Shown: one piece after another, positions 1 through 64,000 of the stretch
Layout: the number at the start of each line of letters is the position of its first letter
Numbering within the stretch: the first letter of the stretch is position 1
Origin: a virus
Virus record (IMG/VR): IMGVR_UViG_3300045988_092438
Reading direction: 5' to 3' (one strand)
DNA: 64,000 nt
Position numbers and translations under genes: made by a program
Notes under the pieces: model-generated
The model's input: the letters and a program-made list of their open reading frames with translations, nothing else
What the model was told of the DNA's origin: nothing
Databases searched by the model: none

Positions 1-132
1 ATACTCTGGAAAATATCTGCCATAGAATGATTTACTGTATGGTCTAATCACAACATTAAATTCTTCCACTGGCAGTCTCAGCTTTTGCAGGTCAGAGACT
101 AACCTGTGCTGTAACTCTTCCTCACTAAGCAT
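1..132 (-). CDS. hypothetical protein, N-terminal part only (gene runs off left edge)
   Basis: ATG at 132-130 lies 9 nt after GGAGG (rc of 142-146). The frame is open to nt 1 (MLSEEELQHRLVSDLQKLRLPVEEF...). Too short in-window to appear in the track. Confidence 0.45.
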   Translation of the reverse strand, partial: MLSEEELQHRLVSDLQKLRLPVEEFNVVIRPYSKSFYGRYFPEY

Positions 133-193
133 ATTAAACAACCTCCTAACTCTGTAAGAAAGAGTATAACACAGGTTACTCTCACTGTCCACT

Positions 194-1261
194 TTATGCA
201 ACTAACAACATTCCTCCGGCAATTCTCTCAAGCTCAATTCTTCTCTCAAGAGTGAAGTCCTGTGCAACTTGAGTAATAGAATTGATAAGACCCCATCTGT
301 TTCTGTTGTAAGTACCATCCTGCATAAGCTGAATAACTTTACCAGTACTTTCATCAGACATATTTGTGGAGTTCTTAATACTCTCAATAAGCTCCTTTAA
401 GGAATCTTCATCTTTAAAAGCGTCCTCAAGTGAAACTGTGGCTGTGTTCTTAATACTTTCTACCACCTTTGCAACAATAGGCTCTACTAAATCAAGAGCT
501 TCCTGCAAATTACTCTGGAACGCTTCTGTTGTGATACCTCTGTGTACTTGGTGGAATAACACACCGAATTTCTTCGGCACAATCAAACCATTGGTACACA
601 CTTTCTTCCAGATAAAGAAGTTCACTGTCAAGTTACTTCTACCAACATCACTTGAGTCAATGGAAAAGCCCGGATAAAGGTCTTCGTTATCAATAGGAAG
701 TCTTGTAGGTGACACCATTCTCATGTGCAATCTCTCTTCATTTAAGAAGAAACCTTTAATATTGTAGTCATCTACAGGGAAAGAGTCCTGCATACTCTGT
801 AAAATGGTAGGTGTATCGCACACTGAATATCTTGGTGTTAAAACACCTCTAATCTTTCCATTGTACTCACGGATAAACAGGTCTTTGTTAAAATCACTCA
901 GCCATGAGTTCATGTTATCTTGTGCAAGTTCAATTCTGCCAGAACTGATACACTTCTTCATATACTCATGTGGAACACCCACTTTGTTACACAACTGACC
1001 CATAGCGTGTCTGGAAATGCTAGGTCTTCTCACTTCACCACTTTCAGTAGTGTATGTGATACCTGCAAGGTCATTTAATCTCAGTCTTTCATCAGTGACA
1101 TTCCTCACTGTAAAATCTTCACATAAACTCTGAATGTTATGTGATTTATCCAGTATCATTTTAAATGATACTTTACCCATATCAAGTAACTCTCTTGTGT
1201 CTTCTGTTGGAGTAACAACCTGTGGTGTAATAATCTCCGTTGGTCTTTTCATCAGCTTCAT
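194..1261 (-). CDS. DUF932-like phage/plasmid protein (family call by eye)
   Basis: The track ORF starts at GTG 1294. ATG at 1261 follows AGGAGA (MKLMKRPTEI...). Long uninterrupted ORF. Confidence 0.5.
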   Translation of the reverse strand: MKLMKRPTEIITPQVVTPTEDTRELLDMGKVSFKMILDKSHNIQSLCEDFTVRNVTDERLRLNDLAGITYTTESGEVRRPSISRHAMGQLCNKVGVPHEYMKKCISSGRIELAQDNMNSWLSDFNKDLFIREYNGKIRGVLTPRYSVCDTPTILQSMQDSFPVDDYNIKGFFLNEERLHMRMVSPTRLPIDNEDLYPGFSIDSSDVGRSNLTVNFFIWKKVCTNGLIVPKKFGVLFHQVHRGITTEAFQSNLQEALDLVEPIVAKVVESIKNTATVSLEDAFKDEDSLKELIESIKNSTNMSDESTGKVIQLMQDGTYNRNRWGLINSITQVAQDFTLERRIELERIAGGMLLVA

Positions 1262-1367
1262 GTTATATCTCCTTTCTATAACTGCTTCATTCACTCAGCT
1301 TGTACACTCATTATAGAATAAAAAGAAAAAGAGGTCAAAACACCACTGTGTCTCAACCTCTTCACTA

Positions 1368-1910
1368 TTATACATCTTCTTCTAATAATACCCTCTTAAA
1401 GAGCTTCATTACTTTACCCGGCATTGCATGAGTTCTCACATACTTCTTTGCTTCTTCCGGTTCATCAAATGGCACCCAGTTAGAAAGATAGTTACCAAGT
1501 GCTTCATTATAACGTGGAACACCACATACATAATCTCTCATAAAGACTTTACTCTCAGCACCTTCTAAGTCAAGGTCTCTAATAGGACTGTCCTTTCTCT
1601 GTCTCAATTCATTCATAAGCTGTTCCGTAGAAATACTGGACACTTGGAAATTGATACTCTCAACTCTCTCAAATCTATGTGTCTGACCTGTCTGGTTATC
1701 CCATCTTTCAGAAATAGTACCTTTATCAGTCTCAATACTGTTCCACTCTTCTACAGGTCTCACAAATACTCCGTATTCTGGGTGACACACATTAAAGTAG
1801 TAGCATACCCAAATGTCTCTCACTGCGTCTTTTGCGATATTCTGTACAAAATAGTACTCACCTTTAAAGTGTCTGTACAACCCCTGCTTTACTGTAATAG
1901 ATTCATTCAT
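1368..1910 (-). CDS. DUF1653-like domain protein
   Basis: GLYRHFKGEYYFV..W motif at the N-terminus. GGAGG RBS before the ATG. Confidence 0.5.
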   Translation of the reverse strand: MNESITVKQGLYRHFKGEYYFVQNIAKDAVRDIWVCYYFNVCHPEYGVFVRPVEEWNSIETDKGTISERWDNQTGQTHRFERVESINFQVSSISTEQLMNELRQRKDSPIRDLDLEGAESKVFMRDYVCGVPRYNEALGNYLSNWVPFDEPEEAKKYVRTHAMPGKVMKLFKRVLLEEDV

Positions 1911-2564
1911 TTAGTAGTCCTCCTTACTTTCATAAGCAAATACAGTTCCATCAACTGTGTCATAAACAGGTAACTTATTCACCCAATTTTCAGTAACACT
2001 ATCACTGTAGAAATAACACACATACTCTGGTAAATCTGTGCCATGTACAATTACCTTATACACATTTGCTAAGGTCTCTGGCTCAACTACTATATCATCC
2101 ATCATTCCATTGTATGCTACTGAAAATTGAGGACACCCATTATTCTTCTCATAGATGACTTCTTCAACACTGCTAGGAAATTTACCACTATGTAGTCTGT
2201 TTAAGATTACTTGACACACATACTGTTGACTCAGTTCATGTCCTTTATAACTACCTGCTTCTGCTTCAACACATTGAGCAATCAAATAAACCTCTGCTTC
2301 TGTAAAATAGTAGTCAGCTATTTCTACTTCCTTCAACTCGTCATTTTCTTTTAACAACTTTCCATAGTCAATCTGTAATTCTTCATAACTCTCTTGCCAT
2401 GAATTGACTATTTTCTCATTATCACTTCTCTGCTTGTCTATTAAAGCTGTCTGCTCGTCATTCACCTCCAACAAGTCCATATAATCATCATTGGTCTTTA
2501 TAAAGAAGACAAGAAATAGCACAAGCAATACAAGGATAATTCCTTGATAAACATGTTCCTTCAC
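1911..2564 (-). CDS. membrane-anchored SleB/CwlJ-type cell wall hydrolase
   Basis: AQCVEAEAG...QVILNRL...FPSSVEEVI motif, N-terminal TM helix and coiled coil. AGGAGG sits 9 nt before GTG at 2564. Confidence 0.65.
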   Translation of the reverse strand: MKEHVYQGIILVLLVLFLVFFIKTNDDYMDLLEVNDEQTALIDKQRSDNEKIVNSWQESYEELQIDYGKLLKENDELKEVEIADYYFTEAEVYLIAQCVEAEAGSYKGHELSQQYVCQVILNRLHSGKFPSSVEEVIYEKNNGCPQFSVAYNGMMDDIVVEPETLANVYKVIVHGTDLPEYVCYFYSDSVTENWVNKLPVYDTVDGTVFAYESKEDY

Positions 2565-2627
2565 TTTTATAAACCTCCTAACTAAAAAAATAGCTTGCAT
2601 GATTTCTCACACAAGCTATTCTATCAT

Positions 2628-4310
2628 TTATTTTCGTGTTGGTAAAGTTTCCACAATAGAGTCAATAACCTTTCTCACATCACTTGCACCTGTACCAATA
2701 GAACTATACACATTGATAACATCAATCACTCTTTCAGAAAAACCAGTGATAAGGTTCTTTCTGTAGTCATCAATATTAGCAATAGCAAAGTTATTACCTA
2801 AAAGGTTATCAATGTAAAGTTTCTTAATGACCTTGTTTTTAAAGAGTTTATTCAACTCAGCGTCAGTATCATAACTTCTACCACCCCAACTATAACCCCT
2901 TCTTAAAACAAAGGTCTTTCCACTTAAACTGTAGCAATCATTATCAGAAAGTACAATCAGATTATCATACTTAGTGTCCTGCTGATTAAGAGTGTAAAGT
3001 GCTACATCAAGAGAAGTTCCACCTCCAACATTATGTCTCTGAATCTCTTTCATAATGTCCATGACTGTAGACTTTCTGGAAATGTTAGTTACCTGTTCAC
3101 ACTTAGTAGCAAATACATACACATCTGCAATACCTTTCTTAAAGCAGATAGCACCTAACATACAAGCTACAATGTCAGCGGTCACATCAGAAGCACCAGA
3201 AACAGGATGTCTCATACTTCCACTTCTATCAATAAGGATAGCACTGTAACCCTCAATGTCCTGTAAGTTATCAATAGACAGGTCAAGTGCTTCTATTAAA
3301 GCGTCCATGACTCTTCTCTTTCCGGCAGAATTACTCAGATTGGAAACTTCCATATATGCACTGTAGAATCTGAATGGTAACAGTCTGGACTTCTCAACCT
3401 CTTTCTTATTGGTGAGTTTAGCCACAATACTATCAACTGCTTCTTTATCACTAAACATACCTGCTCTGTCAAGGGCTACAAGGTTTTTCACAATAGCCAT
3501 TACAGAAGAGGTGTCAATAGACTTCTTAACATCAGCCTTAGTAGACTTGCTGTTGCTGTTCTTAGATTTAGAAAGCTCACTCTGCACCTGCTTCACTTCT
3601 TCACTGCCACCAAACTCTACATTACCCTCGATAATCTGCTTAAAGAAGTCTCTGCTGACTCTGGACTTAGCCGGATTAGGTCTCAACAGCTTTACACAAT
3701 CTGCCATAGACACTTCTCTGTTTTCTCCAAGTGCTTTAGATAACTGATACTCATTAAAGGACTCCAACTTGTGCTGTAAAGCCTTTCTCAACTGCATTGG
3801 AAGTGGCTGATTTCTGTGACTGGATTTATTCTTACCACGACCTTTTGTAGTCACTTCAAAACCAAACACATTCATCTGCATTGCCATAATGTCAGTAATG
3901 TCTTTACCTCTTCTCACAATATAGTCACTGTAAGTCTGTAACTTATTCTTACCAGTCACTTCATCAAGAAAGTCCTCACCCTTAAATCTTGGGTCATTAA
4001 AACAAGCTGTGAGTACTGCCAGAGGGTACTGAATCATATTGTATTCTCTACCAATTCTGGCTACCTTGAGTGCATACTCAACGTCCTCGTCTGGGATTTC
4101 TGCAATCAATCTCTGGATTTCTTTAAAATCACTCTCAGCAGTCTTGCCCTTCTCATAGAAAGTCTTCTCACCAAAGAAGCTACCTAACACTTTACTAAAC
4201 AGTGTTTCAAGAGTGTTCAGCTTATGTACCACACTTCCCTCGTGGTTCACTGTCTTTCTAGTGTCTGGTTTCATGTTTACACTACCACGTTTGTTGTTCA
4301 TTGTTGCCAT
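2628..4310 (-). CDS. rsr: Ro60-related protein (TROVE domain + vWA/MIDAS)
   Basis: Collinear by-eye similarity to Ro60: RLLPFRFYSAY, ILIDRSGSM (MIDAS DxSxS), GGGTS, IVLSDND, ITGFSERVIDVI. GGAGGA RBS before ATG 4310. Confidence 0.8.
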   Translation of the reverse strand: MATMNNKRGSVNMKPDTRKTVNHEGSVVHKLNTLETLFSKVLGSFFGEKTFYEKGKTAESDFKEIQRLIAEIPDEDVEYALKVARIGREYNMIQYPLAVLTACFNDPRFKGEDFLDEVTGKNKLQTYSDYIVRRGKDITDIMAMQMNVFGFEVTTKGRGKNKSSHRNQPLPMQLRKALQHKLESFNEYQLSKALGENREVSMADCVKLLRPNPAKSRVSRDFFKQIIEGNVEFGGSEEVKQVQSELSKSKNSNSKSTKADVKKSIDTSSVMAIVKNLVALDRAGMFSDKEAVDSIVAKLTNKKEVEKSRLLPFRFYSAYMEVSNLSNSAGKRRVMDALIEALDLSIDNLQDIEGYSAILIDRSGSMRHPVSGASDVTADIVACMLGAICFKKGIADVYVFATKCEQVTNISRKSTVMDIMKEIQRHNVGGGTSLDVALYTLNQQDTKYDNLIVLSDNDCYSLSGKTFVLRRGYSWGGRSYDTDAELNKLFKNKVIKKLYIDNLLGNNFAIANIDDYRKNLITGFSERVIDVINVYSSIGTGASDVRKVIDSIVETLPTRK

Positions 4311-4343
4311 AATAAATTCCTCCATTCTTTCATGTGTTTATAT

Positions 4344-4378
4344 AATAAAAGACCTCACAATCGGGGAATTGTGAAGTC
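4344..4378 (-). terminator. rho-independent terminator closing the RNA operon
   Basis: 11-bp stem 4351-4361/4368-4378. Its single non-Watson-Crick pair is G-U only on the minus strand, and TTTTATTATA follows. Confidence 0.7.
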
Positions 4379-4398
4379 CTTTAATCTTAACTCAAAAT

Positions 4399-4545
4399 AG
4401 CAAGAAGAAAACCATTATTGTGTGAAATCTTTGTGCTTCATTAGCAGTGAAGTGCCTTACCATTAGGCTATCTGTCAAATTTTTGGCTGACGGAGTAGGA
4501 GTCGAACCTACAAAATGATGTAAACAATAACTACACAATCCTGCT
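4399..4545 (-). ncRNA. stalk module 1: circularly permuted tRNA-like RNA (anticodon-type loop CUGCUAA, GCU), Y RNA/YrlA-like candidate
   Basis: Minus-sense order: outer helix AGCAGGA, loop TTGTGTA, inner helix GTTATTGT, T-arm GTAGG-TTCGACT-CCTAC. Then acceptor hairpin TCCGTCA-GCCAAAAATT-TGACAGA, D-arm GCCT-AATGGTA-AGGC and hairpin CTTCA-CUGCUAA-TGAAG. It closes with ACAATAAT, loop GGTTTTCT and TCTTGCT. Confidence 0.6.
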
Positions 4546-4564
4546 ACAATTATTTCTTCGTTAA

Positions 4565-4714
4565 AATTAGGAGTAAAGCCATTTAGCTGAATTTCATATA
4601 ATGAAAGTTTTCAAGACTTTTGCGTATTCCAATTTCGCCAAATTGCTTTTACAGAGCAATTATCGGATTTGAACCGATATATTATGATGTAAGCTAAATG
4701 TACACAACCCAATT
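4565..4714 (-). ncRNA. stalk module 2: circularly permuted tRNA-like RNA (anticodon-type loop CUUGAAA, UGA), Y RNA/YrlA-like candidate
   Basis: Outer helix AATTGGG/CCTAATT, inner helix CATTTAGCT/AGCTAAATG (9 bp perfect), third helix TCATA/TATGA. T-arm ATCGG-TTCAAAT-CCGAT. Perfect 7-bp acceptor hairpin AATTGCT-CTGTAAA-AGCAATT. D-arm GCG..CGC. Hairpin AAAGT-CTTGAAA-ACTTT. Confidence 0.65.
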
Positions 4715-4728
4715 ATTATTCTCTCATA

Positions 4729-4854
4729 AAGTGGAGTAAAACGATAAAGTCTGTTTGTTTATCATAATGGGATTTGAACCCATATTCGTTCTGTGTTAGA
4801 AAACTGTCTTAACCATTTGACTATATGATGTAAACTTTATCTGCACAACCACTT
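4729..4854 (-). ncRNA. stalk module 3 (leader-trailer stalk enclosing the tRNA at 4759..4830)
   Basis: Outer helix AAGTGG/CCACTT, inner helix GATAAAGT/ACTTTATC, internal loop TTGTGCA x GTTTTACT. Confidence 0.6.
4759..4830 (-). tRNA. cloverleaf tRNA with anticodon loop CUAACAC (reads AAC, nominally Val); atypical
   Basis: Hand fold: acceptor CATCATA/TATGATA with a C1-A72 mismatch, D-arm GTC..GAC with a GG loop, anticodon stem GTTTT/AGAAC, T-arm ATGGG-TTCAAAT-CCCAT. Confidence 0.55.
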
Positions 4855-4868
4855 AATTTACTTTTCAT

Positions 4869-5002
4869 CAATAAGGAAGAAAAACGTGAAAGACTTCTTT
4901 TTCATATTGTTGGAATTGAACCAACTACACTTATTTCCCAAAAATAATGCTCTACCGATTGAGCTAAACATGATGTAATCTTTCACTACACATTCCTTAT
5001 TG
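4869..5002 (-). ncRNA. stalk module 4 (leader-trailer stalk enclosing tRNA-Pro)
   Basis: Outer helix CAATAAGGAA/TTCCTTATTG (10 bp perfect), inner helix GTGAAAGA/TCTTTCAC, internal loop TGTGTA x GTTTTTC. Confidence 0.65.
4901..4973 (-). tRNA. tRNA-Pro (UGG)
   Basis: Acceptor TCATGTT/AATATGA, D-arm GCTC-AATCGGTA-GAGC, anticodon arm TTATT-TTTGGGA-AATAA, T-arm GTTGG-TTCAATT-CCAAC. Confidence 0.8.
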
Positions 5003-5059
5003 TTTTAACACTGCTTTCAGCGTGTTTACACTATAACACACATTCTGAAAGCTGTCAAA

Positions 5060-5132
5060 CTGCCCTTACTGGATTTGAACCAGTGAAATGCAGGAGTCAA
5101 AGTCCTGTGCCTTACCACTTGGCGAAAGGGCA
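5060..5132 (-). tRNA. tRNA-Gln (UUG)
   Basis: TGCCCTT-TC-GCCAAGTGGTAAGGC-A-CAGGA-CTTTGAC-TCCTG..ACTGG-TTCAAAT-CCAGT-AAGGGCA-G. The U1-A72 pair and D-arm resemble bacterial tRNA-Gln. Confidence 0.8.
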
Positions 5133-5292
5133 TTAAAGCTGACATTTTCTCACGCATTTACCTTCCACCAGTGACACTTCTTAGTCATCACCAATGGTAC
5201 AGTCGAGTGGAGGGGCTGTCAGCTCACCTACTTTGGCTTATCTCTAACACATGAAAGTGAGAGTGTTTCTCCGGCACATTACCTCCGAAGAG

Positions 5293-5365
5293 TCGGAATG
5301 ACACGACTTGAACGTGCGACAAATAGATTAAAAGTCTACTGCTCTACCAACTGAGCTACATTCCG
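5293..5365 (-). tRNA. tRNA-Lys (UUU)
   Basis: CGGAATG-TA-GCTCAGTTGGTAGAGC-A-GTAGA-CTTTTAA-TCTAT-TTGTC-GCACG-TTCAAGT-CGTGT-CATTCCG-A. Confidence 0.85.
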
Positions 5366-5590
5366 TTAAGTCACTGTGGTAGGAGAGTCCGTCTATTATA
5401 CTCTCTGTTCACACTTCATTGGATAGACTAAAGTGATTTCGGCTACTACCTCCTTGTCTGCTACTCATACATATCCGTCTTGTCTATCAAGACCTTTCGC
5501 TTTGGCAATCAACAAGTTTGTGACTATCAGCATTTTTATGTAAGTCCTCCACTCCTGGAATACCTTACTTAGTCGGCTGACAAGACTAAA

Positions 5591-5678
5591 CTGACTCAGA
5601 GGACTCGAACCTGTGCTACGCATATAGCGTACTAAAAGATTAGCAATCTCTCCTCTTCACCAACTTGAGTAACACTCC
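5591..5678 (-). tRNA. class II tRNA-Ser(GCU)-like element whose acceptor strands do not pair (pseudo-tRNA or tRNA-like RNA)
   Basis: D-arm CTC..GAG, anticodon arm AGAGA-TTGCTAA-TCTTT, long variable arm TACGC-TATAT-GCGTA, T-arm ACAGG-TTCGAGT-CCTCT with one C-C mismatch. The 5' strand GGAGTGT cannot pair with the 3' strand GAGTCAG. Confidence 0.4.
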
Positions 5679-5771
5679 ATTACAGACAGTGTGATTTTAA
5701 CACCCCTGCTCACTTATTTACACCAAAGGGCTTTGGCTGTAAACTGTCTGCGTCTCTTGAAGACATTTCAG

Positions 5772-5800
5772 AGTATATCACAGCTTAAAACTGCTGTCAA
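5772..5800 (-). promoter_or_regulatory. sigma70-type promoter for the RNA operon
   Basis: Minus-sense TTGACA (5800-5795), 17 nt, then TATACT (5777-5772) with a TG at the extended -10 position. It lies directly after the stop of the upstream CDS. Confidence 0.65.
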
Positions 5801-6145
5801 CTACTCCAAAAGCTGATTATCGTCTAACACCTGTAAGATACAGTTATTCATCTTTCTCCACACCTTCATGTAAAAGATAGCAACCTTCTCTTCGGTGTCA
5901 TCATCTAAATCAAGTCCGGCTTCATTTGCAAAAGCATGGAACATTTCATGTGCCACTATCTCACAAGTCCTAACATCACGTTCTGTCTCACTACACCCAT
6001 TTTCTTTAGAGTGTAAGCAGTACAGCTCTTTGTCATACATTCGACACTCACCCATGTTACCTTCGGAAAGTCTCTTTAACTCTTTTCTCTTTCCAACTTG
6101 AACATCATAGTCAGTACCTAACACGTTTACAATAGTGTGTTTCAT
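5801..6145 (-). CDS. small putative zinc metallopeptidase (HExxH)
   Basis: HEMFH motif. GGAGG RBS before ATG 6145, with an ATGA overlap onto the upstream stop. Confidence 0.55.
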   Translation of the reverse strand: MKHTIVNVLGTDYDVQVGKRKELKRLSEGNMGECRMYDKELYCLHSKENGCSETERDVRTCEIVAHEMFHAFANEAGLDLDDDTEEKVAIFYMKVWRKMNNCILQVLDDNQLLE

Positions 6146-6357
6146 AACCTCACACCTCCAAGGAACATAAAGTAAAACAATCCTGCAATCATCACTGTCA
6201 ACACAATGAAGAGTGCTAAGTAGAACCATTTCAGCTTGTAATCCACAATCACGTTTGGTAACTGTGATTTCTTACTGTCATTTGCCATCATGTACACTAA
6301 ACAGGCAAACCAACATAACACTAAAAACACTAAAATGGCGGTTAAAATAAATCTCAT
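6142..6357 (-). CDS. small membrane protein (two TM helices)
   Basis: Hydrophobic 71-aa ORF with a GAGGAAG RBS. Confidence 0.55.
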   Translation of the reverse strand: MRFILTAILVFLVLCWFACLVYMMANDSKKSQLPNVIVDYKLKWFYLALFIVLTVMIAGLFYFMFLGGVRL

Positions 6358-6457
6358 GTACCTTCTTCCTCACTTTCTAAATTTCTTGTCTTTTCTTTGA
6401 CTGGCTCTATTATATCATACTCACTAAATCAGTCAAACGTCCTTCTCGGCTCTTCCT

Positions 6458-6539
6458 GCATTACGTCTTTAACAATAAATTATTTAATTATTTATATATT
6501 ATATATTATATTAAAGACTTATTGTTAATGATGTAATGC
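6458..6539. repeat. imperfect 21-nt inverted repeat flanking an extremely AT-rich core
   Basis: gcattacgtctttaacaataa (6458-6478) matches the rc of ttattgttaatgatgtaatgc (6519-6539) at 19/21 positions. The core is attatttaattatttatatattatatattatattaaagac. Confidence 0.7.
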
Positions 6540-6602
6540 CAGTTCCACTCATTCTTCGGACCATTCTTTAACACTGCTATATTCAGTGTTTAACACACAT
6601 TT

Positions 6603-7342
6603 ACCTCACATATACAGTGTTTTATGGACCACTTACCACACTCACAAAATACCTCACAGAATTTTAACACCTCACTTTCTCACCTTTCTCTCACAACACC
6701 TCACACATACAGGGGTATGGGGTTATTTTATACACATACCTTACCAAAATCTCGCCCAGTTCTAAGATACTAGGTGCAGTCTCGGCAGTCCACAGACCAT
6801 TTAAGGGTGGGGTGGACATATAAATTTTGGAAAATCAGTGTGTTTTCTCATAAAATCTTCACCAATTTTCAAACCATGTTGTTTTCTTCAATAATTTCTT
6901 GTGTTATGAATGAAATCATAAAATTTTTATTCAAAAGAATTTATATTTATACATTGTGTGTATAGTATTGTATATCACTTGTGTTATGTGTTGTGTATAC
7001 TATATGTAGTGTGTATCATGTGTATATAGTGTATGTATATACTATATGTAGTGTATGGGTGTACAATAAAATAAATGAATAATTATTACTTATTTACAGT
7101 GATTATACATATAATATACATAGAACTATTAAAAGACCACATATAGTATATTCAAATATATCACCAATTTTTATGCGGATATAGAGATATACTACCTACC
7201 ATATATTTCTTTATATATGTCTTTATTATAGCCTTCCACCCTCACCTCTTCTCACATCACAAATTTTTCTCACAGAATATTTTCATTTCAGTGACTTTCC
7301 AGAACCTCACTCACCTCTTTTAGTGTTTTTATATAACCTCAC
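6603..7342. repeat. dispersed ACCTCAC / TTCTCAC motif copies in a 1.1-kb non-coding region
   Basis: Exact ACCTCAC at 6603, 6651, 6669, 6698, 7304 and 7336, plus several CCCTCAC/TTCTCAC variants. Confidence 0.6.
6996..7054. repeat. 17-nt direct repeat tatactatatgtagtgt (x2) inside a TG/TA-rich low-complexity stretch
   Basis: Copies at 6996-7012 and 7038-7054. Confidence 0.7.
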
Positions 7343-7444
7343 AAAAAAATCACTAAATACTCTTTCGGGCTTTTCTCACTTACAACACACCAACACCTTT
7401 TAATCACCTTCTGGCACACCCTCGCTACACACTGGCACATAACC

Positions 7445-7476
7445 AAAAAAGAAGAGGAGCATATCTCAGCTCCTCT
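7445..7476 (-). terminator. rho-independent terminator
   Basis: AGAGGAGC/GCTCCTCT stem followed by TCTTTTTTGG on the minus strand, just after the stop at 7495. Confidence 0.7.
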
Positions 7477-7494
7477 CCTATCATGTACAAACTC

Positions 7495-7890
7495 TTAATA
7501 CTCTATGTGCCTTTCCTCACATTCATCACTTGCGTCCTGCAACTTCTCAATCACATCTGTGAACATTCCAATCGGGAAGTGAACTGTCTTACCTTTTAAA
7601 TATCCAGTGTAGGCTTCTGACTCTCTGTACATAGTCATAAAACAACAAGCAGGTGCTTCATCATCATCCCACCGCTTTACACTGACTTCAATGTAATCTT
7701 TCACAACCTTTGTTGGGTCTTTAAAAGAAGGATATTCACGCACCAGAAATCTCACTGGTGGAAACATAGGATTGTAACCGTCTGGTGGGAGTTTGTTAGG
7801 TTTCTTCTCCCTCTTTTTAGGTTCTTCTGGTGTCTGCTGTACTTCTACAGACTTCTTGAGTTCCTTCCTCTTGATTGGTTTCAGTTTCAT
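7495..7890 (-). CDS. hypothetical protein
   Basis: AGGAG RBS before ATG 7890 (MKLKPIKRKE...). Confidence 0.55.
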   Translation of the reverse strand: MKLKPIKRKELKKSVEVQQTPEEPKKREKKPNKLPPDGYNPMFPPVRFLVREYPSFKDPTKVVKDYIEVSVKRWDDDEAPACCFMTMYRESEAYTGYLKGKTVHFPIGMFTDVIEKLQDASDECEERHIEY

Positions 7891-8002
7891 GCTAAAACAC
7901 ACTCCTTTCTTCACATTCACACTTATTGTTAGTTAGAGCTTAAACCACTCTATAGAACACTGGACACTTGTGGTGTCCAATGCTCAAACAATGGTTTAAT
8001 GT

Positions 8003-8185
8003 TTAGATACCGAGAATACTATTCATAGTGTTAACCAGAAACATCTTTCTGGCAAGCTCTTTAGCAGTCATACCTTCCTTATGAGCTTCTTCATCAATAG
8101 TCTTCTTGATACTGTCCTTACCAGAGTCATTGATATGTAACATGGTGTTGATACTCTTTAAAGCGTCCTGCATTTCATCAGTCAT
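8003..8185 (-). CDS. hypothetical small protein
   Basis: The track start is TTG and the first ATG is at 8185. No strong RBS. Confidence 0.4.
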   Translation of the reverse strand: MTDEMQDALKSINTMLHINDSGKDSIKKTIDEEAHKEGMTAKELARKMFLVNTMNSILGI

Positions 8186-8191
8186 GTACAA

Positions 8192-8470
8192 TCACTGAAC
8201 CTGTGCATAAGGACTACTGTTTGCCAGTTTAAATGCAAAGGACTCTGCACTGCTTCTTTCTCCAAGCGTTTTCTTTGCTTCGATAATCAGCTTTCTTGCT
8301 TCAACCAGTTTCTTCAATGCTTCTGCCGGAATAACACTGTCTGGAATTTCCTCACAGGTCAGTGGAGGATTGTCATAATCGAACTTCTCCTCCTCACTGG
8401 TTAAATCAGTCGGGGAAATTCCTAACATTCTTTTCAGTTCCTCTGGCATTTCATCAAACATTCTTGACAT
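8192..8470 (-). CDS. hypothetical acidic protein
   Basis: GGAGAG RBS, 92 aa. Confidence 0.55.
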   Translation of the reverse strand: MSRMFDEMPEELKRMLGISPTDLTSEEEKFDYDNPPLTCEEIPDSVIPAEALKKLVEARKLIIEAKKTLGERSSAESFAFKLANSSPYAQVQ

Positions 8471-8609
8471 AATAACACTCTCCTTTTCTTTTCACTCTTA
8501 TGTGTGTTTAGTTACTGAGCCTGTAATGGACTCACTCTCACCGACAAGTATTTCTCTTGTCGGCAAGGTCAGCTCACTACCTAAGTGTGTTTTGGGAGTG
8601 TGTTATTTA

Positions 8610-8840
8610 TTAGTAAGGAGTCTTATGTGTTGCCACACAAGTTCCTGTACTATCATAGACATTAGTGATAAGTTCATCACCTTCTCTGTAGCTTCTTATC
8701 TTGAAAGCTGTCTCAATCTCACCTGCATTTCTCTGAGTGATTTCAACAGTCATGCTACCATCATGTCTTGCAGGTCCACCTGCAAGTGGAGTTCTTCTCC
8801 CTTCAACATCAGCACTTAAATAAAATGGTCTTACTGCCAT
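8610..8840 (-). CDS. hypothetical protein
   Basis: GGAGAC RBS, 76 aa. Confidence 0.5.
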   Translation of the reverse strand: MAVRPFYLSADVEGRRTPLAGGPARHDGSMTVEITQRNAGEIETAFKIRSYREGDELITNVYDSTGTCVATHKTPY

Positions 8841-8946
8841 AGCTTTTGTCTCCTTTCACTAAACACTGCTCACATTCTGTGTGAAGAGTACCTTTAGTAC
8901 TCATTACTGCACACCACTCTGTATAGTGATGTACAGTGTATCAATA

Positions 8947-9387
8947 CTAAGGTATTGCCTGTAAGTATTGGTCATACAACTGAATACCAATCTCATTATG
9001 AATATCAAAGTCCTCACGCATGAGTCTTCTTATACACATTGAGATTGTTTTCAGTGTGTTCCATTTCATGTCCTGTATCATTTCTAATGTCTGGACATAT
9101 GTTTCCGGGGTCATTTCAAGTCTTCTACGTTTAGTGTCCTGCTCGTCTTTGTCTAACTGGCAGTACTCTTTCACCCTGTAATCAAGTCTGGCATTGAGAT
9201 ATGTCTCCTTGTCTACATAGGCTATAGCATACACACTAAATCCATTGGACTTATACTGTGCAAGCTCTAAAAGTCTGTAAGCCTTTCTTCTCAGAATTTC
9301 ATCAGTGTCTTTCTCCGGCAGGTAGAATAATGTCTCTTCTCTGCCCTCATTGTCTACTAAACGATAAATCATGTAATTTCCTTTCAT
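8947..9387 (-). CDS. hypothetical protein
   Basis: GGAG RBS, 146 aa. Confidence 0.55.
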   Translation of the reverse strand: MKGNYMIYRLVDNEGREETLFYLPEKDTDEILRRKAYRLLELAQYKSNGFSVYAIAYVDKETYLNARLDYRVKEYCQLDKDEQDTKRRRLEMTPETYVQTLEMIQDMKWNTLKTISMCIRRLMREDFDIHNEIGIQLYDQYLQAIP

Positions 9388-9505
9388 AGTTACACACTCC
9401 TTTACACTTTTACTTCACACACTTATTAGAGAACTTTTCAGCACTCATTCTTACACACCACCCCTTTCGGGGTGATATGCAAGGTCAGTGTTGAAACACT
9501 GAATG

Positions 9506-10276
9506 TTATTCCACAGCGTCAGTCAGTCTGTACAGTTCAAATTCCATGTTGCTTGTGTAGCGGAATCCATCTTCTGTGATAGTCATATCCTTCGGCTGAA
9601 TGATGTATGGCATATCAGTGTAGCTTGAGATACCTACAGCGAGTTTGTCCTCGTCTGACAGGTAGATACAAGACACTAAATCCAAGTCATTCGGGAAGTT
9701 TTTAGGCTTTTTCACTGTCTCAATAGTTCCCACATAGTCGAACTGTCTCAGAAGTCTCTCAGTCCAGTAGATTGCGAAGTAAATTTCCTCTTCATTCTCA
9801 AGGGCTTTTCTGAGGTCTGCAAAGGTCTTAATATCCTGTGCTTTAGTGAGTGTACCAATCTCAGTAGTGATAGTTTCTTCAAACATACCTGCTAAATCGA
9901 AGTTAGTACCCTTCTGCTCTGACTTCTGCACCGCTGACTTCTTTTCGGACTTTTTGGCTACAGGCTTCTTAGCCGGAGCTTTTTTCTCTTCCTTCGGAGC
10001 TGTCTCTTCTGTCTTAGGCTCTTCCTTCTTAGAAGACTTTTTGAGGGTCTTTTTAGTAGAATTTGCCGGAGCAGGTTTGGACTCTTCCTCTGGTAACAGA
10101 GCTTCAACCTCTTTCACTAAAGGTCTGAGGTCTGACAGCTTTACACTGTCATGGTCTTTCTTCCAAGCGTTAGCAGTATAAGTGATTCTTTCCTGCAAGT
10201 TCTTGTCAGTCACCCCATTGAAATGCTCGTCTAAAAACTGTACCATCTGTTCCTTGTTCATTTTTGCTGTTGTCAT
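9506..10276 (-). CDS. hypothetical protein with a central Lys/Glu/Pro-rich linker
   Basis: AGGAG RBS, 256 aa. Confidence 0.6.
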   Translation of the reverse strand: MTTAKMNKEQMVQFLDEHFNGVTDKNLQERITYTANAWKKDHDSVKLSDLRPLVKEVEALLPEEESKPAPANSTKKTLKKSSKKEEPKTEETAPKEEKKAPAKKPVAKKSEKKSAVQKSEQKGTNFDLAGMFEETITTEIGTLTKAQDIKTFADLRKALENEEEIYFAIYWTERLLRQFDYVGTIETVKKPKNFPNDLDLVSCIYLSDEDKLAVGISSYTDMPYIIQPKDMTITEDGFRYTSNMEFELYRLTDAVE

Positions 10277-10362
10277 AATAACACTCTCCTTTTCTTATTT
10301 TAATGTAATGTGTTTTGGATAAGCCTATCCACTCACTACACTTTTCAGTGTAGAGAGCCATC

Positions 10363-10575
10363 TTAGTTGAGAATGAGGAAGTAATCTTCCACAGGGTACT
10401 CATGGCACACATATTCTTTTTCCGGCTTTAAAAGCTCAAGTTCCTCGTCAGTGTAGTCTTTTATCACATAGAACTTATCACCTCTGTGGTTCTTGCATAC
10501 TCTCATATCACCTGTGAATACGCTTTCCTGTGTCATGGTCTTCTTATTCATTACCACTACTGTCATTTCTCTCAT
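10363..10575 (-). CDS. hypothetical small protein
   Basis: AGGAGG sits 8 nt before ATG 10575 (MREMTVVVMNKK...). The track N-terminal extension lacks an RBS. Confidence 0.5.
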   Translation of the reverse strand: MREMTVVVMNKKTMTQESVFTGDMRVCKNHRGDKFYVIKDYTDEELELLKPEKEYVCHEYPVEDYFLILN

Positions 10576-10811
10576 GTTATGCTCCTCCTTAAAATATAGT
10601 GAGTGCATAGGCTTATGCAAGTGCCGGACACTAAATAAGCTGTCTGGCACTCACACCTACAATAAGAGTGTGAGTTTGTGTTTTCACTTTCTCTACCAGT
10701 ATACTATTGACAACTTTTGAGGTCGCATAATGCGTAACTCTCTCCGGCTGTCTCAAGTACTTAATAAAGCACTTATTCAATTATCAATGTGCAATGCTAT
10801 GACTTTGCTCC

Positions 10812-10874
10812 GTTTCTGTCACTCGGCAACTTGTCACGTTATCTGGTTACTCACTCAAGCGTTTCTGTCACTCG
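10812..10874. repeat. 14-nt direct repeat gtttctgtcactcg (x2)
   Basis: Copies at 10812-10825 and 10861-10874. Confidence 0.65.
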
Positions 10875-10966
10875 CTCTTGAGCTTGTCTATACTTTATCA
10901 CAGGTAAAGTCACTTGTCAATACTTTTTTATGACTTTTCATAAATTTCTTTTTGACGCTGTATTTT

Positions 10967-11187
10967 GCGTTTCTAGGGGCTTTTTGTGTCTAGGGTACAA
11001 ATTAGTGCATAAAGGCATAAAATCGCTCTGAGGGGCATTTAAAGCGTTTCTAGGGCTATTCTAGGGGCTTGCGTTGTCTCTTGTCTGAGGTGTACAGGGC
11101 TTTTCAACGCTGTACAGGGCTTTTCTAGGGGTTTTCAGTGTGTCGTGTAATATTGCACAAAAGGCTTGATTTTAGGGGCTTTTTGGC
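10967..11187. repeat. cluster of G-rich iteron-like repeats (TCTAGGGGCTTTT / GTACAGGGCTTTTC)
   Basis: TAGGGG(C) at 10974, 11062, 11126 and 11173. tacagggcttttc at 11093 and 11112. GCGTTTCT at 10967 and 11044. Confidence 0.65.
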
Positions 11188-11430
11188 GTGTTTTCGGACG
11201 TTCTGGGAGGGTGTTTTTGAGGGAATCAAAACACTCTGAAAAAAGATTATGCAAGTTGCACAAAGATTTTTATGACTTTATGCAATATGTACAGAAAAGC
11301 TGATTTTACTTGTGCATATTGCTATTTTATGATTTTATGACTATTTTCTAACACAAAACACTTGACAAGTGATTAAAAGTGTGATATTTAAAGAGCTTTC
11401 CAGTGTTATACACACTTTCCTATATAGACA

Positions 11431-11467
11431 ATAAAAAGAACACTCCCACATTACTAAGAGTGTTCTT
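11431..11467 (-). terminator. rho-independent terminator
   Basis: 10-bp stem AAGAACACTC/GAGTGTTCTT followed by TTTATTG, after the stop at 11508. Confidence 0.7.
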
Positions 11468-11507
11468 TATCACGTTCATTGGCTTATCCTTACACATTAC
11501 ATGAGTG

Positions 11508-12158
11508 TTATTTCTTTCCGAGTTTCTTAATCTTCTTGAGCTTCACACCACTACTCACTGGCTTCTGTGTTTGTGGTGTTTCCACTACTTCTTCCTCTTC
11601 CTGCACACTTACTGGTTTTGGGAGTTTCTTGTGTCTTTTCATTCCTTTGTTAAAAGGCTTATCTTCTTTAATTGCCCGGTATGCAGAATCTTCTGCTTCT
11701 TCAATCAAAGCACTATAGTAATCACCATACTCATTAAACACTTCATCCTCAAGTGCTTTCTGTATAGGTGACACTCTAGGACACCTTCCCTCTGCTTTCT
11801 TACTTCTCTGTTCTGGTGTGAGTGGTGTTCTTCCTAAGTAGTGTGTTTCATAGTAATCCTCACTTGTTACTCTACACACATAATGGAAATAGTGTTTCCG
11901 TGTCTTGTGATGTTTAATCATTTTCTCCACACACTCAACTGCACTGTCTAAATCACTACCACAATAAACACAGTGGTGTGTGATATTGTCCATTACTCTG
12001 TACCACTCTACTGTCTCTTCATCATCTGGGTCATAACCTCCAATATAACTCACATCACCAGTGACTTTATTTACAAAGGTTGGTGCTTTCTTTCTGTACT
12101 GTCCTTTCACTATATAGAAAAGACCTCTTAAACTTTCTTCGGGTGTTATATGTGCCAT
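11508..12158 (-). CDS. hypothetical protein (His/Cys-rich centre, basic tail)
   Basis: GGAGAA RBS 8 nt before ATG 12158 (MAHITPEE...). The gene sits isolated between two large non-coding regions. Confidence 0.6.
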   Translation of the reverse strand: MAHITPEESLRGLFYIVKGQYRKKAPTFVNKVTGDVSYIGGYDPDDEETVEWYRVMDNITHHCVYCGSDLDSAVECVEKMIKHHKTRKHYFHYVCRVTSEDYYETHYLGRTPLTPEQRSKKAEGRCPRVSPIQKALEDEVFNEYGDYYSALIEEAEDSAYRAIKEDKPFNKGMKRHKKLPKPVSVQEEEEVVETPQTQKPVSSGVKLKKIKKLGKK

Positions 12159-12249
12159 ACTATGTTCTCCTCTCTGTTTCATGTGTTTTCTATGTCATTC
12201 ACTAAACACAGTATAGCACACTATCACTCTCACCACAATCACTGTCACA

Positions 12250-12378
12250 TCACTTGGATTTCCGGGTGTTTGGTGTTTGTGGTTTAAAAGGTGTTCCACA
12301 CTTAGGACACTCAGTAACACCTTTCATAGTGATTTTAGTCACCTTACCACACTTACTGCAAGTTCTTGTTTTATTCAT
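12250..12378 (-). CDS. 42-aa zinc-ribbon peptide (CxxC-13-CxxC), absent from the ORF track
   Basis: MNKTRTCSKCGKVTKITMKGVTECPKCGTPFKPQTPNTRKSK. GGAGAG lies 6 nt upstream of ATG 12378. Confidence 0.5.
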   Translation of the reverse strand: MNKTRTCSKCGKVTKITMKGVTECPKCGTPFKPQTPNTRKSK

Positions 12379-12394
12379 GTTTGTCTCTCCTTCT

Positions 12395-12610
12395 CTCTAT
12401 ATAGAGTAATAGTAATAGAATAATCCTTCCCTCCCTCTCTATATAGAGAAGGGAGTAATACTTCCTCTTGTCTATATAGGGGAAATTGGTATCAACCACC
12501 TGTCCAATCACACACTCTAAATCACCTGTAACACTTGAAAAATCAAGTGTTTGAGTGTTCTTAGGTAGTCCTCAAACCTAAGTGTTGTTACCATTCCCTC
12601 TATATAGAGG
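12395..12610. repeat. four copies of the palindrome (C)TCTATATAGAG(G)
   Basis: 12395-12406, 12437-12448, 12471-12481 (tctataTAGGG variant) and 12597-12610 (perfect 14-bp CCTCTATATAGAGG). Confidence 0.7.
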
Positions 12611-12770
12611 AAGAGGAAAGCCGGAAGTGATTTTCTATAAGAATATTGTAACATATAACACTAAAGACAACAACTATAACACCTTTAAAACACGTCTTTT
12701 ACCAGTCATCACATCACCTTCGACCACACCTAAACACTGATTTTACCGCCTTTGCGGAGGAAACCTGCCG

Positions 12771-12824
12771 AGGTGCAGATAGGAAAGGTATTTTAGGTGC
12801 AGATAGGAAAGGCACTATAGTGCC
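12771..12824. repeat. 18-nt tandem-type direct repeat AGGTGCAGATAGGAAAGG (x2, period 24) followed by the 14-bp palindrome GGCACTATAGTGCC
   Basis: Copies at 12771-12788 and 12795-12812. Palindrome at 12811-12824. Confidence 0.7.
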
Positions 12825-12987
12825 ACTATATTGTGACTTTAAAGACAGTCTCTTACTACTATCTATTACTATATCTATATGGTCTATATAGTCTCTTTAC
12901 TGTTTCACTTTAGCGTCCGGCTTTTTCTCTATAGTTATTTCTTACCCGGATTATTTGGTAAAGGTTTCCTTTACTGCGGAATTTCTT

Positions 12988-13170
12988 TTACATGAGTAAC
13001 ATCATTCCTACTCTCATTAAAACACTTACTACTATTACTCCTATAGTTACTCCTATTACTATCTTCACTACTCTCCGCAACTTTCTATGCTTACTTTTCA
13101 TTTCCGCACGTTTCTCATTATACTTGCGTATAAATTCCATCTGTTCTTCATCATCACTTCTATAACACAT
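12988..13170 (-). CDS. small membrane protein
   Basis: C-terminal TM helix, GGAGAC RBS. Confidence 0.5.
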   Translation of the reverse strand: MCYRSDDEEQMEFIRKYNEKRAEMKSKHRKLRRVVKIVIGVTIGVIVVSVLMRVGMMLLM

Positions 13171-13171
13171 A

Positions 13172-13471
13172 TCATGGTCTCCTTGTCAATGTTGCTTTTC
13201 TTACTTTGAGTCCTAAAAGAAAATTAAGTACATCTTCTAATTCATCTACATACACTTCTTCTCCAAAATCAAGACCCACAGCTTTCTTATCCGTAACTTC
13301 ATTCACAGTATAAACACGAATGTCTTCACCCATACCCATATTGTGTGCTTGAGCAAGAACACTATTTCTCCGACTAACTGTTGTGGTAATGATAGGTGTT
13401 CCTGTGAAATAAGCGTCCATAATTAAAGAAGTTGTCTTACCTTTACCTCTGTTATCTACATCAATCTGCAT
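13172..13471 (-). CDS. hypothetical protein with a P-loop-like GKGKT motif
   Basis: NRGKGKTTSL motif, GGAGGAAG RBS. Confidence 0.5.
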   Translation of the reverse strand: MQIDVDNRGKGKTTSLIMDAYFTGTPIITTTVSRRNSVLAQAHNMGMGEDIRVYTVNEVTDKKAVGLDFGEEVYVDELEDVLNFLLGLKVRKATLTRRP

Positions 13472-13491
13472 AACTTATACTTCCTCCTCTT

Positions 13492-13989
13492 TTAAAGTCC
13501 TGTCTGTACTGAAAAGAATGTTAGACTTCTGTTAGTATTCATATTCTTACCTGTTCCTATCACTCTTACGTCACTATCAAACGTGGATTTACCTCCGACA
13601 TTAGAAATAACTACTTCTCCTTCAAAGTCTTTAATGACTGTATAACAATGTTCACTATATCCTCCATCTTCTTTTAAATTAAAGAAAGTAGGGTTAAATT
13701 TCTTTGCGTCCTCTACTGTCATAACACAAACAAGTCCTGCGTCAGCACAAAACTTTCCAAGTTTCTTACCTTTAGACTTTACACCTGCATAAACAGTACA
13801 AGACCAATCACCATAGATAGTATCTGAAACAATAGCATTAACTCCAAACACTTCTGGGAATACTGATTCATTTCCTAAAGTCTCATTTCTGTTTAAGCTA
13901 AACCATTTGTTAATAAATTTCTTGTCATAATCATCACCCTCAAGAATATAACAAGGGTCTGTGATTACAATATCTCCTTTAAATTTCAT
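13492..13989 (-). CDS. hypothetical protein (possibly DUF4241-like)
   Basis: 165-aa ORF with an RBS. The family guess is weak. Confidence 0.5.
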   Translation of the reverse strand: MKFKGDIVITDPCYILEGDDYDKKFINKWFSLNRNETLGNESVFPEVFGVNAIVSDTIYGDWSCTVYAGVKSKGKKLGKFCADAGLVCVMTVEDAKKFNPTFFNLKEDGGYSEHCYTVIKDFEGEVVISNVGGKSTFDSDVRVIGTGKNMNTNRSLTFFSVQTGL

Positions 13990-13992
13990 TTC

Positions 13993-14244
13993 TTACCTCC
14001 GATTTGAATATAAATTGTATATGTTTATGTGTTTGACATGACCTCGGATAAAAGGATTGTCCGTCATGTCACTTATAAACCGAGTGTATGTTTCATTACT
14101 AACATGAGTATAATATATCTCACCCTTTACCAGTGCTTCTGTCAACTGTCTCTTAGTGGTTATTCTGTTAAATACTTCTCTGTCACCACCTTTTAGAGCG
14201 TCTCTTTTCAGTATAATAAACCCATCATTTGTATCTTTGTACAT
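13993..14244 (-). CDS. hypothetical protein
   Basis: 83 aa, GAGGAAG RBS. Confidence 0.5.
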   Translation of the reverse strand: MYKDTNDGFIILKRDALKGGDREVFNRITTKRQLTEALVKGEIYYTHVSNETYTRFISDMTDNPFIRGHVKHINIYNLYSNRR

Positions 14245-14246
14245 AC

Positions 14247-14408
14247 TTAACCTACTTCCTCACATTCAGACGCTTTTACATACTGGAACTCTTTCTTGCC
14301 GGATTTAAACACACTCTGCTTCTCCGCATAAATCAAGAACTGTAATATTGGTCTTGGCTCTACATGATATACTGTGTATATCTTACCCTTATATCTCACT
14401 TTAAACAT
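14247..14408 (-). CDS. 53-aa hypothetical protein, absent from the ORF track
   Basis: MFKVRYKGKIYTVYHVEPRPILQFLIYAEKQ... GAAGGTGAAG lies before ATG 14408. The ORF exactly fills the gap between its neighbours. Confidence 0.45.
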   Translation of the reverse strand: MFKVRYKGKIYTVYHVEPRPILQFLIYAEKQSVFKSGKKEFQYVKASECEEVG

Positions 14409-14649
14409 TGTCTTCACCTTCTTTCCTCATAATATATTCAGTTAAAACTCTTATCTCACACCGCAATCTTTTATTTTCGGCTGTGAGTTTAACAACACCA
14501 TTAACAAGTCTGTCATCAACCTCTTTCATTTTGTGATACTCCTTGTCTTTCATGCAACAAGTAATTTCACGAAATTTATCAATGTCCTTTTCATCTTTAA
14601 TGAATCCACTAGATACTATCTTGTCAGCAAATTCTTCAATGAGAGTCAT
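14401..14649 (-). CDS. hypothetical protein
   Basis: 82 aa, AAGGGG RBS. Confidence 0.5.
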   Translation of the reverse strand: MTLIEEFADKIVSSGFIKDEKDIDKFREITCCMKDKEYHKMKEVDDRLVNGVVKLTAENKRLRCEIRVLTEYIMRKEGEDNV

Positions 14650-14912
14650 TTATTACACCCCTTTCATGTATTTATTACTCTTACATTATAATAGGACGTT
14701 CAACTTTCGTCAAACGTCCTTTCTTCTCAAACCTCGCTGTCAGCAGGTTTATCTACTTTTCATTCCTTACTTCTTTCAGAACTTTTGCTCTCAGTACATC
14801 ACACATTGGTTCACCACTTTCAGCACACTTGATAAGGTCATCTGTAATTCCATACATACATTCATTAGTAAAACCAGTATTATTGTCACAGCTAACAATA
14901 TTACACTTAATA

Positions 14913-15461
14913 TTACTCACAATGAAGTACCACCTTTCCTTCTTTTAAAGACTTCTGTACATCAATCACTCTCTGGTTACTACTTCCTCTCCACTTGAGA
15001 TTAACGTCTCTGAGGTCTTTCTTATATTCACCGTCTACAAGTACATCAATCAAAGGAAGAATCTTTGCAACCCCTTCATCATAAGTACTGTATCTTCCAA
15101 CTCCTGTGTGTGTCCAAGATACACACTCTTCTAACTCTTCAAAAGTATAACCTGTATACACCCAAATTGTCTTGTCGGGAAAATGTTTTTTAATCTGTTC
15201 CATGAGGTTAAAAACAGAATGAATATTAAATACAGCAAGTGGGTCTCCACCACTAAAGGTTATTCCAAAAACATAGTCTTTAGACAGCTCATTAAAAATC
15301 TCCCTCTTTGCTTCTTCATCAAACTCAATCCCACTGTTAGGAGACCAAGTTTCGGGATTCTGACACTCTTCACAATGATGTGGACACCCAGACACCCAAA
15401 GTACTACTCTGATTCCATCACCATTTAACATATCTTCATGGGTAATGTTGTGATAATTCAT
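14913..15461 (-). CDS. nrdG: anaerobic ribonucleotide reductase activating protein (radical SAM)
   Basis: DGIRVVLWVSGCPHHCEECQNPETW motif; size is typical. Confidence 0.8.
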   Translation of the reverse strand: MNYHNITHEDMLNGDGIRVVLWVSGCPHHCEECQNPETWSPNSGIEFDEEAKREIFNELSKDYVFGITFSGGDPLAVFNIHSVFNLMEQIKKHFPDKTIWVYTGYTFEELEECVSWTHTGVGRYSTYDEGVAKILPLIDVLVDGEYKKDLRDVNLKWRGSSNQRVIDVQKSLKEGKVVLHCE

Positions 15462-15463
15462 AC

Positions 15464-16144
15464 TTATTCCTCCTCTAATAAATCAGCTAACTTGACTTCC
15501 CGGAAGTAGTTGATAAAAGCAAATGTAAACTGGTCTCTTGCTGTAGCAAACAACCCTTTATAAAGACCTTCTTTTAATTCATCTAAATAGTATTCAGACA
15601 CTATCTTATCATGACAGAACCTCAAAGACTGCAACTTTCTCATATCAATCCTCTGAGTATGATACTTAACAGGTTGAAGCTCCTCACCTTCATTAAAAGG
15701 TTTCAATGGTTCATCATTCACACAAACTTTAAATACTGGAAGTCCTTCACTCACATACTGAAACTTTCCATCTGGCATTTTAATACCAATGTTAGTCATG
15801 TGTGCAGTGATATGTAACTCATGCAGATGACTGTCCATAACTACATACAGCTTATTGAGTCTGTCACCTTTCTTGTGATAGTAACACTCATTTACCATAT
15901 CAGTGTGTTCTACATTAAACTCTAAAGTGGCACTTATACAGCCCGACTCAAATTTTGAAGGTGGAATTGTGACTGGAACTCCATTCCGCATTACATCATT
16001 AAAACTATATTTTTCTATTATATTTAATTTATATAATATATTATATATTAAAGAGGTAATGGAGTCCTTCACCCTTCTCAGAAAAAGTCGGGTCTTTCTA
16101 AATGGAATAGGTTTTGTCATGGAGTAAAATTTAGCTTTGCTCAT
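15464..16144 (-). CDS. hypothetical protein
   Basis: GAGGAGG RBS before ATG 16144 (MSKAKFYS...). The 5' region contains an AT-rich repeat copy. Confidence 0.55.
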   Translation of the reverse strand: MSKAKFYSMTKPIPFRKTRLFLRRVKDSITSLIYNILYKLNIIEKYSFNDVMRNGVPVTIPPSKFESGCISATLEFNVEHTDMVNECYYHKKGDRLNKLYVVMDSHLHELHITAHMTNIGIKMPDGKFQYVSEGLPVFKVCVNDEPLKPFNEGEELQPVKYHTQRIDMRKLQSLRFCHDKIVSEYYLDELKEGLYKGLFATARDQFTFAFINYFREVKLADLLEEE

Positions 16145-16262
16145 TATATTCCTCCTCAATCACTTTAAAGAAGAACTCTTCCGGTTTAGGGTTTATCATG
16201 TTATCAATAACCTCTCTTACTGGAATACTTCCAACTTCTTTTTTAACTGGTTCTAACTTCAT
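16131..16262 (-). CDS. 43-aa hypothetical peptide, absent from the ORF track
   Basis: AAGGAG lies 7 nt before ATG 16262 (MKLEPVKKEVGSIPVREVIDNM...). It overlaps the next start by 14 nt. Confidence 0.4.
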   Translation of the reverse strand: MKLEPVKKEVGSIPVREVIDNMINPKPEEFFFKVIEEEYNEQS

Positions 16263-16284
16263 AGAAACACTCCTTTCTTTAAAT

Positions 16285-16327
16285 CAAAAAATCTATGCTA
16301 CATGATTATAACACATAGCATAGATTT
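16285..16327 (-). terminator. rho-independent terminator
   Basis: 12-bp stem AAATCTATGCTA/TAGCATAGATTT followed by TTTTTGATTT. Confidence 0.7.
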
Positions 16328-16338
16328 ATCAAATCGAC

Positions 16339-18417
16339 CTAAATATCAGCGTCCACTATATCTTCTTTTTTATCTTCATCACTCTTACCTAAGTCACCGA
16401 AAATTTTCTCTAAAATTCCTCCACGTTGTGGGTTCGTGACTTGAGTAGTCATTTCCTGTGTACCATCACTTCTGAGAATTTTGGTTTGTCTGAGAACTTC
16501 TGTACTTCCATTCTCATACATAGCTTTAAGCTGTCCTAAATATCTCATAGACTGGTCCATCATAGCAGACACATTCGGGTCTGGCAGTCCACCTTCAAGC
16601 ATTTCAAACATCATGGTTCTTTGTAATCTTCCCAGTGAGAAGTCCACAATACCCTGCATAGCTTGAATAATATCACCCATATCCCTTGTGTCAAACTTAT
16701 CAAAGATTTTGTTATAAGCACAAGCAAATCCGGCTTTATATTCTGGACATTTCTGAGCCGCATAACAGGTATCACAAGCCAGTTTAGGAAACTTCTTTGA
16801 GTACATCTTTTTTGGCTTCAACACTTGTCTCTGACCTTTAAGGAAGTGTCCATGTTCATCACGGATAGGTGTAATTCCCTCTTCTGCAAAGATTTCATCA
16901 TCTAAAGAATCAATCTCTGGTGCTTCACCATCAGTACTCTCTGGCAGGTATTTTGAAAGGACATTAAGGACTTCCATTTCAGAAACGTCCTCAGTGTCAT
17001 ATTCATCATCTGTGATATAAGTCTCACGCTCTTTCACTACCCTGTCAAAATTCGTGCCGAGAAGTAAGAGTTTATCATTCTCACCTAAAAGGTTCTCTTT
17101 GTAGAACTGAATAAGGTCAGTGACCCTTTCTTCATCACTCTGGACAATCCTGTTGATATAGAGGTCATGGATTTCTTTAATCACCTCTGGTGTATAAACC
17201 CGATTGATAAAGTCTGCATAATCTGGGTTATCCCAGTTCATAAAACAGGTCATATCAATAACACAGTTTAAAGCCTGTACTCTGTCCTCTTTAGAGACAT
17301 TAAAGAGTTCTGCATAGTGTTCCCATGTAGCGTCCTGCTCTTCTGGATTGTCTAACCACTCTGGTGTAGGGTATTCAATAGAGTCAAGGTCTGCTTCTGT
17401 TCTCTTCTCTCCCTTTGGTCTTAACCAGTACATTCTGGCTCTACACTGCTTCTGAATATATTCCTCTGCTTCAATAAAAGCATGAACATTTACCCTAATC
17501 ATTTCTGTGCTGTCTTCATCAAGTAACTTCTGTTCATCAAAGCCCAGAGAAACAAGTTTCGGGAGCATATTACCCTTCCACTTGTCTTTCTTTAAACGTG
17601 TCATCTTCTTACCAGTCCAGTAGTTGACTTCACCATACTGCAATCCTACCATCCACGTTGTAGAGTCTACTGTGTAAAATGGGAGGGAAGTTAAAAGAGA
17701 AGTCTTTGTCATAGCCATTCCATGTACAACAGTATTATATTTCTCTGTAATTCTAAGTCGGTCTCTGCAAATTCTCTCTCCGTCATCAGAGTCAAACTCC
17801 CAAGGCATACCAATATAGGGATAACGCTGTGCATATTGTTCCCAAGTTCTTGCTGTCTGCCCTTCATGGTAAATGAAACACACTGGAATACCTGTCTCAA
17901 GCATAAAAGGCTCAAAGTACTTTTCATTCCACTGCTGAACAATCTCTGGGTCAACATGACCTTCAATATCAAGATTGGCAATAGCAAAGATAATGTCCTT
18001 GTGCTTTTTAGCCCATTTTAAATATCTATCAATCTGTTTCTCCCAGTCTTCAATAGTGAACTCGGCATACTTAGAGTCATTCCGGTAAGTGTAAGCACCA
18101 GAGTCAACAAAGAATTTGATACCAAGACCACTAAACTTATCAACATTCATGTGTTTATTCTGCACATACTGATAGGACACCAGAAAGTTTCTGATACCCA
18201 TATCATACAGAATGTCGAAGTTTCTTTCATCTTCAACACCAGAGTATAACATATGAAAGTCCTGTTCATGGTCTACAATATCCCACAATGTCTTTGGCTT
18301 CTCTTGTACTGCTTCACCAGAATGGTCTTCTTTATTCGTAATTTGATTAAATTTGGACTTTCCAGAAGACTCTGGGGTATTTGTAGGCATTGCCTTTTTG
18401 AGCTTTAATTTAGGCAT
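16339..18417 (-). CDS. dpdA: DpdA-like (TGT-fold) 7-deazaguanine DNA transglycosylase with a ~350-aa C-terminal extension
   Basis: FFVDSGAYTYR, VVHGMAMTK and YTVDSTTWM motifs in the N-terminal half. Sits next to folE/queC/queE/queD. The C-terminal part carries CDTCYAAQKCPEYKAGFAC. Confidence 0.6.
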   Translation of the reverse strand: MPKLKLKKAMPTNTPESSGKSKFNQITNKEDHSGEAVQEKPKTLWDIVDHEQDFHMLYSGVEDERNFDILYDMGIRNFLVSYQYVQNKHMNVDKFSGLGIKFFVDSGAYTYRNDSKYAEFTIEDWEKQIDRYLKWAKKHKDIIFAIANLDIEGHVDPEIVQQWNEKYFEPFMLETGIPVCFIYHEGQTARTWEQYAQRYPYIGMPWEFDSDDGERICRDRLRITEKYNTVVHGMAMTKTSLLTSLPFYTVDSTTWMVGLQYGEVNYWTGKKMTRLKKDKWKGNMLPKLVSLGFDEQKLLDEDSTEMIRVNVHAFIEAEEYIQKQCRARMYWLRPKGEKRTEADLDSIEYPTPEWLDNPEEQDATWEHYAELFNVSKEDRVQALNCVIDMTCFMNWDNPDYADFINRVYTPEVIKEIHDLYINRIVQSDEERVTDLIQFYKENLLGENDKLLLLGTNFDRVVKERETYITDDEYDTEDVSEMEVLNVLSKYLPESTDGEAPEIDSLDDEIFAEEGITPIRDEHGHFLKGQRQVLKPKKMYSKKFPKLACDTCYAAQKCPEYKAGFACAYNKIFDKFDTRDMGDIIQAMQGIVDFSLGRLQRTMMFEMLEGGLPDPNVSAMMDQSMRYLGQLKAMYENGSTEVLRQTKILRSDGTQEMTTQVTNPQRGGILEKIFGDLGKSDEDKKEDIVDADI

Positions 18418-18422
18418 ATCTC

Positions 18423-18992
18423 TTACCCCTTTCTTCTCTCTTTAAATTCCTCATAACTGTCTTCAAATCCCGGATGTGTTCTTTTAAAGTATGTGATAGT
18501 ACTGCAATCACTCTCAGCACCACGACACTTCACACACTGGTGTGTTGCTTCTACCTCTACAAAGAGTGCATGAGGTTCAAGCATATTAAACAGGAACTCT
18601 CCAATCTCTGTAGTCAGCTTCTCCTGTAACTGTGGTCTCTTACTAAAGTACTTCACCACTCTTGGAAGTTTTGACAGTCCAATGATTGTGTCACTCGGAA
18701 CATAACCAATAGTGACTTTGCCGGAGAAAGGTAAGAAGTGGTGTTCACAAGTAGAGTTAAATTCAATATCCCTTACAATCACCATTTCACTCTCATACTC
18801 ATTCGGAAAGGTAGTCATGGTCTCCTTTAACTCCTTCATGTGAGCGTCATTCACATTTGCAAATAACTCATTCACCCACATCTTAGCCACTCTGAGGGGA
18901 GTGTTCTTATTGCTCTCTGTCTTTGGGATTTCAAGAATTCTCATAATCTCTTCAAGATGTTCCTTAATTGCTTCTACTTTGTTATTTATCAT
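18423..18992 (-). CDS. folE: GTP cyclohydrolase I
   Basis: CEHHFLPF, GLSKLPR and HQC..RG motifs. Confidence 0.85.
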   Translation of the reverse strand: MINNKVEAIKEHLEEIMRILEIPKTESNKNTPLRVAKMWVNELFANVNDAHMKELKETMTTFPNEYESEMVIVRDIEFNSTCEHHFLPFSGKVTIGYVPSDTIIGLSKLPRVVKYFSKRPQLQEKLTTEIGEFLFNMLEPHALFVEVEATHQCVKCRGAESDCSTITYFKRTHPGFEDSYEEFKERRKG

Positions 18993-19032
18993 AGTATATA
19001 CCTCCTTTATCTTGTAATCTTCATTATAACAT

Positions 19033-19069
19033 AAAAAAGCACTGGGTCAACCTATTGTCAACCCAATGC
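19033..19069 (-). terminator. rho-independent terminator
   Basis: 9-bp stem (with a G-U pair on the minus strand only) followed by TTTTTT. Confidence 0.6.
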
Positions 19070-19095
19070 TCTCTTACTTTTTGGCTGTGTGACGA

Positions 19096-19242
19096 TTATC
19101 GACCACGAACACGGTTTACTACGTTGGAAATACCATTACGGATAGCTCTTCCTGCTCTCTGAATAGCATTACCACCTCTACCGCTACGAGTAGAATTACC
19201 ACCACTACGTCCATTGCTAGGACCTGCGTATGCTTTCATCAT
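19096..19242 (-). CDS. 48-aa Gly/Arg/Asn-rich peptide, absent from the ORF track
   Basis: MMKAYAGPSNGRSGGNSTRSGRGGNAIQRAGRAIRNGISNVVNRVRGR. GGAGGA lies 7 nt upstream. Confidence 0.45.
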   Translation of the reverse strand: MMKAYAGPSNGRSGGNSTRSGRGGNAIQRAGRAIRNGISNVVNRVRGR

Positions 19243-19365
19243 AGTTTCGTCCTCCTTTTTGTATATTTGATTAAGGGTGTTCTTATAACAGGGGAATATA
19301 CATAAACACCTGTTAAAGTACGTTTTCTTAATCTTCTCTTACTATACCAGAGGAGCTTATCAAAG

Positions 19366-19983
19366 TCAATATGTTTCGCCATAAATTTCTTCAAGTGCAA
19401 GACAATCTGGACACTTCCCACAAGGGAAAATTTTCAGTGTTGGCTCGTTACATGAAAAGAAATCTGCCGGAGTAATATTGTGCTGTCTGGCTATGTCTTT
19501 AAAATCCCATTTATCCATATCTATGAATGGTGTTTCAATCTTTATATCAGAGTCTTTCAACACCTGCTCAAGATTATTAAAGAACTCACCAGTACAGTCA
19601 ATATATTCATGCCCCGGAATTGATTTAATTACAGCTACATAGATTTTCTTACTACCAATTCCTTGTGCTAAAGAAGAAGCATAAGCCATGAAGATAAGAT
19701 TGCGGTACTCTAAATACTGAGCGTCACCATCTAGGTCTGAGTGTTTTCTACCATAGAGAGTACTTGCTGTCCATCTAATAGGGTCAAGTCTCACATTATG
19801 ATAAATCATGTTCAGTTTCTTACACACCTTCTTAGCACAATGAGTTTCCATGAGTCGATTTCTGTTTCCATATTCAAAATGAAGGGAGTGAATTTCTGCG
19901 TCTGGGTGTTGGTCTCTTACATAGTGGCACAAACACACACTATCAAAACCACCACTGTTAAGTACAACAATCTTTTCTTTCAT
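19366..19983 (-). CDS. queC: 7-cyano-7-deazaguanine (preQ0) synthase
   Basis: VVLNSGGFDS PP-loop motif and C-terminal Cys cluster CGKCPDC. Confidence 0.85.
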   Translation of the reverse strand: MKEKIVVLNSGGFDSVCLCHYVRDQHPDAEIHSLHFEYGNRNRLMETHCAKKVCKKLNMIYHNVRLDPIRWTASTLYGRKHSDLDGDAQYLEYRNLIFMAYASSLAQGIGSKKIYVAVIKSIPGHEYIDCTGEFFNNLEQVLKDSDIKIETPFIDMDKWDFKDIARQHNITPADFFSCNEPTLKIFPCGKCPDCLALEEIYGETY

Positions 19984-19986
19984 AAA

Positions 19987-20313
19987 CTACCTCCGAAACA
20001 CATCTGGAATATCAGCCGGAAGAGAACTTCTTGAAGGTTTAGCTTTATTCACCGGATTGTGATAAAGAGGTTGACCCACGTTTCTCTGCTGTTTCTTCTC
20101 TTCTGGCTGTGATGTTCTAACAGGTTTTCTTCCTGCTACTTTATTCAGTCCATTGAGTCTTGCTGTCTCTTCATCTAAAATCTCTTTAGCTCCAATTTTA
20201 GCTCCATCATATCTTTCTTTGTCTGCCTTGATTTCTTCGGCTCTTGCTAAAGTGCGAGCGTCATCACGTCTCTGCCACTTTAACTCTTCTGGGTCTACTG
20301 GTCTTCTAATCAT
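19987..20313 (-). CDS. hypothetical charged protein
   Basis: 108 aa, GGAGGTAGGAAG RBS. Confidence 0.5.
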   Translation of the reverse strand: MIRRPVDPEELKWQRRDDARTLARAEEIKADKERYDGAKIGAKEILDEETARLNGLNKVAGRKPVRTSQPEEKKQQRNVGQPLYHNPVNKAKPSRSSLPADIPDVFRR

Positions 20314-20582
20314 CTTCCTACCTCCTCATAAGTCTTTTCAAAAATGTCTGGTTTGCATGGATAATATTCTCCGTTGACACCCTTGATGATATAATCTCCC
20401 ACACTTGCGTTCATAACACCTTCAAGTGTCTCAATCTTGAGTACAGGATTTTCTGGGTCTTCATAATTAACCCTTAAATCTTGAGTAGTGATAAACTCCG
20501 AAAGCTCACAAAGTCTTTCTGGGTTATCCAGAAATTGCACTGCTTCAATCACTACTGGTTTCTTTCTATATTGCTTTGCCAT
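20310..20582 (-). CDS. hypothetical phage protein
   Basis: 90 aa, GGAGG RBS. Confidence 0.55.
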   Translation of the reverse strand: MAKQYRKKPVVIEAVQFLDNPERLCELSEFITTQDLRVNYEDPENPVLKIETLEGVMNASVGDYIIKGVNGEYYPCKPDIFEKTYEEVGR

Positions 20583-20583
20583 A

Positions 20584-21225
20584 TTACTTTACCTCCAAAA
20601 TCTTATGAAGCTGTATCTGCACACGAACATCTAAATGGTCTTCCAGAATCCAATCAACTAATTCATGTCCAATGTATGCTTTTCCATCTGGGTTAAACAT
20701 AGGACTGACAAGAATTTTTGCGGAAGTAGGATATTTCTTCATTACTCCCTTCATAAACTCATAGTCTTCTCTGTCCTTGATGACATACTTAACCTCGTCA
20801 GTGTTTTGGAGTTTTAAAAGATTCTCATAAATGTTCTTGTGTTTCACTCCACTGGAAGGACCTTTAATGTCCATCACATATTTGTAACTTCGTCTGTAGC
20901 TTGGTTCTTCAAGTGGTACACACCCACTTGTCTCAATGGAGACTTTAAATCCCAGTGATTGTAATTCATATACCAGTGGTAATGCTTCATCATAGATTAA
21001 AGGTTCTCCACCAGTCAAGCAGATGTTCTTACACCACTTGTAGTCTTTGAGTACTGTCTGGACTATGTTACCCACAGAAATTCTCTTTCTGTCCTCTTTC
21101 TTCTGAGGTTGGTCGCAATAAGAACAACCAACAGGACACCCAAACAGACGGATAAAGACACAAGGAAGACCTGTATCACTTGACTCTCCCTGTATGCTAC
21201 AGAAAATTTCATCATAGTATAACAT
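20584..21225 (-). CDS. queE: 7-carboxy-7-deazaguanine synthase (radical SAM)
   Basis: SIQGES..G.PCVFIRLFGCPVGCSYCD motif. Confidence 0.85.
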   Translation of the reverse strand: MLYYDEIFCSIQGESSDTGLPCVFIRLFGCPVGCSYCDQPQKKEDRKRISVGNIVQTVLKDYKWCKNICLTGGEPLIYDEALPLVYELQSLGFKVSIETSGCVPLEEPSYRRSYKYVMDIKGPSSGVKHKNIYENLLKLQNTDEVKYVIKDREDYEFMKGVMKKYPTSAKILVSPMFNPDGKAYIGHELVDWILEDHLDVRVQIQLHKILEVK

Positions 21226-21237
21226 AGTCTTACCTCC

Positions 21238-21618
21238 TTATGACTCTAAAATAGAGTACTCTGCATAACTATCTGCTGTCTCCCACAGCTTCACACTTAC
21301 AAGGTGAACACCCTCTGGCAATCTGGAAATAATGTCGGAAGAAATAACCGAAACCATATTCTCTGCTGTCGGGTTAGGGAAATAGTCATTGAGATTGCAG
21401 TGGTCGTATTTATCCACAGCTACCTCTTTAACAATACGTTTCAAATCTTTAAAGTCAATAATCATTCCGCACTTTGGATTGTTCGTGTCTTTAATGATGT
21501 TGCCACCAACTGTCACACTGAGTTTGTAGGAGTGTCCATGAAGATTGTGACAAGCTCCTACATAGTGTGGCAGGTGGTGACACGCTTCAAAGCTAAAGTT
21601 CTTTGTTACTGTAATCAT
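21238..21618 (-). CDS. queD: 6-carboxytetrahydropterin synthase
   Basis: FSFEACHHLP..HNLHGHSY motif. GGAGG RBS before ATG 21618. The track's 48-aa N-terminal extension overlaps the upstream gene and was rejected. Confidence 0.85.
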   Translation of the reverse strand: MITVTKNFSFEACHHLPHYVGACHNLHGHSYKLSVTVGGNIIKDTNNPKCGMIIDFKDLKRIVKEVAVDKYDHCNLNDYFPNPTAENMVSVISSDIISRLPEGVHLVSVKLWETADSYAEYSILES

Positions 21619-21631
21619 CACCTGCACCTCC

Positions 21632-22159
21632 TTACATTGTTGATAACTCTGCAAAACACCAGTCATCTGCAAGCATATCTGCTTGAGAAGCAAGCCAACC
21701 CATCTGTACACCAGAAGTGCCAACAAATGCGATTGCTTGATTTCCGATTGCTTTATGCTCACAGTTTGCTACATGACCAGAAGGTGTTTTGTAGCTGATG
21801 TTACTTGCAAGTTCAATGTACTGGTCTTTACCATTCCAACCTTTACGCTTTACTCTAAAGCCACGTTTCATATACTTGATTGCTTCACCAAATGAGAATG
21901 TGGCAATACCACCAAGTAAAGGTGTATTGTGTTCATCAGCAATAACCCATTCATCACTGAGAACATTGGAAAGTGTGTACTCAACTCTTTGAGTCTCACG
22001 AATGTCCAGTGGAGATTTCTGTCCATTGTCAACATCATCTTGTCTACAGTACATCATAATGGTCTGTTTGTTGTTATCCCAACACCAGTAACCACCCCAT
22101 GATGGAAGTTTGACTTTGTGACCCTGTTTCATAGCTTCTAATGCTTCTTTAAAATACAT
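21632..22159 (-). CDS. tandem DUF2829 (Tad2-like) protein
   Basis: Two repeats: FKEALEAMKQGHKVKLPSWGG and FGEAIKYMKRGFRVKRKGWNGKDQYI. Confidence 0.65.
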   Translation of the reverse strand: MYFKEALEAMKQGHKVKLPSWGGYWCWDNNKQTIMMYCRQDDVDNGQKSPLDIRETQRVEYTLSNVLSDEWVIADEHNTPLLGGIATFSFGEAIKYMKRGFRVKRKGWNGKDQYIELASNISYKTPSGHVANCEHKAIGNQAIAFVGTSGVQMGWLASQADMLADDWCFAELSTM

Positions 22160-22175
22160 AATAAATTCTCCTTTC

Positions 22176-22454
22176 TTATTCTACAATCAGTCTTGCGATT
22201 AACACAGTCTTATCACCGTCAATGTCTGCAACATCATAACCCGGTCTGAAAGATAAGACTTTACCTTTTTGAGCAAAGATACTACTGGCAGTAGCCATAG
22301 CTTTAAACATCTGGTTTACACTAGAAGCTCCAATAGCTCTTAACTCAATATCAGTATATCCTGCTTCATAAGTCTTAACAATACTTCCGGCAGTCTCTTT
22401 TGTAGGAGAAGAGCCGGACACTCTAAGTACTTTTGTTTTATTAGGTACACCCAT
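22176..22454 (-). CDS. SpoVS-like protein
   Basis: Collinear with B. subtilis SpoVS (LRVSG.S....AG.I......G....L.AIGA..VNQ..KA.A.A...........DG.....I.L.VE). Confidence 0.7.
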   Translation of the reverse strand: MGVPNKTKVLRVSGSSPTKETAGSIVKTYEAGYTDIELRAIGASSVNQMFKAMATASSIFAQKGKVLSFRPGYDVADIDGDKTVLIARLIVE

Positions 22455-22480
22455 TGTTGCTACCTTCCTTTCTTCAATAA

Positions 22481-24622
22481 TTACATTGATTTTCTTTCTG
22501 CAATTTCAGCCATTTTAGCTGAGTTCAATCTTGTGTCACCTTTCACTCTTGAGTAACTGAGATAACCATTCATGCGGTCAATCTTTGTGAGATTCTTACT
22601 ACCACATACAGGGCAAACATCCATTTCAAGCTCTTGGTGTCCACAGTCATCACAATATGCTAAAGACAAGTTCACACCTTCATAGAATCCCATTTTCATA
22701 GCTCTTCTTACAAGTGTTCTGATTGCTTCAACATTGTAACCCAGTGGGTATCTGACATACTGGATTTTTCCACCATTCGCTAAATCCCAGAATCTCTTTT
22801 CAAGGTCTTGTTTCTGAATAGGAGTAATGTCCTCTGTAACATGACAGTGGAAAGAGTTTGACACATAAGGTCTGTCACTTACCTTCTCAATCACTCCGAA
22901 CTCTTTTCGGAACTGTTCAATCTGTAAGCCACACAGACTCTCAGCAGGTGTTCCATAGATAGCATACAAGATACCATCTTCTGACTTGTACTGCTGAATT
23001 TTGGTGTTGATATGTTTCATAACCTCTAAAGCAAATTCTCCGTCTTCGACAAGAGACTTTTTATTGTAAAGCTCTTGAAGTTCATTCAAGGCTGTGAAAC
23101 CAAATGAAGCCGTCATAGGCTTTAACAGTGGTTTGATTTTGTCGGAAGGTTTTAAATGACCTCCATAGAAGCCACCTTCACAGTAAGCTACTGGATTAAC
23201 ACTTGCTCTCATTTCTCCCAGATAATCAAAGGTTCTCTTATGAATACCTCTAATCATTTCAAGGTAATAGTCAAGTACTTCATAGAAGTCCTTGCTTTCT
23301 CTTCGGGCTTTTGCAAGTATCATAGGCAGGTGAAGTGAAACAGCTCCAATGTTAAATCTTCCAACAAACACTGGCTTGTCATCTTCATCAGCAGGTGTCA
23401 TTCCTCCACGCTCATACCACGGAGATAAGAAAGCTCTGCACCCCATAGGACTGACAACTCTCTTATACTTCTTATACATTTCAGCTACATATCCCTCACC
23501 AGTCAGTGATAACCAGTCTGGGTACATAGTCTTTGAAGAACAGTCAATACCTGCTTCAAACACATCTTCATTGATACACCCTTCACCATGAAGTTCTTCA
23601 TCATACAGAAATACAATTTTTGGGAAGAGTACAGGTTTCTTAAATCCCGGCTTACCTTGACCCTCTTTGTGTACTCTGAGGAAAGTGATAGAAGCAAGTT
23701 TTTCAAAACGTGCTGTGCCAAGTCCTAAAGTCATAGTGATGAATGGATAGTCACCTCTGGAACTTCCAACAGTGTTGAGCTTCATTTCAATACCTTGGAA
23801 TCCCTGTTCATAGTCTCTTTCTACTTTTCTGAAAGCCCAGTCAGTACACTCTTTAGTCACTGTCTGCTGACCTCTAATCTCAAGATACTCCTCAATGTAC
23901 TTCTTGTAACTCTTTTCTGCATATGGAGCTAAAACCTTATCCACCTCTGGCACAGTGAAACCTCCATACTGTTGTGAAGCACAAGACAGAATAATGTCTC
24001 CCAGAACATCAAAAGCAGTGTCAAGAGTTTTCGGTTCATTGTACCACTGATTACCCATTTCAAAACCACCAGTCATAACACTGGCAATATCAAACAGGCA
24101 ACAATTCATGGTGTCCAGTCTGGCTGACTGGTCGTGAATATAAATGTAACCTTCTTTACACGCTTGGAGTTCATCTTTTGTCATAAAGAACCTGCGGTAA
24201 AGTCTTTTGTTTAACTCGTTAAATATCAGACACCTCTTAGTGGCAACAAGTGTACTGTCTGTATTACTGTTCTCCTTATCACCGATATGTCTGATACTCT
24301 GAGACTTCACATACACTTGGTCCATCATGTGTACAAAGTCATGTTTGTAATTCCTGTAGTCTCTGTAACTCTTTGCAATCATAGGGTCAATCTTATCCAA
24401 TGCAAGCTCCACATAGTTGTGCATTTTTGGAACAGGAATTTCTTTCACACCTGCTCTCTCAATGGCTTCTTCAACTTCTCTGACAATATCCCATTTTTTC
24501 TCTTCACTGAGATTCACCATAACTCTGTTTGAAGATTTAGTAACAGCGTTGACAATCTTCTCCGGGTTAAAAGGTTCAAGAGTTCCATCTTTCTTAATGA
24601 TTGTGTAATCACTCAAATTCAT
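22481..24622 (-). CDS. nrdD: anaerobic ribonucleoside-triphosphate reductase (class III) with N-terminal ATP-cone
   Basis: C-terminal Zn ribbon CDDCG..CPVCG followed by the glycyl-radical-type RMNGYLSY motif; 713 aa. Confidence 0.85.
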   Translation of the reverse strand: MNLSDYTIIKKDGTLEPFNPEKIVNAVTKSSNRVMVNLSEEKKWDIVREVEEAIERAGVKEIPVPKMHNYVELALDKIDPMIAKSYRDYRNYKHDFVHMMDQVYVKSQSIRHIGDKENSNTDSTLVATKRCLIFNELNKRLYRRFFMTKDELQACKEGYIYIHDQSARLDTMNCCLFDIASVMTGGFEMGNQWYNEPKTLDTAFDVLGDIILSCASQQYGGFTVPEVDKVLAPYAEKSYKKYIEEYLEIRGQQTVTKECTDWAFRKVERDYEQGFQGIEMKLNTVGSSRGDYPFITMTLGLGTARFEKLASITFLRVHKEGQGKPGFKKPVLFPKIVFLYDEELHGEGCINEDVFEAGIDCSSKTMYPDWLSLTGEGYVAEMYKKYKRVVSPMGCRAFLSPWYERGGMTPADEDDKPVFVGRFNIGAVSLHLPMILAKARRESKDFYEVLDYYLEMIRGIHKRTFDYLGEMRASVNPVAYCEGGFYGGHLKPSDKIKPLLKPMTASFGFTALNELQELYNKKSLVEDGEFALEVMKHINTKIQQYKSEDGILYAIYGTPAESLCGLQIEQFRKEFGVIEKVSDRPYVSNSFHCHVTEDITPIQKQDLEKRFWDLANGGKIQYVRYPLGYNVEAIRTLVRRAMKMGFYEGVNLSLAYCDDCGHQELEMDVCPVCGSKNLTKIDRMNGYLSYSRVKGDTRLNSAKMAEIAERKSM

Positions 24623-25005
24623 AATGAATAGTCCTCCTTCTTTCTTCTTGGTTTAATGACTTTTGAAACAAGGTCTTCAACCAATACATAACCGAAATTT
24701 CTGCTGTCATAACTGTCTGGGGCATTATCACCTAAGAAGTATATGGACTGAACTTCACCTTTCTTGTCTCTGAATACCTCGCTTACTCTCTTGATTAAAA
24801 GTCTATTCTTCACTGTAGGGTGTTTAAACACCATAACGTCTCCCGGCTTGATTTTATTCTTTCTGAATATTCTTCTGGAAAGAATAATTTCCCCATCATG
24901 GTAAGTGGGGAACATACTGTTACCACACACATTGACAAGTGGGAAAACAAAGTGTTCAGCTACAGCTCCTACTGCAATAAAAAACAGCCACTTCAAAACT
25001 ATCAT
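24619..25005 (-). CDS. S26-family signal peptidase I-like protein
   Basis: GNSMFPT, LIKRV and GDNAPDSYDSR motifs; N-terminal TM helix. Confidence 0.65.
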   Translation of the reverse strand: MIVLKWLFFIAVGAVAEHFVFPLVNVCGNSMFPTYHDGEIILSRRIFRKNKIKPGDVMVFKHPTVKNRLLIKRVSEVFRDKKGEVQSIYFLGDNAPDSYDSRNFGYVLVEDLVSKVIKPRRKKEDYSL

Positions 25006-25472
25006 TTCTTAAATGTCCTCCTTCCGACTACTTTCTCTTTCGGAACAAGGTTCAAGAAATCCTCTAATTTCAAAGTGACATAATCATTTGAGGTATTGTG
25101 TTCATGAAACACCACGATTGGCACACGACCTTCTGGACAGTCACTTTCTGCTTGCCTTATCCACTTTGGAAGAGACCACTGCTTTTGATTCTTACACTCT
25201 ATGTGTAACAGTAACATCTGCTTAGTGTCCACAATGGTAATATCTCCTCGGTAGTCATCAGCTTTATCTGACTTCTTAGCAAATCCACCAGACTGAGGTG
25301 TTCTCTTTAATTCAACACCATATTTACTCTGGAACTTCTTTGCTATGTCTCGCTCAAATTGACCGCCTTTTCTCTTAGCATTTCTACCCTGTCTTGAAAG
25401 AGCTTCGTGTTTCGTTTCTTCTTGTTTTGGTTCTTGACCTAATGTTTCTGTTTTCTTCTTTAACTTCATCAT
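25002..25472 (-). CDS. PD-(D/E)XK nuclease, Holliday-junction-resolvase-like
   Basis: GD..IVD...HIECK motif with a basic N-terminus. Confidence 0.5.
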   Translation of the reverse strand: MMKLKKKTETLGQEPKQEETKHEALSRQGRNAKRKGGQFERDIAKKFQSKYGVELKRTPQSGGFAKKSDKADDYRGDITIVDTKQMLLLHIECKNQKQWSLPKWIRQAESDCPEGRVPIVVFHEHNTSNDYVTLKLEDFLNLVPKEKVVGRRTFKK

Positions 25473-25554
25473 TAAATTCTCCTTTACTTGTTACGATATA
25501 TTCAACAAAATGCTATAACCCCATTATAGTCCAGAGACTTCTTTTCGTCAACAA

Positions 25555-25586
25555 TAAAAAATAGGAGCAGATTTTACTCTGCTCCT
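25555..25586 (-). terminator. rho-independent terminator
   Basis: AGGAGCAG/CTGCTCCT stem followed by ATTTTTTATTG. Confidence 0.7.
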
Positions 25587-25593
25587 TAAAGTT

Positions 25594-25971
25594 TTACCTG
25601 TATTCAAAAGAACCATTGGTGTTGTCGATTCTATCATATATTACCATGTGCATAGCTTCTTTTGTTTCATCACTTATAGTAAGTTTCATCATTCCACAGG
25701 GTAGTTCTAGATCTACCACTTCTTCTATAGTGTTGGGATAGTCAGAACTCCATACTCTATTCAATGCAACAATGATGTTATAGGCTCTGTCTTCTACAGT
25801 TCCTCCTTTATTTTCTGCCATAAGCATTAAATACTTGCTATCTTCTGCACTCCAATCTATTGAGTACTTATCTTGAAACTTAGTGTGCGTCTCTTCTTTT
25901 GCAGAACACCCACTTAACAGAAAGCAAACAGCACACAAAATTATAAGTTTTCTTTTCATCTTACACCTCAT
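25594..25971 (-). CDS. lipoprotein with a SleB-like hydrolase-domain remnant
   Basis: Lipobox LLSGC, and IVALNRVWSSDYPNTIEEVV. The start could instead be ATG 25959. Confidence 0.55.
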   Translation of the reverse strand: MRCKMKRKLIILCAVCFLLSGCSAKEETHTKFQDKYSIDWSAEDSKYLMLMAENKGGTVEDRAYNIIVALNRVWSSDYPNTIEEVVDLELPCGMMKLTISDETKEAMHMVIYDRIDNTNGSFEYR

Positions 25972-26291
25972 AATCCTTCATTTGCGATTTTGTCTGTAAT
26001 GTCAATATATAGGTCATTTAACCTATAATACATTTTGTGAGTTTCATCTGGAACATGGTCTCCATCACGTTCAATGTCATGCTCTACATAACTCAGATAC
26101 CATTTAGCTTTATCAATGTCTTCTGCACCATTCTTGTTTTTGTATCTCCACAGATACTTAAAAGCATTACACAGGCAGAAGTCATACACTGCTTTTGCTC
26201 CAAAAGCTACCCTCATACACTCAATACACTCTAAAGAGGTGTTACCCTCATAGTGTGATGGGTGATTTACATTGTCTACTTCCTTACTCAT
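25968..26291 (-). CDS. DUF3310 family phage protein
   Basis: NHPSHY..ECIE...FCLCNAFKYLWRYKNKNG..DIDKAKWYL. Confidence 0.7.
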   Translation of the reverse strand: MSKEVDNVNHPSHYEGNTSLECIECMRVAFGAKAVYDFCLCNAFKYLWRYKNKNGAEDIDKAKWYLSYVEHDIERDGDHVPDETHKMYYRLNDLYIDITDKIANEGL

Positions 26292-26655
26292 ACTTAAATA
26301 CCTCCCTTACTACTTTGCAGAATTTCTTGAAATCCCTCTTACTCATATAGAACTTGTGAATATTCTTAGTCTTACCCACTTTCTTTTTAGTGAGTGTAAC
26401 AAGAACTCCATCAGTGTCACAATCAACAAAGGACAGAGAATATGTACCCATTGTAACAGGGTGTTCAAGAGGTGGATTGAGCTTGACAACACCACTAAAG
26501 GTAGTCTTGCAGGATAACAACTGCTTAGTCATTTCCTTATTCAGCTTGAAGGTAGAATCTACCTTCTTACTGAATATCAGAACATTTACTCTTTCACTTC
26601 TCTTCTCAACAGTCAACTTTAATCTGTCCGGCAGTCTGAATGTGAATTTGTCCAT
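26284..26655 (-). CDS. hypothetical protein
   Basis: 123 aa with an RBS. Confidence 0.5.
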   Translation of the reverse strand: MDKFTFRLPDRLKLTVEKRSERVNVLIFSKKVDSTFKLNKEMTKQLLSCKTTFSGVVKLNPPLEHPVTMGTYSLSFVDCDTDGVLVTLTKKKVGKTKNIHKFYMSKRDFKKFCKVVREVFKYE

Positions 26656-27680
26656 TACTTAATTCTCCCTTCTGATAACTCAATCAGTTCTTCATACCAA
26701 GGTTGCATGATTTCTTTCATCTGAGGGTGTGGAGCACCTGTAGTTCCTTTTGCTCTCAGATTAACAATGTGTTGCCACTCTGTCTCATTACAGGTCATAA
26801 TGATTTCCGTCTTTAAAGAGTTTGGCAGAACACTTCTTGCTTCTTGTGGTGTTGAACCATAACCTAAAAGCTCAAAGTACTTTCTCTCAGCAACTTCACA
26901 AGAAGTCTTCCATGCTTCATACACTCTGCTGTTATCATGTCCAGTATCAAAGAAGAATGGAAGGATAAATGTAATATCTCCTCCAAATTTGTCTTTAGAA
27001 TAATTGCAGTAACGAGTACTCTCCTGTGCAAAACTACAAGGTCTGTGTCTTACAAGCTCATGGGAAACACCTCTGTCACATACAAACAGAACAGTGTGAG
27101 TCCTGTGTTTCATAATCTCCTGCTCTCTGAGATTCTTTGGACTGTCATAAAGCTCATTGTACAAGTCATCACAGAAATCTTCCTCTGGCATAATCTGGAA
27201 GTGTCTTGTATTCCTGTAGGAAAAACACTGAGGAAAAATCTCTGGGAAGTAGTTACCAACACAAGACAGCATTTCATCAACCACAGAAGGAGTAACATTC
27301 AAATCACAAGCTCCTATGCTTAACACCATATCAAAGAACACTCTTAAAGGTGCTGAGATATAAGTATCACCATGTTCCGTGATGTAAACGTGTCTAAGAA
27401 TATCTGTAGCTTCTCCCAATGAACCACAATCCACTTTGGCAAACATACTGAGACCTTTCATTAAGTCTTCATACAGACCTGTATATCTCATGTGTACCCA
27501 GTAATGCTCAATCATTGCATAATGCTTTCTGCTACACAGTCCTTTCACAAACTTCACTGCACTGTCATCAGTGATTTTATCCTCTGACTTGTAGCAGGTT
27601 CTACCAATCTTCTCAATAAACTGGTAAGGTGTCATTCCCTCTTTGGAAATGTGTTCATGGTAAGGTTTAATTACCTTCAT
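26655..27680 (-). CDS. thyX: FAD-dependent thymidylate synthase
   Basis: SHELVRHRPCSFAQESTRY (the RHR..S....S.R ThyX motif). Confidence 0.85.
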   Translation of the reverse strand: MKVIKPYHEHISKEGMTPYQFIEKIGRTCYKSEDKITDDSAVKFVKGLCSRKHYAMIEHYWVHMRYTGLYEDLMKGLSMFAKVDCGSLGEATDILRHVYITEHGDTYISAPLRVFFDMVLSIGACDLNVTPSVVDEMLSCVGNYFPEIFPQCFSYRNTRHFQIMPEEDFCDDLYNELYDSPKNLREQEIMKHRTHTVLFVCDRGVSHELVRHRPCSFAQESTRYCNYSKDKFGGDITFILPFFFDTGHDNSRVYEAWKTSCEVAERKYFELLGYGSTPQEARSVLPNSLKTEIIMTCNETEWQHIVNLRAKGTTGAPHPQMKEIMQPWYEELIELSEGRIK

Positions 27681-27695
27681 GATGTTATCCTCCTT

Positions 27696-28445
27696 TTATT
27701 CAAGCCATCTATTATCAATGTAATAGAAAGCAAATATTATTAAAGCTGTTACAATAAACCAGACAATCCAGAATATGATATTAACTGTGTTTATGTCTGT
27801 CATATAAGAATCAACAGTGTCCTTTAAAGCTGTTTCACTAAACACTGAATTTTCACTTATAGTGCCATCTTTTAATTTAGTGAATATTGTTCCCTTCATT
27901 TTTGAGGAAACACCATAATACACATGACGAAGATGATACCCGGCACTAACTGTATCAATGTGGTGTGATGAAAAATCAAACCTATCATAACTAAAAGACT
28001 CTCCTAAAAACGTGATACTCTGAGTATGTTTTGAATCATTACCTATATTATCCCAAGTCCAATAAACTTCTGTTCTTGTATGTGTTTGTCTTGTTTTTCC
28101 AGAACCAGTCGTATATGTTACTACTCTTGTGTGCCTAGTGTATCTCTCTGTTTCCTGTCGAATATATGTATATTCTCCTTTAACATCATCATAAGATACT
28201 GGTGTGTCTGCTGAAAGGTCTCCATACACAAAAGCATTACCAAAATTGGTCTGCATAGCTTGTTTAAATAAAGACTCTTCCGCATTTATTTTTAGTGCCT
28301 TTCCATACATATCATTCTTCTGAATAAAATGGTCAGTCAAGGCACTATTTGAAACCACACCTATGATAAGCATAACAAAGAAGATAATTACACTAAACAG
28401 AACCTCACGTTTAGTTATCTCAAAATCATATCTTCTATAATACAT
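27696..28445 (-). CDS. membrane protein (TM helices at both ends)
   Basis: 249 aa, paired with the LemA gene. Confidence 0.55.
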   Translation of the reverse strand: MYYRRYDFEITKREVLFSVIIFFVMLIIGVVSNSALTDHFIQKNDMYGKALKINAEESLFKQAMQTNFGNAFVYGDLSADTPVSYDDVKGEYTYIRQETERYTRHTRVVTYTTGSGKTRQTHTRTEVYWTWDNIGNDSKHTQSITFLGESFSYDRFDFSSHHIDTVSAGYHLRHVYYGVSSKMKGTIFTKLKDGTISENSVFSETALKDTVDSYMTDINTVNIIFWIVWFIVTALIIFAFYYIDNRWLE

Positions 28446-28459
28446 AGGTTATTCCTCCA

Positions 28460-29014
28460 TCAGTCTCCGAAAAGGTTTGTGGGAGCATCTGATGATACAT
28501 CAAAATTAAGTCTCTGATAATCTTTCACTTCATAACCCATCATAGACAAGATAAACTTCTGTGGAAATCTCCGGCAGTATGTTCTGTAGGTCTCAACGTG
28601 TTTATTATATGTCTCCCTGTACTCTGCAATCGTTCTTTCAGTAAGTGTGAGAGTGTCCATAAACTTCTGATAATTACCATCACTCTTTAACTCTGGATAA
28701 CTGTAAGTAACTGCACTAAGTACTGTCTGTACATCTTCCACTGTAGATTTACCTGCACTCATACTCTCAGCTAAATTCTCCAATGTCTCTGCTTCGTGTT
28801 TGTCATAGTTCTTTACACAATCCGCAAGATTATACACTGTGTCATATCGAGCTTTCTCCTGCACCTTAATGTCACTCATAGCTGACTGCACTTTTTCATC
28901 AAGTGCAATAGCCTTGTTAGGGAAACTGTTAAACATGAACACTGTTCCCAAGATGACTGCAATTATAATTCCAATCACAATCAAAACAACTTTGTAACTA
29001 CTCGTCTTCTTCAT
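28460..29014 (-). CDS. LemA family protein
   Basis: N-terminal TM helix with LemA-type helical repeats (ALDEKVQSAMSDI..RY.....L). Confidence 0.65.
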   Translation of the reverse strand: MKKTSSYKVVLIVIGIIIAVILGTVFMFNSFPNKAIALDEKVQSAMSDIKVQEKARYDTVYNLADCVKNYDKHEAETLENLAESMSAGKSTVEDVQTVLSAVTYSYPELKSDGNYQKFMDTLTLTERTIAEYRETYNKHVETYRTYCRRFPQKFILSMMGYEVKDYQRLNFDVSSDAPTNLFGD

Positions 29015-29077
29015 AGAAAAGAACCTCTTTAAATTTTAATAATTGATACTTTATCATAAAACTGACCTCTTGTAAAA

Positions 29078-30457
29078 TCAGTTCATAATAACTAAATTCT
29101 CTTTAGCTCTGGTTACTGCAACATACATAACCTTTCTCTCTTCCTCGTCCTTCATATAGTTAGGACACTTTACAGGGAAATTTCCATACAGAAGAACATT
29201 CTTCACTTCAAGACCTTTTGATACATGAACAGTTAAAATTTTCACTCTATTAGAGTCCATATGTCTCTTCAAGTCTGCAAGTGACATACCCTCTCTTTTA
29301 AAGGTGGTGAATGGTACTTCATTCTCCTCACAAATCTCCTGCATTTTAAAGAGGTCTTTATTGGTCCGCACAAGGATAAAATAATCTCGGAAGTTTCCAT
29401 CCTTCTTAATAGAATCAAGAACTACTGGAATTGTTCTCTTGGAAAGAAGCTGTACAGAACCCTCTTCCTGTGACATTGGAACAATGGTCTTATCAATTTT
29501 ACTGTACACCTGTGAAATAATAGTGTCTGCAATCTCCAACACTGCCCGACTGTTTCTATAATTGTTGGTGAGGTAGTACACTGAGAACAATCCATCCTCA
29601 ATCAGCTTCATAAAGATTTTAACATTACCACCTTTAAAGCTGTAAATACTCTGCCAGTCATCACCTACTAAGAAATAGTTGTCAGCTTGCAATGAGTCAA
29701 TGAAATTAAATTCAAGTGAACCTACATCTTGGAACTCGTCTACCAGAACGTGTTCAATCTCAGCATTGATACTTCTAAAATATGCTTCTGCCCTTTTCAG
29801 TAACTCCTCAAAGGTAATTACATTTCTTGCCTTACATAAGGTATCAATGCTTTCTGGGAACTGAGTACTTCCGGCAACACTAATCTCATAGTCAATGTCA
29901 GCCTGTGTTCTTTCAATGAGTCTTAACTCACCCTGTTCACTTGGAATTAAGAAATCATTCAGTTCTTTCTCAGTGATTTTACCCATCATTTCTTGTGTCT
30001 TCATATCCTTGTATTCAAGGTATCTGTCAAAAGTTAAAGACTTACAGTACTTTGTAATAAGCTCCCTGTGGAAGTCATTATCAATTCCATCATCATAAAT
30101 TCTGTAGTTCTCACCAGACAACTTCATAACTCTGTTTGCAAAGGAGTGGATAGTTCCAATAAAAGCGTCTCCAATACCTTCTACATCATAAAGTCTTTCT
30201 TTCATTTCCTCTGCCGCCATATTGGTGAATGTGATTGCTACAATATTACAAGGTGGAACACCTTCTTCTAAGAGGAATTTAATTCTCTCAGTAAGTACTC
30301 TTGTCTTTCCTGAACCTGCTCCGGCAACTACTAAAACATTGTTATCTCTGGCATGAACAGCTAAATCCTGCTGTTGGTCTAATGTAATGGGAGCTTCTTT
30401 CTCCCTCTTCTCAAATCCTCTCTTAAACATGGATTTTCTTTTGAGTTTTACTGCCAC
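29078..30457 (-). CDS. UvrD/PcrA-like SF1 helicase
   Basis: VVAGAGSGKTRVLTERI and VDEFQD motifs. GTG start 7 nt after AGGAG. Confidence 0.8.
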   Translation of the reverse strand: MAVKLKRKSMFKRGFEKREKEAPITLDQQQDLAVHARDNNVLVVAGAGSGKTRVLTERIKFLLEEGVPPCNIVAITFTNMAAEEMKERLYDVEGIGDAFIGTIHSFANRVMKLSGENYRIYDDGIDNDFHRELITKYCKSLTFDRYLEYKDMKTQEMMGKITEKELNDFLIPSEQGELRLIERTQADIDYEISVAGSTQFPESIDTLCKARNVITFEELLKRAEAYFRSINAEIEHVLVDEFQDVGSLEFNFIDSLQADNYFLVGDDWQSIYSFKGGNVKIFMKLIEDGLFSVYYLTNNYRNSRAVLEIADTIISQVYSKIDKTIVPMSQEEGSVQLLSKRTIPVVLDSIKKDGNFRDYFILVRTNKDLFKMQEICEENEVPFTTFKREGMSLADLKRHMDSNRVKILTVHVSKGLEVKNVLLYGNFPVKCPNYMKDEEERKVMYVAVTRAKENLVIMN

Positions 30458-30511
30458 TGTTATTCTCCTTTCTTCTTTTAGGAATTTATTACTTTATGAT
30501 TATTATACAAT

Positions 30512-30540
30512 AAAAGACAGGCATTGTAAAACACCTGTCT
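30512..30540 (-). terminator. rho-independent terminator
   Basis: AGACAGG/CCTGTCT stem followed by TTTATTG. Confidence 0.55.
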
Positions 30541-30547
30541 TCTAATG

Positions 30548-31099
30548 CTACCTGTTTACATTGTAGTTTCTGTTCTCATTGTTAAAGTCACCTGTTCTTC
30601 GGCTCACCTCTCGGCTTATCATAAAGATAGCGTCCTCAATGTTTGAGATATTCAGTTCTAACAGCATACACTTCTTCTTGTAATCCATGTACTTTTCATA
30701 ATATGGAAAGATTTCCGGGTCTGTGTTGAGTTCTCTCTCTTTTGCTTTCTCAGACATTTTGGTTTCCGATAACTTCTTGTAGAGGTGCTGACTCTCCTGC
30801 AAGTACTCTCTCTGAGCTTCTTCAAGATAACACTCAGCCCACCCTAAAAGAGTTCTCATATACATTTTCTGTTGAGTAAATGCGTTTAAATACTCTCCTA
30901 AATCTTTAGCAGGACATTCTGTGATATTAGCCGGAAGAGATAAGTAATCTGTATCAATATTCAATGAGCCATTAGGGTCAAAGAAGTCAACACCCTTATC
31001 TTCTAACTCTTCTTGCATAGAGTCCACATAACTCTTTCTCTCTTTCAGAGCTTTCATAGGACTAACCTTCTCCGGCTGAGTCTTTTTCTTTAATTTCAT
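30548..31099 (-). CDS. hypothetical protein
   Basis: 183 aa, GGAGG RBS. Confidence 0.55.
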   Translation of the reverse strand: MKLKKKTQPEKVSPMKALKERKSYVDSMQEELEDKGVDFFDPNGSLNIDTDYLSLPANITECPAKDLGEYLNAFTQQKMYMRTLLGWAECYLEEAQREYLQESQHLYKKLSETKMSEKAKERELNTDPEIFPYYEKYMDYKKKCMLLELNISNIEDAIFMISREVSRRTGDFNNENRNYNVNR

Positions 31100-31102
31100 A
31101 GA

Positions 31103-31993
31103 CTACCTCCAACATTCAAGTTTAAAATCACACCAACGACAGGTCTGGCAAGACTTACTTGTACCTTCTCTCGGTGGTAATTCATCTTCCTCACAATACT
31201 CATTTAAGGCTTGATACTCATTCAGAACACCAGTAAGAAGGTGTTCTGTGACTGTGCTTCTCTCCACACAATACTCTTTCATATCCTGTGTGTTCTTATT
31301 CTCATACAAGAAGATAACCTTTGTGATAGGCTTTTCAGTTCTAAAGAGAATGTCATCACAGATTAAATTGAGGTCAACCTCATGTTGTATCTTCTGTTCT
31401 CTTGTGAACTTTCTTCCACCCTTCATGTGCTGATACTTAGAATGATAATACTCTGCACGTTCCTCTTGTGAAGCATAAAACTCCTCAAGAGTCTTGTACT
31501 TATTCCTTAACTGCTGTCTTCTCTCTTCTGCACAATACAGATAAATAAGACCCTGCTTCTTATGCTCTTCTTTAGCGTCCTTTAACTGATTAAACTGGTT
31601 ATCATTGATACTCTTGATTTCCAGAATTGCAACTTCATCTTCTGGCAGGTCTAAGAACCCATCAGTGTGACCTTGAATGTTGTACTCTTCATTTAAAAGT
31701 GGTACTTCATCACAGATAAGCAAGTTCATTTCCAGAAGATAGTTCTGTATTCTCTCATGTGTGTTTGTACCATTATCGAAGATACGCTGAGTTCTTGCAC
31801 CAATGTCACCATCAGAGTCATACTGCTTTCTCATGTAGTAGTTATGTCTCATACACTGACCTGCTTGTGATGGAGCATTTACATCTACTGCCCTGTCATT
31901 ATCTGCATTTGCTTGTTTCTCTAAAAAGAAGTCGAGGGGCTTGATGATATACCCCTCCTGCTTCACCGACTGGAATAAATTGTTTAGACTCAT
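31103..31993 (-). CDS. Cas4/RecB-like PD-(D/E)XK exonuclease with a C-terminal Cys cluster
   Basis: GHTDG..D...EIKS core and C-terminal CQTCRWCDFKLEC. Confidence 0.65.
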   Translation of the reverse strand: MSLNNLFQSVKQEGYIIKPLDFFLEKQANADNDRAVDVNAPSQAGQCMRHNYYMRKQYDSDGDIGARTQRIFDNGTNTHERIQNYLLEMNLLICDEVPLLNEEYNIQGHTDGFLDLPEDEVAILEIKSINDNQFNQLKDAKEEHKKQGLIYLYCAEERRQQLRNKYKTLEEFYASQEERAEYYHSKYQHMKGGRKFTREQKIQHEVDLNLICDDILFRTEKPITKVIFLYENKNTQDMKEYCVERSTVTEHLLTGVLNEYQALNEYCEEDELPPREGTSKSCQTCRWCDFKLECWR

Positions 31994-32488
31994 TTATCCT
32001 AATTCCTCCTCAAAGTGTTTTCTGAAATCTGCATACTTCATCACCATAAGTATATGGTTCTTCTTATTCATTTTAACAGGTGTCAAGCTAAAGAGCAAAG
32101 GAAGTTCCTCTTCTGTATATCCTTTAAAACGATAAGACTTACAGCCACCATGAACATGAGGTACAATCTCATAAGTGTTCACCTGTACAGAAAAGTCATT
32201 CGGATTGAATATCACATATCTGTCTGTATCTCTCAAGTCTACAAACAGAAGAGGTATTCTCATTCCGTCTTTATCTGCTTCAAGGGAAATCTTCTCCCAT
32301 ACTTTTGTGGTGATAGAATAGAAACCCTTTTCAGTAGTCTTACACTCAATAAGGAACTTGTCATTTCTTACATCAGCAGAAGCAAACCATAAAGCCCCAC
32401 TTGCAATAACTGTTTTAGCGTTCATCTGCTTTGCTACAGATTTTTCCTGTTTGTTACTCTTAAATTTAGTAGTTCCTTTTTTAGCCAT
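31994..32488 (-). CDS. PD-(D/E)XK nuclease, resolvase-like
   Basis: SGALWFASADV..FLIECKTT motif. Paralogous to 25002..25472. Confidence 0.5.
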   Translation of the reverse strand: MAKKGTTKFKSNKQEKSVAKQMNAKTVIASGALWFASADVRNDKFLIECKTTEKGFYSITTKVWEKISLEADKDGMRIPLLFVDLRDTDRYVIFNPNDFSVQVNTYEIVPHVHGGCKSYRFKGYTEEELPLLFSLTPVKMNKKNHILMVMKYADFRKHFEEELG

Positions 32489-33053
32489 TGTTAATCACCT
32501 CATTTAAAATAGCAAACTCTCCAAAATATTTTAAGGCTAATTCATTGTAAGCTAATCCTGCTTCATCTTCATCATAGAAATAACCTCCATGTATTTTCTT
32601 GTTATTAACTTTTATAGAAACTTTCCATCTTTCTAACTGTTTATCAAAATTGACACCTCTATATTTTGAGGTTTTCTTAACATTCATAACCCTATTAGAT
32701 TGATTTTCACTCCTTGAACAACATCTAAGATTAGATTTTGAATAATTATGTGTATTTCTGTCTCTATGGTCTACAAGTACCTTTGGGTCTGTAACACCTA
32801 ATAATAATCTACCAAGTGTTACAGATTTTCTAATACCATTATACATAGGTTCTCTTGCAATAACATACCTGTTATCACTAGACATTTTTAAATAATACCT
32901 AGAAAGTAAAGGAAGGTCTTCTTTATCAACAACAATATCATCACATGAACCTACAGTTATACACATAGCTCCACTGGCAACTACTGTCTTAGCTCCCATG
33001 TCTTTTGCAACACTCTTCTCCTGTATCTGGGAGCGTTTCTTTACTGTTTTCAT
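32481..33053 (-). CDS. HNH + AP2-domain homing endonuclease
   Basis: VDHRDRNTHNYSKSNLRCCSRSENQSN (HNH) and YRGV...RWKV....N.K..HGGYF.DEDEA..AYN (AP2). The N-terminal 30 aa duplicate the start of the downstream gene. Confidence 0.75.
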   Translation of the reverse strand: MKTVKKRSQIQEKSVAKDMGAKTVVASGAMCITVGSCDDIVVDKEDLPLLSRYYLKMSSDNRYVIAREPMYNGIRKSVTLGRLLLGVTDPKVLVDHRDRNTHNYSKSNLRCCSRSENQSNRVMNVKKTSKYRGVNFDKQLERWKVSIKVNNKKIHGGYFYDEDEAGLAYNELALKYFGEFAILNEVINNG

Positions 33054-33310
33054 ATTACTCTATTCCTTCCTGTGCCACCTTTAAACAATGAATCTTCACT
33101 GCTCTTTCTTTCACTCTGTCTCCAATAACAGCAGTAAATATTATTCTCGTCCGTCACAAGGTCAAACTGTGTGACATTCGGATTCTGGCACACCTCTTCT
33201 TTATCACTCATGGTTTTAAAGTAGAAATCACAGTTAAAACATGACCTTGTGAACTTGGCACTCTTCTTTACTTTCTCTCGACTTTCTTTGTAGCCACGAT
33301 TGAACTTCAT
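33050..33310 (-). CDS. small Cys-rich protein
   Basis: CFNCDFY..CQNP..YCCYW. Confidence 0.5.
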   Translation of the reverse strand: MKFNRGYKESREKVKKSAKFTRSCFNCDFYFKTMSDKEEVCQNPNVTQFDLVTDENNIYCCYWRQSERKSSEDSLFKGGTGRNRVI

Positions 33311-34464
33311 TACATACCCACCTTTTTATTAGCAATAGAAAGAATTTCATCTTTCATACTCTCAATAATATCTGGATTGTCCATGAGGTAATCAATAAGT
33401 TTTTCCTGTCCTTGGAACTTGTTAGTTGGGTCACTGGAAAGATAGAAATAACTTCCGGCACGTTCAATAAGACCAAAAGACTTAGCTTCAAGGATAATGG
33501 ACATATAAATATCACAAAATCCTTTCTTAACACCTGCACTGTTCTCCTCTGTGTACATATCAAACTCACCCTGCTTACCAGATGGAAATGTCTTGTTCTT
33601 CTCTACTTTAAACTTGACTGTCTGACCTACAGCAACTTTATTCTCACCTGTTCCCTCAGTGATTGTATCACCCTTTCGGAACTTGATACATAAGGACTGT
33701 GCAAAGTCTTTTGCTTTTCCTCCCGGGGCAAACTCACCACCATAAAGAGAAATCTTATCTTTCAACTGGTTAATACCAATAAGTGTGAAAGGCATTTCAC
33801 CCTGTCTTCTGAGCTTGTTATTCTTTGCTTGAAACTTTCTAAAGAACTCAGCCAGTAACTTAGGTTTAATACCCATCTGAACAGTATCATCCATTCCACT
33901 CTCATACTCTTTTGTAGGTACAAGTGCTTCAATGGAATCAATTACTCCCAGTTTTACTTCTGGATTGTCCATAGTATCAAGAATCAACTGTGTGGTCTCT
34001 TCAAGACCGGAACTTGGATTAAACATGAAAAGGTCTCCATCAATCTCAAGCTGTGTAAGGTATTTATCACTATCTGTAGTAGTACCCTCTGCGTCACATA
34101 AGAGAACAGTCTTACCAAATTTCTTCTGGAACTCCCTCATACAATGAAGTGTAACAGTGGTTTTAAAGGAAGAAAACGCTCCTTGAATTTCAGTATAACG
34201 TCCAATAGGAATACCACCACCAACAGCAATGTCTAAAGACGGAATAGAAGTTCCGAATCTCTGGATAGTGTACCAATCATCTTCATCTTCTGTAATCTTT
34301 TTAGGGAATCCCCTCATTACAGCATTAGTACCATACTTCTTGTTAATGTCATCTACCAGTTTATTGAGTCTGGAATCTCTGGCAGAATCACTCTTCTGTG
34401 AAACTGTCTTTGTAACCTGTGCCTTTGCAGGAGTCTTAACTGCTGTCTTCTTTTTAATTGCCAT
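33310..34464 (-). CDS. RecA/UvsX-like recombinase with a non-canonical Walker A motif
   Basis: [26 protein letters not shown] versus RecA GGLP.GRI.EIYGPESSGKTTL. GGAGGA RBS before ATG 34464. Confidence 0.65.
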
Positions 34465-34660
34465 TTTCTTCTTCCTCCAACAACATACTTCTAATCTCAA
34501 TATCACCCTCACGCTCTAACTGATTAACTAAAGCTCTGGAAACGAAATTAGTCTGATTATCTCCATTCTTTGCTACATGGACGCTAATTCTATCCAACAG
34601 TGTTTTACTGGCTACCACTGTTGTTCGTTCTTTTTTCGGAACTAAGGTATCTCTTGCCAT
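34454..34660 (-). CDS. ribbon-helix-helix (Arc/CopG-like) DNA-binding protein
   Basis: AGGAG RBS before ATG 34660. The [20 protein letters not shown] pattern fits a strand-helix-helix fold. Confidence 0.45.
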
Positions 34661-34740
34661 GCTTACATTCTCCTTTCTACATAAATTCATACTTTTTAGA
34701 TTGTATGACTTTATTATATATCATAACCAAAAGATTGTCA

Positions 34741-34773
34741 AAAAGAAAGGGTAGTCATATTTCAGACTACCCT
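34741..34773 (-). terminator. rho-independent terminator
   Basis: AGGGTAGTC/GACTACCCT stem followed by TTCTTTT. Confidence 0.65.
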
Positions 34774-34779
34774 ATAAGT

Positions 34780-35436
34780 TTATTTACTGGTAGAACCAAA
34801 TCCACCATTTCTCTGCTCAGTCACTTCGTCTTCTTCTGCATAGAAGTGTTCAACAATAATACCTTGACAGAACGCTTCACCCTGCTTCACTTCTAAAATC
34901 TGCTGACCTTCATTAGTAATCTTGATGAAGATGTGACCTTCATTATCAGACTTGTAATAGTCACTATCAATGATTCCAACTGTGTTATCAAGTCTTACTC
35001 TGTACTTAAATCCAAGACCACTTCTCGGATATTCTTTCAGTACAAATCCCTCTTTAAGAATACATCTGATACCTGTAGGAATTTTGATTGTTGCACCCGG
35101 CACTAAAGAGAAATCAAAAGGTGTAAAGAAATCATATCCGGCAGAACCAGTAGTAGCACGTTTAGGAATTTTAATATTATCATACTCCTGTGCATAAGGT
35201 TCAGTGAAAACATTAGCAGGGTCACAACCTCTACCTGCACAGTATTGACCCCATGTAACTTTCTCAAACTTAGCAACTACTTTAGGAGGGTTCTGCATAC
35301 CCTTCTCAATTACTTCTCTTATACGAAGGTCTTTACCCTCTTGAATTTCATAGCCACGTTTTAAAATAGCGTCTTTTGTCTCTGTGTCGAGCCATGCAAC
35401 AAGCTCACCATCTGTCTTAAATACTTGATACTGCAT
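34780..35436 (-). CDS. dut: dUTPase with a ~70-aa N-terminal extension
   Basis: GSAGYDFF, PRSGLG, GIIDSDY and RNGGFGST motifs. Confidence 0.85.
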   Translation of the reverse strand: MQYQVFKTDGELVAWLDTETKDAILKRGYEIQEGKDLRIREVIEKGMQNPPKVVAKFEKVTWGQYCAGRGCDPANVFTEPYAQEYDNIKIPKRATTGSAGYDFFTPFDFSLVPGATIKIPTGIRCILKEGFVLKEYPRSGLGFKYRVRLDNTVGIIDSDYYKSDNEGHIFIKITNEGQQILEVKQGEAFCQGIIVEHFYAEEDEVTEQRNGGFGSTSK

Positions 35437-35439
35437 ATC

Positions 35440-36225
35440 TTATACCTCGCTTCTCTTAAACATGGACTGTCTCTTTGCTCTGGTTGCTTTTACCTGCTTT
35501 TCTTTCTCAGCAAGTTCCTGCTCCTGTCTCTTTAATTCTCTGTCAATTTTCTTTTTCTCAGCCTTCTGCTGTTTTGCTCTTCTGGCTTCTTTCTCTGTCA
35601 AAATCTTTTTCTGTTCCTTCTCAGAGTGCTGTCTGAGTTCATGCTCAAACTTAGCTTTCTCAGTGCTACCAAAAAGTTTCTTAACTACTGCCTGTGCAAA
35701 AGCACTATAAGCGTCATAAGGCATATCTTCCGCTTTCTTAACAGAAGTCTTGCTGTCATCAGCCCAAATAATGTGTGTGTAGTCTCCACTATGGATAATC
35801 TTCTTGATTTCTGGTAACTGTTTCATGTTTTCTTCCTCCTTAATTTTACCTGCTTTTTTGAGTTCACAATAAACCATGCTGACTGGTTCTGTTAATAAAC
35901 ACTTAAATTGTATATCAGTAATATTAAAAGGGCAAGCACAACCAATAAGCTGTTGTAATGCCTGTTGTTTAAATCTAAGCAGAATATGATTAAGAATATG
36001 GACTTCTGACTTAGATACCGTAAAGCATACTATAATACTAAACGCATTGTTATAATAAGTCTCCTCAATAGACGCTTCCGTAAGATTAAAGGTCCTTAAA
36101 TGTGACTCGTCTGCAATGTCTTGAAGTGTATTCTTAATCCAGTTTGTAATACCTTCTCTTGTATGCAGTTTAATCATCTTTTCATTTCTACTTACACCTG
36201 TAGCTGTTATTCTTGGGTATTCCAT
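35440..36225 (-). CDS. hypothetical protein with a Lys/Glu-rich C-terminus
   Basis: GGAGG RBS before ATG 36225. Confidence 0.55.
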   Translation of the reverse strand: MEYPRITATGVSRNEKMIKLHTREGITNWIKNTLQDIADESHLRTFNLTEASIEETYYNNAFSIIVCFTVSKSEVHILNHILLRFKQQALQQLIGCACPFNITDIQFKCLLTEPVSMVYCELKKAGKIKEEENMKQLPEIKKIIHSGDYTHIIWADDSKTSVKKAEDMPYDAYSAFAQAVVKKLFGSTEKAKFEHELRQHSEKEQKKILTEKEARRAKQQKAEKKKIDRELKRQEQELAEKEKQVKATRAKRQSMFKRSEV

Positions 36226-36235
36226 ATTAACCTCC

Positions 36236-38605
36236 TTATTTTGCGTCTTGATAACTGTCACCAGTATCATAGTCGGCTCTTAAAAATGAAACTTGTCTTG
36301 ACTCACTATTTCCAAATGGGTGTTCCATATAGTCTTTAATGATTGGAATAGCTTCTTCCAGATATTCTTCTGGACATTCAAATACAAGCTCATCATGCAC
36401 CTGTATCATCATGTTACAGCCCATTTCTTTAAGTCTCTTGTCAGCGTCTACTCTAATCTGAGCATTGATAGTAATATCTCCGGCAGTTCCTTGAATAGCA
36501 CTGTTTACTGCTAAACGTTCACAGTAACTTGACACCTTTCTGTCATGTGAGTTTATATCTGGCAGTCTTCTCTTTCTTCCAAGAATTGTGTACACACACT
36601 TATTTCTATGTGCATACTTCTTCTGACCGGAAATGAATTTTGCGACTCCACTATAGGAATCAAAGTACTTGTCAATGAACTGCTGTGCTACATCAACACC
36701 ATTCTTACAATGGTATAAATCAAGATACTCTTTCGCACCTAAATCAAGTGGTGAGTAGTGGTCTGACTTCAAACTCTCATAAAGTTTACCTGCTCCACCA
36801 CCATACATCAGCATGAAGTTGATAGTCTTAGCCGCCTGTCTCAAGTGAGGATAAAGTTTCTTTGCTTCAACTGGTGTACAATCAAGGTTAAACATATTCA
36901 CTGCTGTAGAACCATGAGCGTCATCATCATTTGCAAACATTTCAGTCAAGTTCTTATCCTTACTAAAGTAAGTCAGACACACCATTTCAAGGTTGTGGTA
37001 GTCAAGTGCGATAATCTTCTTTCTCTTACCAGTGTTAGGGTCTATACTTCCAATAAATACAGAACGAATCTGGTATTTATCATCCTCATTTGCTTTAGGT
37101 AACTGTTGCAAGTTTGGTTTGCTACATGAAAGTCTTCCAGAATCAGTACCAATCTGATTGAATGAAGGGTGAGCTTTTCCATCTTCATACAACTTTTCAA
37201 GAATACCATCAACAAAGGCAGTTTTCAGTTTTGCTAACTTAGAATACTCCAACATCAGCTTACACATTTCAACTCCCTGTTGCTTTCTCTTGTTGGTCTT
37301 AAAAGTCAACTGAGATATTCTCCAAATTGTATCACTGTCAGTACTAGGATTTCCTGTACCAGTCTCACTCTGCACTCTAAATCCAAATGCTTTATCAAGA
37401 ATAGCTTGATTCTTATTAGACTCTTTAAAGATATTACCTTTCTCGTCAAAGTAGTAACCTTTGTTATTCAATGCTTTCTGTGTCTCCGACAATGTAGCTT
37501 CTTTGTTCTTGTAACTCTGTACAATCTTCATTACTTGTGCCGGAACTTTATCTCTCTTGACTGGTGTATCTGGTTTCTCCCAACCAAACAGGATTTCAGC
37601 TTTCTGCTGACTAGACCCGATATTAAACTCAACACCTGCAATCTCATAAATCCTGTAGGTCAGTTCATCAAGGTCATTCTGCATATCAACACCCATCTGT
37701 CTCAGCTTGTCTACATCAACAGTAACACCCTGTTCCTCCATTCTAAATAATGCTTGCAGGAATGGAATATACATCTTGTAATAGATTTTATCCATCTGTT
37801 CATCAACAAGTTCTTGAGTGAAACCAAGATACAGACAGTATGTGTAAAATGCATCTGCGATTGCATAAGGAGCACCATCTTCAATCAATACTAAATCAAA
37901 GGTTACTCTGGAATTAGCTTTAAATCCAAACTGCTTCTTCACCTCATTCGGCACTGTTGCTGTTGCTTCTGCAAAGTGAGTCTGTTTCAGACCCATCTTC
38001 TCAAGTGAGTTGTCTTTCAAACCATTTGAAGTATTCTCATTACACAGCCATGAAGCTAACATTGTATCAAAAAGGTCTGTAGTCTTAATCTCAATACCAA
38101 TACGTTTCATAACGTGCATATCGAATTTAAGGTTATGACCAATAATTCTAACGTCTGTACGCTCAAATACTGGTTTTAAGTAATCTACCACAATATCAAG
38201 GTCAATCTGATTATCAATGTCCTCTTCTCTTATGTGACCTACTGGTATGTAATAGTTGTAATTTTCGCCCCATGAAATACTGATACCAACACACTTAAAA
38301 TTCTTATTCGGACCTAAAACATCAAGTGTATTAGTCTCTGTATCGAAAGCAAACTCTGGAATATCCATCATCACATCAGACAGCCATTCAAGTCTCTCTT
38401 CATCTGTGATAATTTCATAATCTTTCATTTCCGGCTCAAAAGGGAAGTTGCCTTTATATTCACCTGTGTATGCTTCACTTAAAACATCACCCAGAGACTT
38501 ATCAATGTACTCCTTTGAGTATGGTGCTTTAAGTTTCGGCTTCTTTTTAGGAATAGGCTTTAATCTCTTCTTCCCTTCAATGGGCTTTACTCTTTTCAGC
38601 TTCAT
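36236..38605 (-). CDS. family A DNA polymerase with a 3'-5' exonuclease domain
   Basis: FDTETN exo motif; DYHNLEM, RQAAKTINFMLMYG and QVHDELVFE pol motifs. ATG 38605 lies 7 nt after AGGAG. Confidence 0.9.
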   Translation of the reverse strand: MKLKRVKPIEGKKRLKPIPKKKPKLKAPYSKEYIDKSLGDVLSEAYTGEYKGNFPFEPEMKDYEIITDEERLEWLSDVMMDIPEFAFDTETNTLDVLGPNKNFKCVGISISWGENYNYYIPVGHIREEDIDNQIDLDIVVDYLKPVFERTDVRIIGHNLKFDMHVMKRIGIEIKTTDLFDTMLASWLCNENTSNGLKDNSLEKMGLKQTHFAEATATVPNEVKKQFGFKANSRVTFDLVLIEDGAPYAIADAFYTYCLYLGFTQELVDEQMDKIYYKMYIPFLQALFRMEEQGVTVDVDKLRQMGVDMQNDLDELTYRIYEIAGVEFNIGSSQQKAEILFGWEKPDTPVKRDKVPAQVMKIVQSYKNKEATLSETQKALNNKGYYFDEKGNIFKESNKNQAILDKAFGFRVQSETGTGNPSTDSDTIWRISQLTFKTNKRKQQGVEMCKLMLEYSKLAKLKTAFVDGILEKLYEDGKAHPSFNQIGTDSGRLSCSKPNLQQLPKANEDDKYQIRSVFIGSIDPNTGKRKKIIALDYHNLEMVCLTYFSKDKNLTEMFANDDDAHGSTAVNMFNLDCTPVEAKKLYPHLRQAAKTINFMLMYGGGAGKLYESLKSDHYSPLDLGAKEYLDLYHCKNGVDVAQQFIDKYFDSYSGVAKFISGQKKYAHRNKCVYTILGRKRRLPDINSHDRKVSSYCERLAVNSAIQGTAGDITINAQIRVDADKRLKEMGCNMMIQVHDELVFECPEEYLEEAIPIIKDYMEHPFGNSESRQVSFLRADYDTGDSYQDAK

Positions 38606-38688
38606 CTGCACTCTCCTTTCTTATAAAATAATGAGTAGTTCATACTCTGTTATAAGTATAAACTACTCACTAAATTACTGCAAATGCC

Positions 38689-38958
38689 TTATTGGTTAAG
38701 CTCCTGCTCTAAATCAGCTCCTACTGTCAGCTTTAAGCTGTTCTTATCTTCTGTAGTGTATTCATGTCCATTACACTTACCAGAACGACCTTTCTTAACA
38801 ACTTTCTTGAGGGTGAACATTCCCTTAAAGGAAACACCTCCTGCTTTCAGCTTGTCTTTCAGTACATCAAGAAAAGCTCTTACTTCCTGTTCTGCTTGAA
38901 CTTTACTGATACCACGCTTCATAGCGTATGCTTCAATGAAATCTTTTAATCCAGACAT
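38689..38958 (-). CDS. HU/IHF-type DNA-binding protein
   Basis: 89 aa; F..F.......R.GRNP-like arm (FTLKKVVKKGRSGK). Confidence 0.7.
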   Translation of the reverse strand: MSGLKDFIEAYAMKRGISKVQAEQEVRAFLDVLKDKLKAGGVSFKGMFTLKKVVKKGRSGKCNGHEYTTEDKNSLKLTVGADLEQELNQ

Positions 38959-38978
38959 TTCACTTGTCCTCCTTGTTT

Positions 38979-39839
38979 TTATTTGCTAACACTCTTTCTA
39001 ATAAGTGACTTAGCCTTGTTCTGTGGTTTCTTAACACTGTTCTCCGCAGGTTTCTTAAAGAGTGTTTTCTTCTTCTTTGTGGAGTTCAGTTTCTTACCAG
39101 AGGATAACTTTCTGGCAGGTTTCTCACCTGTTTCTTCGTCATCATCAACACCCATTACTGCGTCTCTTCCGTCATAACTCTCGTCTTCTTCATCAGAGTC
39201 ATCATTACTCTCACCATTATAGCCCTTAACATTCATTTCAAGCTGTCTCTCAATGATTGCATACAGACTCTCTTCTGTACCATCATACTCTTCACGAAGT
39301 TTCTCCGGCAACATATTAGTGATTTCTTTCTCTGTTAAAGAAACTTTGTCACCACGCTCAAATGTGTAGTTAGTAGATGTACCAGAACCAAGTCTAACCA
39401 TTGTGATTTCTCTTCCGGCAAGACCATATTTAGAACTAATACGGTCAAGCTGAGAAATGACTTTAGTTCCATAGACGAACAGCTTCAAGCTACCTTCTGC
39501 TTTCTGCTTCTTACCATTCTTGTCTGTGTACTCAAATGGTCTTCCATCCCACACAAGGAAAGCACCTTTGAAGGAAGGTCTGTCACCATCATTACACAGT
39601 TCACAGTTGTCATCACCTGTGCAAGTAAACTGGTTAAACACTTCCTTACCATTTCTTGAGCCTTTTACATTATGCTCTTGAAAATTGATTGGCTCTTCTG
39701 TTAAGAAAATAAGGTCAGCTTCATCACCGTCTTTTGCTAAAAAGAAACGGAACAACTTCTTACCTCTGTTTTCTGCCATCTTCTCTTGTCTTGCTTTTTC
39801 TTGTCTGTTGGCTTCAAAGCCTTTTTTGAACATACCCAT
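38979..39839 (-). CDS. putative ssDNA-binding protein (Zn-type Cys motif, acidic tail region)
   Basis: FTCTGDDNCELCNDG, a DDSDEEDESYD..DDDEE stretch, and position between HU and primase. Confidence 0.4.
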   Translation of the reverse strand: MGMFKKGFEANRQEKARQEKMAENRGKKLFRFFLAKDGDEADLIFLTEEPINFQEHNVKGSRNGKEVFNQFTCTGDDNCELCNDGDRPSFKGAFLVWDGRPFEYTDKNGKKQKAEGSLKLFVYGTKVISQLDRISSKYGLAGREITMVRLGSGTSTNYTFERGDKVSLTEKEITNMLPEKLREEYDGTEESLYAIIERQLEMNVKGYNGESNDDSDEEDESYDGRDAVMGVDDDEETGEKPARKLSSGKKLNSTKKKKTLFKKPAENSVKKPQNKAKSLIRKSVSK

Positions 39840-39903
39840 AATTCTCTGTCTCCTTTCATACATAAACTCATAAATTCTATATAAATTATGGTACTTTCAC
39901 AGT

Positions 39904-40119
39904 CTAGCACACACCATGCTTATTGTCAAACTTCTTTTTAGCTGACAAAAGCTCCAAATGCCTGTTTGTATACTGCAACTGGTTCTCAATGTAAGGGTCA
40001 TTCAAATCCCCTCCACTCTCAACCCAATCAGCTACTCTTCTGATAACATCACCCTGTACTTCTGGCTCACACTGAGCCAGATTGATAAATAACTGCTTTG
40101 CAACATCCTTCTGTTTCAT
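39904..40119 (-). CDS. hypothetical protein
   Basis: GGAGGA RBS; the second ATG is preferred. Confidence 0.5.
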   Translation of the reverse strand: MKQKDVAKQLFINLAQCEPEVQGDVIRRVADWVESGGDLNDPYIENQLQYTNRHLELLSAKKKFDNKHGVC

Positions 40120-40121
40120 AA

Positions 40122-41150
40122 TCATATCCTCCTAATTTTTCTATTCATAATGCTATGTGCATTATCAATCATATTATGAAGTTCCATATCAGACCAATCA
40201 CAAGGGTCTTTTCCATGCTTCGGGAAGTCTACAATAAGGAAGTCTACTCTACCCTTTAAAATCTCTCTGTTCTTCTCTCTTGCTTCGAGTCCTCGGTCAT
40301 CATTATCACCAATATAAATGACTCTGGAACAGTTATTCTCTATGAAGTTAGCCTGTTCTTCACTGAGATAGTCAGTCATAATTGCAAGGGCATTTACAAT
40401 GTCAGCCTTATGACACCTTATAGCATCAAACTGTCCTTCAACTAACACTATGGTGCTATTCACTACTTTAAAATGCTGTAAAGGATATAAGAAATTACTC
40501 CTGTTAAAATGGTCGTAAATCTTATACCTCTGGTTCTTCTTTCTATTCTTACTGATATATCTACCAATCACTCCGACAAGTTTATTCTCTTGATTAAAAA
40601 CTGGGATAGTGATTGTTTTATTAACATCATCATACCCAATCATAAACTTCTTCATATCAGACTTATCAAATCCCCTATCAAAGAAGTACTTGTATGTACT
40701 CTTGCCGGATTGATAAGGTGCAATCTTCCACAAAGGTATAGTCTTCTCTGACTCTTCAAGCTCAATCACATTAGAGTGGAGGTCTTCAAACCTTTTGGTT
40801 CGTCTTACTTTACCTCCAAGCTCTCTGTACTCAAGTTCATACCTGTCTTTTAAAAACTGTCGTGCTTTTCGGTCAGCTTTAAACCAAGTCTTTTTAATAG
40901 TGTCTTCTGTACTAGGGTCATATCCAAATTCGTCTGGCAGTGACAAATACAAAAACTTTGAAAAGTTGCCACTTGCACCACAAGCGAAACAGTGAAATAT
41001 CTGCTTCTCAGCAGATACTCCACATGAAGGATTAGACTCACCATGTACAGGACAACAGATTAACATATCTTCGTCTCTCCACTGTGTAGGTTTAGAACCA
41101 CAGTATTGTACAAGGTCTTCAATCTGCTCTTTTGTTAATGTCATTCCCAT
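40122..41150 (-). CDS. DnaG-like DNA primase (CHC2 zinc finger + TOPRIM)
   Basis: CCPVHGESNPSC...FHCFACG and VLVEGQFD...IGDND. Confidence 0.8.
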   Translation of the reverse strand: MGMTLTKEQIEDLVQYCGSKPTQWRDEDMLICCPVHGESNPSCGVSAEKQIFHCFACGASGNFSKFLYLSLPDEFGYDPSTEDTIKKTWFKADRKARQFLKDRYELEYRELGGKVRRTKRFEDLHSNVIELEESEKTIPLWKIAPYQSGKSTYKYFFDRGFDKSDMKKFMIGYDDVNKTITIPVFNQENKLVGVIGRYISKNRKKNQRYKIYDHFNRSNFLYPLQHFKVVNSTIVLVEGQFDAIRCHKADIVNALAIMTDYLSEEQANFIENNCSRVIYIGDNDDRGLEAREKNREILKGRVDFLIVDFPKHGKDPCDWSDMELHNMIDNAHSIMNRKIRRI

Positions 41151-41153
41151 AAG

Positions 41154-41594
41154 CTAACACCATTCCTTGCAACAATATTCTTCTGGGTCATTGATATACA
41201 CACCATCATCAACTTCATCTGCAAGGTGATTTTGGTAACACCTGTCAATAGTGTTATCCAGTTCGTCTTTATGGTCTAACACCCACTGGTCATAACACTG
41301 TTTAAAGAGGTCGTTAAATTCCTTAATTCTCTTCTCACTGACTTTCCACTCTCTGAGCTTATACTCTAACTCTCTAAACTCTTCAAGTTTAACACTTCCG
41401 AAAAACTCTTCTAAAGTCTCACTCAAATGACCCTCTTCTGCGACTTTCCACACAGGAGCAGTCTCTTCTATGGAAACATTGTCTTTAATGCACTTCCCAT
41501 TCTCATAGTAATGACACCATCTACAACACTTCTGCCAGTCATCTTTAGTTCGGTCTACTCTCTTGAGCTTCACATAAATCATCTCAATCCACAC
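41154..41594 (-). CDS. Cys-rich hypothetical protein
   Basis: CCRWCHYYENGKC ... YCCKEWC. Confidence 0.5.
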   Translation of the reverse strand: MWIEMIYVKLKRVDRTKDDWQKCCRWCHYYENGKCIKDNVSIEETAPVWKVAEEGHLSETLEEFFGSVKLEEFRELEYKLREWKVSEKRIKEFNDLFKQCYDQWVLDHKDELDNTIDRCYQNHLADEVDDGVYINDPEEYCCKEWC

Positions 41595-42936
41595 TCATAA
41601 TATTTTGTTCATACTCTTCATTTGAATATCCATCATCTGAATTTGAATTACCAGTATCTTCACTGTAAATACTGTCAAAATTCATTCTATGGAAATCCCA
41701 CTGAATAAGTACTTTACCCAGAACACCTTCACGCTGTTTCAACACTTTAACTCCCATTTCTTTGTCATTTATCATAACTTCATCACGAAACAGAGCTAAA
41801 ACATTGTCACTATCTTGACCTACAGCTTGAGAGTACATAATACTTCCCAACTCTGGTCCGGTCTTCTTACTTGTGTTCTTATCTGCCTGTGTGTTTACCA
41901 TGATAGGAATATGCCAGTTCTTTGCAACTTTCTTTAAATCTCTGGTGATATGTGTTACTCTCAACCAGTCATCTTTTGCTCCCTGTTCATCTTCCATAAG
42001 GTAAACACCATCAATGAGAACTAAATCGGGCTTTTCTCTTTCTACTACAGAAACAACACTTGATACTCCTGTTGCAGACTCAATCACCAAAGGTTCAAGT
42101 TTAGGTAAATCATCTTCCAGAAATTCAAAGTACTGATTTTCTACATCAAGTGGAAGAGTACCAGACTTGAAGTTGTTATAATCAAAGTCTCCATACATCA
42201 TACCAAAAAGCATAGCTTCAAATCTATCACGCATGAGGTCCGTACTCATTTCTGTAATGAAGATACATACCTTATAGTTATTGAGCTGTGCATAAGCTCC
42301 AACTAAAACAAGAAACCAAGTTTTACCTACACCAGACGTTGCAATCAGTGTAGTAAGTGTTTCTTTAATCAAACCTTTCAGAATGTAATCAAGGTGAGGA
42401 ATACCCATAGGAATACCCACCATACCTTTCTTCTCTTTTCTCTCTAAATAGGCTTGCTTTCTGGACTCTGTATCTTTTGTAATATCCACTGATGAAGAAA
42501 TCACTACTTCATCTTCAATCTTCCACACACCCTGCTTTAATAAGGCAAAGGCTTCTTCTGACTCACCCTCTTCAAGTTTCTCTGCAACTTCTTCCACCAC
42601 ATCAGCAGTTCTGTTGTGCATTGACTTAATATGTAACTGGTTACACCAATACAGAAGAGTTTCATCAGTACCAACTACTTCTGTACCTTCAACGATATGT
42701 GTTTCTAACTCATAGTTAGGAAATTTTTGAGCCAACACTCTTGGTGTAGGAATCTCACCAGTGTCTTTAAACTGTGACTGAATAAAAGAAAACACTCTTC
42801 TATTTTCACCAGTCAAGAAAGAAGGTTTTATCTGTTGGTCTTTCAGTAACTTCATGTCCTTATCTTCAACCAACTTAGACATGAACCCTCTTTCTACATT
42901 GTAATTCTTATTCTTCTTGCTATTTTTTAACTTCAT
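41584..42936 (-). CDS. DnaB-like replicative helicase
   Basis: Walker A SGVGKT, DGVYLM, and an overall DnaB layout. Confidence 0.8.
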   Translation of the reverse strand: MKLKNSKKNKNYNVERGFMSKLVEDKDMKLLKDQQIKPSFLTGENRRVFSFIQSQFKDTGEIPTPRVLAQKFPNYELETHIVEGTEVVGTDETLLYWCNQLHIKSMHNRTADVVEEVAEKLEEGESEEAFALLKQGVWKIEDEVVISSSVDITKDTESRKQAYLERKEKKGMVGIPMGIPHLDYILKGLIKETLTTLIATSGVGKTWFLVLVGAYAQLNNYKVCIFITEMSTDLMRDRFEAMLFGMMYGDFDYNNFKSGTLPLDVENQYFEFLEDDLPKLEPLVIESATGVSSVVSVVEREKPDLVLIDGVYLMEDEQGAKDDWLRVTHITRDLKKVAKNWHIPIMVNTQADKNTSKKTGPELGSIMYSQAVGQDSDNVLALFRDEVMINDKEMGVKVLKQREGVLGKVLIQWDFHRMNFDSIYSEDTGNSNSDDGYSNEEYEQNIMSVD

Positions 42937-43378
42937 AATGTCTCACCTTTCTTCTCAGCATGGTATTGAAGGTGTCCACATCTACCGCATACTGACTGTT
43001 TACTAATGCTCGTCTATTATAGCATGAGTCAACATACAATGACAACTCTCCTGTATTCAACATCATTGTCACCTCTGAGATATTGGTGAGTACAAGACCT
43101 ACTTGGTTAAAAGGAACATTCATCTGCTCTAAAGCGTCCTTTAATTCATCAGTGTAATTCTCCTTGTCCACAATAAGGCTCACTGTATAATCTGTGTTCT
43201 CGTAAATATAACGCATGAGAGACAAGACCTGCTTATCTACTTCGGCATTGTGGGATTTGCCTTTCCATAAGTTTAGGAACTTGTCTTTCACACCTTTATT
43301 CTTAAACTTGAGGAGACAGTCTTCACAGCGAACACCAATCACAAAACTTCTCTTGTTTGATATGTCTCCGTGTAACAT
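42920..43378 (-). CDS. hypothetical protein
   Basis: 152 aa, GGAGGAG RBS. Confidence 0.5.
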   Translation of the reverse strand: MLHGDISNKRSFVIGVRCEDCLLKFKNKGVKDKFLNLWKGKSHNAEVDKQVLSLMRYIYENTDYTVSLIVDKENYTDELKDALEQMNVPFNQVGLVLTNISEVTMMLNTGELSLYVDSCYNRRALVNSQYAVDVDTFNTMLRRKVRHYEVKK

Positions 43379-43381
43379 TGT

Positions 43382-43738
43382 CTACTCCTCCACAGGTTTA
43401 AGATAATCACTATATGTTTTTCCGGGAATAGGAGTTAAACTGAAATGTCTTCCAGATAACTCTCCGTTATTATTTACAGGTCTGAGATAAAGAATACCTC
43501 TTTCATTCTCAATCAAACACTTCCGTACTTTTAAGAATTTTCCGGCACGGACTTCTGCCATGCAGTAGTCACCTACTTTAAAAGGCTTAATCTTGATTTC
43601 AAGAAGCTCTTTCTGTAACTCTGTCTTCTCAAGACTCAGTTTGTAAACCTCTGAGTTAATATCAGTGATACGACTCAGAATCTCCAACACTCTGTCTTCT
43701 TGTGGTGGTGTAACAGGTTTCTTTTTCTTCAATGCCAT
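43382..43738 (-). CDS. hypothetical protein
   Basis: 118 aa. Confidence 0.5.
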   Translation of the reverse strand: MALKKKKPVTPPQEDRVLEILSRITDINSEVYKLSLEKTELQKELLEIKIKPFKVGDYCMAEVRAGKFLKVRKCLIENERGILYLRPVNNNGELSGRHFSLTPIPGKTYSDYLKPVEE

Positions 43739-43740
43739 AA

Positions 43741-44124
43741 TTACTGCCCTACCTTTCTGTCAAATGACAGGTCAATATTAAAATCACCCGGAGCATACAC
43801 TTCAATAAACTGACCTTCTTTTACTGCTTTCTGTCCATAGTAATCACCTTTATTTAAGTGACTCAGCACTCTCTGAACTGTTGTACTTCTGCTTGCTCTT
43901 TCCTCAAAAGCAAGATAACCAGTATCAAGATTGACTAATGAGCAGTAAGTAAGTGTAGTCTGACCTTTGTAATCTCCTTTGGAGTCTCTAAAGGAAGTCA
44001 CCATGTACACTCCCAGTACATCACCCATCTTGTTATAGTGAACTACTAATGAACCATTGTTCAGCTTGACAGGCATTTCTCCGTCTCTTTCATACTTCTT
44101 TCCATTGATTGTTACATTTTTCAT
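43741..44124 (-). CDS. hypothetical protein
   Basis: 127 aa, GGAGGA RBS. Confidence 0.5.
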   Translation of the reverse strand: MKNVTINGKKYERDGEMPVKLNNGSLVVHYNKMGDVLGVYMVTSFRDSKGDYKGQTTLTYCSLVNLDTGYLAFEERASRSTTVQRVLSHLNKGDYYGQKAVKEGQFIEVYAPGDFNIDLSFDRKVGQ

Positions 44125-44142
44125 TTTATTATCCTCCTTTTA

Positions 44143-44973
44143 TTATTTCCAATTTGTTGCTATCTTACCATCTGGGTGAATGATAATATTTGAATACCCA
44201 TTCTGGTAATTGTTATGTGTCTGTTGGTACATATCACCTAATGTGATACGAACATGAACACCTTGATAATCAAAGGTGGCATATACAAAGAAATCACCTA
44301 CACGAAAAGTACTAACACTTATTTCCGGGTCTTTTTCCAGTTCATTAAATATAGACACATCATAATCATGCTTCTCAAGACCACTAAGATACCGAAATGA
44401 AAAGGAATGATTCTTTGGACTATCGCTGTTTCTTATAAAGTCCTTGATAAAATCAAGAGACATTTGTTCATCTGTCAACACCGTTTGAATCGTAGAACCG
44501 GGAAATAATTCTGGATTCGGGGAAACATAGTCATTAACTGATAAATTTATATGAGCCAGATTACTAATACTTGGGTCATACCCAGAGGTGTTTACACTGA
44601 TAAAAGTACCAACACTGTATTTCTTATAAATATCAATCAGTTCCTTTAAATGTTCAGGATATAGGCTTGGCTCTCCACCTGTAATACTTAATCTGGCTGT
44701 TGGGTGTTCTTTAAGAACCTTTACCAGTGCTTCTTTCTGACGCTCTGAATCAAACAGACCTTTCATTGGATTCTGTCTTTCTAAACAGAAAGGACAATGA
44801 TAAGGACATTCCTGTGTCATTATAAGCTGAACATTTATCCTGTAATATAAAGGTCTTCCTAAAGAGGTTAAATCATTTCTGGTTTCTAACCTGTACTTTA
44901 GGTCTTCTTTCATCTGTTCACGAATCCATTTATAATCTGGAATGTGTGGTATAAAATTCATCTTCCGGCTCAC
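44143..44973 (-). CDS. radical SAM protein of unknown function
   Basis: CPYHCPFC (CxxxCxxC) and ITGGEPSL. GTG 44973 overlaps the upstream TGA (GTGA), 7 nt after GGAGGT. ATG 44961 is the alternative start. Confidence 0.65.
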   Translation of the reverse strand: MSRKMNFIPHIPDYKWIREQMKEDLKYRLETRNDLTSLGRPLYYRINVQLIMTQECPYHCPFCLERQNPMKGLFDSERQKEALVKVLKEHPTARLSITGGEPSLYPEHLKELIDIYKKYSVGTFISVNTSGYDPSISNLAHINLSVNDYVSPNPELFPGSTIQTVLTDEQMSLDFIKDFIRNSDSPKNHSFSFRYLSGLEKHDYDVSIFNELEKDPEISVSTFRVGDFFVYATFDYQGVHVRITLGDMYQQTHNNYQNGYSNIIIHPDGKIATNWK

Positions 44974-45224
44974 TTTTCTACCTCCTTGTTTTCTACATAA
45001 TAAGAACAGTAATAACCCAACTCTGCGTTGCAATTATGATATTCATATTCTGCAATAATTCTATCAAAAGTATCTGTTTTCTGCAACAAGAATGGCTTCA
45101 CCCATTCATTATTGTACCTTACTTTACAGGGCAACACATACACTTTCATTCCGGCTCTAAAATATCTTCTTGCTACAGCTTTGTTTACTTTATGAACAAC
45201 ACCATTATCAAAGTCATTCATCAT
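44970..45224 (-). CDS. hypothetical protein
   Basis: 84 aa, GGAGG RBS. Confidence 0.5.
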   Translation of the reverse strand: MMNDFDNGVVHKVNKAVARRYFRAGMKVYVLPCKVRYNNEWVKPFLLQKTDTFDRIIAEYEYHNCNAELGYYCSYYVENKEVEK

Positions 45225-45835
45225 TTAGTGTACCTCCTGTCTGCACCTTTAATGGTAATTGGAGTCATGTGACCTTTGCAGAGACTTGCAATAGAAGGTC
45301 CATAAGTCTCTTCAATCACCTTCATAGTGATATTACTACAGATAATAGTAACAAGACCATGTTCTTCTCTGTATCTTAAAAGGTCTTCCAGAATAGGCTT
45401 TGCAATCTTACTGTCAATCTCTTTACCGATTTCTTCAAGCACAAGAAACTCAACACCTTTGTACTGCTCATAGAAATCTGACTCTAAAGCGTCTTTCTCT
45501 TTTTTGTCTCTAACATTCCACGCTTCTGTGTAATAACCAATGTACTGACTAAAAGTTACTCTCCGGCAAGTGTATCTTCTTCGATATGCTTCTTTTAAAA
45601 TAATGGAAGACAACATACTCTTTCCAACACCATTTGAGCCACAGAAGAAAATTCCTCTGTTCTCTTCAAAATTATCATACAGGTTATCAATATACTCCTG
45701 CACAAACTTCTTTACTTTCTCAAGACCTTCACTATTATATGTATGAAAGTCTTCAAGTGATTTACCACAGAAGTGCTTTGGCACTCCCATGATAATCAAA
45801 CTTGACTCTGATACAAAACTTCTCATTGGTCTCAT
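45221..45835 (-). CDS. DnaC/IstB-like AAA+ helicase loader
   Basis: Walker A GSNGVGKS and Walker B LVLEEIG. ATG 45835 lies 8 nt after GGAGAG. Confidence 0.7.
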   Translation of the reverse strand: MRPMRSFVSESSLIIMGVPKHFCGKSLEDFHTYNSEGLEKVKKFVQEYIDNLYDNFEENRGIFFCGSNGVGKSMLSSIILKEAYRRRYTCRRVTFSQYIGYYTEAWNVRDKKEKDALESDFYEQYKGVEFLVLEEIGKEIDSKIAKPILEDLLRYREEHGLVTIICSNITMKVIEETYGPSIASLCKGHMTPITIKGADRRYTK

Positions 45836-46389
45836 TATTCCCACTCTCCAATCTTTGTTTCGGTGTTCTCTTCATCTACAGGCTGAGTCCACTCTTTCTT
45901 CTGGTACTTCTTCTTTGACTTAGGAACATATTCATCATCTACCCACAACTTAAAATCTGCATACACTGTATTTACCCATCTGCTTGCTAAAATATTCGGG
46001 CTGAGTCTTTCTTTATCAAGATAGTCCTGTTCACTGTTATACAGGAACTCAATCATTCCGCAAATTTCTCTGGTGTCATAACTCTGCATAAGGACTTTAA
46101 AGATGTGCATATCCTTCTGGATATTACTGATGACATATTTGCAACCTGCGTCTTCTGCAACCTTCTTGAAATAGTACACTAAATCTCTTGTCTTAAAGGA
46201 ATCAATGTACTTATCCAAGTCTGCATACTTCATAAGGAACTGCTCATACATTCCTCCACTCTTCTGAGTTTTTCTTTTTGGAGTCTCTGGCTCTCTAACT
46301 GCCTGTTGTCTCATTGTTGTCTGACCTCTTCTCTGTCTCATAATAGAAACAAGGTCATTGTCACCCACTTTGGTTGTGATACGTTTCAT
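45835..46389 (-). CDS. hypothetical replication-module protein
   Basis: 184 aa, GGAGG RBS. Confidence 0.5.
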   Translation of the reverse strand: MKRITTKVGDNDLVSIMRQRRGQTTMRQQAVREPETPKRKTQKSGGMYEQFLMKYADLDKYIDSFKTRDLVYYFKKVAEDAGCKYVISNIQKDMHIFKVLMQSYDTREICGMIEFLYNSEQDYLDKERLSPNILASRWVNTVYADFKLWVDDEYVPKSKKKYQKKEWTQPVDEENTETKIGEWE

Positions 46390-46409
46390 GTGCTGATAAA
46401 CCTCCTATT

Positions 46410-46439
46410 TAAAAGAAGACCTATGTTTCAAGGTCTTCT
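46410..46439 (-). terminator. rho-independent terminator
   Basis: AGAAGACCT/AGGTCTTCT stem followed by TTTAAAT. Confidence 0.6.
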
Positions 46440-46445
46440 AGTTTC

Positions 46446-46760
46446 TTACTCTATATAAGATTGTACAGTATCTTGCAATACACTGTCAACGACACCAATA
46501 AGACGCTCATAAGCCTGTTCCATTGTTTCTCCCGGCTGAACTACATCTGTTCCCCAACAATCAACTCTTAAAGACTCATAGTTGTCCATATTCTTAGTAA
46601 TACCCAGATTTACTCCCACTGTCTGAGCAGATGACTCTTGCTTTCTGTGGTGGTCATTAGGTACACCTTGTTTAAGTGTCTGCTGATTACTCTTTGTTCC
46701 CTTTGTTACTGTAGTGTTCTCTTCTACCTGCTGTTTCAATGATTTCTTCTTTAATGCCAT
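46446..46760 (-). CDS. hypothetical protein
   Basis: 104 aa. Confidence 0.5.
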   Translation of the reverse strand: MALKKKSLKQQVEENTTVTKGTKSNQQTLKQGVPNDHHRKQESSAQTVGVNLGITKNMDNYESLRVDCWGTDVVQPGETMEQAYERLIGVVDSVLQDTVQSYIE

Positions 46761-46782
46761 GATAATTGCTCCTTTCTACAGA

Positions 46783-47124
46783 TTACTCTTCAAACACTAA
46801 ACCATGTCTGGCAGAGTCTTTCACTTTAACAGACAGAACAAAATCCTTATTCTCTAAAGTGAGGTCAATGGTCTTTCCACCATCTTTAAAGTTTGTCACT
46901 GCATAGTTGTCATCAAGATTGAACTTGCCAGAAACAAGTGCAGTAACTTTCTCCAACTTCTTAGTGGACGCTCCTGCTTCTTTGTCTTTCTCCTGCTGTG
47001 CAATGATAGCTTCACTCTCTTCTTTTGTCACATTCTTCTCTTCCGCAACAGCTTTTGTCTCTTCTACAGCCTGTTTTGTCTGCTCAATTTTTGTTTCGTC
47101 TTTCACTTTCTTTCTAAGTGCCAT
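46783..47124 (-). CDS. hypothetical protein
   Basis: 113 aa. Confidence 0.5.
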   Translation of the reverse strand: MALRKKVKDETKIEQTKQAVEETKAVAEEKNVTKEESEAIIAQQEKDKEAGASTKKLEKVTALVSGKFNLDDNYAVTNFKDGGKTIDLTLENKDFVLSVKVKDSARHGLVFEE

Positions 47125-47126
47125 GA

Positions 47127-47471
47127 TTATTCCTCCTGTTCATTACCAAATATTTCTGTAAAAAGTTTATTCCAACGCAACTGTACATTGCGAGTGAAAT
47201 TGGTTTGAGAGATTTTCTTACCTGTGGAGATTTTAGCTTTCTCAGCACACTCCACAAGTATCTCAATCTGTTCTGTACAATATAATCTTCTTCCTTGAAT
47301 AGAAAAAGGTGTCTTGGGAATTGTTCCGGCTATCTCCCACTTTCTTACAGTCTGTGAAGTTCTCCCTAAATGAGTAGCAACTACATTGATATTGTACAGT
47401 GTGGTAGAATAGCCAGTCTTTTTATTAGTATATGGAACTGTTCTATCCCACGGAGATAACTCTAAACTCAT
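47127..47471 (-). CDS. helix-turn-helix (MerR/excisionase-like) DNA-binding protein
   Basis: VVATHLGRTSQTVRKWEIAGTIPK. Confidence 0.55.
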   Translation of the reverse strand: MSLELSPWDRTVPYTNKKTGYSTTLYNINVVATHLGRTSQTVRKWEIAGTIPKTPFSIQGRRLYCTEQIEILVECAEKAKISTGKKISQTNFTRNVQLRWNKLFTEIFGNEQEE

Positions 47472-47484
47472 TCAGACTACCTCC

Positions 47485-47976
47485 TTACTTCTTTCTTGAA
47501 GCCGCTTTTAAACACTGTGAGGTGTCAACCTCTGGCATTTCTTCAACCTTCTGTACAGATACAGAATAAGTGGTCTTAACATCACAGAGAGCTTCAAACT
47601 CTTCCTGTGTAATAGTGCCATCTTTAACTGAGTCTTCAAGTGCTTTCTCATTGATAACCTCAACTTTCTGCACTTCAACACACTTCTTATAGAGACCCTT
47701 CTCTTTTAAGAGTTTAATGGTGTCCTCCTGCTTTAAAGATACAGACTTCTTAGCAACTTTCCCCACCATGAAATCTCCTGCGTCATAATAGAAACTGCCC
47801 TTACTGTCTTTAACACCAATAAGCTCTGATGCTTCTTTCAGTCGGTCAGCAAGTGTTTTCTTTGTGGTGTCCAGTAACTTCATCCGAGCAGACACCTCAG
47901 AATACTCTTGTGCCATCTGAGCTACTTCTTTAGCAGAATACTTCTGCTTTTTACCTTTGACTACTTTAAGTGCCAT
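47485..47976 (-). CDS. hypothetical coiled-coil protein (Gp157/Gam-like position)
   Basis: GGAGGA RBS before ATG 47976 (MALKVVKGKK...). Confidence 0.5.
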   Translation of the reverse strand: MALKVVKGKKQKYSAKEVAQMAQEYSEVSARMKLLDTTKKTLADRLKEASELIGVKDSKGSFYYDAGDFMVGKVAKKSVSLKQEDTIKLLKEKGLYKKCVEVQKVEVINEKALEDSVKDGTITQEEFEALCDVKTTYSVSVQKVEEMPEVDTSQCLKAASRKK

Positions 47977-48043
47977 GATAATTCCTCCTTTAGTTTTACT
48001 TGGTAAAAGTGTATCATTTTTCTGGTAATCTGTCAACAAAGAA

Positions 48044-49606
48044 TTACTTGTAGCCACGACTAAATAAGCCTTTACTCTCTTTCTTCTTTGATTTCTTACC
48101 AGTAATACTAAATTTCAGCTTTCTATATACTTTATCTCTTGTACTTCCATGACTGGATATAGAATAACTCTCCGAAAATCTGTAATCATATAGTCTGGCA
48201 GGACTAATCTTTCCCTCTTTTCGTCTTCTGATACGTCCTACTGCCTGTTCAACATTCTTCTCGCTATTCACTGAGGACACAAGGAAACCACACTCCCATG
48301 ACTTAACATTAGTACCCTCTGTAGCTTTTGCATAAGTAGCAAGTGTAATTAAACACTTTCTTGACTCAGCTTTCTCCATCATTACATCTGACTTCTCTTT
48401 ATTGTCACCATAGTAAAGAAGAATAGTTTCCTCCGGCACAAAAAGTTTCAGATATTTATAGTAGGAAACAATGTGTTCTTTCTGAGTGAAAAATGCAATA
48501 CAGCTATGACCTTCTTTATACTCTCTGATAATGTCCTTACACACACCTATCATGTGTTTCTTATTACTCACTAAAATGTCATCAATCACCAGAAATGGAA
48601 CTCTTGGTCTCTCTTCATAAGAAAGTTCTTGCAACATCACTAATTTATCCGGCAACTCTTCCTCAGTGAAGTCTCTCTTATTAAAGACTTGATTCTCATA
48701 TAGAAAAGGTTCATACACTGCCTTTGACTCTTTTACTCTCACCTCTACGGGAAGAATATCTGCGTCCTCTGCTGTGTACTCACTCTTAAACACAATACCT
48801 CCAAAAAACAGGTCAAACACAAAGTCTAATTTATCACCTCTTGTTGGTGTGGCAGTAAGACCTAATTTATAATGACTGTTGAACTTGTCAATGATATTAA
48901 AAATGTTGAGTCCTACATGATGACATTCATCTTGAATGACTAAACCAAATTGGTCTAAATAAGAACTCAGCTCTTCCTCACTCATTCTACTTAGTGTCTG
49001 TACTGTAGCAATTGTTATCTGCTTACCCACAGTTCTCTTCTTAGCTTTAATCAGCCCCGACTCTAATTTACCTCCAAAACAGTCTTCAATATCATTCTGC
49101 CACCCAGTCACAAGGTCATCTTTATGAACTAACACAAGAGTCCTCTGCTTGAGTGTGTAAGCTATATTTAAAGCAAGAATAGTCTTACCCTTACCTGTTG
49201 GTAACTGGATAAGACTTTTCGGATATTGCTCTTTCTTCTGACTATAAAGATATGCCCCTTTTGCTTTTTCTTGGTCTCCCCTCAATGTAAAAATAAAAGG
49301 TGGATATTCAACATTCTTTAAAACACGATTGTCCTTTATATCTTTAAATGGAACATTCACATTCAACAATTTTGACACATCAACACCTATTGGAACAGTG
49401 AGAACTTTCTTTTTGCCACTTTGGTCTCTTTGTGTCCTTTCACTAAAATATTCAAGGTATGGTGGAATGGTAATGTACTTACACCGAGAATATCTTTTCG
49501 CTGATTGGTAAGCAGGATTATCATAAGTGAGTGAGTCCTTTAATGTTCTAATCTGGTCTTCACTTAAACCAGTTATTTCCTGCTGACTGTTTCTTACTAT
49601 CTGCAT
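48044..49606 (-). CDS. SF2 DEAD/DEAH-box helicase
   Basis: PTGKGKT, QDECHH, and helicase C-terminal motifs (QAVGRIRR). Confidence 0.8.
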   Translation of the reverse strand: MQIVRNSQQEITGLSEDQIRTLKDSLTYDNPAYQSAKRYSRCKYITIPPYLEYFSERTQRDQSGKKKVLTVPIGVDVSKLLNVNVPFKDIKDNRVLKNVEYPPFIFTLRGDQEKAKGAYLYSQKKEQYPKSLIQLPTGKGKTILALNIAYTLKQRTLVLVHKDDLVTGWQNDIEDCFGGKLESGLIKAKKRTVGKQITIATVQTLSRMSEEELSSYLDQFGLVIQDECHHVGLNIFNIIDKFNSHYKLGLTATPTRGDKLDFVFDLFFGGIVFKSEYTAEDADILPVEVRVKESKAVYEPFLYENQVFNKRDFTEEELPDKLVMLQELSYEERPRVPFLVIDDILVSNKKHMIGVCKDIIREYKEGHSCIAFFTQKEHIVSYYKYLKLFVPEETILLYYGDNKEKSDVMMEKAESRKCLITLATYAKATEGTNVKSWECGFLVSSVNSEKNVEQAVGRIRRRKEGKISPARLYDYRFSESYSISSHGSTRDKVYRKLKFSITGKKSKKKESKGLFSRGYK

Positions 49607-50135
49607 TTCTCTGTCTTCTCCTTTCTCTTCGCTTTCTATTTATTTCTTCTTTGTTTGCTTCATAACGAGCTTTCTCACGTTCCCTCTTCAACTGTGCTTC
49701 TGGTGTATCAATAACCTGTTTAGGGTGGGGAACATAATTTTCTTTCCGAGACTTTAAAATCTCTTCTTTGTGTTCTTCATAATATGCTTTCTTCTGGTTA
49801 AGAAGTGTTTCCTTATTCTCAGAATAATACCTTCTCATTGTAGCTTTTCTGGTTTCTCTATGCTTATAGTAATTTTCTCTACCTTGTTCTCTGGACTTAT
49901 CCACGTCTTTATAATAATTCTTCCGGCTGAAATATCTGGCTTGAGATTTACTAAAGTTATGAGGTCTCACCTTATAAGGTCTACAACCCCTTGTTGGTAT
50001 ATACACTGGAACTCTAGCTTCTAAAATCTCTGTGTCGGTCCTATTTGAAATTTCCCTCTCATGGGAAGAAATTATATCACTGTCGTTAATACAATCACTA
50101 AACTTACAATGAAGACAGTCCATATCACATATCAC
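49560..50135 (-). CDS. Cys-rich N-terminus / highly basic protein
   Basis: CDMDCLHCKFSDC. GTG start 7 nt after GAGGTG. Confidence 0.5.
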   Translation of the reverse strand: MICDMDCLHCKFSDCINDSDIISSHEREISNRTDTEILEARVPVYIPTRGCRPYKVRPHNFSKSQARYFSRKNYYKDVDKSREQGRENYYKHRETRKATMRRYYSENKETLLNQKKAYYEEHKEEILKSRKENYVPHPKQVIDTPEAQLKREREKARYEANKEEINRKRRERRRQRNADSKKQSAGNNWFK

Positions 50136-50189
50136 TTAATTACACCTCACTTTCTTTAACACTGTGCATATTATATCATAATTCGGACT

Positions 50190-50231
50190 AAAAGACAAAA
50201 GACGCTACAGACTTCCACAGTCCATAACGTC
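50190..50231 (-). terminator. rho-independent terminator after the lysis cassette
   Basis: 12-bp stem whose three non-Watson-Crick pairs are all G-U on the minus strand (A-C on plus), followed by TTTTGTCTTTT. Confidence 0.7.
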
Positions 50232-50307
50232 TTTAATATAAATAACTATTTAATTATATAATATATTAAATAACTATTATTACAGAAGTAATGCAGAGCC
50301 ACACTCC

Positions 50308-51747
50308 TTATTTAACTCTGAGTTTCTGACCTACATAAATGAGATTCTTATTAGCAATACCATTTAAACTAACAAGTCTATCAACTGTAGTGCCATACTT
50401 TTTAGCAATCTTAGTAAGATTGTCTCCCGGCTTTACAGTGTAGTACTTAACAGAAGTGCCACTACTCTTTAACTGTCTATTTACTTCTGCCTGTACTTTA
50501 TCTGGGTCATAACCCTCAGAAGCAAGTTTCTTTCTTCTGTCAGTTCCATTGCCATATTCACCTGCGATTACTTTCTTTGCTACTTCTGCAATACTGAATG
50601 AAGGTTTTGGAGTATTACCCTTTAAAAGCTCATTGACTTTAGCTTGCACTTTGTCTGGGTCATAACCTAATGCTTTTAAAGCATTTCTACGAGCGTCACC
50701 ATTACTGTAAACACCTTTGATAACCTCTTGAGCAATTTCTTCAAGAGACTTAGTTGGTGCAGGTGTTGGAGTAGGTGTGACAGGAGAACTACCAGAAGCA
50801 TATTTAGGTCTTGCATAACCTCTAATGAAGCCCCAACCTACAGGGATTTCACGTCTTGCAACTGCTTCACCCTTGTTACCTTCAATAGCAATGATAGTGT
50901 TACTGGAAACGGATTCTACAAAACCAATGTGGTCTGAATAACCATCATTAGGCTGAGTATTGTCATCCCAGTTATAAACAATAATATCTCTCGGCTGTGG
51001 AGTGATAGTACCATCTTCAATCCAAATCCCCTTTGCTTTAAAGATTTTAACGTGTTCTTCAACACCACACTCTCTACCAATTAAATCAGAACAACCTGCT
51101 TTAATTCCTGCGGCTGAAACTGTTGTGTCACACCACTCGTCTTTATACTGTACTGCATAACCTCTTGGAAGTGGTTTTACACTGTTGTACAGGTCAATAA
51201 TCTGCTTGAATTTACCATTTGCTTCACTAAATCCAAGCCAACTTCTCATTACGTCCAAAACATCTGGCTTACTCATATCACTACCTCCTTCTGTGTCATA
51301 CTGAGTTAATTTATACTGTTCTATCAGTTTGTAAGTGTTAGTTACATAAGAACTACTCGTTGCATATCCATCAGCCTTGATTGTCTCAAGATACTTTTTC
51401 GGGTTAGTAATACCTTTAAGATTCTGGTATCTTGCTAACTGAATGAACTCAAAGTAACCCTTAACACCCTCTTCCATGTTATCATATACACGGAAATTGT
51501 CTTTGATTGTGGTGAGTGTTCCCGGTTGATACTCTTCTTGAGTAGTCATGTTCACACTCTTACCAGTCCACTTAGTACCACACTTTAAACCAAAGTAGTT
51601 ATGGTACTGAGAAGCAAGTCTACTCTCACCCCAACCACTCTCTAAAATTGCCTGTGCAATAATAGGACTGTGTACCTTGATTCCATAGGAGTTAGCATAC
51701 TTTTTGACATACTTTGCAATCTTAGTAATAAATTCTTGTTTATTCAT
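50308..51747 (-). CDS. modular endolysin: glucosaminidase + CHAP/NlpC-like + 2x CW_7 + LysM
   Basis: [18 protein letters not shown]; EWCDT..H.GFV; two [25 protein letters not shown] repeats; C-terminal [17 protein letters not shown]. Confidence 0.85.
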
Positions 51748-51770
51748 TTCTATTACCTCCTTTTAAGTTA

Positions 51771-51800
51771 AAAGGGCAACACTATTTATGTGTTACCCTT
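51771..51800 (-). other. hairpin between holin and endolysin (weak T-tail; possible attenuator)
   Basis: 11-bp stem with a G-U pair on the minus strand only. Confidence 0.35.
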
Positions 51801-51811
51801 TCCTGCCTGTA

Positions 51812-52141
51812 TTATTTAATATCTTTCTTGTAAAATCGTTTCCAAATGTCAATAAGGTAATCCCAACCTTTAGTACAAATAATTGCGACAAGGAAACTTG
51901 CAAGAATAACAGCAACTAAATAGTACCACACAAATGCGATTTTTGCATAAGACAGATACATGAAAAGTGCCACAACACACACAATGAGTGAAAGCACAAG
52001 TACCTGTAAAGAAGTAGGAATCTTTTTAAGGAATCCAATCTCTTTTGTGAACTCTGTAATCACTGAAATCACAGTGCAGAGTACAGCCACTACAATCATT
52101 ACGATTGAAAGGTTTGCCATAATAGTTTCTACAGTAATCAT
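51812..52141 (-). CDS. holin
   Basis: 109 aa, three hydrophobic helices and a basic C-terminus, directly upstream of the endolysin. Confidence 0.7.
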   Translation of the reverse strand: MITVETIMANLSIVMIVVAVLCTVISVITEFTKEIGFLKKIPTSLQVLVLSLIVCVVALFMYLSYAKIAFVWYYLVAVILASFLVAIICTKGWDYLIDIWKRFYKKDIK

Positions 52142-52163
52142 TATACATTACCTCCTTAAATTA

Positions 52164-52778
52164 TTATAAAGAGTCATTAGAACTCTTTATTTCATTTATA
52201 ACGTGCCATGAATACATTTCCTTTTGTACAGTACTATGGACGAAAGAGTTATCTCCTCCATGCTTTTCATATTGGTCGATAAGCTCTTTCAAGGTCTCCA
52301 ACTGCATATCAGTACAAGTCATTGCAGGGTGACACTCCCTGTAAATACGCTCAATCTTCTCTTTGATTTCTGCCCTTTTTGTTTCTGAATTTTTCTTTTG
52401 AATACCGAGGGTAATGTTCTTTAATTCCTCAATCTGTTCAGACTGTTTTTCAATCTGTGCTGACTGTTTGTTCATTACCTTATACATTTCTTCACGAATT
52501 TTTCTTGAGTCCTCTCTGTCGTGAGTTCTCTCATTTTCTCTTTCGGTACGATTTTCCTCAATCTTCTTCCCCAACTCTATCATAGAGTTTTTCAATCCAT
52601 AAACCAGAGCATGAAAGTCTTCTTCTTCGTTTTTAGTCTTTCTCCACTTGTTTAAATACTTCAATAGTTTCTGCTTTTGTGTCATAGCCAGAACAATAAG
52701 AGCAATAATAAAGAGAAGAGCCATAATGAATTGAACACCAGTAACTTCTTGAGCAAGTTCTAAAATTGACTTATCCAT
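52164..52778 (-). CDS. membrane-anchored coiled-coil protein
   Basis: One TM helix followed by a charged helical region. Confidence 0.55.
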   Translation of the reverse strand: MDKSILELAQEVTGVQFIMALLFIIALIVLAMTQKQKLLKYLNKWRKTKNEEEDFHALVYGLKNSMIELGKKIEENRTERENERTHDREDSRKIREEMYKVMNKQSAQIEKQSEQIEELKNITLGIQKKNSETKRAEIKEKIERIYRECHPAMTCTDMQLETLKELIDQYEKHGGDNSFVHSTVQKEMYSWHVINEIKSSNDSL

Positions 52779-52844
52779 TAGGTTCTCCTTTCCCTTTTAT
52801 TATGCTTACTAAATAATACCACATTGAAAATGTTGTGTCTATAC

Positions 52845-52881
52845 TAAAAAGACCTCTGAACCATTAAAATTCAAAGGTCTT
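52845..52881 (-). terminator. rho-independent terminator
   Basis: 12-bp stem (G-U on the minus strand only) followed by TTTTTAG. Confidence 0.65.
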
Positions 52882-52892
52882 TGTGTTAGGCT

Positions 52893-53027
52893 CTATTTAG
52901 CAAGTTTAGGATAACCCTTCTCTTTTAAAGCCTGTTTTACTTCGTCTTTGAGCTGTGCAGGAACTTCTGCATAAGTCTTATCTCCTGCGATAATCTTATC
53001 AGCCCAAAGTTGTGAAATTTTCTTCAT
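52893..53027 (-). CDS. XkdX-like 44-aa peptide, absent from the ORF track
   Basis: MKKISQLWADKIIAGDKTYAEVPAQLKDEVKQALKEKGYPKLAK. GGAGG RBS. Paralogous to 53055..53201. Confidence 0.55.
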   Translation of the reverse strand: MKKISQLWADKIIAGDKTYAEVPAQLKDEVKQALKEKGYPKLAK

Positions 53028-53054
53028 GAGTGTTTACCTCCTTATGCAGTTTTC

Positions 53055-53201
53055 TTACTGTTGTGCAGGTGTTTCTGTAACAAGAAACTCTACACCACTC
53101 TCAATGAGAATTTCCTTGACCTGCTCTTTGAGAAGTCTCGGAACATCATTGTAAGTCTTCTTACCATTCATAATTCTCTGTGCCCAAAGCATTGCAATCA
53201 T
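53055..53201 (-). CDS. XkdX-like 48-aa peptide
   Basis: AGGAGG RBS before ATG 53201: MIAMLWAQRIMNGKKTYNDVPRLLKEQVKEILIESG... Confidence 0.55.
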   Translation of the reverse strand: MIAMLWAQRIMNGKKTYNDVPRLLKEQVKEILIESGVEFLVTETPAQQ

Positions 53202-53253
53202 GGTGTCTCCCTCCTTTCCAAAAGTTATGAAAAGGCGAAGTTGGTCTAAAACA

Positions 53254-53565
53254 TTAAGCATAGACAACCTCACTCATTTCCAGAATCATATCTTCCAGGG
53301 AAGTAGCTCTTTCATTAAGAGTAACCTGCCCTGTAGACAAAGCGGTTAAAAATTCGTCTTTCTCATACTCCTTCACAGTGTAAGAGTACAGAGGAACTAA
53401 TTCTTGACCTTCTGCTAACTGTCCTTTTTCAGCCACACGTTCACTCTCTGGAACTTCTTTAATGTTGGTATTCACATACACATGACTACCATCATATTCA
53501 ACTTCCTTCGGCTTTACTGTTGACTGAACATTTTCCATTGTTTTCATTGGCTTTCTTTCCTCCAT
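53254..53565 (-). CDS. hypothetical acidic protein (XkdW position)
   Basis: Overlaps the 3' end of the RT ORF. The likely start is ATG 53547, after GGAGG. Confidence 0.45.
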   Translation of the reverse strand: MEERKPMKTMENVQSTVKPKEVEYDGSHVYVNTNIKEVPESERVAEKGQLAEGQELVPLYSYTVKEYEKDEFLTALSTGQVTLNERATSLEDMILEMSEVVYA

Positions 53566-54679
53566 TCTTTAAATGATTTATATAATACTCCTCCACAGGT
53601 TTCTCTAAAGGTTTGAAGTACTTCTTATACAGTCTGTAACTGTTACAGTAAGATAGCCAACCCTTGTAGGAGTTAATACAACAGTAGTCGGAGTAAGACA
53701 TTTCTACACCACTCTCCACCTTCAAGCGAATTTTCGTCATCTTTGACTTCATTCTCTTTGAAGTAGAAGCTCTTAATAAAACAAAATCCGGGAATACTCT
53801 ATACCCGACAAAATCTACTCCTCTGTCTGCTACTGGGAACACTTGATAATTACTCTTGATAGTCAAGTGTCTCTCCACTCGCATATATTCTATAATCTCC
53901 CATTTCAACTTATATAAGTACTCTTTGGAGTGGTGGAGGATAACAATATCATCCATGTATCTGTAATAGTACTTAATACCTTTGACTTCTTTTATCCAGT
54001 GGTCGAAAGGTGATAAGTAAAAGTTTCCGCTAAACTGAGAAAGGTAGTTGCCTATTGGAATACCTGTATCGGAAGACATTGTGATGTTTAATTCTAAATA
54101 CCACAGAAGACCTTCATCTTTGAAAATTCTTCTGTAGTCATTCAAAAGGATTTCTCTGTCAATAGATGGATAGTATTTCTTAACGTCCATCTTTAAACAG
54201 TATTGAGTACCTTCAACATCATTTTGTATGTCATTTCTTACCCTTTCAAAAGCTAAATGAATACCTCTGTCTGGAATTGCGGAGTAGGTATCATATATGA
54301 ACTGCCTTAAAAGGATTGGAGCTATCACCTGTAGGACAGCCCACTGTATAACTCTTTCTGGGAAGTAACGTGACTTATAAATAACCCTTTCCTTCTCACG
54401 TTCTTTTCTTAGGAATTTCTCATAAGGTAGTGGAACATAAGTCCTTAACACTAACATATTCTGTATAGCTTTAAGGTGTTTCTCTGGGTCTTTATTGAAG
54501 TCACGAACTTCTTTGTACCAGTGTTTACCTTTACTAGCGTTTTTGTGTGCAAGTTTAAGATTTTCAATGGAACAAATCTTTTCCCATATAGTAAGCGTCT
54601 TATCTTCTTTCCCAGTTACAGGGTCTATAGGATATAAATGACGCTTCATAAACCATGTACTCCAAAGCCTAATCTTCAA
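53498..54679 (-). CDS. DGR-type reverse transcriptase
   Basis: IPIGNYLSQFSGNFYL and YYRYMDDIVIL motifs, with adjacent TR/VR. The likely true start is ATG 54649 (MKRHLYPID...). Confidence 0.9.
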   Translation of the reverse strand: MKIRLWSTWFMKRHLYPIDPVTGKEDKTLTIWEKICSIENLKLAHKNASKGKHWYKEVRDFNKDPEKHLKAIQNMLVLRTYVPLPYEKFLRKEREKERVIYKSRYFPERVIQWAVLQVIAPILLRQFIYDTYSAIPDRGIHLAFERVRNDIQNDVEGTQYCLKMDVKKYYPSIDREILLNDYRRIFKDEGLLWYLELNITMSSDTGIPIGNYLSQFSGNFYLSPFDHWIKEVKGIKYYYRYMDDIVILHHSKEYLYKLKWEIIEYMRVERHLTIKSNYQVFPVADRGVDFVGYRVFPDFVLLRASTSKRMKSKMTKIRLKVESGVEMSYSDYCCINSYKGWLSYCNSYRLYKKYFKPLEKPVEEYYINHLKNGGKKANENNGKCSVNSKAEGS

Positions 54680-54881
54680 ACGCTTTGTAAAGGTGTACCT
54701 TCTTTACTCAGCTACCAACAAGACTATCTGCTGTCAATGAAACACTATATGTTCTACCATCATACTTGTGTCATTTAACACTGATGACCTAACCCATGTT
54801 AGAGAGGTAGGGTAAAGAAGTTACACGGATTTTTAATTTATTTCAAAAGTAAACACTTCCGAAACTGAGTACAGTGCCGTG

Positions 54882-54987
54882 AAGTGGTCGCTGATATTAC
54901 AATTACGATTAGAAGCCACATTATTCAGATTCCAATAGAACAGCTCAGATTTCGTACCATTATTCCAATTCGTACCCAATAGGGTAA
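54882..54987 (-). repeat. DGR template repeat (TR)
   Basis: 106-nt repeat of 55241..55346. The sense strand is rich in AAT codons (..NWNNGTKSELFYWNLNNVASNRNCNISDH). Confidence 0.9.
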
Positions 54988-55200
54988 ATACTTGGAACAC
55001 TCATATTACTGAGCGTCCAAGTATTTCATGTGTACTGTTGGTGGCAAGAAATTCTGTAATTCTTGACCGCTTATAACCCAAATCATTACCCGATTTAGTG
55101 AAGTGGTGTTTCGTCACAATCACTGTTAATATTATAACCTTAATTCAAGCGTTTGTAAAGAAGATAGGCTTCTCCTTTCTTCAAAATTTTTTCTTTAGTT

Positions 55201-57123
55201 TTATGCTACTGCAATAGTGACTGTCTTTGATTTTCTGCACAAGCGGCCGCCGACAGTACAATCACGAACAGAAGCCACAAAATCCAGACCCCAACAGAAC
55301 AGCCCAGAATCCGTAACAACATCCCAATCCGCACCCAATAGGGCAATGTAGATGCTATTGTTACTCATATTGACATAGTAGTAATCACCTACAGGTCTGT
55401 TACTGTCTCCACCGACTTTAGAGGTCATATACATGAAATCACAATCTTCGGAGTAACCAAAGGCTTTAATATAACCCTCTTTTGTAGCACAGCTAAATCC
55501 AGTAGCAATATAGTCTGCGATTGTGTCAGAGAAGTCTTTACTTCCGTCCTGCCAGTATGCTTCATTACAGTCACTACTTGCGGAATGTTTTCTGAGGAAT
55601 CCATCAATGAATTTCCAGATGTTTCCGAAAGGATTCTTAACACCTCTGTAAACAGGAACATCAACATTGTAAGCAGTACCATTAGAGTGTGTATAATTAA
55701 CAGTAATCTTACCACTGCCATTTCCTAAAGTGGTGTTTGCCGGATTAGGTACAGAGTTGTTAATGTTATCTACCCAAGGAAGATTTGTAACACCACTACC
55801 GAAGACACTTACTGCTTGAATGTTAAATGTTGCATACTCTACCACAAATAACATCTGCTCTGCACTTGCAATAGTAACGTCTTCTTGAATCCAGTCTACA
55901 CCTCTGTTAGCACACAGTTTTCTAACTGCGTCTCTTGTAAGGTTCTTGTTACCAGTAGCACTTACTCCGGCAACAGTAGCTCCACTTGCAGGTTTAGCTC
56001 TGGCAATAGAACTGAACTTCTGTCCAGTGTAAGGACTTGCAGAGAGTGTGCCACTATCAGTGAGGTCATAAGTTCCACGGGTTTCAATACAACCATCATT
56101 CTCACCAATAAAGTAGTAATCAAGCTCTACATCACCTTTCTTAAATGCCGGGTGAAGTTTAAATCCGTCTCTTGCTGTAGGACTGATAAGGTCAATCCAC
56201 TTGGTCATGTGATAGCCCTTTACTTGATAGGTGTCATCAACCTGCTTCTCAAGTCTGACAGGGATTCTCTTGTAATAGAACTTAGGTTGCATAACCATAC
56301 ACTGTACTTTAGTTCCTACAGCTACGTCACCTACTGCTACAGTTAAAGCTCCTGTCTCTGTATAGGCTTCATCACCATAGAAAGCAACAACTTTTCCGTC
56401 ATCAGTTACATTGCATCTTCGTCTGTTACCATATACAGGAGACTTGTCATAATCTTCACCTGCACTCCAATACTGGTTATCACCCATTCTCTTAACACTG
56501 TTGTTGTCAAGGTCTACTTCTACACCCATAACACCTTCTCCAAGAGTTCCGAGCTGAACTTGAAGGTCAATAACTGTGTTAGAGAGGTTGCTAAAGCTAA
56601 TCTCCTTACACAGTCTTGTCATAACACCATCAGCAACTTTAGCAATAGCAAGATTATGTCTTGCCGAATCTGTTGTAGTTGCAAGAGTGTATTTAACCAC
56701 TTTACGTCTGGAAGTCTCTGTATCAGAACGATTGTCTTTAAACCAGTTAGTTACAGTAGTACTGTCCTGCTGATTTCCCTCTTCTTTCAGTGTTTCACTG
56801 TAAGTAGCTGTATCTTCCCACACTTGAAGGTAAACAGTTCCACTTGAAGCTGTAAGAGAGAGTCCAGTGCTTTCAACCATGTAACCACCAACTGCTAAAG
56901 CACAACCCTCTTTTACTTTTACTGCCCCACCTTCATACACAATCTTACTGAGGTCAGTGACACCATCACCAATGATGTTTTTGATAGCTCTTCTAAGCAT
57001 ACTCTTCTGAATTTCCTGCACTTCATTCATTTCTACTTCAAGAAGTGGTTTTTCAGCACCAAAGACAACACCGGAAACTCCTGCGTTGTCTCTATGATTT
57101 GTGTATTTATCAAAACTTGCCAT
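55201..57123 (-). CDS. tail fibre / receptor-binding protein, DGR target (C-terminal CLec-type variable region)
   Basis: 640 aa. The VR encodes ALLGADWDVVTDSGLFCWGLDFVASVRDCTVGGRLC, 13 codons before the stop. Confidence 0.85.
   Translation of the reverse strand: MASFDKYTNHRDNAGVSGVVFGAEKPLLEVEMNEVQEIQKSMLRRAIKNIIGDGVTDLSKIVYEGGAVKVKEGCALAVGGYMVESTGLSLTASSGTVYLQVWEDTATYSETLKEEGNQQDSTTVTNWFKDNRSDTETSRRKVVKYTLATTTDSARHNLAIAKVADGVMTRLCKEISFSNLSNTVIDLQVQLGTLGEGVMGVEVDLDNNSVKRMGDNQYWSAGEDYDKSPVYGNRRRCNVTDDGKVVAFYGDEAYTETGALTVAVGDVAVGTKVQCMVMQPKFYYKRIPVRLEKQVDDTYQVKGYHMTKWIDLISPTARDGFKLHPAFKKGDVELDYYFIGENDGCIETRGTYDLTDSGTLSASPYTGQKFSSIARAKPASGATVAGVSATGNKNLTRDAVRKLCANRGVDWIQEDVTIASAEQMLFVVEYATFNIQAVSVFGSGVTNLPWVDNINNSVPNPANTTLGNGSGKITVNYTHSNGTAYNVDVPVYRGVKNPFGNIWKFIDGFLRKHSASSDCNEAYWQDGSKDFSDTIADYIATGFSCATKEGYIKAFGYSEDCDFMYMTSKVGGDSNRPVGDYYYVNMSNNSIYIALLGADWDVVTDSGLFCWGLDFVASVRDCTVGGRLCRKSKTVTIAVA
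55241..55346 (-). repeat. DGR variable repeat (VR) inside the fibre gene
   Basis: Hand alignment at offset 359 gives 24 mismatches. 23 of these lie where the TR sense strand has A. Confidence 0.9.
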
Positions 57124-57142
57124 TCTTTAAATCCTCCTTTAA

Positions 57143-57727
57143 TTATACTAAGTTCAGAGTGAACCGCATGGTTCTCTCAATAGTCATTTCCTCAGTTTTT
57201 GTAACAACTGCATGGTGACGTTTGTTAATCATGATTCCAGAGTCTTTTGCTGTTGTAGCATTACCTCCAAAGATACCAAACTCTCTCCAAACACCATTAC
57301 AATCACTAGGACCGAAAGTGTGAGAAATTTGCAGAATGTTGGTAGGTGTGCTTACCTCATTATAATCAGAGTTAAGGAACTTAATCTCTCCTGCTCCGAT
57401 TGCAACTCTTCCTAACTCAGCAGTGAGTTTGGTGGAGTTAATGTCTGGATTTGGCATACTACCATCCCAACTAGAAGCACCACTTCCAACAGCCCAGTAC
57501 TGAATACCTTTGTAACCACTCTGCTGTTTTAACAGACTCATTACAAGGTTCAAGAAGTTGTTGACTACAAGATTGTGTCCAACTCTCTCTTCAATGTGTC
57601 CATCTGCATAATGGATTCTGTCAATAATCTCACCTGTCATGTGAACATCATGACCATCTTTAGACATAGTTTTTAAATTCATGATTTCTTTGTCCTCCTG
57701 TTTAAAATTTGTATTATCATTAAACAT
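57143..57727 (-). CDS. hypothetical tail-fibre-module protein
   Basis: 194 aa, GGAGG RBS. Confidence 0.55.
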   Translation of the reverse strand: MFNDNTNFKQEDKEIMNLKTMSKDGHDVHMTGEIIDRIHYADGHIEERVGHNLVVNNFLNLVMSLLKQQSGYKGIQYWAVGSGASSWDGSMPNPDINSTKLTAELGRVAIGAGEIKFLNSDYNEVSTPTNILQISHTFGPSDCNGVWREFGIFGGNATTAKDSGIMINKRHHAVVTKTEEMTIERTMRFTLNLV

Positions 57728-57746
57728 AGTTTAATTGATACCTCCT

Positions 57747-59276
57747 TTATGTGAGTAATAAATTTCCAGATTCTAAAGTAAATGACCCTGCAAGAGAGGT
57801 ATAGATGTTGCCTTTACCTATTCTACTCTTACCTGATATACCATTTACTGATAAACCTTTACAAATATTATCCACTAAAAATATGTCAGTAATTGACGTA
57901 TAGATTTTAGTCAGTTCTATATCAAAGACATTTCCTTTAATAGTAGGGGTATAGTCCTCATAAGAAATGCTTGGGTCTTTTGTAAAGTTACAAAATAAAT
58001 TTGAAATACTTACTCCCTCTAAGATATGGTTGCCCACAATACTCTTGGGGTTTTGAATGAGGTTTATCACTTTACACTTTTCTATAGTACAATTTTCTAT
58101 TGTACACCTAATAAATCCATAGTATTGTGCTAAATCATCATTGATTACAATTTTAGAGTTTTTAACAGTCGATTCTGCAAAAATATAAGTAGAAAATTCA
58201 TTAGGAATAGTACCATATATAGCACACTCTGCCAAAGTACAATTTACAAAATAATTATACTTAGTTAAACTGTTTCCCATATCAATGTAACACCTTAAAA
58301 AATTACTGTGAGAACCTATTCTACCAACACAGCTTTTTGGAACTTTAATAATACAGTCAATTAAAAAAATTCCGTCTGAACTTTCTGTTGTTCCATCATA
58401 AAAGATGTTATCATTACAAGATTCCACTAAAAAATCACAATCCTTGATAAGAATTTTACCGTGTGATTTCAAATTAGAATCTGTATATATAGACACCATT
58501 CTATCAGTATTACTATCTGAGAAAATAGTTTTAAATGTACAATTCTGAATCTTAATTGTACCTACTGATTTATTAGAGTGTCTTGCGTCCACATAAAGAA
58601 TTTCGTCCGTATTCTTTTTTTCAAAATAACAGGATTCAAATAAGGTGTTGTAGCTATCCTTAATTGAATCAAAGTTATATATACAGATACCTCCTCCACC
58701 TTCTGCATTTTGAGAATCTAAAAACTTACATCTTATAAAAGAAGTATTATAGTTATCACCTCTAAGGTGAATTGGTTCTATTCGGTCTGAAACCTTATCC
58801 ATTTTAAAGGTACAATCTTCCAGAGTAACACCATCTGTTCTACGAAATCCAATCATAACTTTTTGAGAGGTCATTTCTCCTATTTTTTTAGAAGTTAAAG
58901 TAATTCCATGAAGGGATATGTTACTATCAATTTCTGAGGAATCATCATAATAAGAGGAATTTATAATATAAAAAGCGTCAGTAAACCTCTCAAAATTATC
59001 CGAAAAAATTATTGTAGAATCATATCCAAAAATATGAGTATTGGAAGGTAAAATTAAAAAAGAAGATATTAAATATGTTCCTCTTAACAAAATAATTTTA
59101 TTTTTACACTTTAAAGCTCTTTTAATTGCTTCTGTGTCATCATGTACACCATCACCTACTGCTCCGAACATCTCTGGTGTTATACCTCGCTCTTCAATAC
59201 CATCTTGCAGGTTATCATAAAGGTCTTTATTCATAACAGTAACACCATCAGTGGTGTTTCTTCTTGTATATGCCAT
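57747..59276 (-). CDS. beta-helix (pectate-lyase-3-like) tail fibre / depolymerase
   Basis: FGAVGDGVHDDTEAIKRAL N-terminal motif, with repetitive beta-helix-type sequence rich in N/I/C. Confidence 0.65.
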   Translation of the reverse strand: MAYTRRNTTDGVTVMNKDLYDNLQDGIEERGITPEMFGAVGDGVHDDTEAIKRALKCKNKIILLRGTYLISSFLILPSNTHIFGYDSTIIFSDNFERFTDAFYIINSSYYDDSSEIDSNISLHGITLTSKKIGEMTSQKVMIGFRRTDGVTLEDCTFKMDKVSDRIEPIHLRGDNYNTSFIRCKFLDSQNAEGGGGICIYNFDSIKDSYNTLFESCYFEKKNTDEILYVDARHSNKSVGTIKIQNCTFKTIFSDSNTDRMVSIYTDSNLKSHGKILIKDCDFLVESCNDNIFYDGTTESSDGIFLIDCIIKVPKSCVGRIGSHSNFLRCYIDMGNSLTKYNYFVNCTLAECAIYGTIPNEFSTYIFAESTVKNSKIVINDDLAQYYGFIRCTIENCTIEKCKVINLIQNPKSIVGNHILEGVSISNLFCNFTKDPSISYEDYTPTIKGNVFDIELTKIYTSITDIFLVDNICKGLSVNGISGKSRIGKGNIYTSLAGSFTLESGNLLLT

Positions 59277-59288
59277 TTTCTTACCTCC

Positions 59289-60908
59289 TTACATTAACCC
59301 AAACATTGTTGGATATTTTACTTGTGTCTCGCCATTTACCGTTATCTTAACACACTCTGGGATATTATTCAATATCATAGTGTTAAGAACACATACAGAG
59401 GTGTTTAAAAATGCCATGATTTCAGTGTCATGTTCATTCTGCACCCTTGCTGTCTCTTGTACAGTATTCTTTACAGTGTATTCCTCTAAATCTTCTCCTG
59501 CAAGATTTCCTATATCAACATGACCCTCATTAGTGAGTAAGTCTTTATTGAAAGTAAATCCAGTGTTAAGAGAAGCATAAAATCTCTGCTCACCAATTAC
59601 AAGACTTTCTTTTCTGTGAGTATCTTCTGAGCCAAGGCTTGTATTATCAGCAAGACCAACAGTGTCAATAGTTTCGTCAGTGTCAACACCTTCATTGAGA
59701 TAGAGATTATCATTCAATCTTACCACAAAATTATTTAAAACACCTTTGTAAATCTCAGTAGACTTATCAGACCTAATTGTGGCAATTTCGGACTGTAAAT
59801 AAACTACCTTATCAGAGTGTTCTTCTGTCTTTGAGATAAAGTCATCATTAGCAAAAACAGCACTGCCAAAAGTGTCTCCAATATTAAATCTTGAGTTACC
59901 TTCATCAGTAATACCAATAGAAGGAAGTGTTGCCTGTTCTTCAAAGATACTCTTCATGGTATTCACAACAACTTCAAGCACCTTTAATCTTCCAGTGTCT
60001 AACATTGGTGTTGTCTTGATATTTGTTGCCACAAGTTCATCTGTATCAATGTAGTCATTTAACACCAAATCATCATTCAATAACTTAAATGGATTATTCA
60101 GTGTGGGTCTTAAATACTGATTAGATTTCCTCCGGTCAAGATTTCCTGTCTCTTGAAGAATATATTTTATCTTATCCCAGAACTTGTCAACCTCTACATT
60201 ATAGTAATAAGACTCATTCAGATAAATACTCTTGTTGAGTCCTAAATCAAAGTTATTGAGAGTAGGGAACAGTCCTTCTCTATTGCCACTAAGAAGTCTG
60301 CTATGCTCACTTCTCACTTCTGTAACAAAGTCCTCAAGTCTCTCCCTTGCTTGCAACTTCGCTGTCTCATAAAACAGGTACACAAAGATAATAGTAACCT
60401 CAATAAAGAATGGCAAAAACTCCTTAATAATTCTAAGGAGTTGTTCTCTATCTGGTAAGTCTCTTGCACCTGTCTGGTCATAGTCCATTTCCAGTCTAAG
60501 GTCAACATGATAGTCATTCAAAAAATCTGGACTAATTACAATGTCCGTTTTTACATCAGAGATAATAGAGGTAAGGTATTCAATAACTGTAGTAGCACCT
60601 TTTCTGGCATAAAGGTCTCCAAGGATAGGAAGTAACTTTCTCAGATATACTTCTGGAATACCATTAAACAGAGGTAAACCATACTGCTCAAAGAGAACAC
60701 CTAACACTTCGGAAGGAGTTCTCTCTGGGTCATTCAGATTTAAGATACCATTCAATTCATCTACTACAAAGGAATATCCTCCATCAGATAACACCTGTAA
60801 ATATCTCTTGAGGGCATAGTCAACCATACTGTCAGCATTGTGGTACATAACAGGAAGTGTATTATACAATTTTTCACTGAATGTTTTGCTGTCCATTACT
60901 TTTGACAT
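59289..60908 (-). CDS. baseplate/tail protein (XkdU / gpI-like N-terminus)
   Basis: Position after the baseplate J gene; N-terminal YLQVLSDG..LNDPERTP..LFEQYGLP. Confidence 0.5.
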   Translation of the reverse strand: MSKVMDSKTFSEKLYNTLPVMYHNADSMVDYALKRYLQVLSDGGYSFVVDELNGILNLNDPERTPSEVLGVLFEQYGLPLFNGIPEVYLRKLLPILGDLYARKGATTVIEYLTSIISDVKTDIVISPDFLNDYHVDLRLEMDYDQTGARDLPDREQLLRIIKEFLPFFIEVTIIFVYLFYETAKLQARERLEDFVTEVRSEHSRLLSGNREGLFPTLNNFDLGLNKSIYLNESYYYNVEVDKFWDKIKYILQETGNLDRRKSNQYLRPTLNNPFKLLNDDLVLNDYIDTDELVATNIKTTPMLDTGRLKVLEVVVNTMKSIFEEQATLPSIGITDEGNSRFNIGDTFGSAVFANDDFISKTEEHSDKVVYLQSEIATIRSDKSTEIYKGVLNNFVVRLNDNLYLNEGVDTDETIDTVGLADNTSLGSEDTHRKESLVIGEQRFYASLNTGFTFNKDLLTNEGHVDIGNLAGEDLEEYTVKNTVQETARVQNEHDTEIMAFLNTSVCVLNTMILNNIPECVKITVNGETQVKYPTMFGLM

Positions 60909-60911
60909 ATA

Positions 60912-62390
60912 TTACACCTCCTTCACTTTACCACCTGTTACATTTAATGTGAATGTTCCTAAAGTAATAATCTTACTTTCACTGTCTGGTGAGATTATGT
61001 CACTGTCTGGTGAGATTATTCTAAAGGACTCAACTCCGGCAAAAGTTTCTCTCACTTGACTCTCCAATTCAGACTTTGCAAACTTAGTGTCAAACTTCAT
61101 GTTACCATAAGCAAAGAAAGTGTTCTTCACATAGTCTTCCACATAGTCTGTGATAGTAGCCTTATCATAGTCATCATCAATGATAAGGTTAGCAGTAAGA
61201 TTAACTTTATACTCCTCATGTTCTTTAAACTGATAAGAAGTTCCCGGAATAATTCTTGAGTCAAAGAACATTGCAATCTTTTTCAGAAGTTCCTCTGTCA
61301 TTTCATAACCCTGTCTCATAAGATAGAACACATTCATTTTCAGTTTTGTGGTTTCATCTGGAACACTTTTAGCAGATAACACCTCATAGAAGTTGATTCT
61401 TAAAAGGTCTGCATAGTCCTGTGCTGTGATTGCTCTGTCTTGAGTCCTAAAAGTGGCAGGAGCATTTTCTCTAATCTCCTCAATACTTTCTTTTTCATGA
61501 CCGAGTACTAAAGGTTGGTGAGGATTAAAAGTCTTCTCTACATAAGCTACACTCTCTGAAATTTCAGTGATAGTGTTTGCTTTAACATTACCAATTTCTC
61601 CACCACCAGTTCTGTATGAAGCAATAATACCATTATCAAAGACAGCAGGAATTTTACCTCTTGCACCACTACCAAATTCAACATAACAGTTATCAAACTC
61701 GTCCACTGTCACAGTGTAGTGTTTGCTTGTCTCGTCACTGTCAATAAAGGTGTTCACTTGAGTCCATAACTCAAATCCATTACCTTCATCAATCATCAAC
61801 TGAATAGAATCTGTAAGCACTTCTTGATAATTCAGTTTAAAGGACTGATAGGGCTGTCCGTTTGAAGTACCTAAAAGGTCTTCATTAACAGAAGTTCCTT
61901 GTTGTACATTAACCATGTACTTATACTCACCTGCTTCTGTCTTTTCATCACCAAGTTCTCCGGCAGGAATGATAAGGTCATCTGTAGTCTCAAAATAAAC
62001 AACAACCATATCAGTACTTTCGGCTGTGTGAACAACACTACCCTTAGGAATGATAATGTCTCTATCCATCACATTACCTAAAACAAATATCTGTTGGATA
62101 ACACTGGCTGTTTGGTTCTTTGCAATATATCTTAACTGTCTTGCTAACAACACCGCAATTCTTCTATCCTGTGTGGTAGGCAAAAAACAGTCATTTGCAA
62201 TTACATCACTGTATAAACTACAAATATCCAGACCATTTGCAAGGCACTCAATAATGACAATACCTGCATCAGTCTGGCTTGTATCAGTGTACTCCGGCAT
62301 ACGTTTCTGTAACTCCTGTATTAAAAGAGTTCTGTATGCTTCATAATCTCTACTTGTATAATCAATACCTTGTGTTGGTTTTCTACTCAT
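60912..62390 (-). CDS. baseplate J-like protein
   Basis: DYEAYRTLLI...TDTSQTDAGIVIIE..A..LD N-terminal pattern, size and synteny. Confidence 0.75.
   Translation of the reverse strand: MSRKPTQGIDYTSRDYEAYRTLLIQELQKRMPEYTDTSQTDAGIVIIECLANGLDICSLYSDVIANDCFLPTTQDRRIAVLLARQLRYIAKNQTASVIQQIFVLGNVMDRDIIIPKGSVVHTAESTDMVVVYFETTDDLIIPAGELGDEKTEAGEYKYMVNVQQGTSVNEDLLGTSNGQPYQSFKLNYQEVLTDSIQLMIDEGNGFELWTQVNTFIDSDETSKHYTVTVDEFDNCYVEFGSGARGKIPAVFDNGIIASYRTGGGEIGNVKANTITEISESVAYVEKTFNPHQPLVLGHEKESIEEIRENAPATFRTQDRAITAQDYADLLRINFYEVLSAKSVPDETTKLKMNVFYLMRQGYEMTEELLKKIAMFFDSRIIPGTSYQFKEHEEYKVNLTANLIIDDDYDKATITDYVEDYVKNTFFAYGNMKFDTKFAKSELESQVRETFAGVESFRIISPDSDIISPDSESKIITLGTFTLNVTGGKVKEV
60980..61021 (-). repeat. 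in-frame 21-nt tandem duplication
   Basis: cactgtctggtgagattat occurs at 60980 and 61001. It encodes IISPDS(D/E) twice. Confidence 0.8.
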
Positions 62391-62796
62391 TGTTTACTTC
62401 ACCTACCTCAAATTTTGCTGTGTACCAAGTCTCATACTTGATAATTTTAAAAGTTATGGTAGCAAAGAGAAAGCTACCTTTGTCTGTTGTTTCTACTGTG
62501 AACTCAATATTATCCTCAGAAGATTCTACTCTATCCTCAAGTCTTTCAATAGCGTCCATGATTCTTGTCTTCGCTATTGCTTGTAGTGTTTCATCATTCG
62601 GTTCAAACACCACATTGATAAGCTCTGAATAAATGTCAGCTTCCATTACTCTCTGTAAATAATGAGTTCCGAATATCTGTCTAAGACTTTCCACAATATG
62701 TGTCGGGTCTGTAGCACTTGTGGTTGACATTACTACACCACCTTGAGGTCCAATTCTAAAAGGATAACTGATACCTCTAAAACCACTTTTAGGCAT
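62383..62796 (-). CDS. gp25/GPW-like baseplate wedge protein
   Basis: GISYPF......G.......I.ESLRQIFGT....RVM....YS.L pattern and synteny. Confidence 0.65.
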   Translation of the reverse strand: MPKSGFRGISYPFRIGPQGGVVMSTTSATDPTHIVESLRQIFGTHYLQRVMEADIYSELINVVFEPNDETLQAIAKTRIMDAIERLEDRVESSEDNIEFTVETTDKGSFLFATITFKIIKYETWYTAKFEVGEVNNE

Positions 62797-62810
62797 AACT
62801 GATTCCTCCT

Positions 62811-63359
62811 TTATACATTAGGTGCGTCAACTCTTGTATCAGCATGAACGATACCTCCACCATTCTTACCGACATAAGCATTGACATTTCCTGCATTAAG
62901 ATTGTAACAACTAACATTACCTTTCACTTCTAAAGAACCATCAACTGTTACTTTATTGTGAACGATTTTTAAGTCACATACACCTGCTCCAACATTTATT
63001 ACAATCTCACCATTTTTCATAGTGATAGTACAGTCTGCATAGTTGATAATTCTAACCTTGTTTTTAGAAGAACCATAGCTCTTTCCTAAAGGAGTGGTCT
63101 CTTTTTGCCACCAGTTACCTAAATACACAGGAAAATTTGGGTCTCCTTTTTCAAAGGCAATCCAAATCGTCTCTTTTGGTTGAGGGAGACAGAAATCTCC
63201 ACCTGTGTCATAAGCTACTGGAACACAAGGCTCACACCATGCACTTTCTATTTTATCACCAAGAACATCTGGTATCAAACACTTTATTCTACCCCTTTTT
63301 TCTGGGTCATTGGTATTACTAACAATACCTTTATAAAATCCTGCATACGTTGTGGACAT
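62811..63359 (-). CDS. baseplate hub/spike protein (gpV / gp5 OB-fold-like)
   Basis: GIVSNTNDPEKRGRIKCLIPDVLG...SAWCEP......GG.F.LP...E.IWIAFEKGDPNFPVYLG. Confidence 0.7.
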   Translation of the reverse strand: MSTTYAGFYKGIVSNTNDPEKRGRIKCLIPDVLGDKIESAWCEPCVPVAYDTGGDFCLPQPKETIWIAFEKGDPNFPVYLGNWWQKETTPLGKSYGSSKNKVRIINYADCTITMKNGEIVINVGAGVCDLKIVHNKVTVDGSLEVKGNVSCYNLNAGNVNAYVGKNGGGIVHADTRVDAPNV

Positions 63360-63374
63360 TTCTATTTCACCTCC

Positions 63375-64000
63375 TTATGGAATAATAAGTTTCAGACCAA
63401 TAGGAAGTCTCCTATACTGTGATGGACTGATATTATTTGCTTTTGCAATCTTAGGATATTGTGCCCCATTTCCATAATACTTTCTAGCAACACTCCACAA
63501 ACACTCTCCGGCTTTGAGATAATGAATACGCTGTGAAGTCTTTTTAGGTTTTTTAGCAGGTTGAGTACCCTTTTTCTTTCCGGGTTTTTTCTTCTTTGGA
63601 ACTTTCTTGTCCACAGTACTTGTAGAGGTCTTCTTTAAAGAGTTTCCAAAGTCCGTCTTAATAACTGTGGCTGAATGAGAATATCCTTCTTTACTTATCT
63701 GTCTTGTTACATCTTGCACAAAATATAAACCAGACAGATACTTACCTAATCCATTTAACTTTACAGTGTCTCCGGCAGTGAGTTTAATGGTCTCTTTTGT
63801 TGCAATAAACTTTAGTTGACCTGTGAGAATATTGTACTCAATCGTGTTATATTTCTTCTCCGCACTACCTGTTGAAGAGTTCGGGTTAGAATTACTTGAA
63901 GTCATGTTTCCACCACTACTTGAGGAAGGTTTTGTATTACCACCACTACTTGAGGAAGGTTTTGTATTACCACTTCCAGAAGAGGGTTGTTTATTACCAC
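63375..64000 (-). CDS. XkdP-like tail protein with C-terminal LysM (gene continues past right edge)
   Basis: C-terminal HYLKAGECLWSVARKYYGNG..IAKANNI. The frame stays open upstream of the track's Met through to nt 64000. Confidence 0.7.
   Translation of the reverse strand, partial: GNKQPSSGSGNTKPSSSSGGNTKPSSSSGGNMTSSNSNPNSSTGSAEKKYNTIEYNILTGQLKFIATKETIKLTAGDTVKLNGLGKYLSGLYFVQDVTRQISKEGYSHSATVIKTDFGNSLKKTSTSTVDKKVPKKKKPGKKKGTQPAKKPKKTSQRIHYLKAGECLWSVARKYYGNGAQYPKIAKANNISPSQYRRLPIGLKLIIP
63911..64000 (-). repeat. 30-nt in-frame tandem repeat (two perfect copies + one degenerate)
   Basis: 63911-63940 is identical to 63941-63970. It encodes GNTKPSSSSG units. Confidence 0.8.

What the first reader, a model, noticed from the sequence alone, without database searches (positions are those of the whole stretch)
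2628..5800. Phage Ro60/TROVE-vWA orthologue placed directly behind a promoter-to-terminator RNA-only operon
Seen in the sequence: the 560-aa product of 2628..4310 is collinear by eye with Ro60. The matches are RLLPFRFYSAY vs human RIHPFHILIAL, the MIDAS motif ILIDRSGSM vs LAVDVSASM, GGGTS vs AGGTD, IVLSDND vs IVFTDNE, and ITGFSERVIDVI vs MCGFDTGALDVI. Upstream on the same strand lie 1.4 kb with no credible ORF. That stretch is bounded by TTGACA-17-TATACT with a TG extension (5800..5772) and by a hairpin plus T-run (4378..4344). Established knowledge: Ro60/Rsr proteins act with Y RNAs that are usually encoded next to them, and one bacterial subclass (YrlA) is tRNA-like. Inference: the RNAs of this operon are partners or clients of the phage Ro60.
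Basis: partly seen in the sequence, partly recalled or inferred. Interest (0 to 1): 0.8.

Follow-up and report, generated by a model that had tools for sequence, protein, structure and literature searches.

The report
Phage Ro60 with four tRNA-capped Y RNAs
A gut or rumen phage carries a Ro60 RNA-binding ring protein directly behind four tandem small-RNA genes, each a conserved bulged stem capped by a whole tRNA fold (two are called tRNAs by gene finders), a new variant of the known Ro60/Y-RNA partnership.

Summary
The ORF at 2628..4310(-) is a Ro60 orthologue: it passes Pfam TROVE and vWA_Ro60, and its 13 best fold matches are all solved Ro60 structures. The 1.4 kb upstream has no credible ORF and is bounded by the stated promoter and terminator hairpin.

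The RNA stretch has two parts. The distal part holds plain tRNAs (Lys, Gln), a dead Ser/Asn chimera and two conserved structured spacers. The proximal part (5001..4398) has its own conserved promoter (5058..5030) and holds four tandem modules.

Each module is built the same way: helix H1, an invariant internal loop (5' WUGUGYA, 3' GNUUUNCU), helix H2, an invariant UUACAUCA, then a complete tRNA fold.
- Two folds are unpermuted and are called tRNA-Pro and tRNA-Val.
- Two are circularly permuted and YrlA-like (weak Rfam hit).

H1 and H2 covary strongly. The modules were found in all 16 Ro60-bearing contigs of this phage lineage and in none of 5 syntenic contig types that lack Ro60 but mostly keep plain tRNAs.

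The most likely reading is a phage Ro60/Y-RNA particle whose Y RNAs carry full tRNA mimics. Phage Ro60 with upstream Y RNAs is already known (22 phages in Chen 2014; Thermus phage phiLo 2025), so this is a new variant, not a new kind. RNA binding and biological role are untested.

The parts
2628..4310 (-). Ro60 orthologue (TROVE ring plus vWA domain with a complete MIDAS motif), 560 aa
   Evidence: Pfam TROVE 5.7e-15 and vWA_Ro60 9.7e-9, both above their cut-offs. AF2 model pLDDT 71.5, pTM 0.68. The top 13 Foldseek PDB hits are all Ro60, aligned over the whole length. D366, S368, S370, T437 and D461 are invariant in 20 homologues.
4344..4384 (-). Intrinsic-terminator-like hairpin plus U-run, 34 nt before the Ro60 start codon
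   Evidence: -20 kcal/mol, z = -5.25. A hairpin plus T-run sits at the same place in relatives with a different sequence.
4398..4546 (-). Module M3: Y-type stem plus a circularly permuted complete tRNA fold (T arm, 7-bp closed acceptor-like hairpin, D arm, anticodon-like arm CUGCUAA)
   Evidence: Rfam YrlA 28.7 bits, E = 0.0011, below the gathering score of 69. The MFE fold reproduces all helices. Covariation.
4564..4715 (-). Module M2: Y-type stem plus a permuted tRNA fold (anticodon-like loop CUUGAAA)
   Evidence: Weak tRNA-model hits at 4576-4647 and 4654-4717. MFE fold z = -2.75. Covariation.
4727..4856 (-). Module M1: Y-type stem enclosing an unpermuted cloverleaf, called tRNA-Val(AAC) at 4759..4830
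   Evidence: ARAGORN and Rfam tRNA, 57.6 bits. H1 AAGUGG:CCACUU and H2 GAUAAAGU:ACUUUAUC. Covariation.
4870..5001 (-). Module M0: Y-type stem enclosing an unpermuted cloverleaf, called tRNA-Pro(UGG) at 4901..4973
   Evidence: Rfam tRNA 61.1 bits. The MFE fold gives H1, H2 and a cloverleaf, z = -4.33. Covariation.
5030..5058 (-). Promoter P2 (TTGACA-17-TATAGT, TG-extended) directly upstream of M0
   Evidence: 11 of 12 positions match. A matching site was scored upstream of the first module in 8 of 13 relatives; in L012 a TGACA...TGCTATAAT was read by eye at the edge of the stretch.
5060..5132 (-). Plain tRNA-Gln(UUG)
   Evidence: U1-A72 plus G73.
5133..5291 (-). Conserved structured spacer B (candidate small RNA)
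   Evidence: RNAalifold: 44 pairs, 8 with compensatory changes in 5 sequences.
5292..5365 (-). Plain tRNA-Lys(UUU)
   Evidence: 70.7 bits.
5366..5597 (-). Conserved structured spacer A (candidate small RNA)
   Evidence: 55 pairs, 12 with compensatory changes; 98.5% of cells paired against 33-45% when slid.
5598..5671 (-). Dead chimeric tRNA: the 5' part of tRNA-Ser(GCU) fused to the 3' end of tRNA-Asn by a ~496-bp deletion
   Evidence: Below the tRNA threshold (24.4 bits) and not called by ARAGORN. BLAST against L002 shows the deletion between ~31-bp repeats.
5772..5800 (-). Promoter P1 (TTGACA-17-TATACT, TG-extended) at the head of the RNA cluster
   Evidence: 11 of 12 positions match.

Best explanation
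This is a phage Ro60/Y-RNA cassette. Transcription from P2, and probably also from P1, yields four tandem RNAs of about 130-150 nt (M0-M3). It then reaches a strong hairpin terminator, and read-through of that terminator would express Ro60. Each RNA has a long stem formed by its 5' and 3' ends (H1, invariant internal loop, H2, invariant UUACAUCA). By analogy with Y RNAs, this stem is the docking site for the Ro60 ring. Each stem is capped by a complete tRNA fold as the effector module. In M0 and M1 the fold is joined through the acceptor stem. In M2 and M3 the acceptor end is closed by a loop and the stem leaves at the variable-loop position.

Shown here: the protein family and fold, the RNA structures and their covariation, and the joint presence or absence of the modules and Ro60.

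Inferred: that Ro60 binds these stems. Also inferred is the role of the tRNA folds. As in bacterial RYPER complexes and Thermus phage phiLo, they would tether Ro60 to a host tRNA- or RNA-handling enzyme, most likely the 3'-5' exonuclease PNPase, to remodel or degrade structured RNA during infection. About 0.7 of the weight sits on 'Ro60/Y-RNA particle' and about 0.35 on the PNPase-tether role specifically.
For: Protein
- TROVE and vWA_Ro60 pass their cut-offs and the fold matches only Ro60 structures.

RNA motif and structure
- The motif TGTGYR-N-YACATCA occurs 4 times in the 64-kb window, all at 4993..4516(-), against 0.47 expected.
- A scan for motif plus pairing finds exactly these four modules on both strands.
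- H1 and H2 in 19 tRNA-bearing modules: 95.4% of cells paired against 41-55% when slid, and 15 of 16 pairs show double changes.
- In 21 permuted modules, all seven helices together: 94.7% paired against 34-46% when slid, and 27 of 37 pairs show double changes.
- Across these 40 modules the loop bases UGUG-A, UUACAUCA and U..CU never change, while the flanking helices covary.
- MFE folds reproduce the design.

Link to Y RNAs
- M3 and its orthologues give YrlA hits of 26-38 bits at the syntenic spot.
- In a Ruminococcus MAG, three tandem YrlA hits (32-44 bits) upstream of Ro60 carry the same GUGYAG ... UUACUUCG motifs and the same H1/H2 layout.

Link to Ro60
- Modules are present in 16 of 16 Ro60-bearing contigs of the lineage, always on the Ro60 strand and just upstream. 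One of these has Ro60 at only 45% identity and GC of 48%, and by eye its modules lack full tRNA folds.
- Modules are absent from 5 of 5 syntenic contig types that lack Ro60, although 4 of these keep plain tRNAs there.
- A scan of IMG/VR with the motif returned the clade's contigs plus only 4 singletons without TROVE.

Precedent
- Y RNAs lie next to Ro60 in 254 bacteria and 22 phages (PMC4201824).
- phiLo Ro60 binds two Y-like RNAs encoded upstream of its gene and forms a complex with host PNPase (PMC12135203).
Against: - No binding or expression data exist.
- The YrlA match is far below Rfam's gathering score (28.7 against 69).
- The proposed Rsr-binding motif GNCGAAN0-1G / CGAA is absent.
- The covariation sets mix paralogues and orthologues, and the structure was derived from the same sequences.
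- The presence/absence pattern could reflect only one or a few gain or loss events.
- M0 and M1 score as good tRNAs and may simply be tRNA precursors.
- No promoter was found between the terminator and Ro60, so Ro60 expression by read-through is an assumption.
Confidence: 0.68

Rival explanations
1. Only M2 and M3 (or only M3) are Y RNAs. M0 and M1 are ordinary phage tRNA genes (Pro, Val). Their paired leader and trailer act as a processing or stability signal, and RNase P and 3' processing release normal decoding tRNAs.
For: M0 and M1 score 61 and 58 bits on the tRNA model and are called by ARAGORN. The M0 anticodon UGG is kept in all close relatives. Phage tRNA arrays are common.
Against: M0 and M1 carry the same invariant loops and the same UUACAUCA as the YrlA-like modules, and they disappear together with Ro60 while plain tRNAs stay. 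The M1-type modules share one A/U-rich acceptor stem (CAUCAUA with a C1-A72 mismatch) plus A73 whatever their anticodon (Val-AAC, Cys, Gly, Asn, Asp). The plain tRNAs carry discriminators that fit the E. coli-type identity rules as I recall them (Asn G73, Cys U73, Gln G73, Pro C1-G72/A73). L008 has both a plain and a module-embedded Pro-UGG. A34 in a Val tRNA is unusual for bacteria (own knowledge).
Confidence: 0.2
2. The conserved stem and loop are bound or cut by some other factor (host RNase III or RNase E, or another phage protein). Ro60 is only a linked passenger gene.
For: Nothing here shows contact with Ro60. The canonical CGAA motif is missing. Long duplexes flanking tRNAs can be nuclease substrates (own knowledge).
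Against: The same stem and loop design accompanies Ro60 genes that are only 24-29% identical, in crAss-like phages and in Clostridia. In this lineage it is never seen without Ro60. The neighbouring genes (cell-wall hydrolase, DUF1653, DUF932) persist without the modules.
Confidence: 0.08
3. The four modules are non-functional products of recent tandem duplication and recombination within a tRNA array.
For: This array does recombine: the window carries a Ser/Asn tRNA fusion left by a 496-bp deletion. The tRNA bodies inside M1 are swapped between close relatives.
Against: Helices keep pairing through many compensatory changes while the loops stay invariant. The modules persist down to 45% Ro60 identity. 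P2 and the terminator are conserved around them.
Confidence: 0.03

Closest known systems
YrlA-type bacterial Y RNAs (Rfam RF02553; Chen et al. 2014, PMC4201824)
   Same: Encoded next to Ro60 on the same strand. A stem formed by the 5' and 3' ends carries a tRNA-like domain in the permuted order T arm, closed acceptor-like hairpin, D arm. The YUAY element is present (UUAC here). Several copies can lie in tandem.
   Different: - The score is 28.7 bits against a gathering score of 69.
- There is no GNCGAA motif.
- M2 and M3 also have a closed anticodon-like arm, so the stem leaves at the variable-loop position instead of replacing the anticodon stem-loop.
- An extra outer helix H1 and the loop WUGUGYA / GNUUUNCU lie outside the Rfam model.
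- M0 and M1 are not permuted at all.
Thermus phage phiLo Ro60 with Yrl1/Yrl2 (PMC12135203; PDB 9KOP, 9L5Y)
   Same: A phage Ro60 with Y-like RNAs encoded directly upstream of its gene. It is the best sequence and fold match to this protein.
   Different: The phiLo RNAs were picked out by their CGAA motif and are described as having a stem-bulge-stem structure; no tRNA-like domain turned up in the passages I read. Here there are four RNAs with complete tRNA folds and a different loop motif. The proteins are about 18-19% identical in the fold alignment.
Deinococcus radiodurans Yrn1 and the RYPER complex (Ro60/Y RNA/PNPase)
   Same: In Yrn1 the T-like stem-loop and partial D-loop features are oriented the other way round from YrlA relative to the 5' end (PMC4201824), which I read as the M0/M1-like order. 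This is the functional model for how a Y RNA tethers Ro60 to an exonuclease.
   Different: Yrn1 has only partial tRNA features. M0 and M1 have a full 7-bp acceptor stem and a full cloverleaf that gene finders call tRNA.
E. coli phage Bas63 gp130 (Ro60-like), which counters the Ppl defence system (PMC11482910)
   Same: A Ro60-like phage gene beside an array annotated as tRNAs. The authors speculate that some of those 'tRNAs' are really Y RNAs.
   Different: That was speculation without an RNA analysis. Here the Y-type stems around tRNA folds are shown by covariation. Bas63 was not examined here (my accession guess was wrong).
crAss-like phage csAssE-Sib (OR575929): tRNA-Tyr and tRNA-Lys upstream of a 'Ro sixty-related protein'
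   Same: Read by eye in one sequence, the design looks the same: a YrlA-like RNA plus two annotated tRNAs, each enclosed by H1, a 7-nt 5' loop (UGGUGAU), H2 and UUACUUCGAA, with an 8-nt 3' loop NGCUUUUC. MFE folds show the outer stems for two of the three units; the third is at chance level, z = 0.01.
   Different: The Ro60 is only 24.6% identical and the loop letters differ. The GenBank record annotates the RNAs as ordinary tRNAs. No comparative support was collected here.

Membership tests
Ro60 / TROVE protein family | TROVE (HEAT-repeat ring) domain | tested here: met
   PF05731 scores 55.9 bits against a cut-off of 23. The helical repeat region aligns over its whole length with solved Ro60 structures.
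Ro60 / TROVE protein family | C-terminal vWA domain with a MIDAS motif (DxSxS...T...D) | tested here: met
   PF25045 vWA_Ro60 scores 35.8 bits against a cut-off of 27.7. D366, S368, S370, T437 and D461 are invariant in 20 homologues.
Ro60 / TROVE protein family | Overall fold matching solved Ro60 rings | tested here: met
   The top 13 Foldseek hits are all Ro60 (phiLo, Rsr, Xenopus, human), E about 1e-11 to 1e-9, TM 0.53-0.69. The next hits are isolated vWA domains at E > 1e-3. The model is of moderate quality (pLDDT 71.5).
Ro60 / TROVE protein family | Binds Y RNA on the outer surface and single-stranded ends in the central hole | not testable with these tools
   Needs binding assays or a structure of the complex.
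YrlA (Rfam RF02553) | Reaches the family's gathering score | tested here: not met
   M3 scores 28.7 bits against 69. Orthologues score 26-38 bits.
YrlA (Rfam RF02553) | Encoded within 4 kb of Ro60 on the same strand | tested here: met
   M0-M3 lie 88-691 nt upstream of the start codon on the - strand.
YrlA (Rfam RF02553) | Stem of the 5' and 3' ends, plus T arm, closed acceptor-like stem and D arm in permuted order | tested here: met
   Met for M2 and M3: all helices are 86-100% paired with compensatory changes. M0 and M1 are not permuted.
YrlA (Rfam RF02553) | GNCGAAN0-1G motif near the 5' end (proposed Rsr-binding site) | tested here: not met
   The 5' strand reads GGN-WUGUGYA-(H2)-UUACAUCA, with no CGAA. 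The motif is as defined in PMC4201824.
tRNA (RF00005), for M0 and M1 | Cloverleaf scoring above the gathering score | tested here: met
   61.1 and 57.6 bits against 29. ARAGORN calls Pro-UGG and Val-AAC.
tRNA (RF00005), for M0 and M1 | Acceptor end fits the identity rules for the anticodon's amino acid, so the RNA can be charged | tested here: inconclusive
   Module cloverleaves share one acceptor stem and A73 across five or more anticodon identities, unlike the plain tRNAs. The identity rules are E. coli-type and come from my own knowledge. Charging was not tested.

The most novel reading that the evidence does not exclude
The module-embedded 'tRNAs' are not decoders at all. This phage group, and by extension crAss-like phages and possibly Bas63-like phages, would use Ro60 particles that display complete tRNA mimics with exchangeable anticodon arms. 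These would act as decoys, sensors or adaptors for host enzymes that target tRNA, such as anticodon nucleases or other defence systems. If so, some 'tRNA genes' annotated next to Ro60 in phage genomes are really a separate class of anti-defence Y RNAs.
Probability: 0.15. Interest if true: 0.85.

Novelty: new variant of a known kind. Interest (0 to 1): 0.6.

Why it matters
The tRNA-like domain of bacterial Y RNAs has been known since 2014, but what it does is still unknown. In this locus the mimicry is complete: four Y-type stems carry whole tRNA folds, two of them indistinguishable from tRNA genes to standard software. They are gained and lost together with Ro60.

Three things follow.
- It gives clean constructs for testing what a tRNA fold on a Y RNA recruits: stem only, tRNA only, permuted versus unpermuted.
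- It warns that 'tRNA genes' beside phage TROVE genes may be misannotated Y RNAs. The same layout was seen by eye in one crAss-like phage.
- It defines a conserved loop motif that lies outside the current Rfam YrlA model, which could extend detection of Y RNAs in Clostridia and gut phages.

Tried and rejected
A longer motif worked.
2. The outer pairing implied by Rfam's alignment of M3 (AUUGUGU:ACACAAU) was dropped in favour of H2 (GUUAUUGU:ACAAUAAU). H2 holds in all four module types and covaries.
3. A 3-bp GUG:UAC helix inside the internal loop is predicted for M1 and M2, but its middle pair is lost in M0 and M3 and nothing covaries. I treat these bases as loop.
4. I looked for a separate Ro60 promoter between the terminator and the start codon and found none at the scan threshold.
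5. Halovirus HGTV-1 and Vibrio phage phiKT1024 showed no YrlA or tRNA hit beside their TROVE genes, so the layout is not universal.
6. My guess at the Bas63 accession returned a different phage, so Bas63 was not examined.
7. A search with the upstream neighbour ORF returned only contigs already in hand. The downstream hydrolase was the query that revealed relatives without Ro60.
8. There is no close relative in INPHARED at the DNA level. The nearest cultured DNA polymerase is from Bacillus phage BCD7 at 38% identity. The host was not identified.

Full report
**Observation.**
- The ORF 2628..4325(-) is 565 aa.
GGAGG lies 8 nt upstream, and 19 homologues begin MATMN and are 546-562 aa long.
- All five quoted peptide motifs are in the translation.
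- The promoter TTGACA-17-TATACT with a TG extension at 5800..5772 matches 11 of 12 positions.
- The hairpin plus U-run at 4384..4344 folds at -20 kcal/mol, z = -5.25. The scan did not list it; read by eye, the stem can pair on into the T-run, which may be why.
- Between promoter and hairpin, the - strand has only four ORFs of 42-52 aa, and all overlap RNA genes.

**The protein is a Ro60 orthologue.**
- Pfam TROVE (55.9 bits, cut-off 23) and vWA_Ro60 (35.8 bits, cut-off 27.7) both pass.
- The best PDB sequence matches are Thermus phage phiLo Ro60 (9KOP/9L5Y, 6.5e-16), Deinococcus Rsr (2.9e-7) and Xenopus Ro60 (1.2e-4).
- An AF2 model built on 20 homologues (pLDDT 71.5, pTM 0.68) gives Ro60 structures as its 13 best Foldseek hits. 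They align over the whole length with TM 0.53-0.69. The next hits are isolated vWA domains at E > 1e-3.
- The MIDAS residues D366, S368, S370, T437 and D461 are invariant in the homologue alignment.
- The window is a phage. It encodes a DNA polymerase, DnaB, NrdD, tail and baseplate proteins and an endolysin, and all large genes lie on the - strand. There is no close relative in INPHARED.
- 389 homologues exist in metagenomes, many on contigs of about 82-93 kb.

**Anatomy of the RNA stretch.** Reading 5' to 3' on the - strand:
- promoter P1 (5800..5772);
- a tRNA-like remnant (5671..5598);
- a conserved 230-nt spacer;
- tRNA-Lys (5365..5292);
- a conserved 160-nt spacer;
- tRNA-Gln (5132..5060);
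- a second promoter P2 that is just as good (5058..5030, TTGACA-17-TATAGT with TG);
- four tandem modules M0-M3 (5001..4398);
- the terminator, and then Ro60.

The remnant is a fusion of the 5' part of tRNA-Ser with the 3' end of tRNA-Asn. It was made by a ~496-bp deletion between ~31-bp repeats, as the comparison with a relative whose Ro60 is 97% identical shows. That explains why no tRNA finder calls it.

**The modules.** The motif TGTGYR-N(5-14)-YACATCA occurs four times in the 64-kb window, all at 4993..4516(-), against 0.47 expected. Every copy has the same layout:
- helix H1;
- a 7-nt loop WUGUGYA;
- helix H2 of 8-9 bp, with a different sequence in each module;
- UUACAUCA;
- a tRNA domain;
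- the 3' strand of H2;
- an 8-nt loop GNUUUNCU;
- the 3' strand of H1.

A scan that requires both the motif and the pairing finds exactly these four modules on both strands of the window.

M0 encloses the cloverleaf called tRNA-Pro(UGG). M1 encloses the one called tRNA-Val(AAC). M2 and M3 instead run T arm, a 7-bp closed acceptor-like hairpin, D arm, and an anticodon-like arm with a loop of the form CU-NNN-AA. That is a whole tRNA, circularly permuted at the variable loop.

M3 is the weak Rfam YrlA hit (28.7 bits, E = 0.0011, gathering score 69). MFE folds of single sequences reproduce H1 and H2 in all four modules, the cloverleaf in M0, and all arms in M3.

**Comparative support.** Fourteen related loci came from IMG/VR, with Ro60 at 24-97% identity. 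All except the 24% one (a jumbo-phage contig) carry modules. One further locus came from a MAG and one from ENA.
- In an alignment of 19 tRNA-bearing modules, H1 and H2 are 95.4% paired against 41-55% when the partner is slid. Fifteen of 16 pairs show changes on both sides, and no shuffle out of 500 reaches the observed percentage paired or covariation score.
- In 21 permuted modules, the seven helices are 94.7% paired against 34-46% when slid, and 27 of 37 pairs show double changes.
- Across these 40 modules the loop bases UGUG and A, the octamer UUACAUCA, and U, C and U of the 3' loop never vary.

Invariant loops between covarying helices are the usual mark of a protein-binding site.

There are two caveats. 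The sets mix paralogues and orthologues, and I derived the structure from these same sequences.

**Link to Y RNAs.**
- Orthologues of M3 give YrlA hits of 26-38 bits at the syntenic position.
- In a Ruminococcus MAG whose Ro60 is 26% identical, three tandem YrlA hits (32-44 bits) lie upstream of Ro60. They read CACACAG-CAGUGYAG-AAAGCGG-UUACUUCG ... CCGCUUU-CGCCUAUUCU-CUGUGUG.
- Rfam's alignment there shows that its model begins at my H2. H1 and the GUGYAG loop therefore lie outside the model.
- Eleven of 79 distant Ro60 loci from Clostridia MAGs carry GUG(U/A)(A/U)-N8-UUACUUC(G/A) on the Ro60 strand, in 10 of them upstream of Ro60.

The window's modules are therefore diverged relatives of Clostridial YrlA-like RNAs. 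They lack the GNCGAAN0-1G motif proposed as the Rsr-binding site (PMC4201824). They do keep the YUAY element, as UUAC.

**Link to Ro60.**
- All 16 Ro60-bearing contigs of this lineage have 2-4 modules, always on the Ro60 strand and immediately upstream.
- One of them has Ro60 at only 45% identity and GC of 48%. By eye, its three modules have the same loops but no full tRNA folds. The stem and loop, not the tRNA, is therefore the constant partner of the protein.
- Homologues of the downstream hydrolase revealed syntenic relatives (hydrolase, DUF1653, in most DUF932, DNA ligase) that lack Ro60. Five distinct contig types have no TROVE match and no module. The three of them scanned with Rfam gave no YrlA hit at E <= 1.
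- Four of those five still keep plain tRNAs at the same spot.
- An IMG/VR scan with the motif returned the clade's contigs plus four single hits in contigs without TROVE.

Ro60 and the modules thus behave as one cassette. How many independent gain or loss events lie behind the pattern is unknown.

**Are M0 and M1 real tRNAs?** They score well (61 and 58 bits). However, M1-type modules in close relatives keep the same A/U-rich acceptor stem (CAUCAUA with a C1-A72 mismatch) and A73 while the anticodon changes among Val-AAC, Cys, Gly, Asn and Asp. The plain tRNAs of the same arrays carry discriminators that fit the E. coli-type identity rules as I recall them (Asn G73, Cys U73, Gln G73 with U1-A72, Pro A73 with C1-G72). 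One relative has both a plain and a module-embedded Pro-UGG. I therefore lean towards M0 and M1 being Y RNAs with an unpermuted tRNA-like domain, oriented as in Deinococcus Yrn1 and opposite to YrlA (PMC4201824), not ordinary decoders. This remains an inference.

**Mechanism.**
- Shown: the family and fold of the protein, the RNA structures, and the co-inheritance.
- Inferred from established Ro60 biology: Ro60 docks on the stem and loop, and the tRNA fold recruits a host factor. The best precedent is the Ro60/Y RNA/PNPase complex of bacteria and its phiLo counterpart (PMC12135203).
- A different role, countering a defence system, has been reported for the Ro60-like gp130 of phage Bas63. Its authors guessed that neighbouring 'tRNAs' might be Y RNAs (PMC11482910).
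- P2 is conserved upstream of the first module, and the terminator structure is conserved with a changed sequence. Together with the lack of a promoter before Ro60, this suggests abundant Y RNAs, with Ro60 made by terminator read-through.

**Novelty.** Phage Ro60 with adjacent Y RNAs is already known. Four things are new here:
- complete tRNA folds on Y-type stems;
- both topologies side by side in a four-gene array;
- a loop motif without CGAA;
- evidence that software-called tRNAs next to a phage TROVE gene belong to the Ro60 cassette.

In one crAss-like phage (csAssE-Sib), a similar layout can be read by eye around the annotated tRNA-Tyr and tRNA-Lys, and single-sequence folds support it for two of the three units. 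PhiCrAssBcn17 has five copies of GUG(U/A)(A/U)-N-UUAC(U/A)UCA in the unannotated gap after its TROVE gene. The variant may therefore be widespread in gut phages. I found no paper describing it in the searched library.

Noticed in passing
window 5598..5671 (-): A dead chimeric tRNA: the 5' part of tRNA-Ser(GCU) fused to the 3' end of tRNA-Asn. It was made by a ~496-bp deletion between ~31-bp repeats, relative to contigs whose Ro60 is 97% identical, and the intact tRNA-Asn was lost with it.
   Followed up: yes
window 5366..5597 (-): The spacer between the remnant and tRNA-Lys is as conserved as the coding DNA. It folds into a structure of 55 pairs, 12 of them with compensatory changes in 6 relatives (98.5% paired against 33-45% when slid). 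No Rfam family matches. It is a candidate new phage small RNA.
   Followed up: partly
window 5133..5291 (-): The spacer between tRNA-Lys and tRNA-Gln is also conserved and structured: 44 predicted pairs, 8 with compensatory changes in 5 sequences.
   Followed up: partly
window ~5010..5055 (-): An inverted repeat CAGCUUUCAG ... CUGAAAGCAG brackets the -10 element of promoter P2. In a relative it keeps pairing through G-U pairs (L004: GCUUUUAG / CUGAGAGC). This suggests an RNA hairpin in read-through transcripts from P1, or an operator.
   Followed up: no
window 16339..18417 (-): A 692-aa ORF matches the phage queuine tRNA-ribosyltransferase family (phrog_887, 1e-75). This may be a DpdA-like enzyme for 7-deazaguanine modification of DNA, not a tRNA enzyme.
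   Followed up: no
L225 (phage csAssE-Sib OR575929) 2436..2874: Directly upstream of the 'Ro sixty-related protein' lie a YrlA-like hit (28.5 bits) and the annotated tRNA-Tyr and tRNA-Lys. Read by eye in this one sequence, each is enclosed by H1, a 7-nt loop, H2 and UUACUUCGAA, with a 3' loop NGCUUUUC, the same design as in the window. MFE folds show the outer stems for two of the three units.
   Followed up: partly
L228 (Bacteroides phage PhiCrAssBcn17) 3929..4814: The 886-bp unannotated gap after the TROVE gene holds five copies of GUG(U/A)(A/U)-N-UUAC(U/A)UCA. It also holds a 144-nt tRNA-model hit (45.6 bits) with a large insertion. These are probably unannotated Y RNAs.
   Followed up: partly
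L150 (Ruminococcus MAG CADBZY010000006) 2500..2975: Three tandem YrlA-like RNAs lie upstream of a Ro60 gene. All score below Rfam's gathering score (32-44 bits). They have an outer helix and a GUGYAG loop that the Rfam model does not cover.
   Followed up: partly
M3 anticodon-like loop, window ~4415..4421 (-), and its orthologues: The three 'anticodon' bases differ between close relatives (GCU, UUU, GUU, and ACG and UGA in more distant ones), while the stem and the CU..AA frame are kept. The whole anticodon arm and T arm of M1 are swapped between contigs whose Ro60 is 97% identical.
   Followed up: no

What the first reader, a model, noticed from the sequence alone, without database searches (positions are those of the whole stretch)
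4399..5002. Four tandem RNA modules share a two-helix stalk with covarying helices around a conserved internal loop
In minus sense each module has the same layout: outer helix, loop strand TTGTGTA, inner helix, TTACA, structured core, inner-helix complement, loop strand G(G/C)TTT(T/A)CT, outer-helix complement. The helix sequences differ in every module but stay complementary. Module 1 pairs AGCAGGA/TCTTGCT and GTTATTGT/ACAATAAT. Module 2 pairs AATTGGG/CCTAATT and CATTTAGCT/AGCTAAATG. Module 3 pairs AAGTGG/CCACTT and GATAAAGT/ACTTTATC. Module 4 pairs CAATAAGGAA/TTCCTTATTG and GTGAAAGA/TCTTTCAC. The loop strands, in contrast, are conserved: TTGTGTA, TTGTGTA, TTGTGCA, TGTGTA on one side and GGTTTTCT, GCTTTACT, GTTTTACT, GTTTTTC on the other. 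All three non-Watson-Crick pairs in these helices are G-U on the minus strand and A-C on the plus strand, which fixes the transcribed strand. A conserved asymmetric loop clamped by terminal helices is the architecture of a Y-RNA protein-binding stem, and also of an RNase III-type processing stalk. I know of no described motif with these loop sequences.
Basis: seen in the sequence. Interest (0 to 1): 0.9.

Follow-up and report, generated by a model that had tools for sequence, protein, structure and literature searches.

The report
Phage Y RNAs built around tRNAs
Four small RNAs encoded just upstream of a gut phage's Ro60 gene each hold a tRNA, or a circularly rearranged tRNA, inside the same conserved two-helix stalk; they look like a new, sequence-distinct branch of the already known tRNA-mimicking Y RNAs that partner with Ro60.

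Summary
On the minus strand at 4398-5002 there are four tandem modules. Each has an outer helix, a conserved 7x8-nt internal loop (N-UGUG-Y-A opposite R-N-U-U-U-N-C-U), an inner helix, and UUACAUCAU. In 45 distinct stalks from related phage contigs, all 14 tested stalk pairs covary and 98.9% of cells are paired.

M3 and M4 are complete cloverleaf tRNAs. M1 and M2 are circularly permuted tRNAs (T arm, closed acceptor, D arm, anticodon arm).

The array has its own conserved promoter and terminator. It sits directly upstream of a Ro60 (TROVE+vWA) gene. Every bona fide module found in Ro60-blind DNA scans lies on a Ro60 contig.

This is the design of bacterial and phage Y RNAs (YrlA and Yrn1, Chen 2014). 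However, the defining GNCGAA motif is absent and Rfam YrlA scores only 28.7 bits against a cutoff of 69.

A model built here also matches, end to end, RNAs annotated as plain tRNAs next to Ro60 in crAss-like phages.

Best reading: four Ro60-binding Y RNAs of an undescribed subfamily. That makes it a new variant of a known kind. Binding itself is inferred, not shown.

The parts
4869..5002 (-). Module M4. Outer helix 4993-5002/4869-4878. 5' loop UGUGUA 4987-4992. Inner helix 4979-4986/4886-4893. UUACA 4974-4978. Core 4901-4973 is a canonical-order tRNA (anticodon UGG). A-rich 3' junction 4894-4900. 3' loop GUUUUUC 4879-4885.
   Evidence: tRNA 61.1 bits; R1 122 bits
4729..4854 (-). Module M3. Outer helix 4849-4854/4729-4734. 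5' loop UUGUGCA 4842-4848. Inner helix 4834-4841/4743-4750. Core 4759-4830 is a canonical-order tRNA-like RNA (anticodon AAC, C1-A72 mismatch). 3' loop GUUUUACU 4735-4742.
   Evidence: (57.6 bits)
4565..4714 (-). Module M2. Outer helix 4708-4714/4565-4571. 5' loop UUGUGUA 4701-4707. Inner helix 4692-4700/4580-4588. Core 4594-4687 is a circularly permuted tRNA: T arm, 7-bp acceptor hairpin closed by a loop, D arm, anticodon arm with loop CUUGAAA. 3' loop GCUUUACU 4572-4579.
   Evidence: (tRNA 24.5 bits, partial)
4398..4546 (-). Module M1. Outer helix 4539-4546/4398-4405. 5' loop UUGUGUA 4532-4538. Inner helix 4524-4531/4414-4421. UUACA 4519-4523. Core 4428-4518 is a permuted tRNA: T arm, acceptor 3' strand followed by G-CCA and an A/U linker then the acceptor 5' strand, D arm, anticodon arm with loop CUGCUAA. 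3' loop GGUUUUCU 4406-4413.
   Evidence: (YrlA 28.7 bits, E=1.4e-3)
5030..5058 (-). Sigma-70-type promoter TTGACA-17-TGTTATAGT, about 25 nt upstream of M4. Conserved upstream of the first module in 12 related lineages.
4340..4382 (-). Intrinsic-terminator-like hairpin (17-bp stem, -20 kcal/mol) followed by a U-run, between M1 and the Ro60 start. Conserved in position in related loci with different stem sequences.
2628..4325 (-). Ro60 homologue (565 aa; TROVE plus Ro60-type vWA domain). It is the presumed protein partner.

Best explanation
The four modules are four Y RNAs of a phage Ro60 ribonucleoprotein.

Transcription (inferred from sequence). They are made as one transcript from their own promoter (5058-5030) and end at a terminator (4382-4340) just before the Ro60 gene.

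Stalk (inferred). In each RNA the 5' and 3' ends pair into a two-helix stalk. Its conserved, pyrimidine-rich asymmetric loop (5' N-UGUG-Y-A, 3' R-N-U-U-U-N-C-U) and the invariant 5' strand element UUACAUCAU would be the docking site for the phage Ro60 ring. This would correspond to the bulged stem of other Y RNAs, whose 5' strand Ro60 reads.

tRNA domain (shown by sequence and covariation). The stalk presents a tRNA-shaped domain. In M3 and M4 it has the normal order, with the stalk extending the acceptor stem as in D. radiodurans Yrn1. In M1 and M2 it is circularly permuted, with the acceptor closed by a loop as in YrlA.

Role of the tRNA domain (inferred). It would recruit tRNA-recognising host or phage factors to Ro60, or act as a decoy for them. 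Candidates are RNase P, the CCA-adding enzyme, modification enzymes, nucleases and PNPase.

Shown: the anatomy, the covariation, the genomic coupling to Ro60, and the transcription-unit signals. Inferred: Ro60 binding, processing into four RNAs, and the role of the tRNA domain.
For: 1. Stalk covariation with invariant loops.

2. Genomic coupling to Ro60.
- Modules lie directly upstream of Ro60, on the same strand, in every locus of this Ro60 family at 60-97% identity.
- A Ro60-blind DNA pattern scan of metagenomes returned 12 true stretches. Each had Ro60 downstream wherever the contig extended far enough. The other 3 matches were chance hits inside coding sequence.
- In the viral scans, all bona fide modules were on Ro60 contigs.

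3. The partner protein is a Ro60. It matches TROVE at 5.7e-15 and vWA_Ro60 at 9.7e-9. The nearest solved structure is the Ro60 of Thermus phage phiLo (6.5e-16). That protein binds two stem-bulge-stem Y-like RNAs encoded upstream of its gene in gel-shift assays (PMC12135203).

4. Family resemblance to known Y RNAs.
- Sub-threshold YrlA matches recur on permuted modules: 28.7, 38.4, 31.5 and 30.1 bits.
- UUAC matches the conserved YUAY of YrlA (PMC4201824).
- Both tRNA-domain orientations are already known for Y RNAs, in YrlA and Yrn1.
- M1's 7-bp acceptor followed by N73-CCA mirrors M. smegmatis YrlA, which is cut by RNase P and CCA-tailed while remaining bound to Ro60.

5. The array is a separate transcription unit. 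The promoter and terminator are conserved with sequence turnover.

6. The ordinary phage tRNAs upstream (Gln, Lys) have no stalk. Model R1 matches them only locally.

7. The same design occurs next to Ro60 genes that are only about 24% identical, in crAss-like phages. R1 matches those RNAs at 62-68 bits over its full length.

8. The cores do not behave like decoding tRNAs.
- The acceptor end (CA)UCAU.../...RUGA-A is constant whatever the anticodon.
- Relatives carry Ser-GCU and Tyr-GUA anticodons on bodies without the long variable arm.
- Some phages carry the same anticodon once on a free tRNA and once on a stalk-embedded one.
Against: - No binding, expression or RNA-end data exist for these RNAs.
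- The published Ro60-recognition motifs are absent from the stalk: GNCGAAN0-1G, CGAA in the bulge, and GGUCCGA.
- Rfam YrlA is far below its gathering score, and Rfam Y_RNA gives no match.
- M3 and M4 score as perfectly good tRNAs (57.6 and 61.1 bits; called by ARAGORN). They could simply be tRNA genes with paired leader and trailer.
- In some relatives ordinary tRNAs sit between the modules. The array is therefore embedded in tRNA-processing territory.
- Other conserved neighbours (DUF1653, DUF932) could in principle be the binding partner.
Confidence: 0.7

Rival explanations
1. The stalk is a leader-trailer duplex of tRNA precursors. It acts as a processing or regulatory element that controls the release of functional phage tRNAs by RNase P, RNase Z or RNase III. 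For M1 and M2 the products would be two-piece tRNAs. Ro60 is only a neighbour, or at most a chaperone.
For: - M3 and M4 pass the tRNA gathering score and are called by ARAGORN.
- M1 encodes N73-CCA directly after the acceptor 3' strand, followed by a linker and the 5' strand, as in permuted tRNA genes.
- Anticodon loops keep the 7-nt form with U33 and R37 in most copies.
- Ordinary tRNAs are co-located in the array in L128 and L132.
- The stem / asymmetric loop / stem layout resembles phage T7 RNase III sites (my own knowledge, not tested here).
Against: - Canonical tRNAs of the same cluster lack the stalk.
- The stalk occurs only beside Ro60.
- The invariant loop and the UUACAUCAU sequence, set against freely covarying helices, point to a sequence-specific protein. 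RNase III has little sequence specificity.
- The two helices are only 6-10 bp and 8-9 bp long.
- The acceptor ends are the same for nine different anticodons.
- Class II anticodons sit on class I bodies.
- Some copies have C33 or G33, and M3 has a C1-A72 mismatch.
- One relative has a non-tRNA core in the same stalk (L139:199).
Confidence: 0.12
2. The stalk binds a different phage or host protein, or serves only as a nuclease-resistant clamp. Candidates include one of the conserved neighbours DUF1653 or DUF932, or a host tRNA-binding factor. Its adjacency to Ro60 would reflect co-regulation only.
For: - The Ro60-(Hydrolase_2)-DUF1653-DUF932 gene order is conserved.
- The known Ro60 motifs are absent from the loop.
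Against: - crAss-like phages share the stalk design next to Ro60 but not the DUF1653/DUF932 neighbours.
- Every characterised Ro60, including a phage one, binds RNAs of this stem-bulge-stem design encoded next to its gene (PMC4201824, PMC12135203).
Confidence: 0.08
3. The modules are permuted or split tRNA genes that mature through a circular intermediate. The stalk would be the splice-and-ligate signal, as the bulge-helix-bulge motif is for permuted tRNA genes of Cyanidioschyzon merolae.
For: - M1 and M2 have the order 3'-half, linker, 5'-half.
- M1 has an encoded CCA.
Against: - There is no 3-4-3 bulge-helix-bulge. The loop is 7x8 nt.
- The same stalk flanks unpermuted tRNAs (M3, M4), which need no circularisation.
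- No splicing endonuclease or RtcB-type ligase was seen among the 39 window ORFs scanned. This scan was partial.
Confidence: 0.03

Closest known systems
YrlA (Y RNA-like A; Rfam RF02553; Chen et al. 2014, PMC4201824)
   Same: - Encoded within 4 kb of Ro60 on the same strand.
- The 5' and 3' ends pair into a stem with an internal loop.
- A YUAY element (here UUAC) follows the stem.
- The tRNA-like domain has the order T arm, closed acceptor stem-loop, D arm (M1, M2).
- A 7-bp acceptor followed by CCA matches the RNase P-cleaved YrlA of M. smegmatis.
- Several Y RNAs per locus, processed from one precursor.
   Different: - The GNCGAAN0-1G motif is absent. The loop is N-UGUG-Y-A opposite R-N-UUU-N-CU.
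- The score is 28.7 bits against a gathering score of 69.
- M1 and M2 keep a complete anticodon arm, and the stalk leaves from the variable-arm position rather than replacing the anticodon stem.
- UUACAUCAU is invariant.
Deinococcus radiodurans Yrn1 (Y RNA with the tRNA-like domain in the opposite orientation)
   Same: The Y stem takes the place of, or extends, the acceptor stem. The domain has the normal order D, anticodon-like arm, T (M3, M4), as described in PMC4201824.
   Different: - Yrn1 has only a partial D arm and a 6-nt 'anticodon' loop.
- M3 and M4 are complete cloverleaves that pass tRNA detectors.
- The Ro60-binding sequence differs.
Thermus phage phiLo Yrl1 and Yrl2 with phage Ro60 (PMC12135203; PDB 9KOP, 9L5Y)
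   Same: - A phage-encoded Ro60, and the nearest solved homologue of the window's protein.
- Two stem-bulge-stem RNAs are encoded upstream of the gene.
- Binding was shown by gel shift.
   Different: - The phiLo RNAs carry CGAA in the bulge, and no tRNA cores are described for them.
- The window has four modules with a different loop sequence.
Stalk-embedded 'tRNAs' next to Ro60 in crAss-like phages (csAssE-Sib OR575929.1; cr111_1 MT774387.1), annotated only as tRNA genes
   Same: - Outer helix, 5' loop with U-N-GUG, inner helix, UUAC-N-UC, tRNA core, and 3' loop N-N-UU-N-UC-Y.
- Model R1 matches them over its full length at 62-68 bits.
   Different: - Their Ro60 is only about 24% identical.
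- The 5' loop is UGGUGA or UAGUGA rather than UUGUGYA.
- To my knowledge they have not been described as Y RNAs (searches found no mention).
Phage T7-type RNase III processing signals
   Same: Lower stem, asymmetric internal loop, upper stem. This resemblance is from my own knowledge.
   Different: - No link to Ro60 is known for those signals.
- Here the loop sequence is invariant, the helices are short, and the stalk is absent from the other tRNAs of the same phage.

Membership tests
YrlA (RF02553) | Encoded within about 4 kb of a Ro60 orthologue on the same strand | tested here: met
   M1 ends 73 nt upstream of the Ro60 start codon, and all four modules are on the minus strand. The same holds in all 21 related loci.
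YrlA (RF02553) | GNCGAAN0-1G motif in the 5' strand of the terminal stem (the proposed Ro60 contact) | tested here: not met
   A regular-expression search over 4331-5070(-) finds none. CGAA occurs three times, never in the stalk loop.
YrlA (RF02553) | tRNA-like domain ordered T arm, closed 'acceptor' stem-loop, D arm, with a conserved YUAY before it | tested here: met
   M1 and M2 meet this: the RNAalifold consensus shows covariation in all arms and UUAC is invariant. M3 and M4 have the opposite (Yrn1-like) order.
YrlA (RF02553) | Reaches the Rfam gathering score (69 bits) | tested here: not met
   M1 scores 28.7 bits (E=1.4e-3) and the other modules give no match. Relatives score 30-38 bits.
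YrlA / Y RNA in general | Bound and stabilised by Ro60; carries psi55 and D modifications | not testable with these tools
   Needs immunoprecipitation, gel shift or modification mapping.
Metazoan-type Y RNA (RF00019) | Matches the model; GGUCCGA bulged helix | tested here: not met
   No Y_RNA match at E<=10 in 3900-5900. No GGTCCGA.
tRNA (RF00005) | Cloverleaf that reaches the gathering score (29 bits) and is called by a tRNA finder | tested here: met
   M3 scores 57.6 bits and M4 61.1 bits, and both are called by ARAGORN. M1 (27.7) and M2 (24.5) fall below the cutoff because they are permuted.
tRNA (functional decoder) | Acceptor and discriminator identity elements appropriate to the anticodon; class II body for Ser and Tyr | tested here: not met
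   The 26 distinct stalk-embedded cores carry 9 anticodons. All begin (CA)UCAU or UCGU and end RUGA-A-like. Ser-GCU and Tyr-GUA copies lack a long variable arm. Aminoacylation itself is not testable here.
RNase III processing stalk | About two turns of dsRNA flanking the transcripts to be released; used generally in the operon | tested here: inconclusive
   The helices are 6-10 bp and 8-9 bp, separated by a 7x8 loop. The stalk is absent from the Gln and Lys tRNAs of the same cluster. Cleavage was not testable.
Permuted tRNA genes with a bulge-helix-bulge motif | 3-nt bulge, 4-bp helix, 3-nt bulge at the junction of the termini | tested here: not met
   The junction is an 8-9-bp helix, a 7x8-nt loop and a 6-10-bp helix.

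The most novel reading that the evidence does not exclude
The stalk is a universal Ro60 'socket', and phages plug whole tRNAs into it in any circular permutation. The anticodon triplets are under diversifying selection. Examples are GCU/UUU/GUU inside an otherwise identical M1 arm, GUU versus GUC, and GCA versus UCC.

The Ro60-tethered tRNAs would then work in one of two ways. They could be decoys or sensors for host anticodon nucleases and other tRNA-targeting defences. Alternatively they could be a protected reservoir of pro-tRNAs released on demand.

This system would be common in abundant human-gut phages, including Crassvirales, where the RNAs are currently annotated as ordinary tRNA genes.
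Probability: 0.15. Interest if true: 0.85.

Novelty: new variant of a known kind. Interest (0 to 1): 0.6.

Why it matters
- Ro60 and Y RNAs are conserved from bacteria to humans, and Ro60 is a lupus autoantigen. The purpose of the tRNA-like module of bacterial Y RNAs is still unknown.
- This lineage offers a natural experiment. One constant stalk carries full tRNAs in at least three circular permutations, with fast-changing anticodons, in up to four copies per phage.
- It defines a candidate new Ro60-recognition motif (U-N-GUG ... UUAC-N-UC opposite UU-N-UC) that could be tested directly by gel shift.
- It indicates that crAss-like and other gut phages encode Y RNAs that databases currently label as tRNA genes. 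That affects phage tRNA censuses and codon-usage arguments.
- It also suggests that Rfam's YrlA model misses a large phage branch.

Tried and rejected
- **Close GenBank relatives.** A near-identity DNA search of GenBank phages found no relative, only a 57-nt tRNA-Gln match.
- **Short DNA-pattern scans of viral contigs.** They were useful only after filtering for pairing.
- **Genome collection scan.** It returned one 2.8-kb contig of a Spirochaetia MAG. The host cannot be inferred from it.
- **A distant Ro60 locus (L137, 24% identity).** It shows no module or YrlA match.
- **Known Ro60 motifs.** GNCGAAN0-1G, CGAA in the loop, GGUCCGA and Rfam Y_RNA were all negative.
- **Alternative pairing in M1.** The Rfam YrlA alignment pairs UUGUGU with ACACAA in M1. 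I rejected this because the other modules have no such partner and the covarying inner helix explains all of them.
- **Kink-turn or bulge-helix-bulge reading of the loop.** Rejected on sequence: there are no tandem G-A pairs and no 3-4-3 geometry.
- **RNA repair enzymes.** No RtcB or RNA ligase was found among the 39 ORFs scanned. There is only a weak nucleotidyltransferase-like hit at 25594-25971. The window was not scanned exhaustively.
- **Two review papers.** PMC10870794 and PMC6047535 were not held in the library.
Full report
**1. What is in the sequence**

On the minus strand, 4398-5002 holds four tandem modules, called M4, M3, M2 and M1 in transcription order. All have the same plan:
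- an outer helix of 6-10 bp;
- a 5' loop strand (U/A)UGUG(U/C)A;
- an inner helix of 8-9 bp;
- UUACAUCAU;
- a core of 72-94 nt;
- an A-rich junction;
- the inner-helix complement;
- a 3' loop strand G-N-UUU-N-CU;
- the outer-helix complement.

The three non-Watson-Crick pairs are G-U on this strand.

Each module folded alone gives the stalk as its minimum-free-energy structure. At a fixed register each module has 14/14 stalk pairs. Dinucleotide shuffles of the downstream sequence reach that in 0-1 of 2000 trials. The 5' signature occurs four times in the 64 kb, against zero expected. A covariance model built later finds exactly these four full-length matches in the window.

**2. What the cores are**

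M4 (4901-4973) and M3 (4759-4830) are complete cloverleaf tRNAs. ARAGORN calls them Pro-UGG and Val-AAC, and Rfam tRNA scores them 61.1 and 57.6 bits.

M1 and M2 are circularly permuted tRNAs. Their order is a T arm (GGUUCGA/GGUUCAA loops), then a 7-bp acceptor stem closed by a loop, then U8-A9, then a D arm with A14 and G18-G19, then a complete anticodon arm. The stalk emerges where the variable arm would be.

In M1 the acceptor 3' strand is followed by G-CCA, a short A/U linker and the acceptor 5' strand. Most relatives keep N73-CCA there. Rfam's YrlA model matches M1 at 28.7 bits (E=1.4e-3), well below its gathering score of 69.

**3. Context**

The ORF 73 nt downstream (2628-4325, minus strand) is a Ro60 homologue. 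It matches TROVE at 5.7e-15 and the Ro60 vWA domain at 9.7e-9. Its nearest solved structure is the Ro60 of Thermus phage phiLo (6.5e-16), followed by D. radiodurans Rsr and Xenopus Ro60.

The window is a phage. It encodes DNA polymerase, helicases, baseplate and tail proteins, an endolysin and NrdD. No close relative exists in GenBank. Homologous Ro60 proteins (60-97% identity) come from gut-metagenome contigs of about 85 kb.

A strong sigma-70-type promoter (TTGACA-17-TGTTATAGT, 5058-5030) lies just upstream of M4. A 17-bp hairpin followed by a U-run (4382-4340) follows M1. In 12 or more related lineages both signals are kept in position while their sequences drift. The array is therefore its own transcription unit, set between an ordinary tRNA cluster (Lys, Gln and a degenerate Ser) and the Ro60 gene.

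**4. Comparative evidence**

I collected 21 further loci through the Ro60 protein. All carry 2-4 modules directly upstream of Ro60.

Forty-five distinct stalks were aligned without gaps.
- In the 5' loop, UGUG and the final A are invariant. In the 3' loop, U3, C7 and U8 are invariant.
- All 14 helix pairs show double-sided changes and 98.9% of cells are paired.
- The covariation score is 0.936 against 0.229 in shuffles (0/500).
- Registers slid by 1-3 columns give 42-56% paired.

These stalks had been selected for pairing. The unselected figure is that 85 of 90 motif hits in Ro60 loci have a full stalk. Chance motif hits elsewhere rarely have one, and never with the 3' loop consensus.

RNAalifold on full modules recovers the stalk plus the D, anticodon and T stems (type A). 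For the permuted type B it recovers the stalk plus the T, closed-acceptor, D and anticodon stems. Compensatory changes occur in 27/28 and 26/33 pairs respectively.

**5. Coupling to Ro60**

A Ro60-blind pattern (5' loop, UUACAUCAU, T loop) scanned over metagenomes gave 15 stretches. Twelve are true modules, and each has a Ro60 homologue downstream wherever the contig continues. The other three are chance matches inside coding sequence, with no stalk.

In the viral scans every bona fide module lies on a Ro60 contig. The phage's ordinary tRNAs match the module model only locally, without a stalk.

**6. The cores behave as exchangeable tRNA mimics rather than decoders**

- Twenty-six distinct canonical-order cores carry nine anticodons: UGG, AAC, GCA, UCC, GUU, GUC, GCU, GAU and GUA. 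All keep the same acceptor start (CA)UCAU and end RUGA-A.
- The Ser-GCU and Tyr-GUA copies lack the long variable arm.
- Some copies have C33 or G33.
- Stalks with an identical inner helix (GAUAAAGU) host cores with a median identity of only 72% (minimum 48%). In L136 such a stalk hosts a core with a third permutation: anticodon arm, T arm, closed acceptor, D arm.
- One relative has a non-tRNA core (L139:199).
- Anticodon triplets change inside otherwise identical arms. M1 has GCU, UUU or GUU. L128 has GUU where L132 has GUC.
- Some phages carry the same anticodon both on a free tRNA and on a stalk-embedded one.

**7. Comparison with what is known**

Chen et al. 2014 (PMC4201824) described YrlA RNAs near Ro60 in more than 250 bacteria and 22 phages. 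The features they list are:
- a terminal stem carrying GNCGAAN0-1G;
- a conserved YUAY;
- a tRNA-like T / closed-acceptor / D domain.

[quoted passage not shown] D. radiodurans Yrn1 has the tRNA-like domain in the opposite orientation. Both topologies seen here are therefore known in principle.

Thermus phage phiLo Ro60 binds two upstream-encoded stem-bulge-stem RNAs that carry CGAA (PMC12135203).

The window's modules share the architecture, the genomic position, YUAY (as UUAC) and the tRNA mimicry. They lack GNCGAA, loop CGAA and GGUCCGA, and they fail the YrlA gathering score. They also differ in three ways:
- they keep complete anticodon arms;
- they include full cloverleaves that tRNA finders accept;
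- they have an extended invariant 5' strand (UGUGYA ... UUACAUCAU).

**8. The design extends beyond this lineage**

GenBank phages hold 96 records with Ro60 homologues, all below 30% identity to this one.

In the crAss-like phage csAssE-Sib, the two genes annotated tRNA-Tyr and tRNA-Lys directly upstream of Ro60, plus a permuted module before them, sit in the same kind of stalk. It has a 5' loop UGGUGA, UUACUUCGAA and a 3' loop GCUUUUCC. The same holds for a "tRNA-Gln" of phage cr111_1.

A covariance model built only from this window's family (R1) matches those three RNAs end to end at 62-68 bits, with the stalk pairs formed by different sequences. Ordinary tRNAs match it locally at 28-39 bits.

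R1 and Rfam YrlA both give weak to moderate hits upstream of Ro60 in Xanthomonas phage Tabio (YrlA 52 bits) and Bacillus phage G. This links the new subfamily to YrlA.

I found no paper describing Y RNAs in crAss-like phages. The TROVE protein of crAss001 is reported only as an early gene.

**9. Mechanism and verdict**

The best-supported reading (confidence about 0.7) is that these are four Y RNAs of the phage Ro60 RNP. The stalk loop and the UUACAUCAU strand would be the Ro60 docking site. The tRNA-shaped cores would be effector or decoy modules.

The rivals are less well supported:
- leader-trailer processing stalks of real tRNAs;
- a different protein partner;
- splice-and-ligate maturation of permuted tRNAs.

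The reasons are that the stalk is exclusive to Ro60 neighbourhoods, its loop is sequence-invariant while its helices drift, and it flanks permuted and unpermuted cores alike.

Binding, processing and function are all inferred. Nothing here measures RNA ends or protein contacts.

The finding is real and interesting. It is a new variant of a known kind rather than a new class.

Noticed in passing
window 16339-22159 (-): A 7-deazaguanine (preQ0) gene set. It comprises a tgt/DpdA-like protein (16339-18417), GTP cyclohydrolase I (18423-18992), QueC (19366-19983), a radical-SAM QueE-like protein (20584-21225) and PTPS/QueD (21238-21762). It probably serves DNA (or tRNA) deazaguanine modification. 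Several module anticodons in relatives are GUN, the class that tRNA-guanine transglycosylases act on.
   Followed up: partly
window 21632-22159 (-): ORF with a Tad2-like (Thoeris anti-defence 2) domain, E=1.6e-25.
   Followed up: no
window 5598-5671 (-): A degenerate tRNA-Ser(GCU)-like sequence (Rfam tRNA 24.4 bits, below the cutoff; not called by ARAGORN). The orthologous position in relatives is called as tRNA-Ser with a long variable arm.
   Followed up: partly
window 5772-5800 and 5030-5058 (-): Two near-consensus promoters share TTGACAGC. One precedes the ordinary tRNA cluster and the other precedes the Y-RNA array.
   Followed up: partly
related loci: M1 orthologues (L125:3217-3356, L129:3273-3418 and others); L128:2955-3082 versus L132:2892-3019: Anticodon triplets differ (GCU/UUU/GUU; GUU/GUC; GCA/UCC) while the surrounding loop and stem nucleotides are identical. 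This suggests selection acting on the triplet itself.
   Followed up: partly
L270 (OR575929.1) 1945-2372; L273 (MT774387.1) 1363-1492: In crAss-like phages, genes annotated tRNA-Tyr, tRNA-Lys and tRNA-Gln near Ro60 are embedded in the same two-helix stalk with UUAC. They match this family's covariance model over its full length (62-68 bits).
   Followed up: yes
L272 (Bacteroides phage PhiCrAssBcn17) 4183-4326 and 4437-4575: Downstream of the TROVE gene there are two tRNA-like RNAs (acceptor stem plus T arm). Each is interrupted by an insert of about 70 nt that contains UUACUUCAA. They may have an inside-out version of the same design.
   Followed up: no
L128:2881-2952, L132:3023-3096: In some relatives ordinary tRNAs without a stalk (Glu-UUC, Asp-GUC) sit between stalk modules inside the array.
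   Followed up: no
window 194-2600 (-) and loci L138-L146: The gene order downstream of Ro60 is conserved: (Hydrolase_2 cell-wall hydrolase) - DUF1653 - DUF932-like protein.
   Followed up: partly
window 6400-7450 (-): A non-coding stretch of about 1 kb. It has AT/CA-rich repeats (TATAC/ACAC units around 6960-7080) and many GTGAG(G/A) boxes (6600-7440). Its function is unknown.
   Followed up: no
window 25594-25971 (-): A 125-aa ORF with a weak match (E=5e-4, below the cutoff) to the covalent nucleotidyltransferase (capping enzyme/ligase) catalytic domain. It may be a ligase fragment.
   Followed up: no

What the first reader, a model, noticed from the sequence alone, without database searches (positions are those of the whole stretch)
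4399..4714. Two circularly permuted tRNA-like cores with closed acceptor stems and serine anticodons
In modules 1 and 2 the element order is T-arm, acceptor 3' strand, closing loop, acceptor 5' strand, D-arm, then a complete anticodon-type hairpin. That hairpin has U33 and a purine at position 37 (loops CUGCUAA and CUUGAAA). The stalk therefore emerges at the variable-arm position. Both anticodons (GCU and UGA) belong to serine, whose tRNAs are class II with a long variable arm, so the stalk is topologically an opened variable arm. In module 1 the acceptor 3' strand is followed by GCCA. In module 2 the acceptor hairpin is a perfect 7 bp closed by CTGTAAA. Established knowledge: YrlA RNAs next to rsr are tRNA mimics with a closed acceptor stem. 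Here an extra anticodon-like hairpin is retained, which differs from my recollection of YrlA. Inference: these are either Ro60-tethering tRNA mimics or precursors of two-piece (split) tRNA-Ser, released by RNase P-type cleavage in the closing loop.
Basis: partly seen in the sequence, partly recalled or inferred. Interest (0 to 1): 0.85.

Follow-up and report, generated by a model that had tools for sequence, protein, structure and literature searches.

The report
Phage Y RNAs shaped like whole tRNAs
Two small RNA genes just upstream of a gut phage's Ro60 gene fold into rearranged (circularly permuted) but complete tRNA shapes, making them a new variant of the known Ro60-partner "Y RNAs" rather than working serine tRNAs; the anticodon of one of them changes faster than silent sites between near-identical phages.

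Summary
Module 1 (4399-4545) and module 2 (4565-4714) each read stalk, T arm, closed acceptor hairpin, D arm, 5-bp/7-nt anticodon-type hairpin, stalk. Thirty homologues support every helix by covariation. After computational un-permutation ARAGORN of 39 as full-length tRNAs.

They lie between a sigma-70-type promoter and a terminator, directly upstream of a phage Ro60 (rsr) gene. Their two-helix stalk, with a conserved internal loop, recurs upstream of distantly related Ro60 genes in Clostridia. I read them as YrlA-type Y RNAs, that is, Ro60-partnered tRNA mimics. The new features are a true anticodon arm and a stalk that leaves at the variable-arm position instead of replacing the anticodon stem.

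The serine reading holds only in part. Module 2 keeps UGA. Module 1's anticodon is GCU, UUU or UGU among phages whose Ro60 is at least 96% identical, and GUU, ACG, AUU or UGA in more distant relatives. A functional split tRNA-Ser is unlikely: module 2 is closed, and near-identical relatives lost module 1's CCA.

The same stalk also encloses two canonical tRNAs, one with an equally hypervariable anticodon. Verdict: new variant of a known kind. Ro60 binding and function are untested.

The parts
5030..5058 (-). Sigma-70-type promoter (TTGACA, 17 nt, TG-n-TATAGT) that starts the four-module RNA operon
   Evidence: 11 of 12 matches plus an extended -10 TG. It is conserved in relatives.
4868..5002 (-). 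Module 4: canonical tRNA-Pro(UGG) (4901-4973) enclosed by the same H0 / internal loop / H1 stalk
   Evidence: tRNA 61.1 bits. R1 model hit, 50.9 bits; stalk covariation on 25 canonical modules.
4725..4857 (-). Module 3: canonical-order tRNA (Val AAC here; 4759-4830) on the same stalk. It has a C1.A72 mismatch and a hypervariable anticodon in relatives.
   Evidence: (47.1 bits).
4565..4714 (-). Module 2: permuted tRNA-shaped Y RNA. H0 4714-4708/4571-4565; internal loop UUGUGUA 4707-4701 / GCUUUACU 4579-4572; H1 4700-4693/4587-4580; T arm 4678-4662; closed 7-bp acceptor hairpin 4661-4641 (loop CUGUAAA); D arm 4638-4622; anticodon-type arm 4620-4604 (UGA at 4613-4611)
   Evidence: 156 bits; un-permuted: tRNA-Ser UGA.
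4399..4545 (-). Module 1: permuted tRNA-shaped Y RNA. H0 4545-4539/4405-4399; internal loop UUGUGUA 4538-4532 / GGUUUUCU 4413-4406; H1 4531-4524/4421-4414; T arm 4511-4495; acceptor 3' strand 4494-4488; G73-CCA 4487-4484; spacer 4483-4478; acceptor 5' strand 4477-4471; D arm 4468-4454; anticodon-type arm 4452-4436 (GCU at 4445-4443)
   Evidence: YrlA 28.7 bits; 142 bits; un-permuted: tRNA-Ser GCU.
4346..4383 (-). Intrinsic-terminator-type hairpin (17 bp) followed by UUUUAUUAU, between module 1 and rsr
   Evidence: -20 kcal/mol, z -5.1, 0 of 200 shuffles fold as well. It is conserved in relatives.
2628..4310 (-). rsr: phage Ro60 orthologue (560 aa from the ATG at 4310; RBS GGAGG at 4323-4319)
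   Evidence: TROVE 5.7e-15, vWA_Ro60 9.7e-9. Thermus phage Ro60 9L5Y 6e-16, D. radiodurans Rsr 3e-7, Xenopus Ro60 1e-4; homologues start with MATMN.

Best explanation
Modules 1 and 2 are phage-encoded Y RNAs of the YrlA (tRNA-mimic) kind. They are non-coding partners of the Ro60 protein encoded directly downstream.

Shown:
- A sigma-70-type promoter (5058-5030) precedes four tandem modules, and a terminator hairpin (4383-4346) follows them.
- Every module has the same stalk: outer helix H0, a conserved 7/8-nt internal loop (5' UUGUGUA, 3' G-N-UUUU-W-CU), an 8-bp helix H1, then UUAC-AUCAU.
- In modules 1 and 2 the stalk carries a complete, circularly permuted, class-II-shaped cloverleaf. Its acceptor stem is closed by a loop, and the stalk leaves between the anticodon arm and the T arm.

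Inferred:
- The stalk is the Ro60 docking site.
- The tRNA-shaped head is the effector end that engages a host tRNA-binding factor, as proposed for YrlA and shown for the Ro60/Y RNA/PNPase machines.
- Module 1 has a 7-bp acceptor stem, G73-CCA and a 6-nt spacer in its loop. RNase P can probably nick it into a two-piece, CCA-ended RNA that stays base-paired, as happens to M. smegmatis YrlA. Module 2 stays closed.
- The anticodon of module 1 changes faster than synonymous sites while the rest of the module is frozen. The partner therefore probably reads the anticodon loop. My favoured but untested candidate is a host anticodon-targeting factor such as an anticodon nuclease.
For: Location and partner:
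- The modules are on the same strand as a bona fide Ro60 gene and end about 90 nt upstream of it.
- The Rfam YrlA model aligns end to end to module 1 (28.7 bits, E 1e-3).

Structure:
- All helices are supported by covariation on 30 modules from phages with 65-97% identical Ro60: 97.4% of cells paired, 27 of 38 pairs with double changes, and no shuffle or slid control comes close.

The stalk is the constant unit:
- It covaries around canonical tRNAs as well (14 of 14 stalk pairs).
- In relatives it also occurs with small non-tRNA inserts, for example L126:189-305, L152:1320-1408 and L156:425-513.
- A covariance model built from the modules hits upstream of Ro60 genes that are only 25-28% identical, in Clostridia/Eubacteriales MAGs. 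Every hit with E < 0.1 is on the Ro60 strand.
- A stalk-signature scan gives 33 hits on the Ro60 strand in 25 of 79 distant loci, all upstream, against 2 on the other strand.

tRNA mimicry:
- The T-loop, the D-loop GG, U33 and A38 are invariant.
- ARAGORN accepts 37 of 39 un-permuted modules.

Precedents:
- YrlA RNAs are described as circularly permuted tRNA mimics with closed acceptor stems.
- M. smegmatis YrlA is cut by RNase P and gets CCA in vivo (PMC4201824; 10.1101/312249).
- A Thermus phage Ro60 binds phage Y-like RNAs and host PNPase (PMC12135203).

Anticodon hypervariability:
- Within the clade with Ro60 at least 96% identical, 5 of the 6 anticodon nucleotides of modules 1 and 3 vary in a ten-genome alignment. 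Only 108 of 559 rsr third-codon positions vary in nine of those genomes.
- Two of the three array columns with three or more alleles are anticodon nucleotides.
Against: - There is no experimental evidence here that the RNAs exist, are processed, or bind Ro60.
- The motif that defines the Ro60 site of published YrlAs (GNCGAAN0-1G on the 5' strand) is absent.
- The Rfam YrlA score is far below gathering (28.7 against 69), and module 2 is not hit at all.
- The inner stalk helix (AUC/GAU) never covaries.
- Single-sequence folds are not better than shuffles. For module 1 the MFE prefers a competing pairing, AUUGUGU/ACACAAU.
- The same stalk around canonical tRNAs could mean it is a processing or stability signal of a tRNA operon rather than a Ro60 site.
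- Part of the covariation count reflects the two paralogue families (module 1 type against module 2 type).
Confidence: 0.75

Rival explanations
1. Functional permuted/split tRNAs. Module 1, and perhaps module 2, is opened in the acceptor loop by RNase P and 3' trimming. It is then aminoacylated, by SerRS via G73 plus the long variable-arm-like stalk or by the synthetase matching the anticodon, and decodes on the ribosome as a two-piece tRNA.
For: - The cloverleaf is complete and has canonical CU-NNN-AA anticodon loops.
- Module 1 encodes G73-CCA followed by a short spacer and a U at -1.
- NCCA recurs in many module 1 homologues: GCCA, ACCA or CCCA.
- G2:C71, A3:U70, C11:G24 and G73 match E. 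coli tRNA-Ser identity elements (sequence reading plus my own recollection of the identity set).
- SerRS ignores the anticodon (established knowledge), so anticodon switching would not abolish charging.
- There is an RNase P / CCA precedent in M. smegmatis YrlA (PMC4201824).
Against: - Module 2 and all its homologues are closed by 4-7 nt loops with no discriminator or CCA.
- Near-identical phages replaced module 1's GCCA-spacer by GCGUU or GCAUU while keeping everything else. L126's module 1 has a tetraloop.
- The module 2 anticodon hairpin is degenerate in L126 and L127 (8-nt loop or mismatches) while the rest is kept.
- The 'variable arm' would be a helical stalk of more than 20 bp whose internal loop is sequence-conserved together with Ro60 genes.
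- There is no special similarity to the family's canonical tRNA-Ser.
Confidence: 0.1
2. A tRNA-operon processing or stability cassette unrelated to Ro60. The stalks are leader-trailer duplexes that direct an endonuclease or protect precursors. Modules 1 and 2 are rearranged relics of tandem tRNA genes that ride along.
For: - Modules 3 and 4 are bona fide-looking tRNAs (57.6 and 61.1 bits) inside the same covarying stalk.
- The whole array sits at the end of a phage tRNA cluster.
- The published Ro60-site motif is absent.
Against: - The stalk signature occurs upstream of Ro60 genes in Clostridial MAG loci where the head is a YrlA-type T/acceptor/D module and not a releasable tRNA.
- Stalk-only modules exist.
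- The upstream tRNAs of the same cluster (Gln, Lys) lack the stalk.
- Modules 1 and 2 are under strong purifying selection with compensatory changes in every helix. That does not fit relics.
Confidence: 0.1
3. Non-functional pseudogenes or chance tRNA-like debris created by recombination between tRNA genes.
For: Recombination between tRNA genes does occur in this very locus. The window carries a tRNA-Ser/tRNA-Asn chimera made by a 526-nt deletion at the shared T-loop.
Against: - The modules are conserved from 65% to 97% Ro60 identity, with 27 of 38 pairs showing compensatory changes.
- tRNA tertiary nucleotides are invariant.
- The position between promoter and terminator is fixed.
Confidence: 0.02

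Closest known systems
YrlA RNAs (Rfam RF02553; Chen et al. 2014, PMC4201824; crystal structure in Wang et al. 2018, 10.1101/312249)
   Same: - Encoded just upstream of rsr on the same strand.
- The 5' and 3' ends pair into a long stem.
- The head has T arm, closed acceptor stem-loop and D arm in that order, with the tRNA tertiary nucleotides.
- They are described as circularly permuted tRNA mimics.
- There is a weak but full-length match of the Rfam model to module 1.
   Different: - In YrlA the stalk continues the anticodon stem and there is no anticodon loop. Here a complete 5-bp/7-nt anticodon arm follows the D arm and the stalk leaves at the variable-arm position.
- The GNCGAAN0-1G motif is absent and replaced by a different conserved internal loop.
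- The score is far below Rfam's gathering threshold.
Mycobacterium smegmatis YrlA (RNase P-cleaved, CCA-added, two halves bound by Rsr; PMC4201824)
   Same: - It has a 7-bp acceptor stem closed by a loop.
- Module 1 even encodes G73-CCA plus a spacer, so the same nicking to a two-piece RNA is expected.
   Different: - Cleavage has not been tested here.
- The M. smegmatis RNA has no anticodon arm.
- The CCA of module 1 is dispensable in near-identical phages.
Y-like RNAs next to Ro60 in Clostridia/Eubacteriales MAGs (found here: L161, L163, L170, L177, L182, L191)
   Same: - The stalk signature is the same: GUG-Y-A, an 8-nt box, UUAC, then the complementary box and a U-rich CUC tail.
- The position upstream of Ro60 is the same.
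- T arm, closed acceptor and D arm are present. L161 carries ACCA in the acceptor loop.
   Different: In the loci inspected, the extra hairpin lies 5' of the T arm (the classical YrlA order), usually with 9-11 nt loops. No hairpin follows the D arm.
Circularly permuted tRNA genes of Cyanidioschyzon merolae and other algae/archaea (Soma et al. 2007, as cited in 10.1101/312249)
   Same: The 3' half lies upstream of the 5' half. The acceptor stem is initially closed by a loop that RNase P / RNase Z can open.
   Different: - Those precursors are circularised at a bulge-helix-bulge motif by the splicing endonuclease and a ligase, and become ordinary tRNAs.
- Here the junction is a long stalk with a 7/8-nt internal loop, not a bulge-helix-bulge.
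- No such endonuclease is reported in bacteria (10.1101/312249).
- Most copies cannot yield a free CCA end.
Two-piece tmRNA from permuted ssrA genes (my own knowledge, not checked in the held library)
   Same: A bacterial tRNA-like RNA is made from a circularly permuted gene. The CCA-bearing acceptor piece is encoded upstream, and the two pieces stay base-paired.
   Different: There is no tag reading frame and no tmRNA signature. ARAGORN's tmRNA search is negative.
Phage-encoded tRNAs that counter anticodon nucleases (PMC10264068; T5 tRNA-Lys against PARIS, PMC11464382)
   Same: Both are phage-borne tRNA-shaped RNAs in which the anticodon stem-loop is the evolving part. UUU (Lys) is the commonest module 1 anticodon.
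   Different: - Those are ordinary, chargeable tRNAs that replace cleaved host tRNAs.
- The modules here are permuted, mostly closed at the acceptor end and tied to Ro60.
- The link to anticodon nucleases is my inference only.

Membership tests
YrlA-type Y RNA | Encoded within a few kb of rsr/Ro60, on the same strand | tested here: met
   The modules end 89 nt upstream of the rsr start codon, on the same strand. All homologues do the same.
YrlA-type Y RNA | The 5' and 3' ends pair into a long stem | tested here: met
   H0 (7 bp) and H1 (8 bp): 11 of 15 pairs show double changes and 98-100% of cells are paired.
YrlA-type Y RNA | Head with T arm, closed acceptor stem-loop and D arm in that order, carrying tRNA tertiary nucleotides | tested here: met
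   the T-loop GGUUC.A.UC is invariant, one G of the D-loop GG pair is invariant, and both the acceptor stem and the T arm covary.
YrlA-type Y RNA | GNCGAAN0-1G motif on the 5' strand of the stem (putative Ro60 site) | tested here: not met
   There is no match on the minus strand between 4390 and 5010. A different conserved internal loop (UUGUGUA / G-N-UUUU-W-CU) is present.
YrlA-type Y RNA | The stalk takes the place of the anticodon stem, and there is no anticodon loop | tested here: not met
   A covarying 5-bp/7-nt hairpin follows A26, and the stalk leaves between it and the T arm.
YrlA-type Y RNA | Reaches the Rfam RF02553 gathering score (69 bits) | tested here: not met
   Module 1 scores 28.7 bits and module 2 has no hit at E <= 10. 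None of 20 related loci, Actinobacteria included, reaches gathering either, so the model is narrow.
YrlA-type Y RNA | Bound by Ro60/Rsr in vivo | not testable with these tools
   This needs RIP or EMSA. The only support is indirect: the stalk signature co-occurs with distant Ro60 genes.
Functional (elongator) tRNA-Ser | Contiguous cloverleaf recognised by tRNA finders | tested here: not met
   ARAGORN and Rfam tRNA at gathering find nothing at 4399-4714. Recognition needs computational un-permutation.
Functional (elongator) tRNA-Ser | Free 3' N73-CCA end available for aminoacylation | tested here: inconclusive
   Module 1 encodes GCCA inside the acceptor loop and would need RNase P plus trimming, which was not tested. 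Module 2 has none. Near-identical phages lack it in module 1.
Functional (elongator) tRNA-Ser | Serine anticodon conserved among orthologues | tested here: not met
   Module 1 carries GCU, UUU, UGU, GUU, ACG, AUU or UGA, or a 6-nt loop. Module 2 mostly carries UGA, but the loop is degenerate in L126 and L127, and is UAA in L146.
Permuted tRNA genes (Cyanidioschyzon type) | The 3' half is encoded upstream of the 5' half, and the acceptor stem is closed by an intervening loop | tested here: met
Permuted tRNA genes (Cyanidioschyzon type) | Bulge-helix-bulge motif at the junction, cut by the splicing endonuclease to give a circular intermediate | tested here: not met
   The junction is H2 / loop / H1 / a 7-8-nt internal loop / H0. 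There are no 3-nt bulges 4 bp apart. The enzyme is not reported in bacteria (10.1101/312249).
tmRNA (one- or two-piece) | tRNA-Ala-like acceptor plus a tag reading frame | tested here: not met
   ARAGORN's tmRNA search of the window is negative.

The most novel reading that the evidence does not exclude
The phage family mounts tRNA bodies on one Ro60-docking stalk in at least three circular permutations: at the acceptor end, at the variable arm, and at position 26. It uses them as Ro60-tethered anticodon-loop decoys or baits. The anticodon triplet is the only fast-evolving part of modules 1 and 3 because it must match whichever anticodon-reading host factor threatens that phage lineage. The most likely such factor is a defence anticodon nuclease, with tRNA-Lys-type loops the commonest. 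Ro60, with a recruited exonuclease, would then sequester or dispose of the bound or cleaved complex.
Probability: 0.2. Interest if true: 0.9.

Novelty: new variant of a known kind. Interest (0 to 1): 0.68.

Why it matters
The function of the tRNA-like domain of bacterial Y RNAs is still unknown. Published YrlAs lack an anticodon loop, so their partner has been expected to read the tRNA elbow.

- **A testable hypothesis.** This phage family keeps a bona fide anticodon arm, and in one permuted and one canonical module it changes only the anticodon faster than silent sites. That points to an anticodon-reading partner and makes the question testable with a defined set of natural alleles (GCU, UUU, UGU, GUU on one scaffold).
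- **Evolutionary intermediates.** Module 1 reads T arm, acceptor 3' strand, G73-CCA, short spacer, acceptor 5' strand, D arm, anticodon arm. A tRNA-tRNA junction would give exactly this. The modules therefore look like living intermediates for the proposal that Y RNAs arose from dimeric tRNA transcripts.
- **A second Ro60-associated stem signature.** It is shared by Firmicutes-type Ro60 loci, and current Rfam models miss it.
- **An annotation warning.** Some 'tRNAs' called in phage arrays may be heads of Ro60-associated RNAs.

Tried and rejected
1. A DNA pattern for the 5' stalk motif scanned against viral contigs was too unspecific. It returned about 120 chance single hits and was abandoned. 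Relatives were collected through the Ro60 protein instead.
2. A diversity-generating retroelement as the cause of anticodon variation. The window does carry one (RT 53498-54679, TR 54882-54987, VR 55241-55346). However, there is no second copy of the module 1 anticodon arm anywhere in the 64 kb. Rejected.
3. Descent from the family's own canonical tRNA-Ser. Un-permuted modules are no closer to it than to other tRNAs. No support either way.
4. Detecting permuted modules with ARAGORN on doubled inserts failed because the joined linker was too long. It was replaced by an explicit un-permutation and a hairpin parser.
5. Rfam at gathering on 20 related loci gave only tRNA hits. The YrlA model is too narrow to decide membership.
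6. The exact anticodon-arm pattern in viral contigs added one unrelated locus, L240, with no R1 hit. Treated as a chance or unrelated hairpin.
7. Two Y RNA reviews (PMC10870794, PMC6047535) are not held.
8. Single-sequence thermodynamic folding does not single out the structure.
Full report
**What is there**

The feature is on the minus strand. Reading 5' to 3', module 1 (4545 to 4399) runs as follows:
- an outer helix H0
- the motif UUGUGUA
- an 8-nt box (H1 5' strand)
- UUACAUCAUUUU
- a T arm (GUAGG-UUCGACU-CCUAC)
- the acceptor 3' strand UCCGUCA
- G-CCA and the spacer AAAAUU
- the acceptor 5' strand UGACAGA
- U8-A9 and a D arm with GG
- A26
- the hairpin CUUCA-CUGCUAA-UGAAG
- a linker, the complement of the 8-nt box, GGUUUUCU, and the H0 3' strand

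Module 2 (4714 to 4565) has the same plan. Its acceptor hairpin is a perfect 7 bp closed by CUGUAAA, and its hairpin is AAAGU-CUUGAAA-ACUUU. The coordinates 4399-4714 run exactly from H0 of module 1 to H0 of module 2. ARAGORN and Rfam at gathering see only four ordinary tRNAs further upstream: Val 4759-4830, Pro 4901-4973, Gln 5060-5132 and Lys 5292-5365.

**Is it more than chance?**

The ORF directly downstream (2628-4310) is a Ro60 orthologue. Pfam gives TROVE and vWA_Ro60. PDB hits include Thermus phage Ro60, D. radiodurans Rsr and Xenopus Ro60. Using it as a handle I collected relatives with 60-98% identical Ro60 from IMG/VR, ENA, Logan and JGI. They are uncultured phage genomes of about 85 kb, many from human gut.

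Thirty distinct permuted modules align well. On that alignment:
- The proposed structure has 97.4% of cells paired, against 69.8% in column shuffles and 34-45% when partners are slid.
- 27 of 38 pairs carry double (compensatory) changes.
- The anticodon-type hairpin has 5 of 5 covarying pairs.
- U33 and A38 are invariant, C32 and A37 nearly so, as is the T-loop.

I then un-permuted each module in silico: acceptor 5' strand through anticodon arm, the inner stalk closed by GAAA, then T arm, acceptor 3' strand and N73-CCA. ARAGORN called 37 of 39 as full-length long-variable-arm tRNAs. Single-sequence folding energies are unremarkable (z -0.5 to -2.0), and for module 1 the MFE picks a competing pairing. 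The evidence is comparative.

**Context**

A strong sigma-70-type promoter lies just upstream of the tRNA-Pro module (TTGACA, 17 nt, TG-n-TATAGT; 5058-5030). A 17-bp hairpin followed by UUUUAUUAU lies between module 1 and rsr (4383-4346; z -5.1). Both are conserved in relatives.

Between them are four modules, and all four carry the same stalk. The canonical tRNA-Pro and tRNA-Val are enclosed by H0, the internal loop and H1 in the same way. On 25 such canonical modules all 14 stalk pairs covary, with 99% of cells paired. The motif AUCAU that follows UUAC forms the start of the acceptor stem in the canonical modules. In the permuted ones it forms the start of the inner stalk. The upstream tRNA-Gln and tRNA-Lys have no stalk.

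**What the stalk is**

A covariance model built from the permuted modules (R1) finds all family members. With lower scores it also finds RNAs upstream of Ro60 genes that are only 25-28% identical, in Clostridia, Eubacteriales and related MAGs. Every hit with E < 0.1 is on the Ro60 strand.

The alignments show that the shared part is the stalk: GUG-Y-A, box, UUAC, then the box complement and a U-rich CUC tail. T arm, closed acceptor and D arm are shared too. A simple stalk-signature scan of 79 distant Ro60 loci gives 33 hits on the Ro60 strand in 25 loci, all upstream of the gene, and 2 on the other strand. Relatives also contain stalk modules with only a small non-tRNA insert, for example L126:189-305, L152:1320-1408 and L156:425-513.

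The stalk is thus the constant unit and it travels with Ro60. That is what is expected of the Ro60-binding stem of Y RNAs. It is not the published site, because GNCGAAN0-1G is absent. Rfam's YrlA model gives 28.7 bits against a gathering score of 69 for module 1 and nothing for module 2. It also reaches gathering in none of 20 related loci.

**Comparison with YrlA**

- Chen et al. 2014 (PMC4201824) and Wang et al. 2018 (10.1101/312249) describe YrlA as a circularly permuted tRNA mimic.
- Its order is stalk, variable region, T arm, closed acceptor stem, D arm, stalk. [quoted passage not shown] - In the window's modules the hairpin lies on the other side of the stalk, one nucleotide after the D stem, and has a canonical anticodon loop. 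The stalk therefore occupies the variable-arm position.
- Relatives with 60-64% identical Ro60 (L141, L152, L156) show a third arrangement: stalk, UCAUA-CUGUUAA-UAUGA, short variable region, T arm, closed acceptor, D arm, stalk. This is a break at position 26. Rfam's tRNA model matches the stretch from the anticodon-type hairpin to the T arm of L152 and L156 above gathering.
- Counting the canonical modules, the family mounts tRNA bodies on one stalk in three orientations.

**The serine argument**

Module 2's CUUGAAA loop is retained in most relatives, with compensatory changes in its stem. UGA is also the anticodon of the single permuted module in the 65-68% relatives (L128, L129, L140). A class II tRNA-Ser(UGA) ancestor is plausible, although sequence similarity to the family's canonical tRNA-Ser gives no support.

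Module 1's GCU is not conserved:
- In the clade with Ro60 at least 96% identical, GCU appears three times, UUU five times and UGU four times.
- Elsewhere the anticodon is mostly UUU, with GUU, ACG and AUU, or a 6-nt loop.
- In the window's lineage only positions 34-35 change. U36-A37-A38 stay fixed, so all alleles mimic ANN-decoding tRNAs.

In a 758-column alignment of the promoter-to-rsr region of ten such genomes, only three columns have three or more nucleotides. Two of them are anticodon positions: module 3 position 34 and module 1 position 35. Five of the six anticodon nucleotides of modules 1 and 3 vary. By comparison, 108 of 559 rsr third-codon positions vary in nine of those genomes, and 4 of 559 have three or more alleles. 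By my arithmetic the binomial probability of five or more variable out of six at that rate is about 1e-3.

Modules 2 and 4 are stable, with 1 of 6 anticodon nucleotides variable. The module 3 slot carries AAC, GCA, UCC, UCA, GUA, GUU, GUC, GAU or UCU in the relatives with at least 76% identical Ro60. The acceptor stem and D arm are conserved, with a C1.A72 mismatch and A73. That is hard to reconcile with correct aminoacylation. The phage's own diversity-generating retroelement is not the cause, because no template copy exists in the window.

**Split tRNA or mimic?**

Module 1 looks exactly like a tRNA-tRNA junction: T arm, acceptor 3' strand, G73-CCA, 6-nt spacer, U(-1), acceptor 5' strand. 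This fits the model that Y RNAs arose from dimeric tRNA transcripts (cited in 10.1101/312249). It also makes RNase P nicking likely, as shown for M. smegmatis YrlA (PMC4201824).

Several points argue against a decoding role:
- Module 2 and all its homologues are closed without a discriminator or CCA.
- Several near-identical phages have GCGUU or GCAUU in place of module 1's GCCA-spacer.
- L126's module 1 has a tetraloop.
- The 'variable arm' is a long, sequence-conserved, Ro60-linked stalk.

I therefore rate functional two-piece tRNA-Ser as unlikely (about 0.1). A Ro60-partnered tRNA mimic is the best explanation (about 0.75).

**Mechanism, with status of each step**

Shown by sequence and comparison:
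- one promoter, four stalked modules, a terminator, then rsr
- a conserved, covarying stalk linked to Ro60 genes
- a complete permuted cloverleaf with an anticodon arm
- anticodon hypervariability in modules 1 and 3

Inferred from established knowledge of Ro60/Y RNA systems (PMC4201824; PMC12135203):
- Ro60 docks on the stalk.
- The tRNA-shaped head recruits a tRNA-binding host factor or nuclease.
- Module 1 can be nicked by RNase P.

Speculative:
- The partner reads the anticodon loop. It could be a defence anticodon nuclease, since tRNA-Lys is a recurrent target and phage tRNAs are known countermeasures (PMC10264068, PMC11464382). The modules would then act as Ro60-tethered decoys.

**The genome**

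The window is part of a phage. It encodes NrdD/NrdG, ThyX, PolA, DnaB, primase, RecA, a baseplate protein and an endolysin with CW_7 and LysM. The endolysin points to a Gram-positive host. No cultured relative exists at the DNA or Ro60 level.

**Verdict**

This is a new architectural variant of the known YrlA class of Y RNAs, set in an unusual array of stalk-mounted tRNAs. The fast-evolving anticodon is the most interesting and still unexplained feature.

Noticed in passing
window 4725-4857 and 4868-5002 (minus strand): Two canonical-order tRNAs (Val-AAC, Pro-UGG) are enclosed by the same covarying stalk as the permuted modules. The conserved AUCAU/AUGAU forms their acceptor stem. The module 3 tRNA has a C1.A72 mismatch and A73. 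Its anticodon differs between relatives with at least 76% identical Ro60 (AAC, GCA, UCC, UCA, GUA, GUU, GUC, GAU, UCU) on a conserved acceptor/D-arm scaffold.
   Followed up: partly
L141:2104-2256, L152:1175-1310, L156:280-415: Phage relatives with 60-64% identical Ro60 carry a third permutation: stalk, anticodon-type hairpin UCAUA-CUGUUAA-UAUGA, short variable region, T arm, closed acceptor, D arm, stalk. The break is at position 26. Rfam's tRNA model matches this stretch above gathering in L152 and L156.
   Followed up: partly
L126:189-305, L152:1320-1408 and 391-497, L156:425-513, L141:2267-2400: These are stalk-only modules, with the same H0 / loop / H1 and only one or two small hairpins inside. 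They are reminiscent of the small second Y RNA (YrlB) of other bacteria.
   Followed up: no
window 5560-5733 (minus strand): A chimeric pseudo-tRNA. The 5' part of tRNA-Ser(GCU) is fused at the shared T-loop sequence to the 3' part of tRNA-Asn(GUU). Relative to L001, which has both genes intact, this is a 526-nt deletion. This phage therefore lacks both canonical tRNAs.
   Followed up: yes
window 53498-55346: A diversity-generating retroelement: reverse transcriptase ORF 53498-54679 (minus strand), template repeat 54882-54987, and a 77%-identical variable repeat 55241-55346 at the 3' end of the 640-aa ORF 55201-57123, next to tail and baseplate genes.
   Followed up: partly
window 14913-18992: Genes matching queuine tRNA-ribosyltransferase (692 aa, 16339-18417) and GTP cyclohydrolase (18423-18992) lie next to the anaerobic ribonucleotide reductase small subunit (14913-15461), which also gives a weak QueE-like radical-SAM hit. 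From my own knowledge, such gene sets in phages usually indicate 7-deazaguanine DNA modification.
   Followed up: no
L161:2000-2139, L163, L170, L182 (Clostridia / Eubacteriales MAGs): Bacterial Ro60 loci carry one to three tandem Y-like RNAs with the same stalk signature, which Rfam does not detect. L161's first copy has A-CCA-U as its acceptor loop on a 7-bp stem, which suggests RNase P nicking there too.
   Followed up: partly
L149:101-257 and L251:111-314: In two contigs module 1 has an internal deletion from the anticodon loop (CUUUU) to the 3' internal-loop motif (CUUUUCUUCC). It removes the 3' half of the anticodon arm and the H1 3' strand. This looks like a microhomology deletion that inactivates the module.
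   Followed up: no
L246:2369-2494 and L255 (about 2365-2530): Two independent assemblies have a 6-nt anticodon-type loop (CUUUAA) in module 1, one U shorter than the common CUUUUAA. This could be a real variant or a homopolymer error.
   Followed up: no
window 6480-7200 (minus strand): A non-coding stretch of about 700 nt, very AT-rich, full of short TATACA/CACTA-type repeats, upstream of the tRNA cluster. It might be an origin, a packaging region or a regulatory region.
   Followed up: no
L126, L128, L248-L250 (contig ends): Several independent assemblies break about 0.8 kb upstream of rsr, inside the tRNA/module array. The repeated stalk motifs may cause this, or a genome terminus may lie there.
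   Followed up: no
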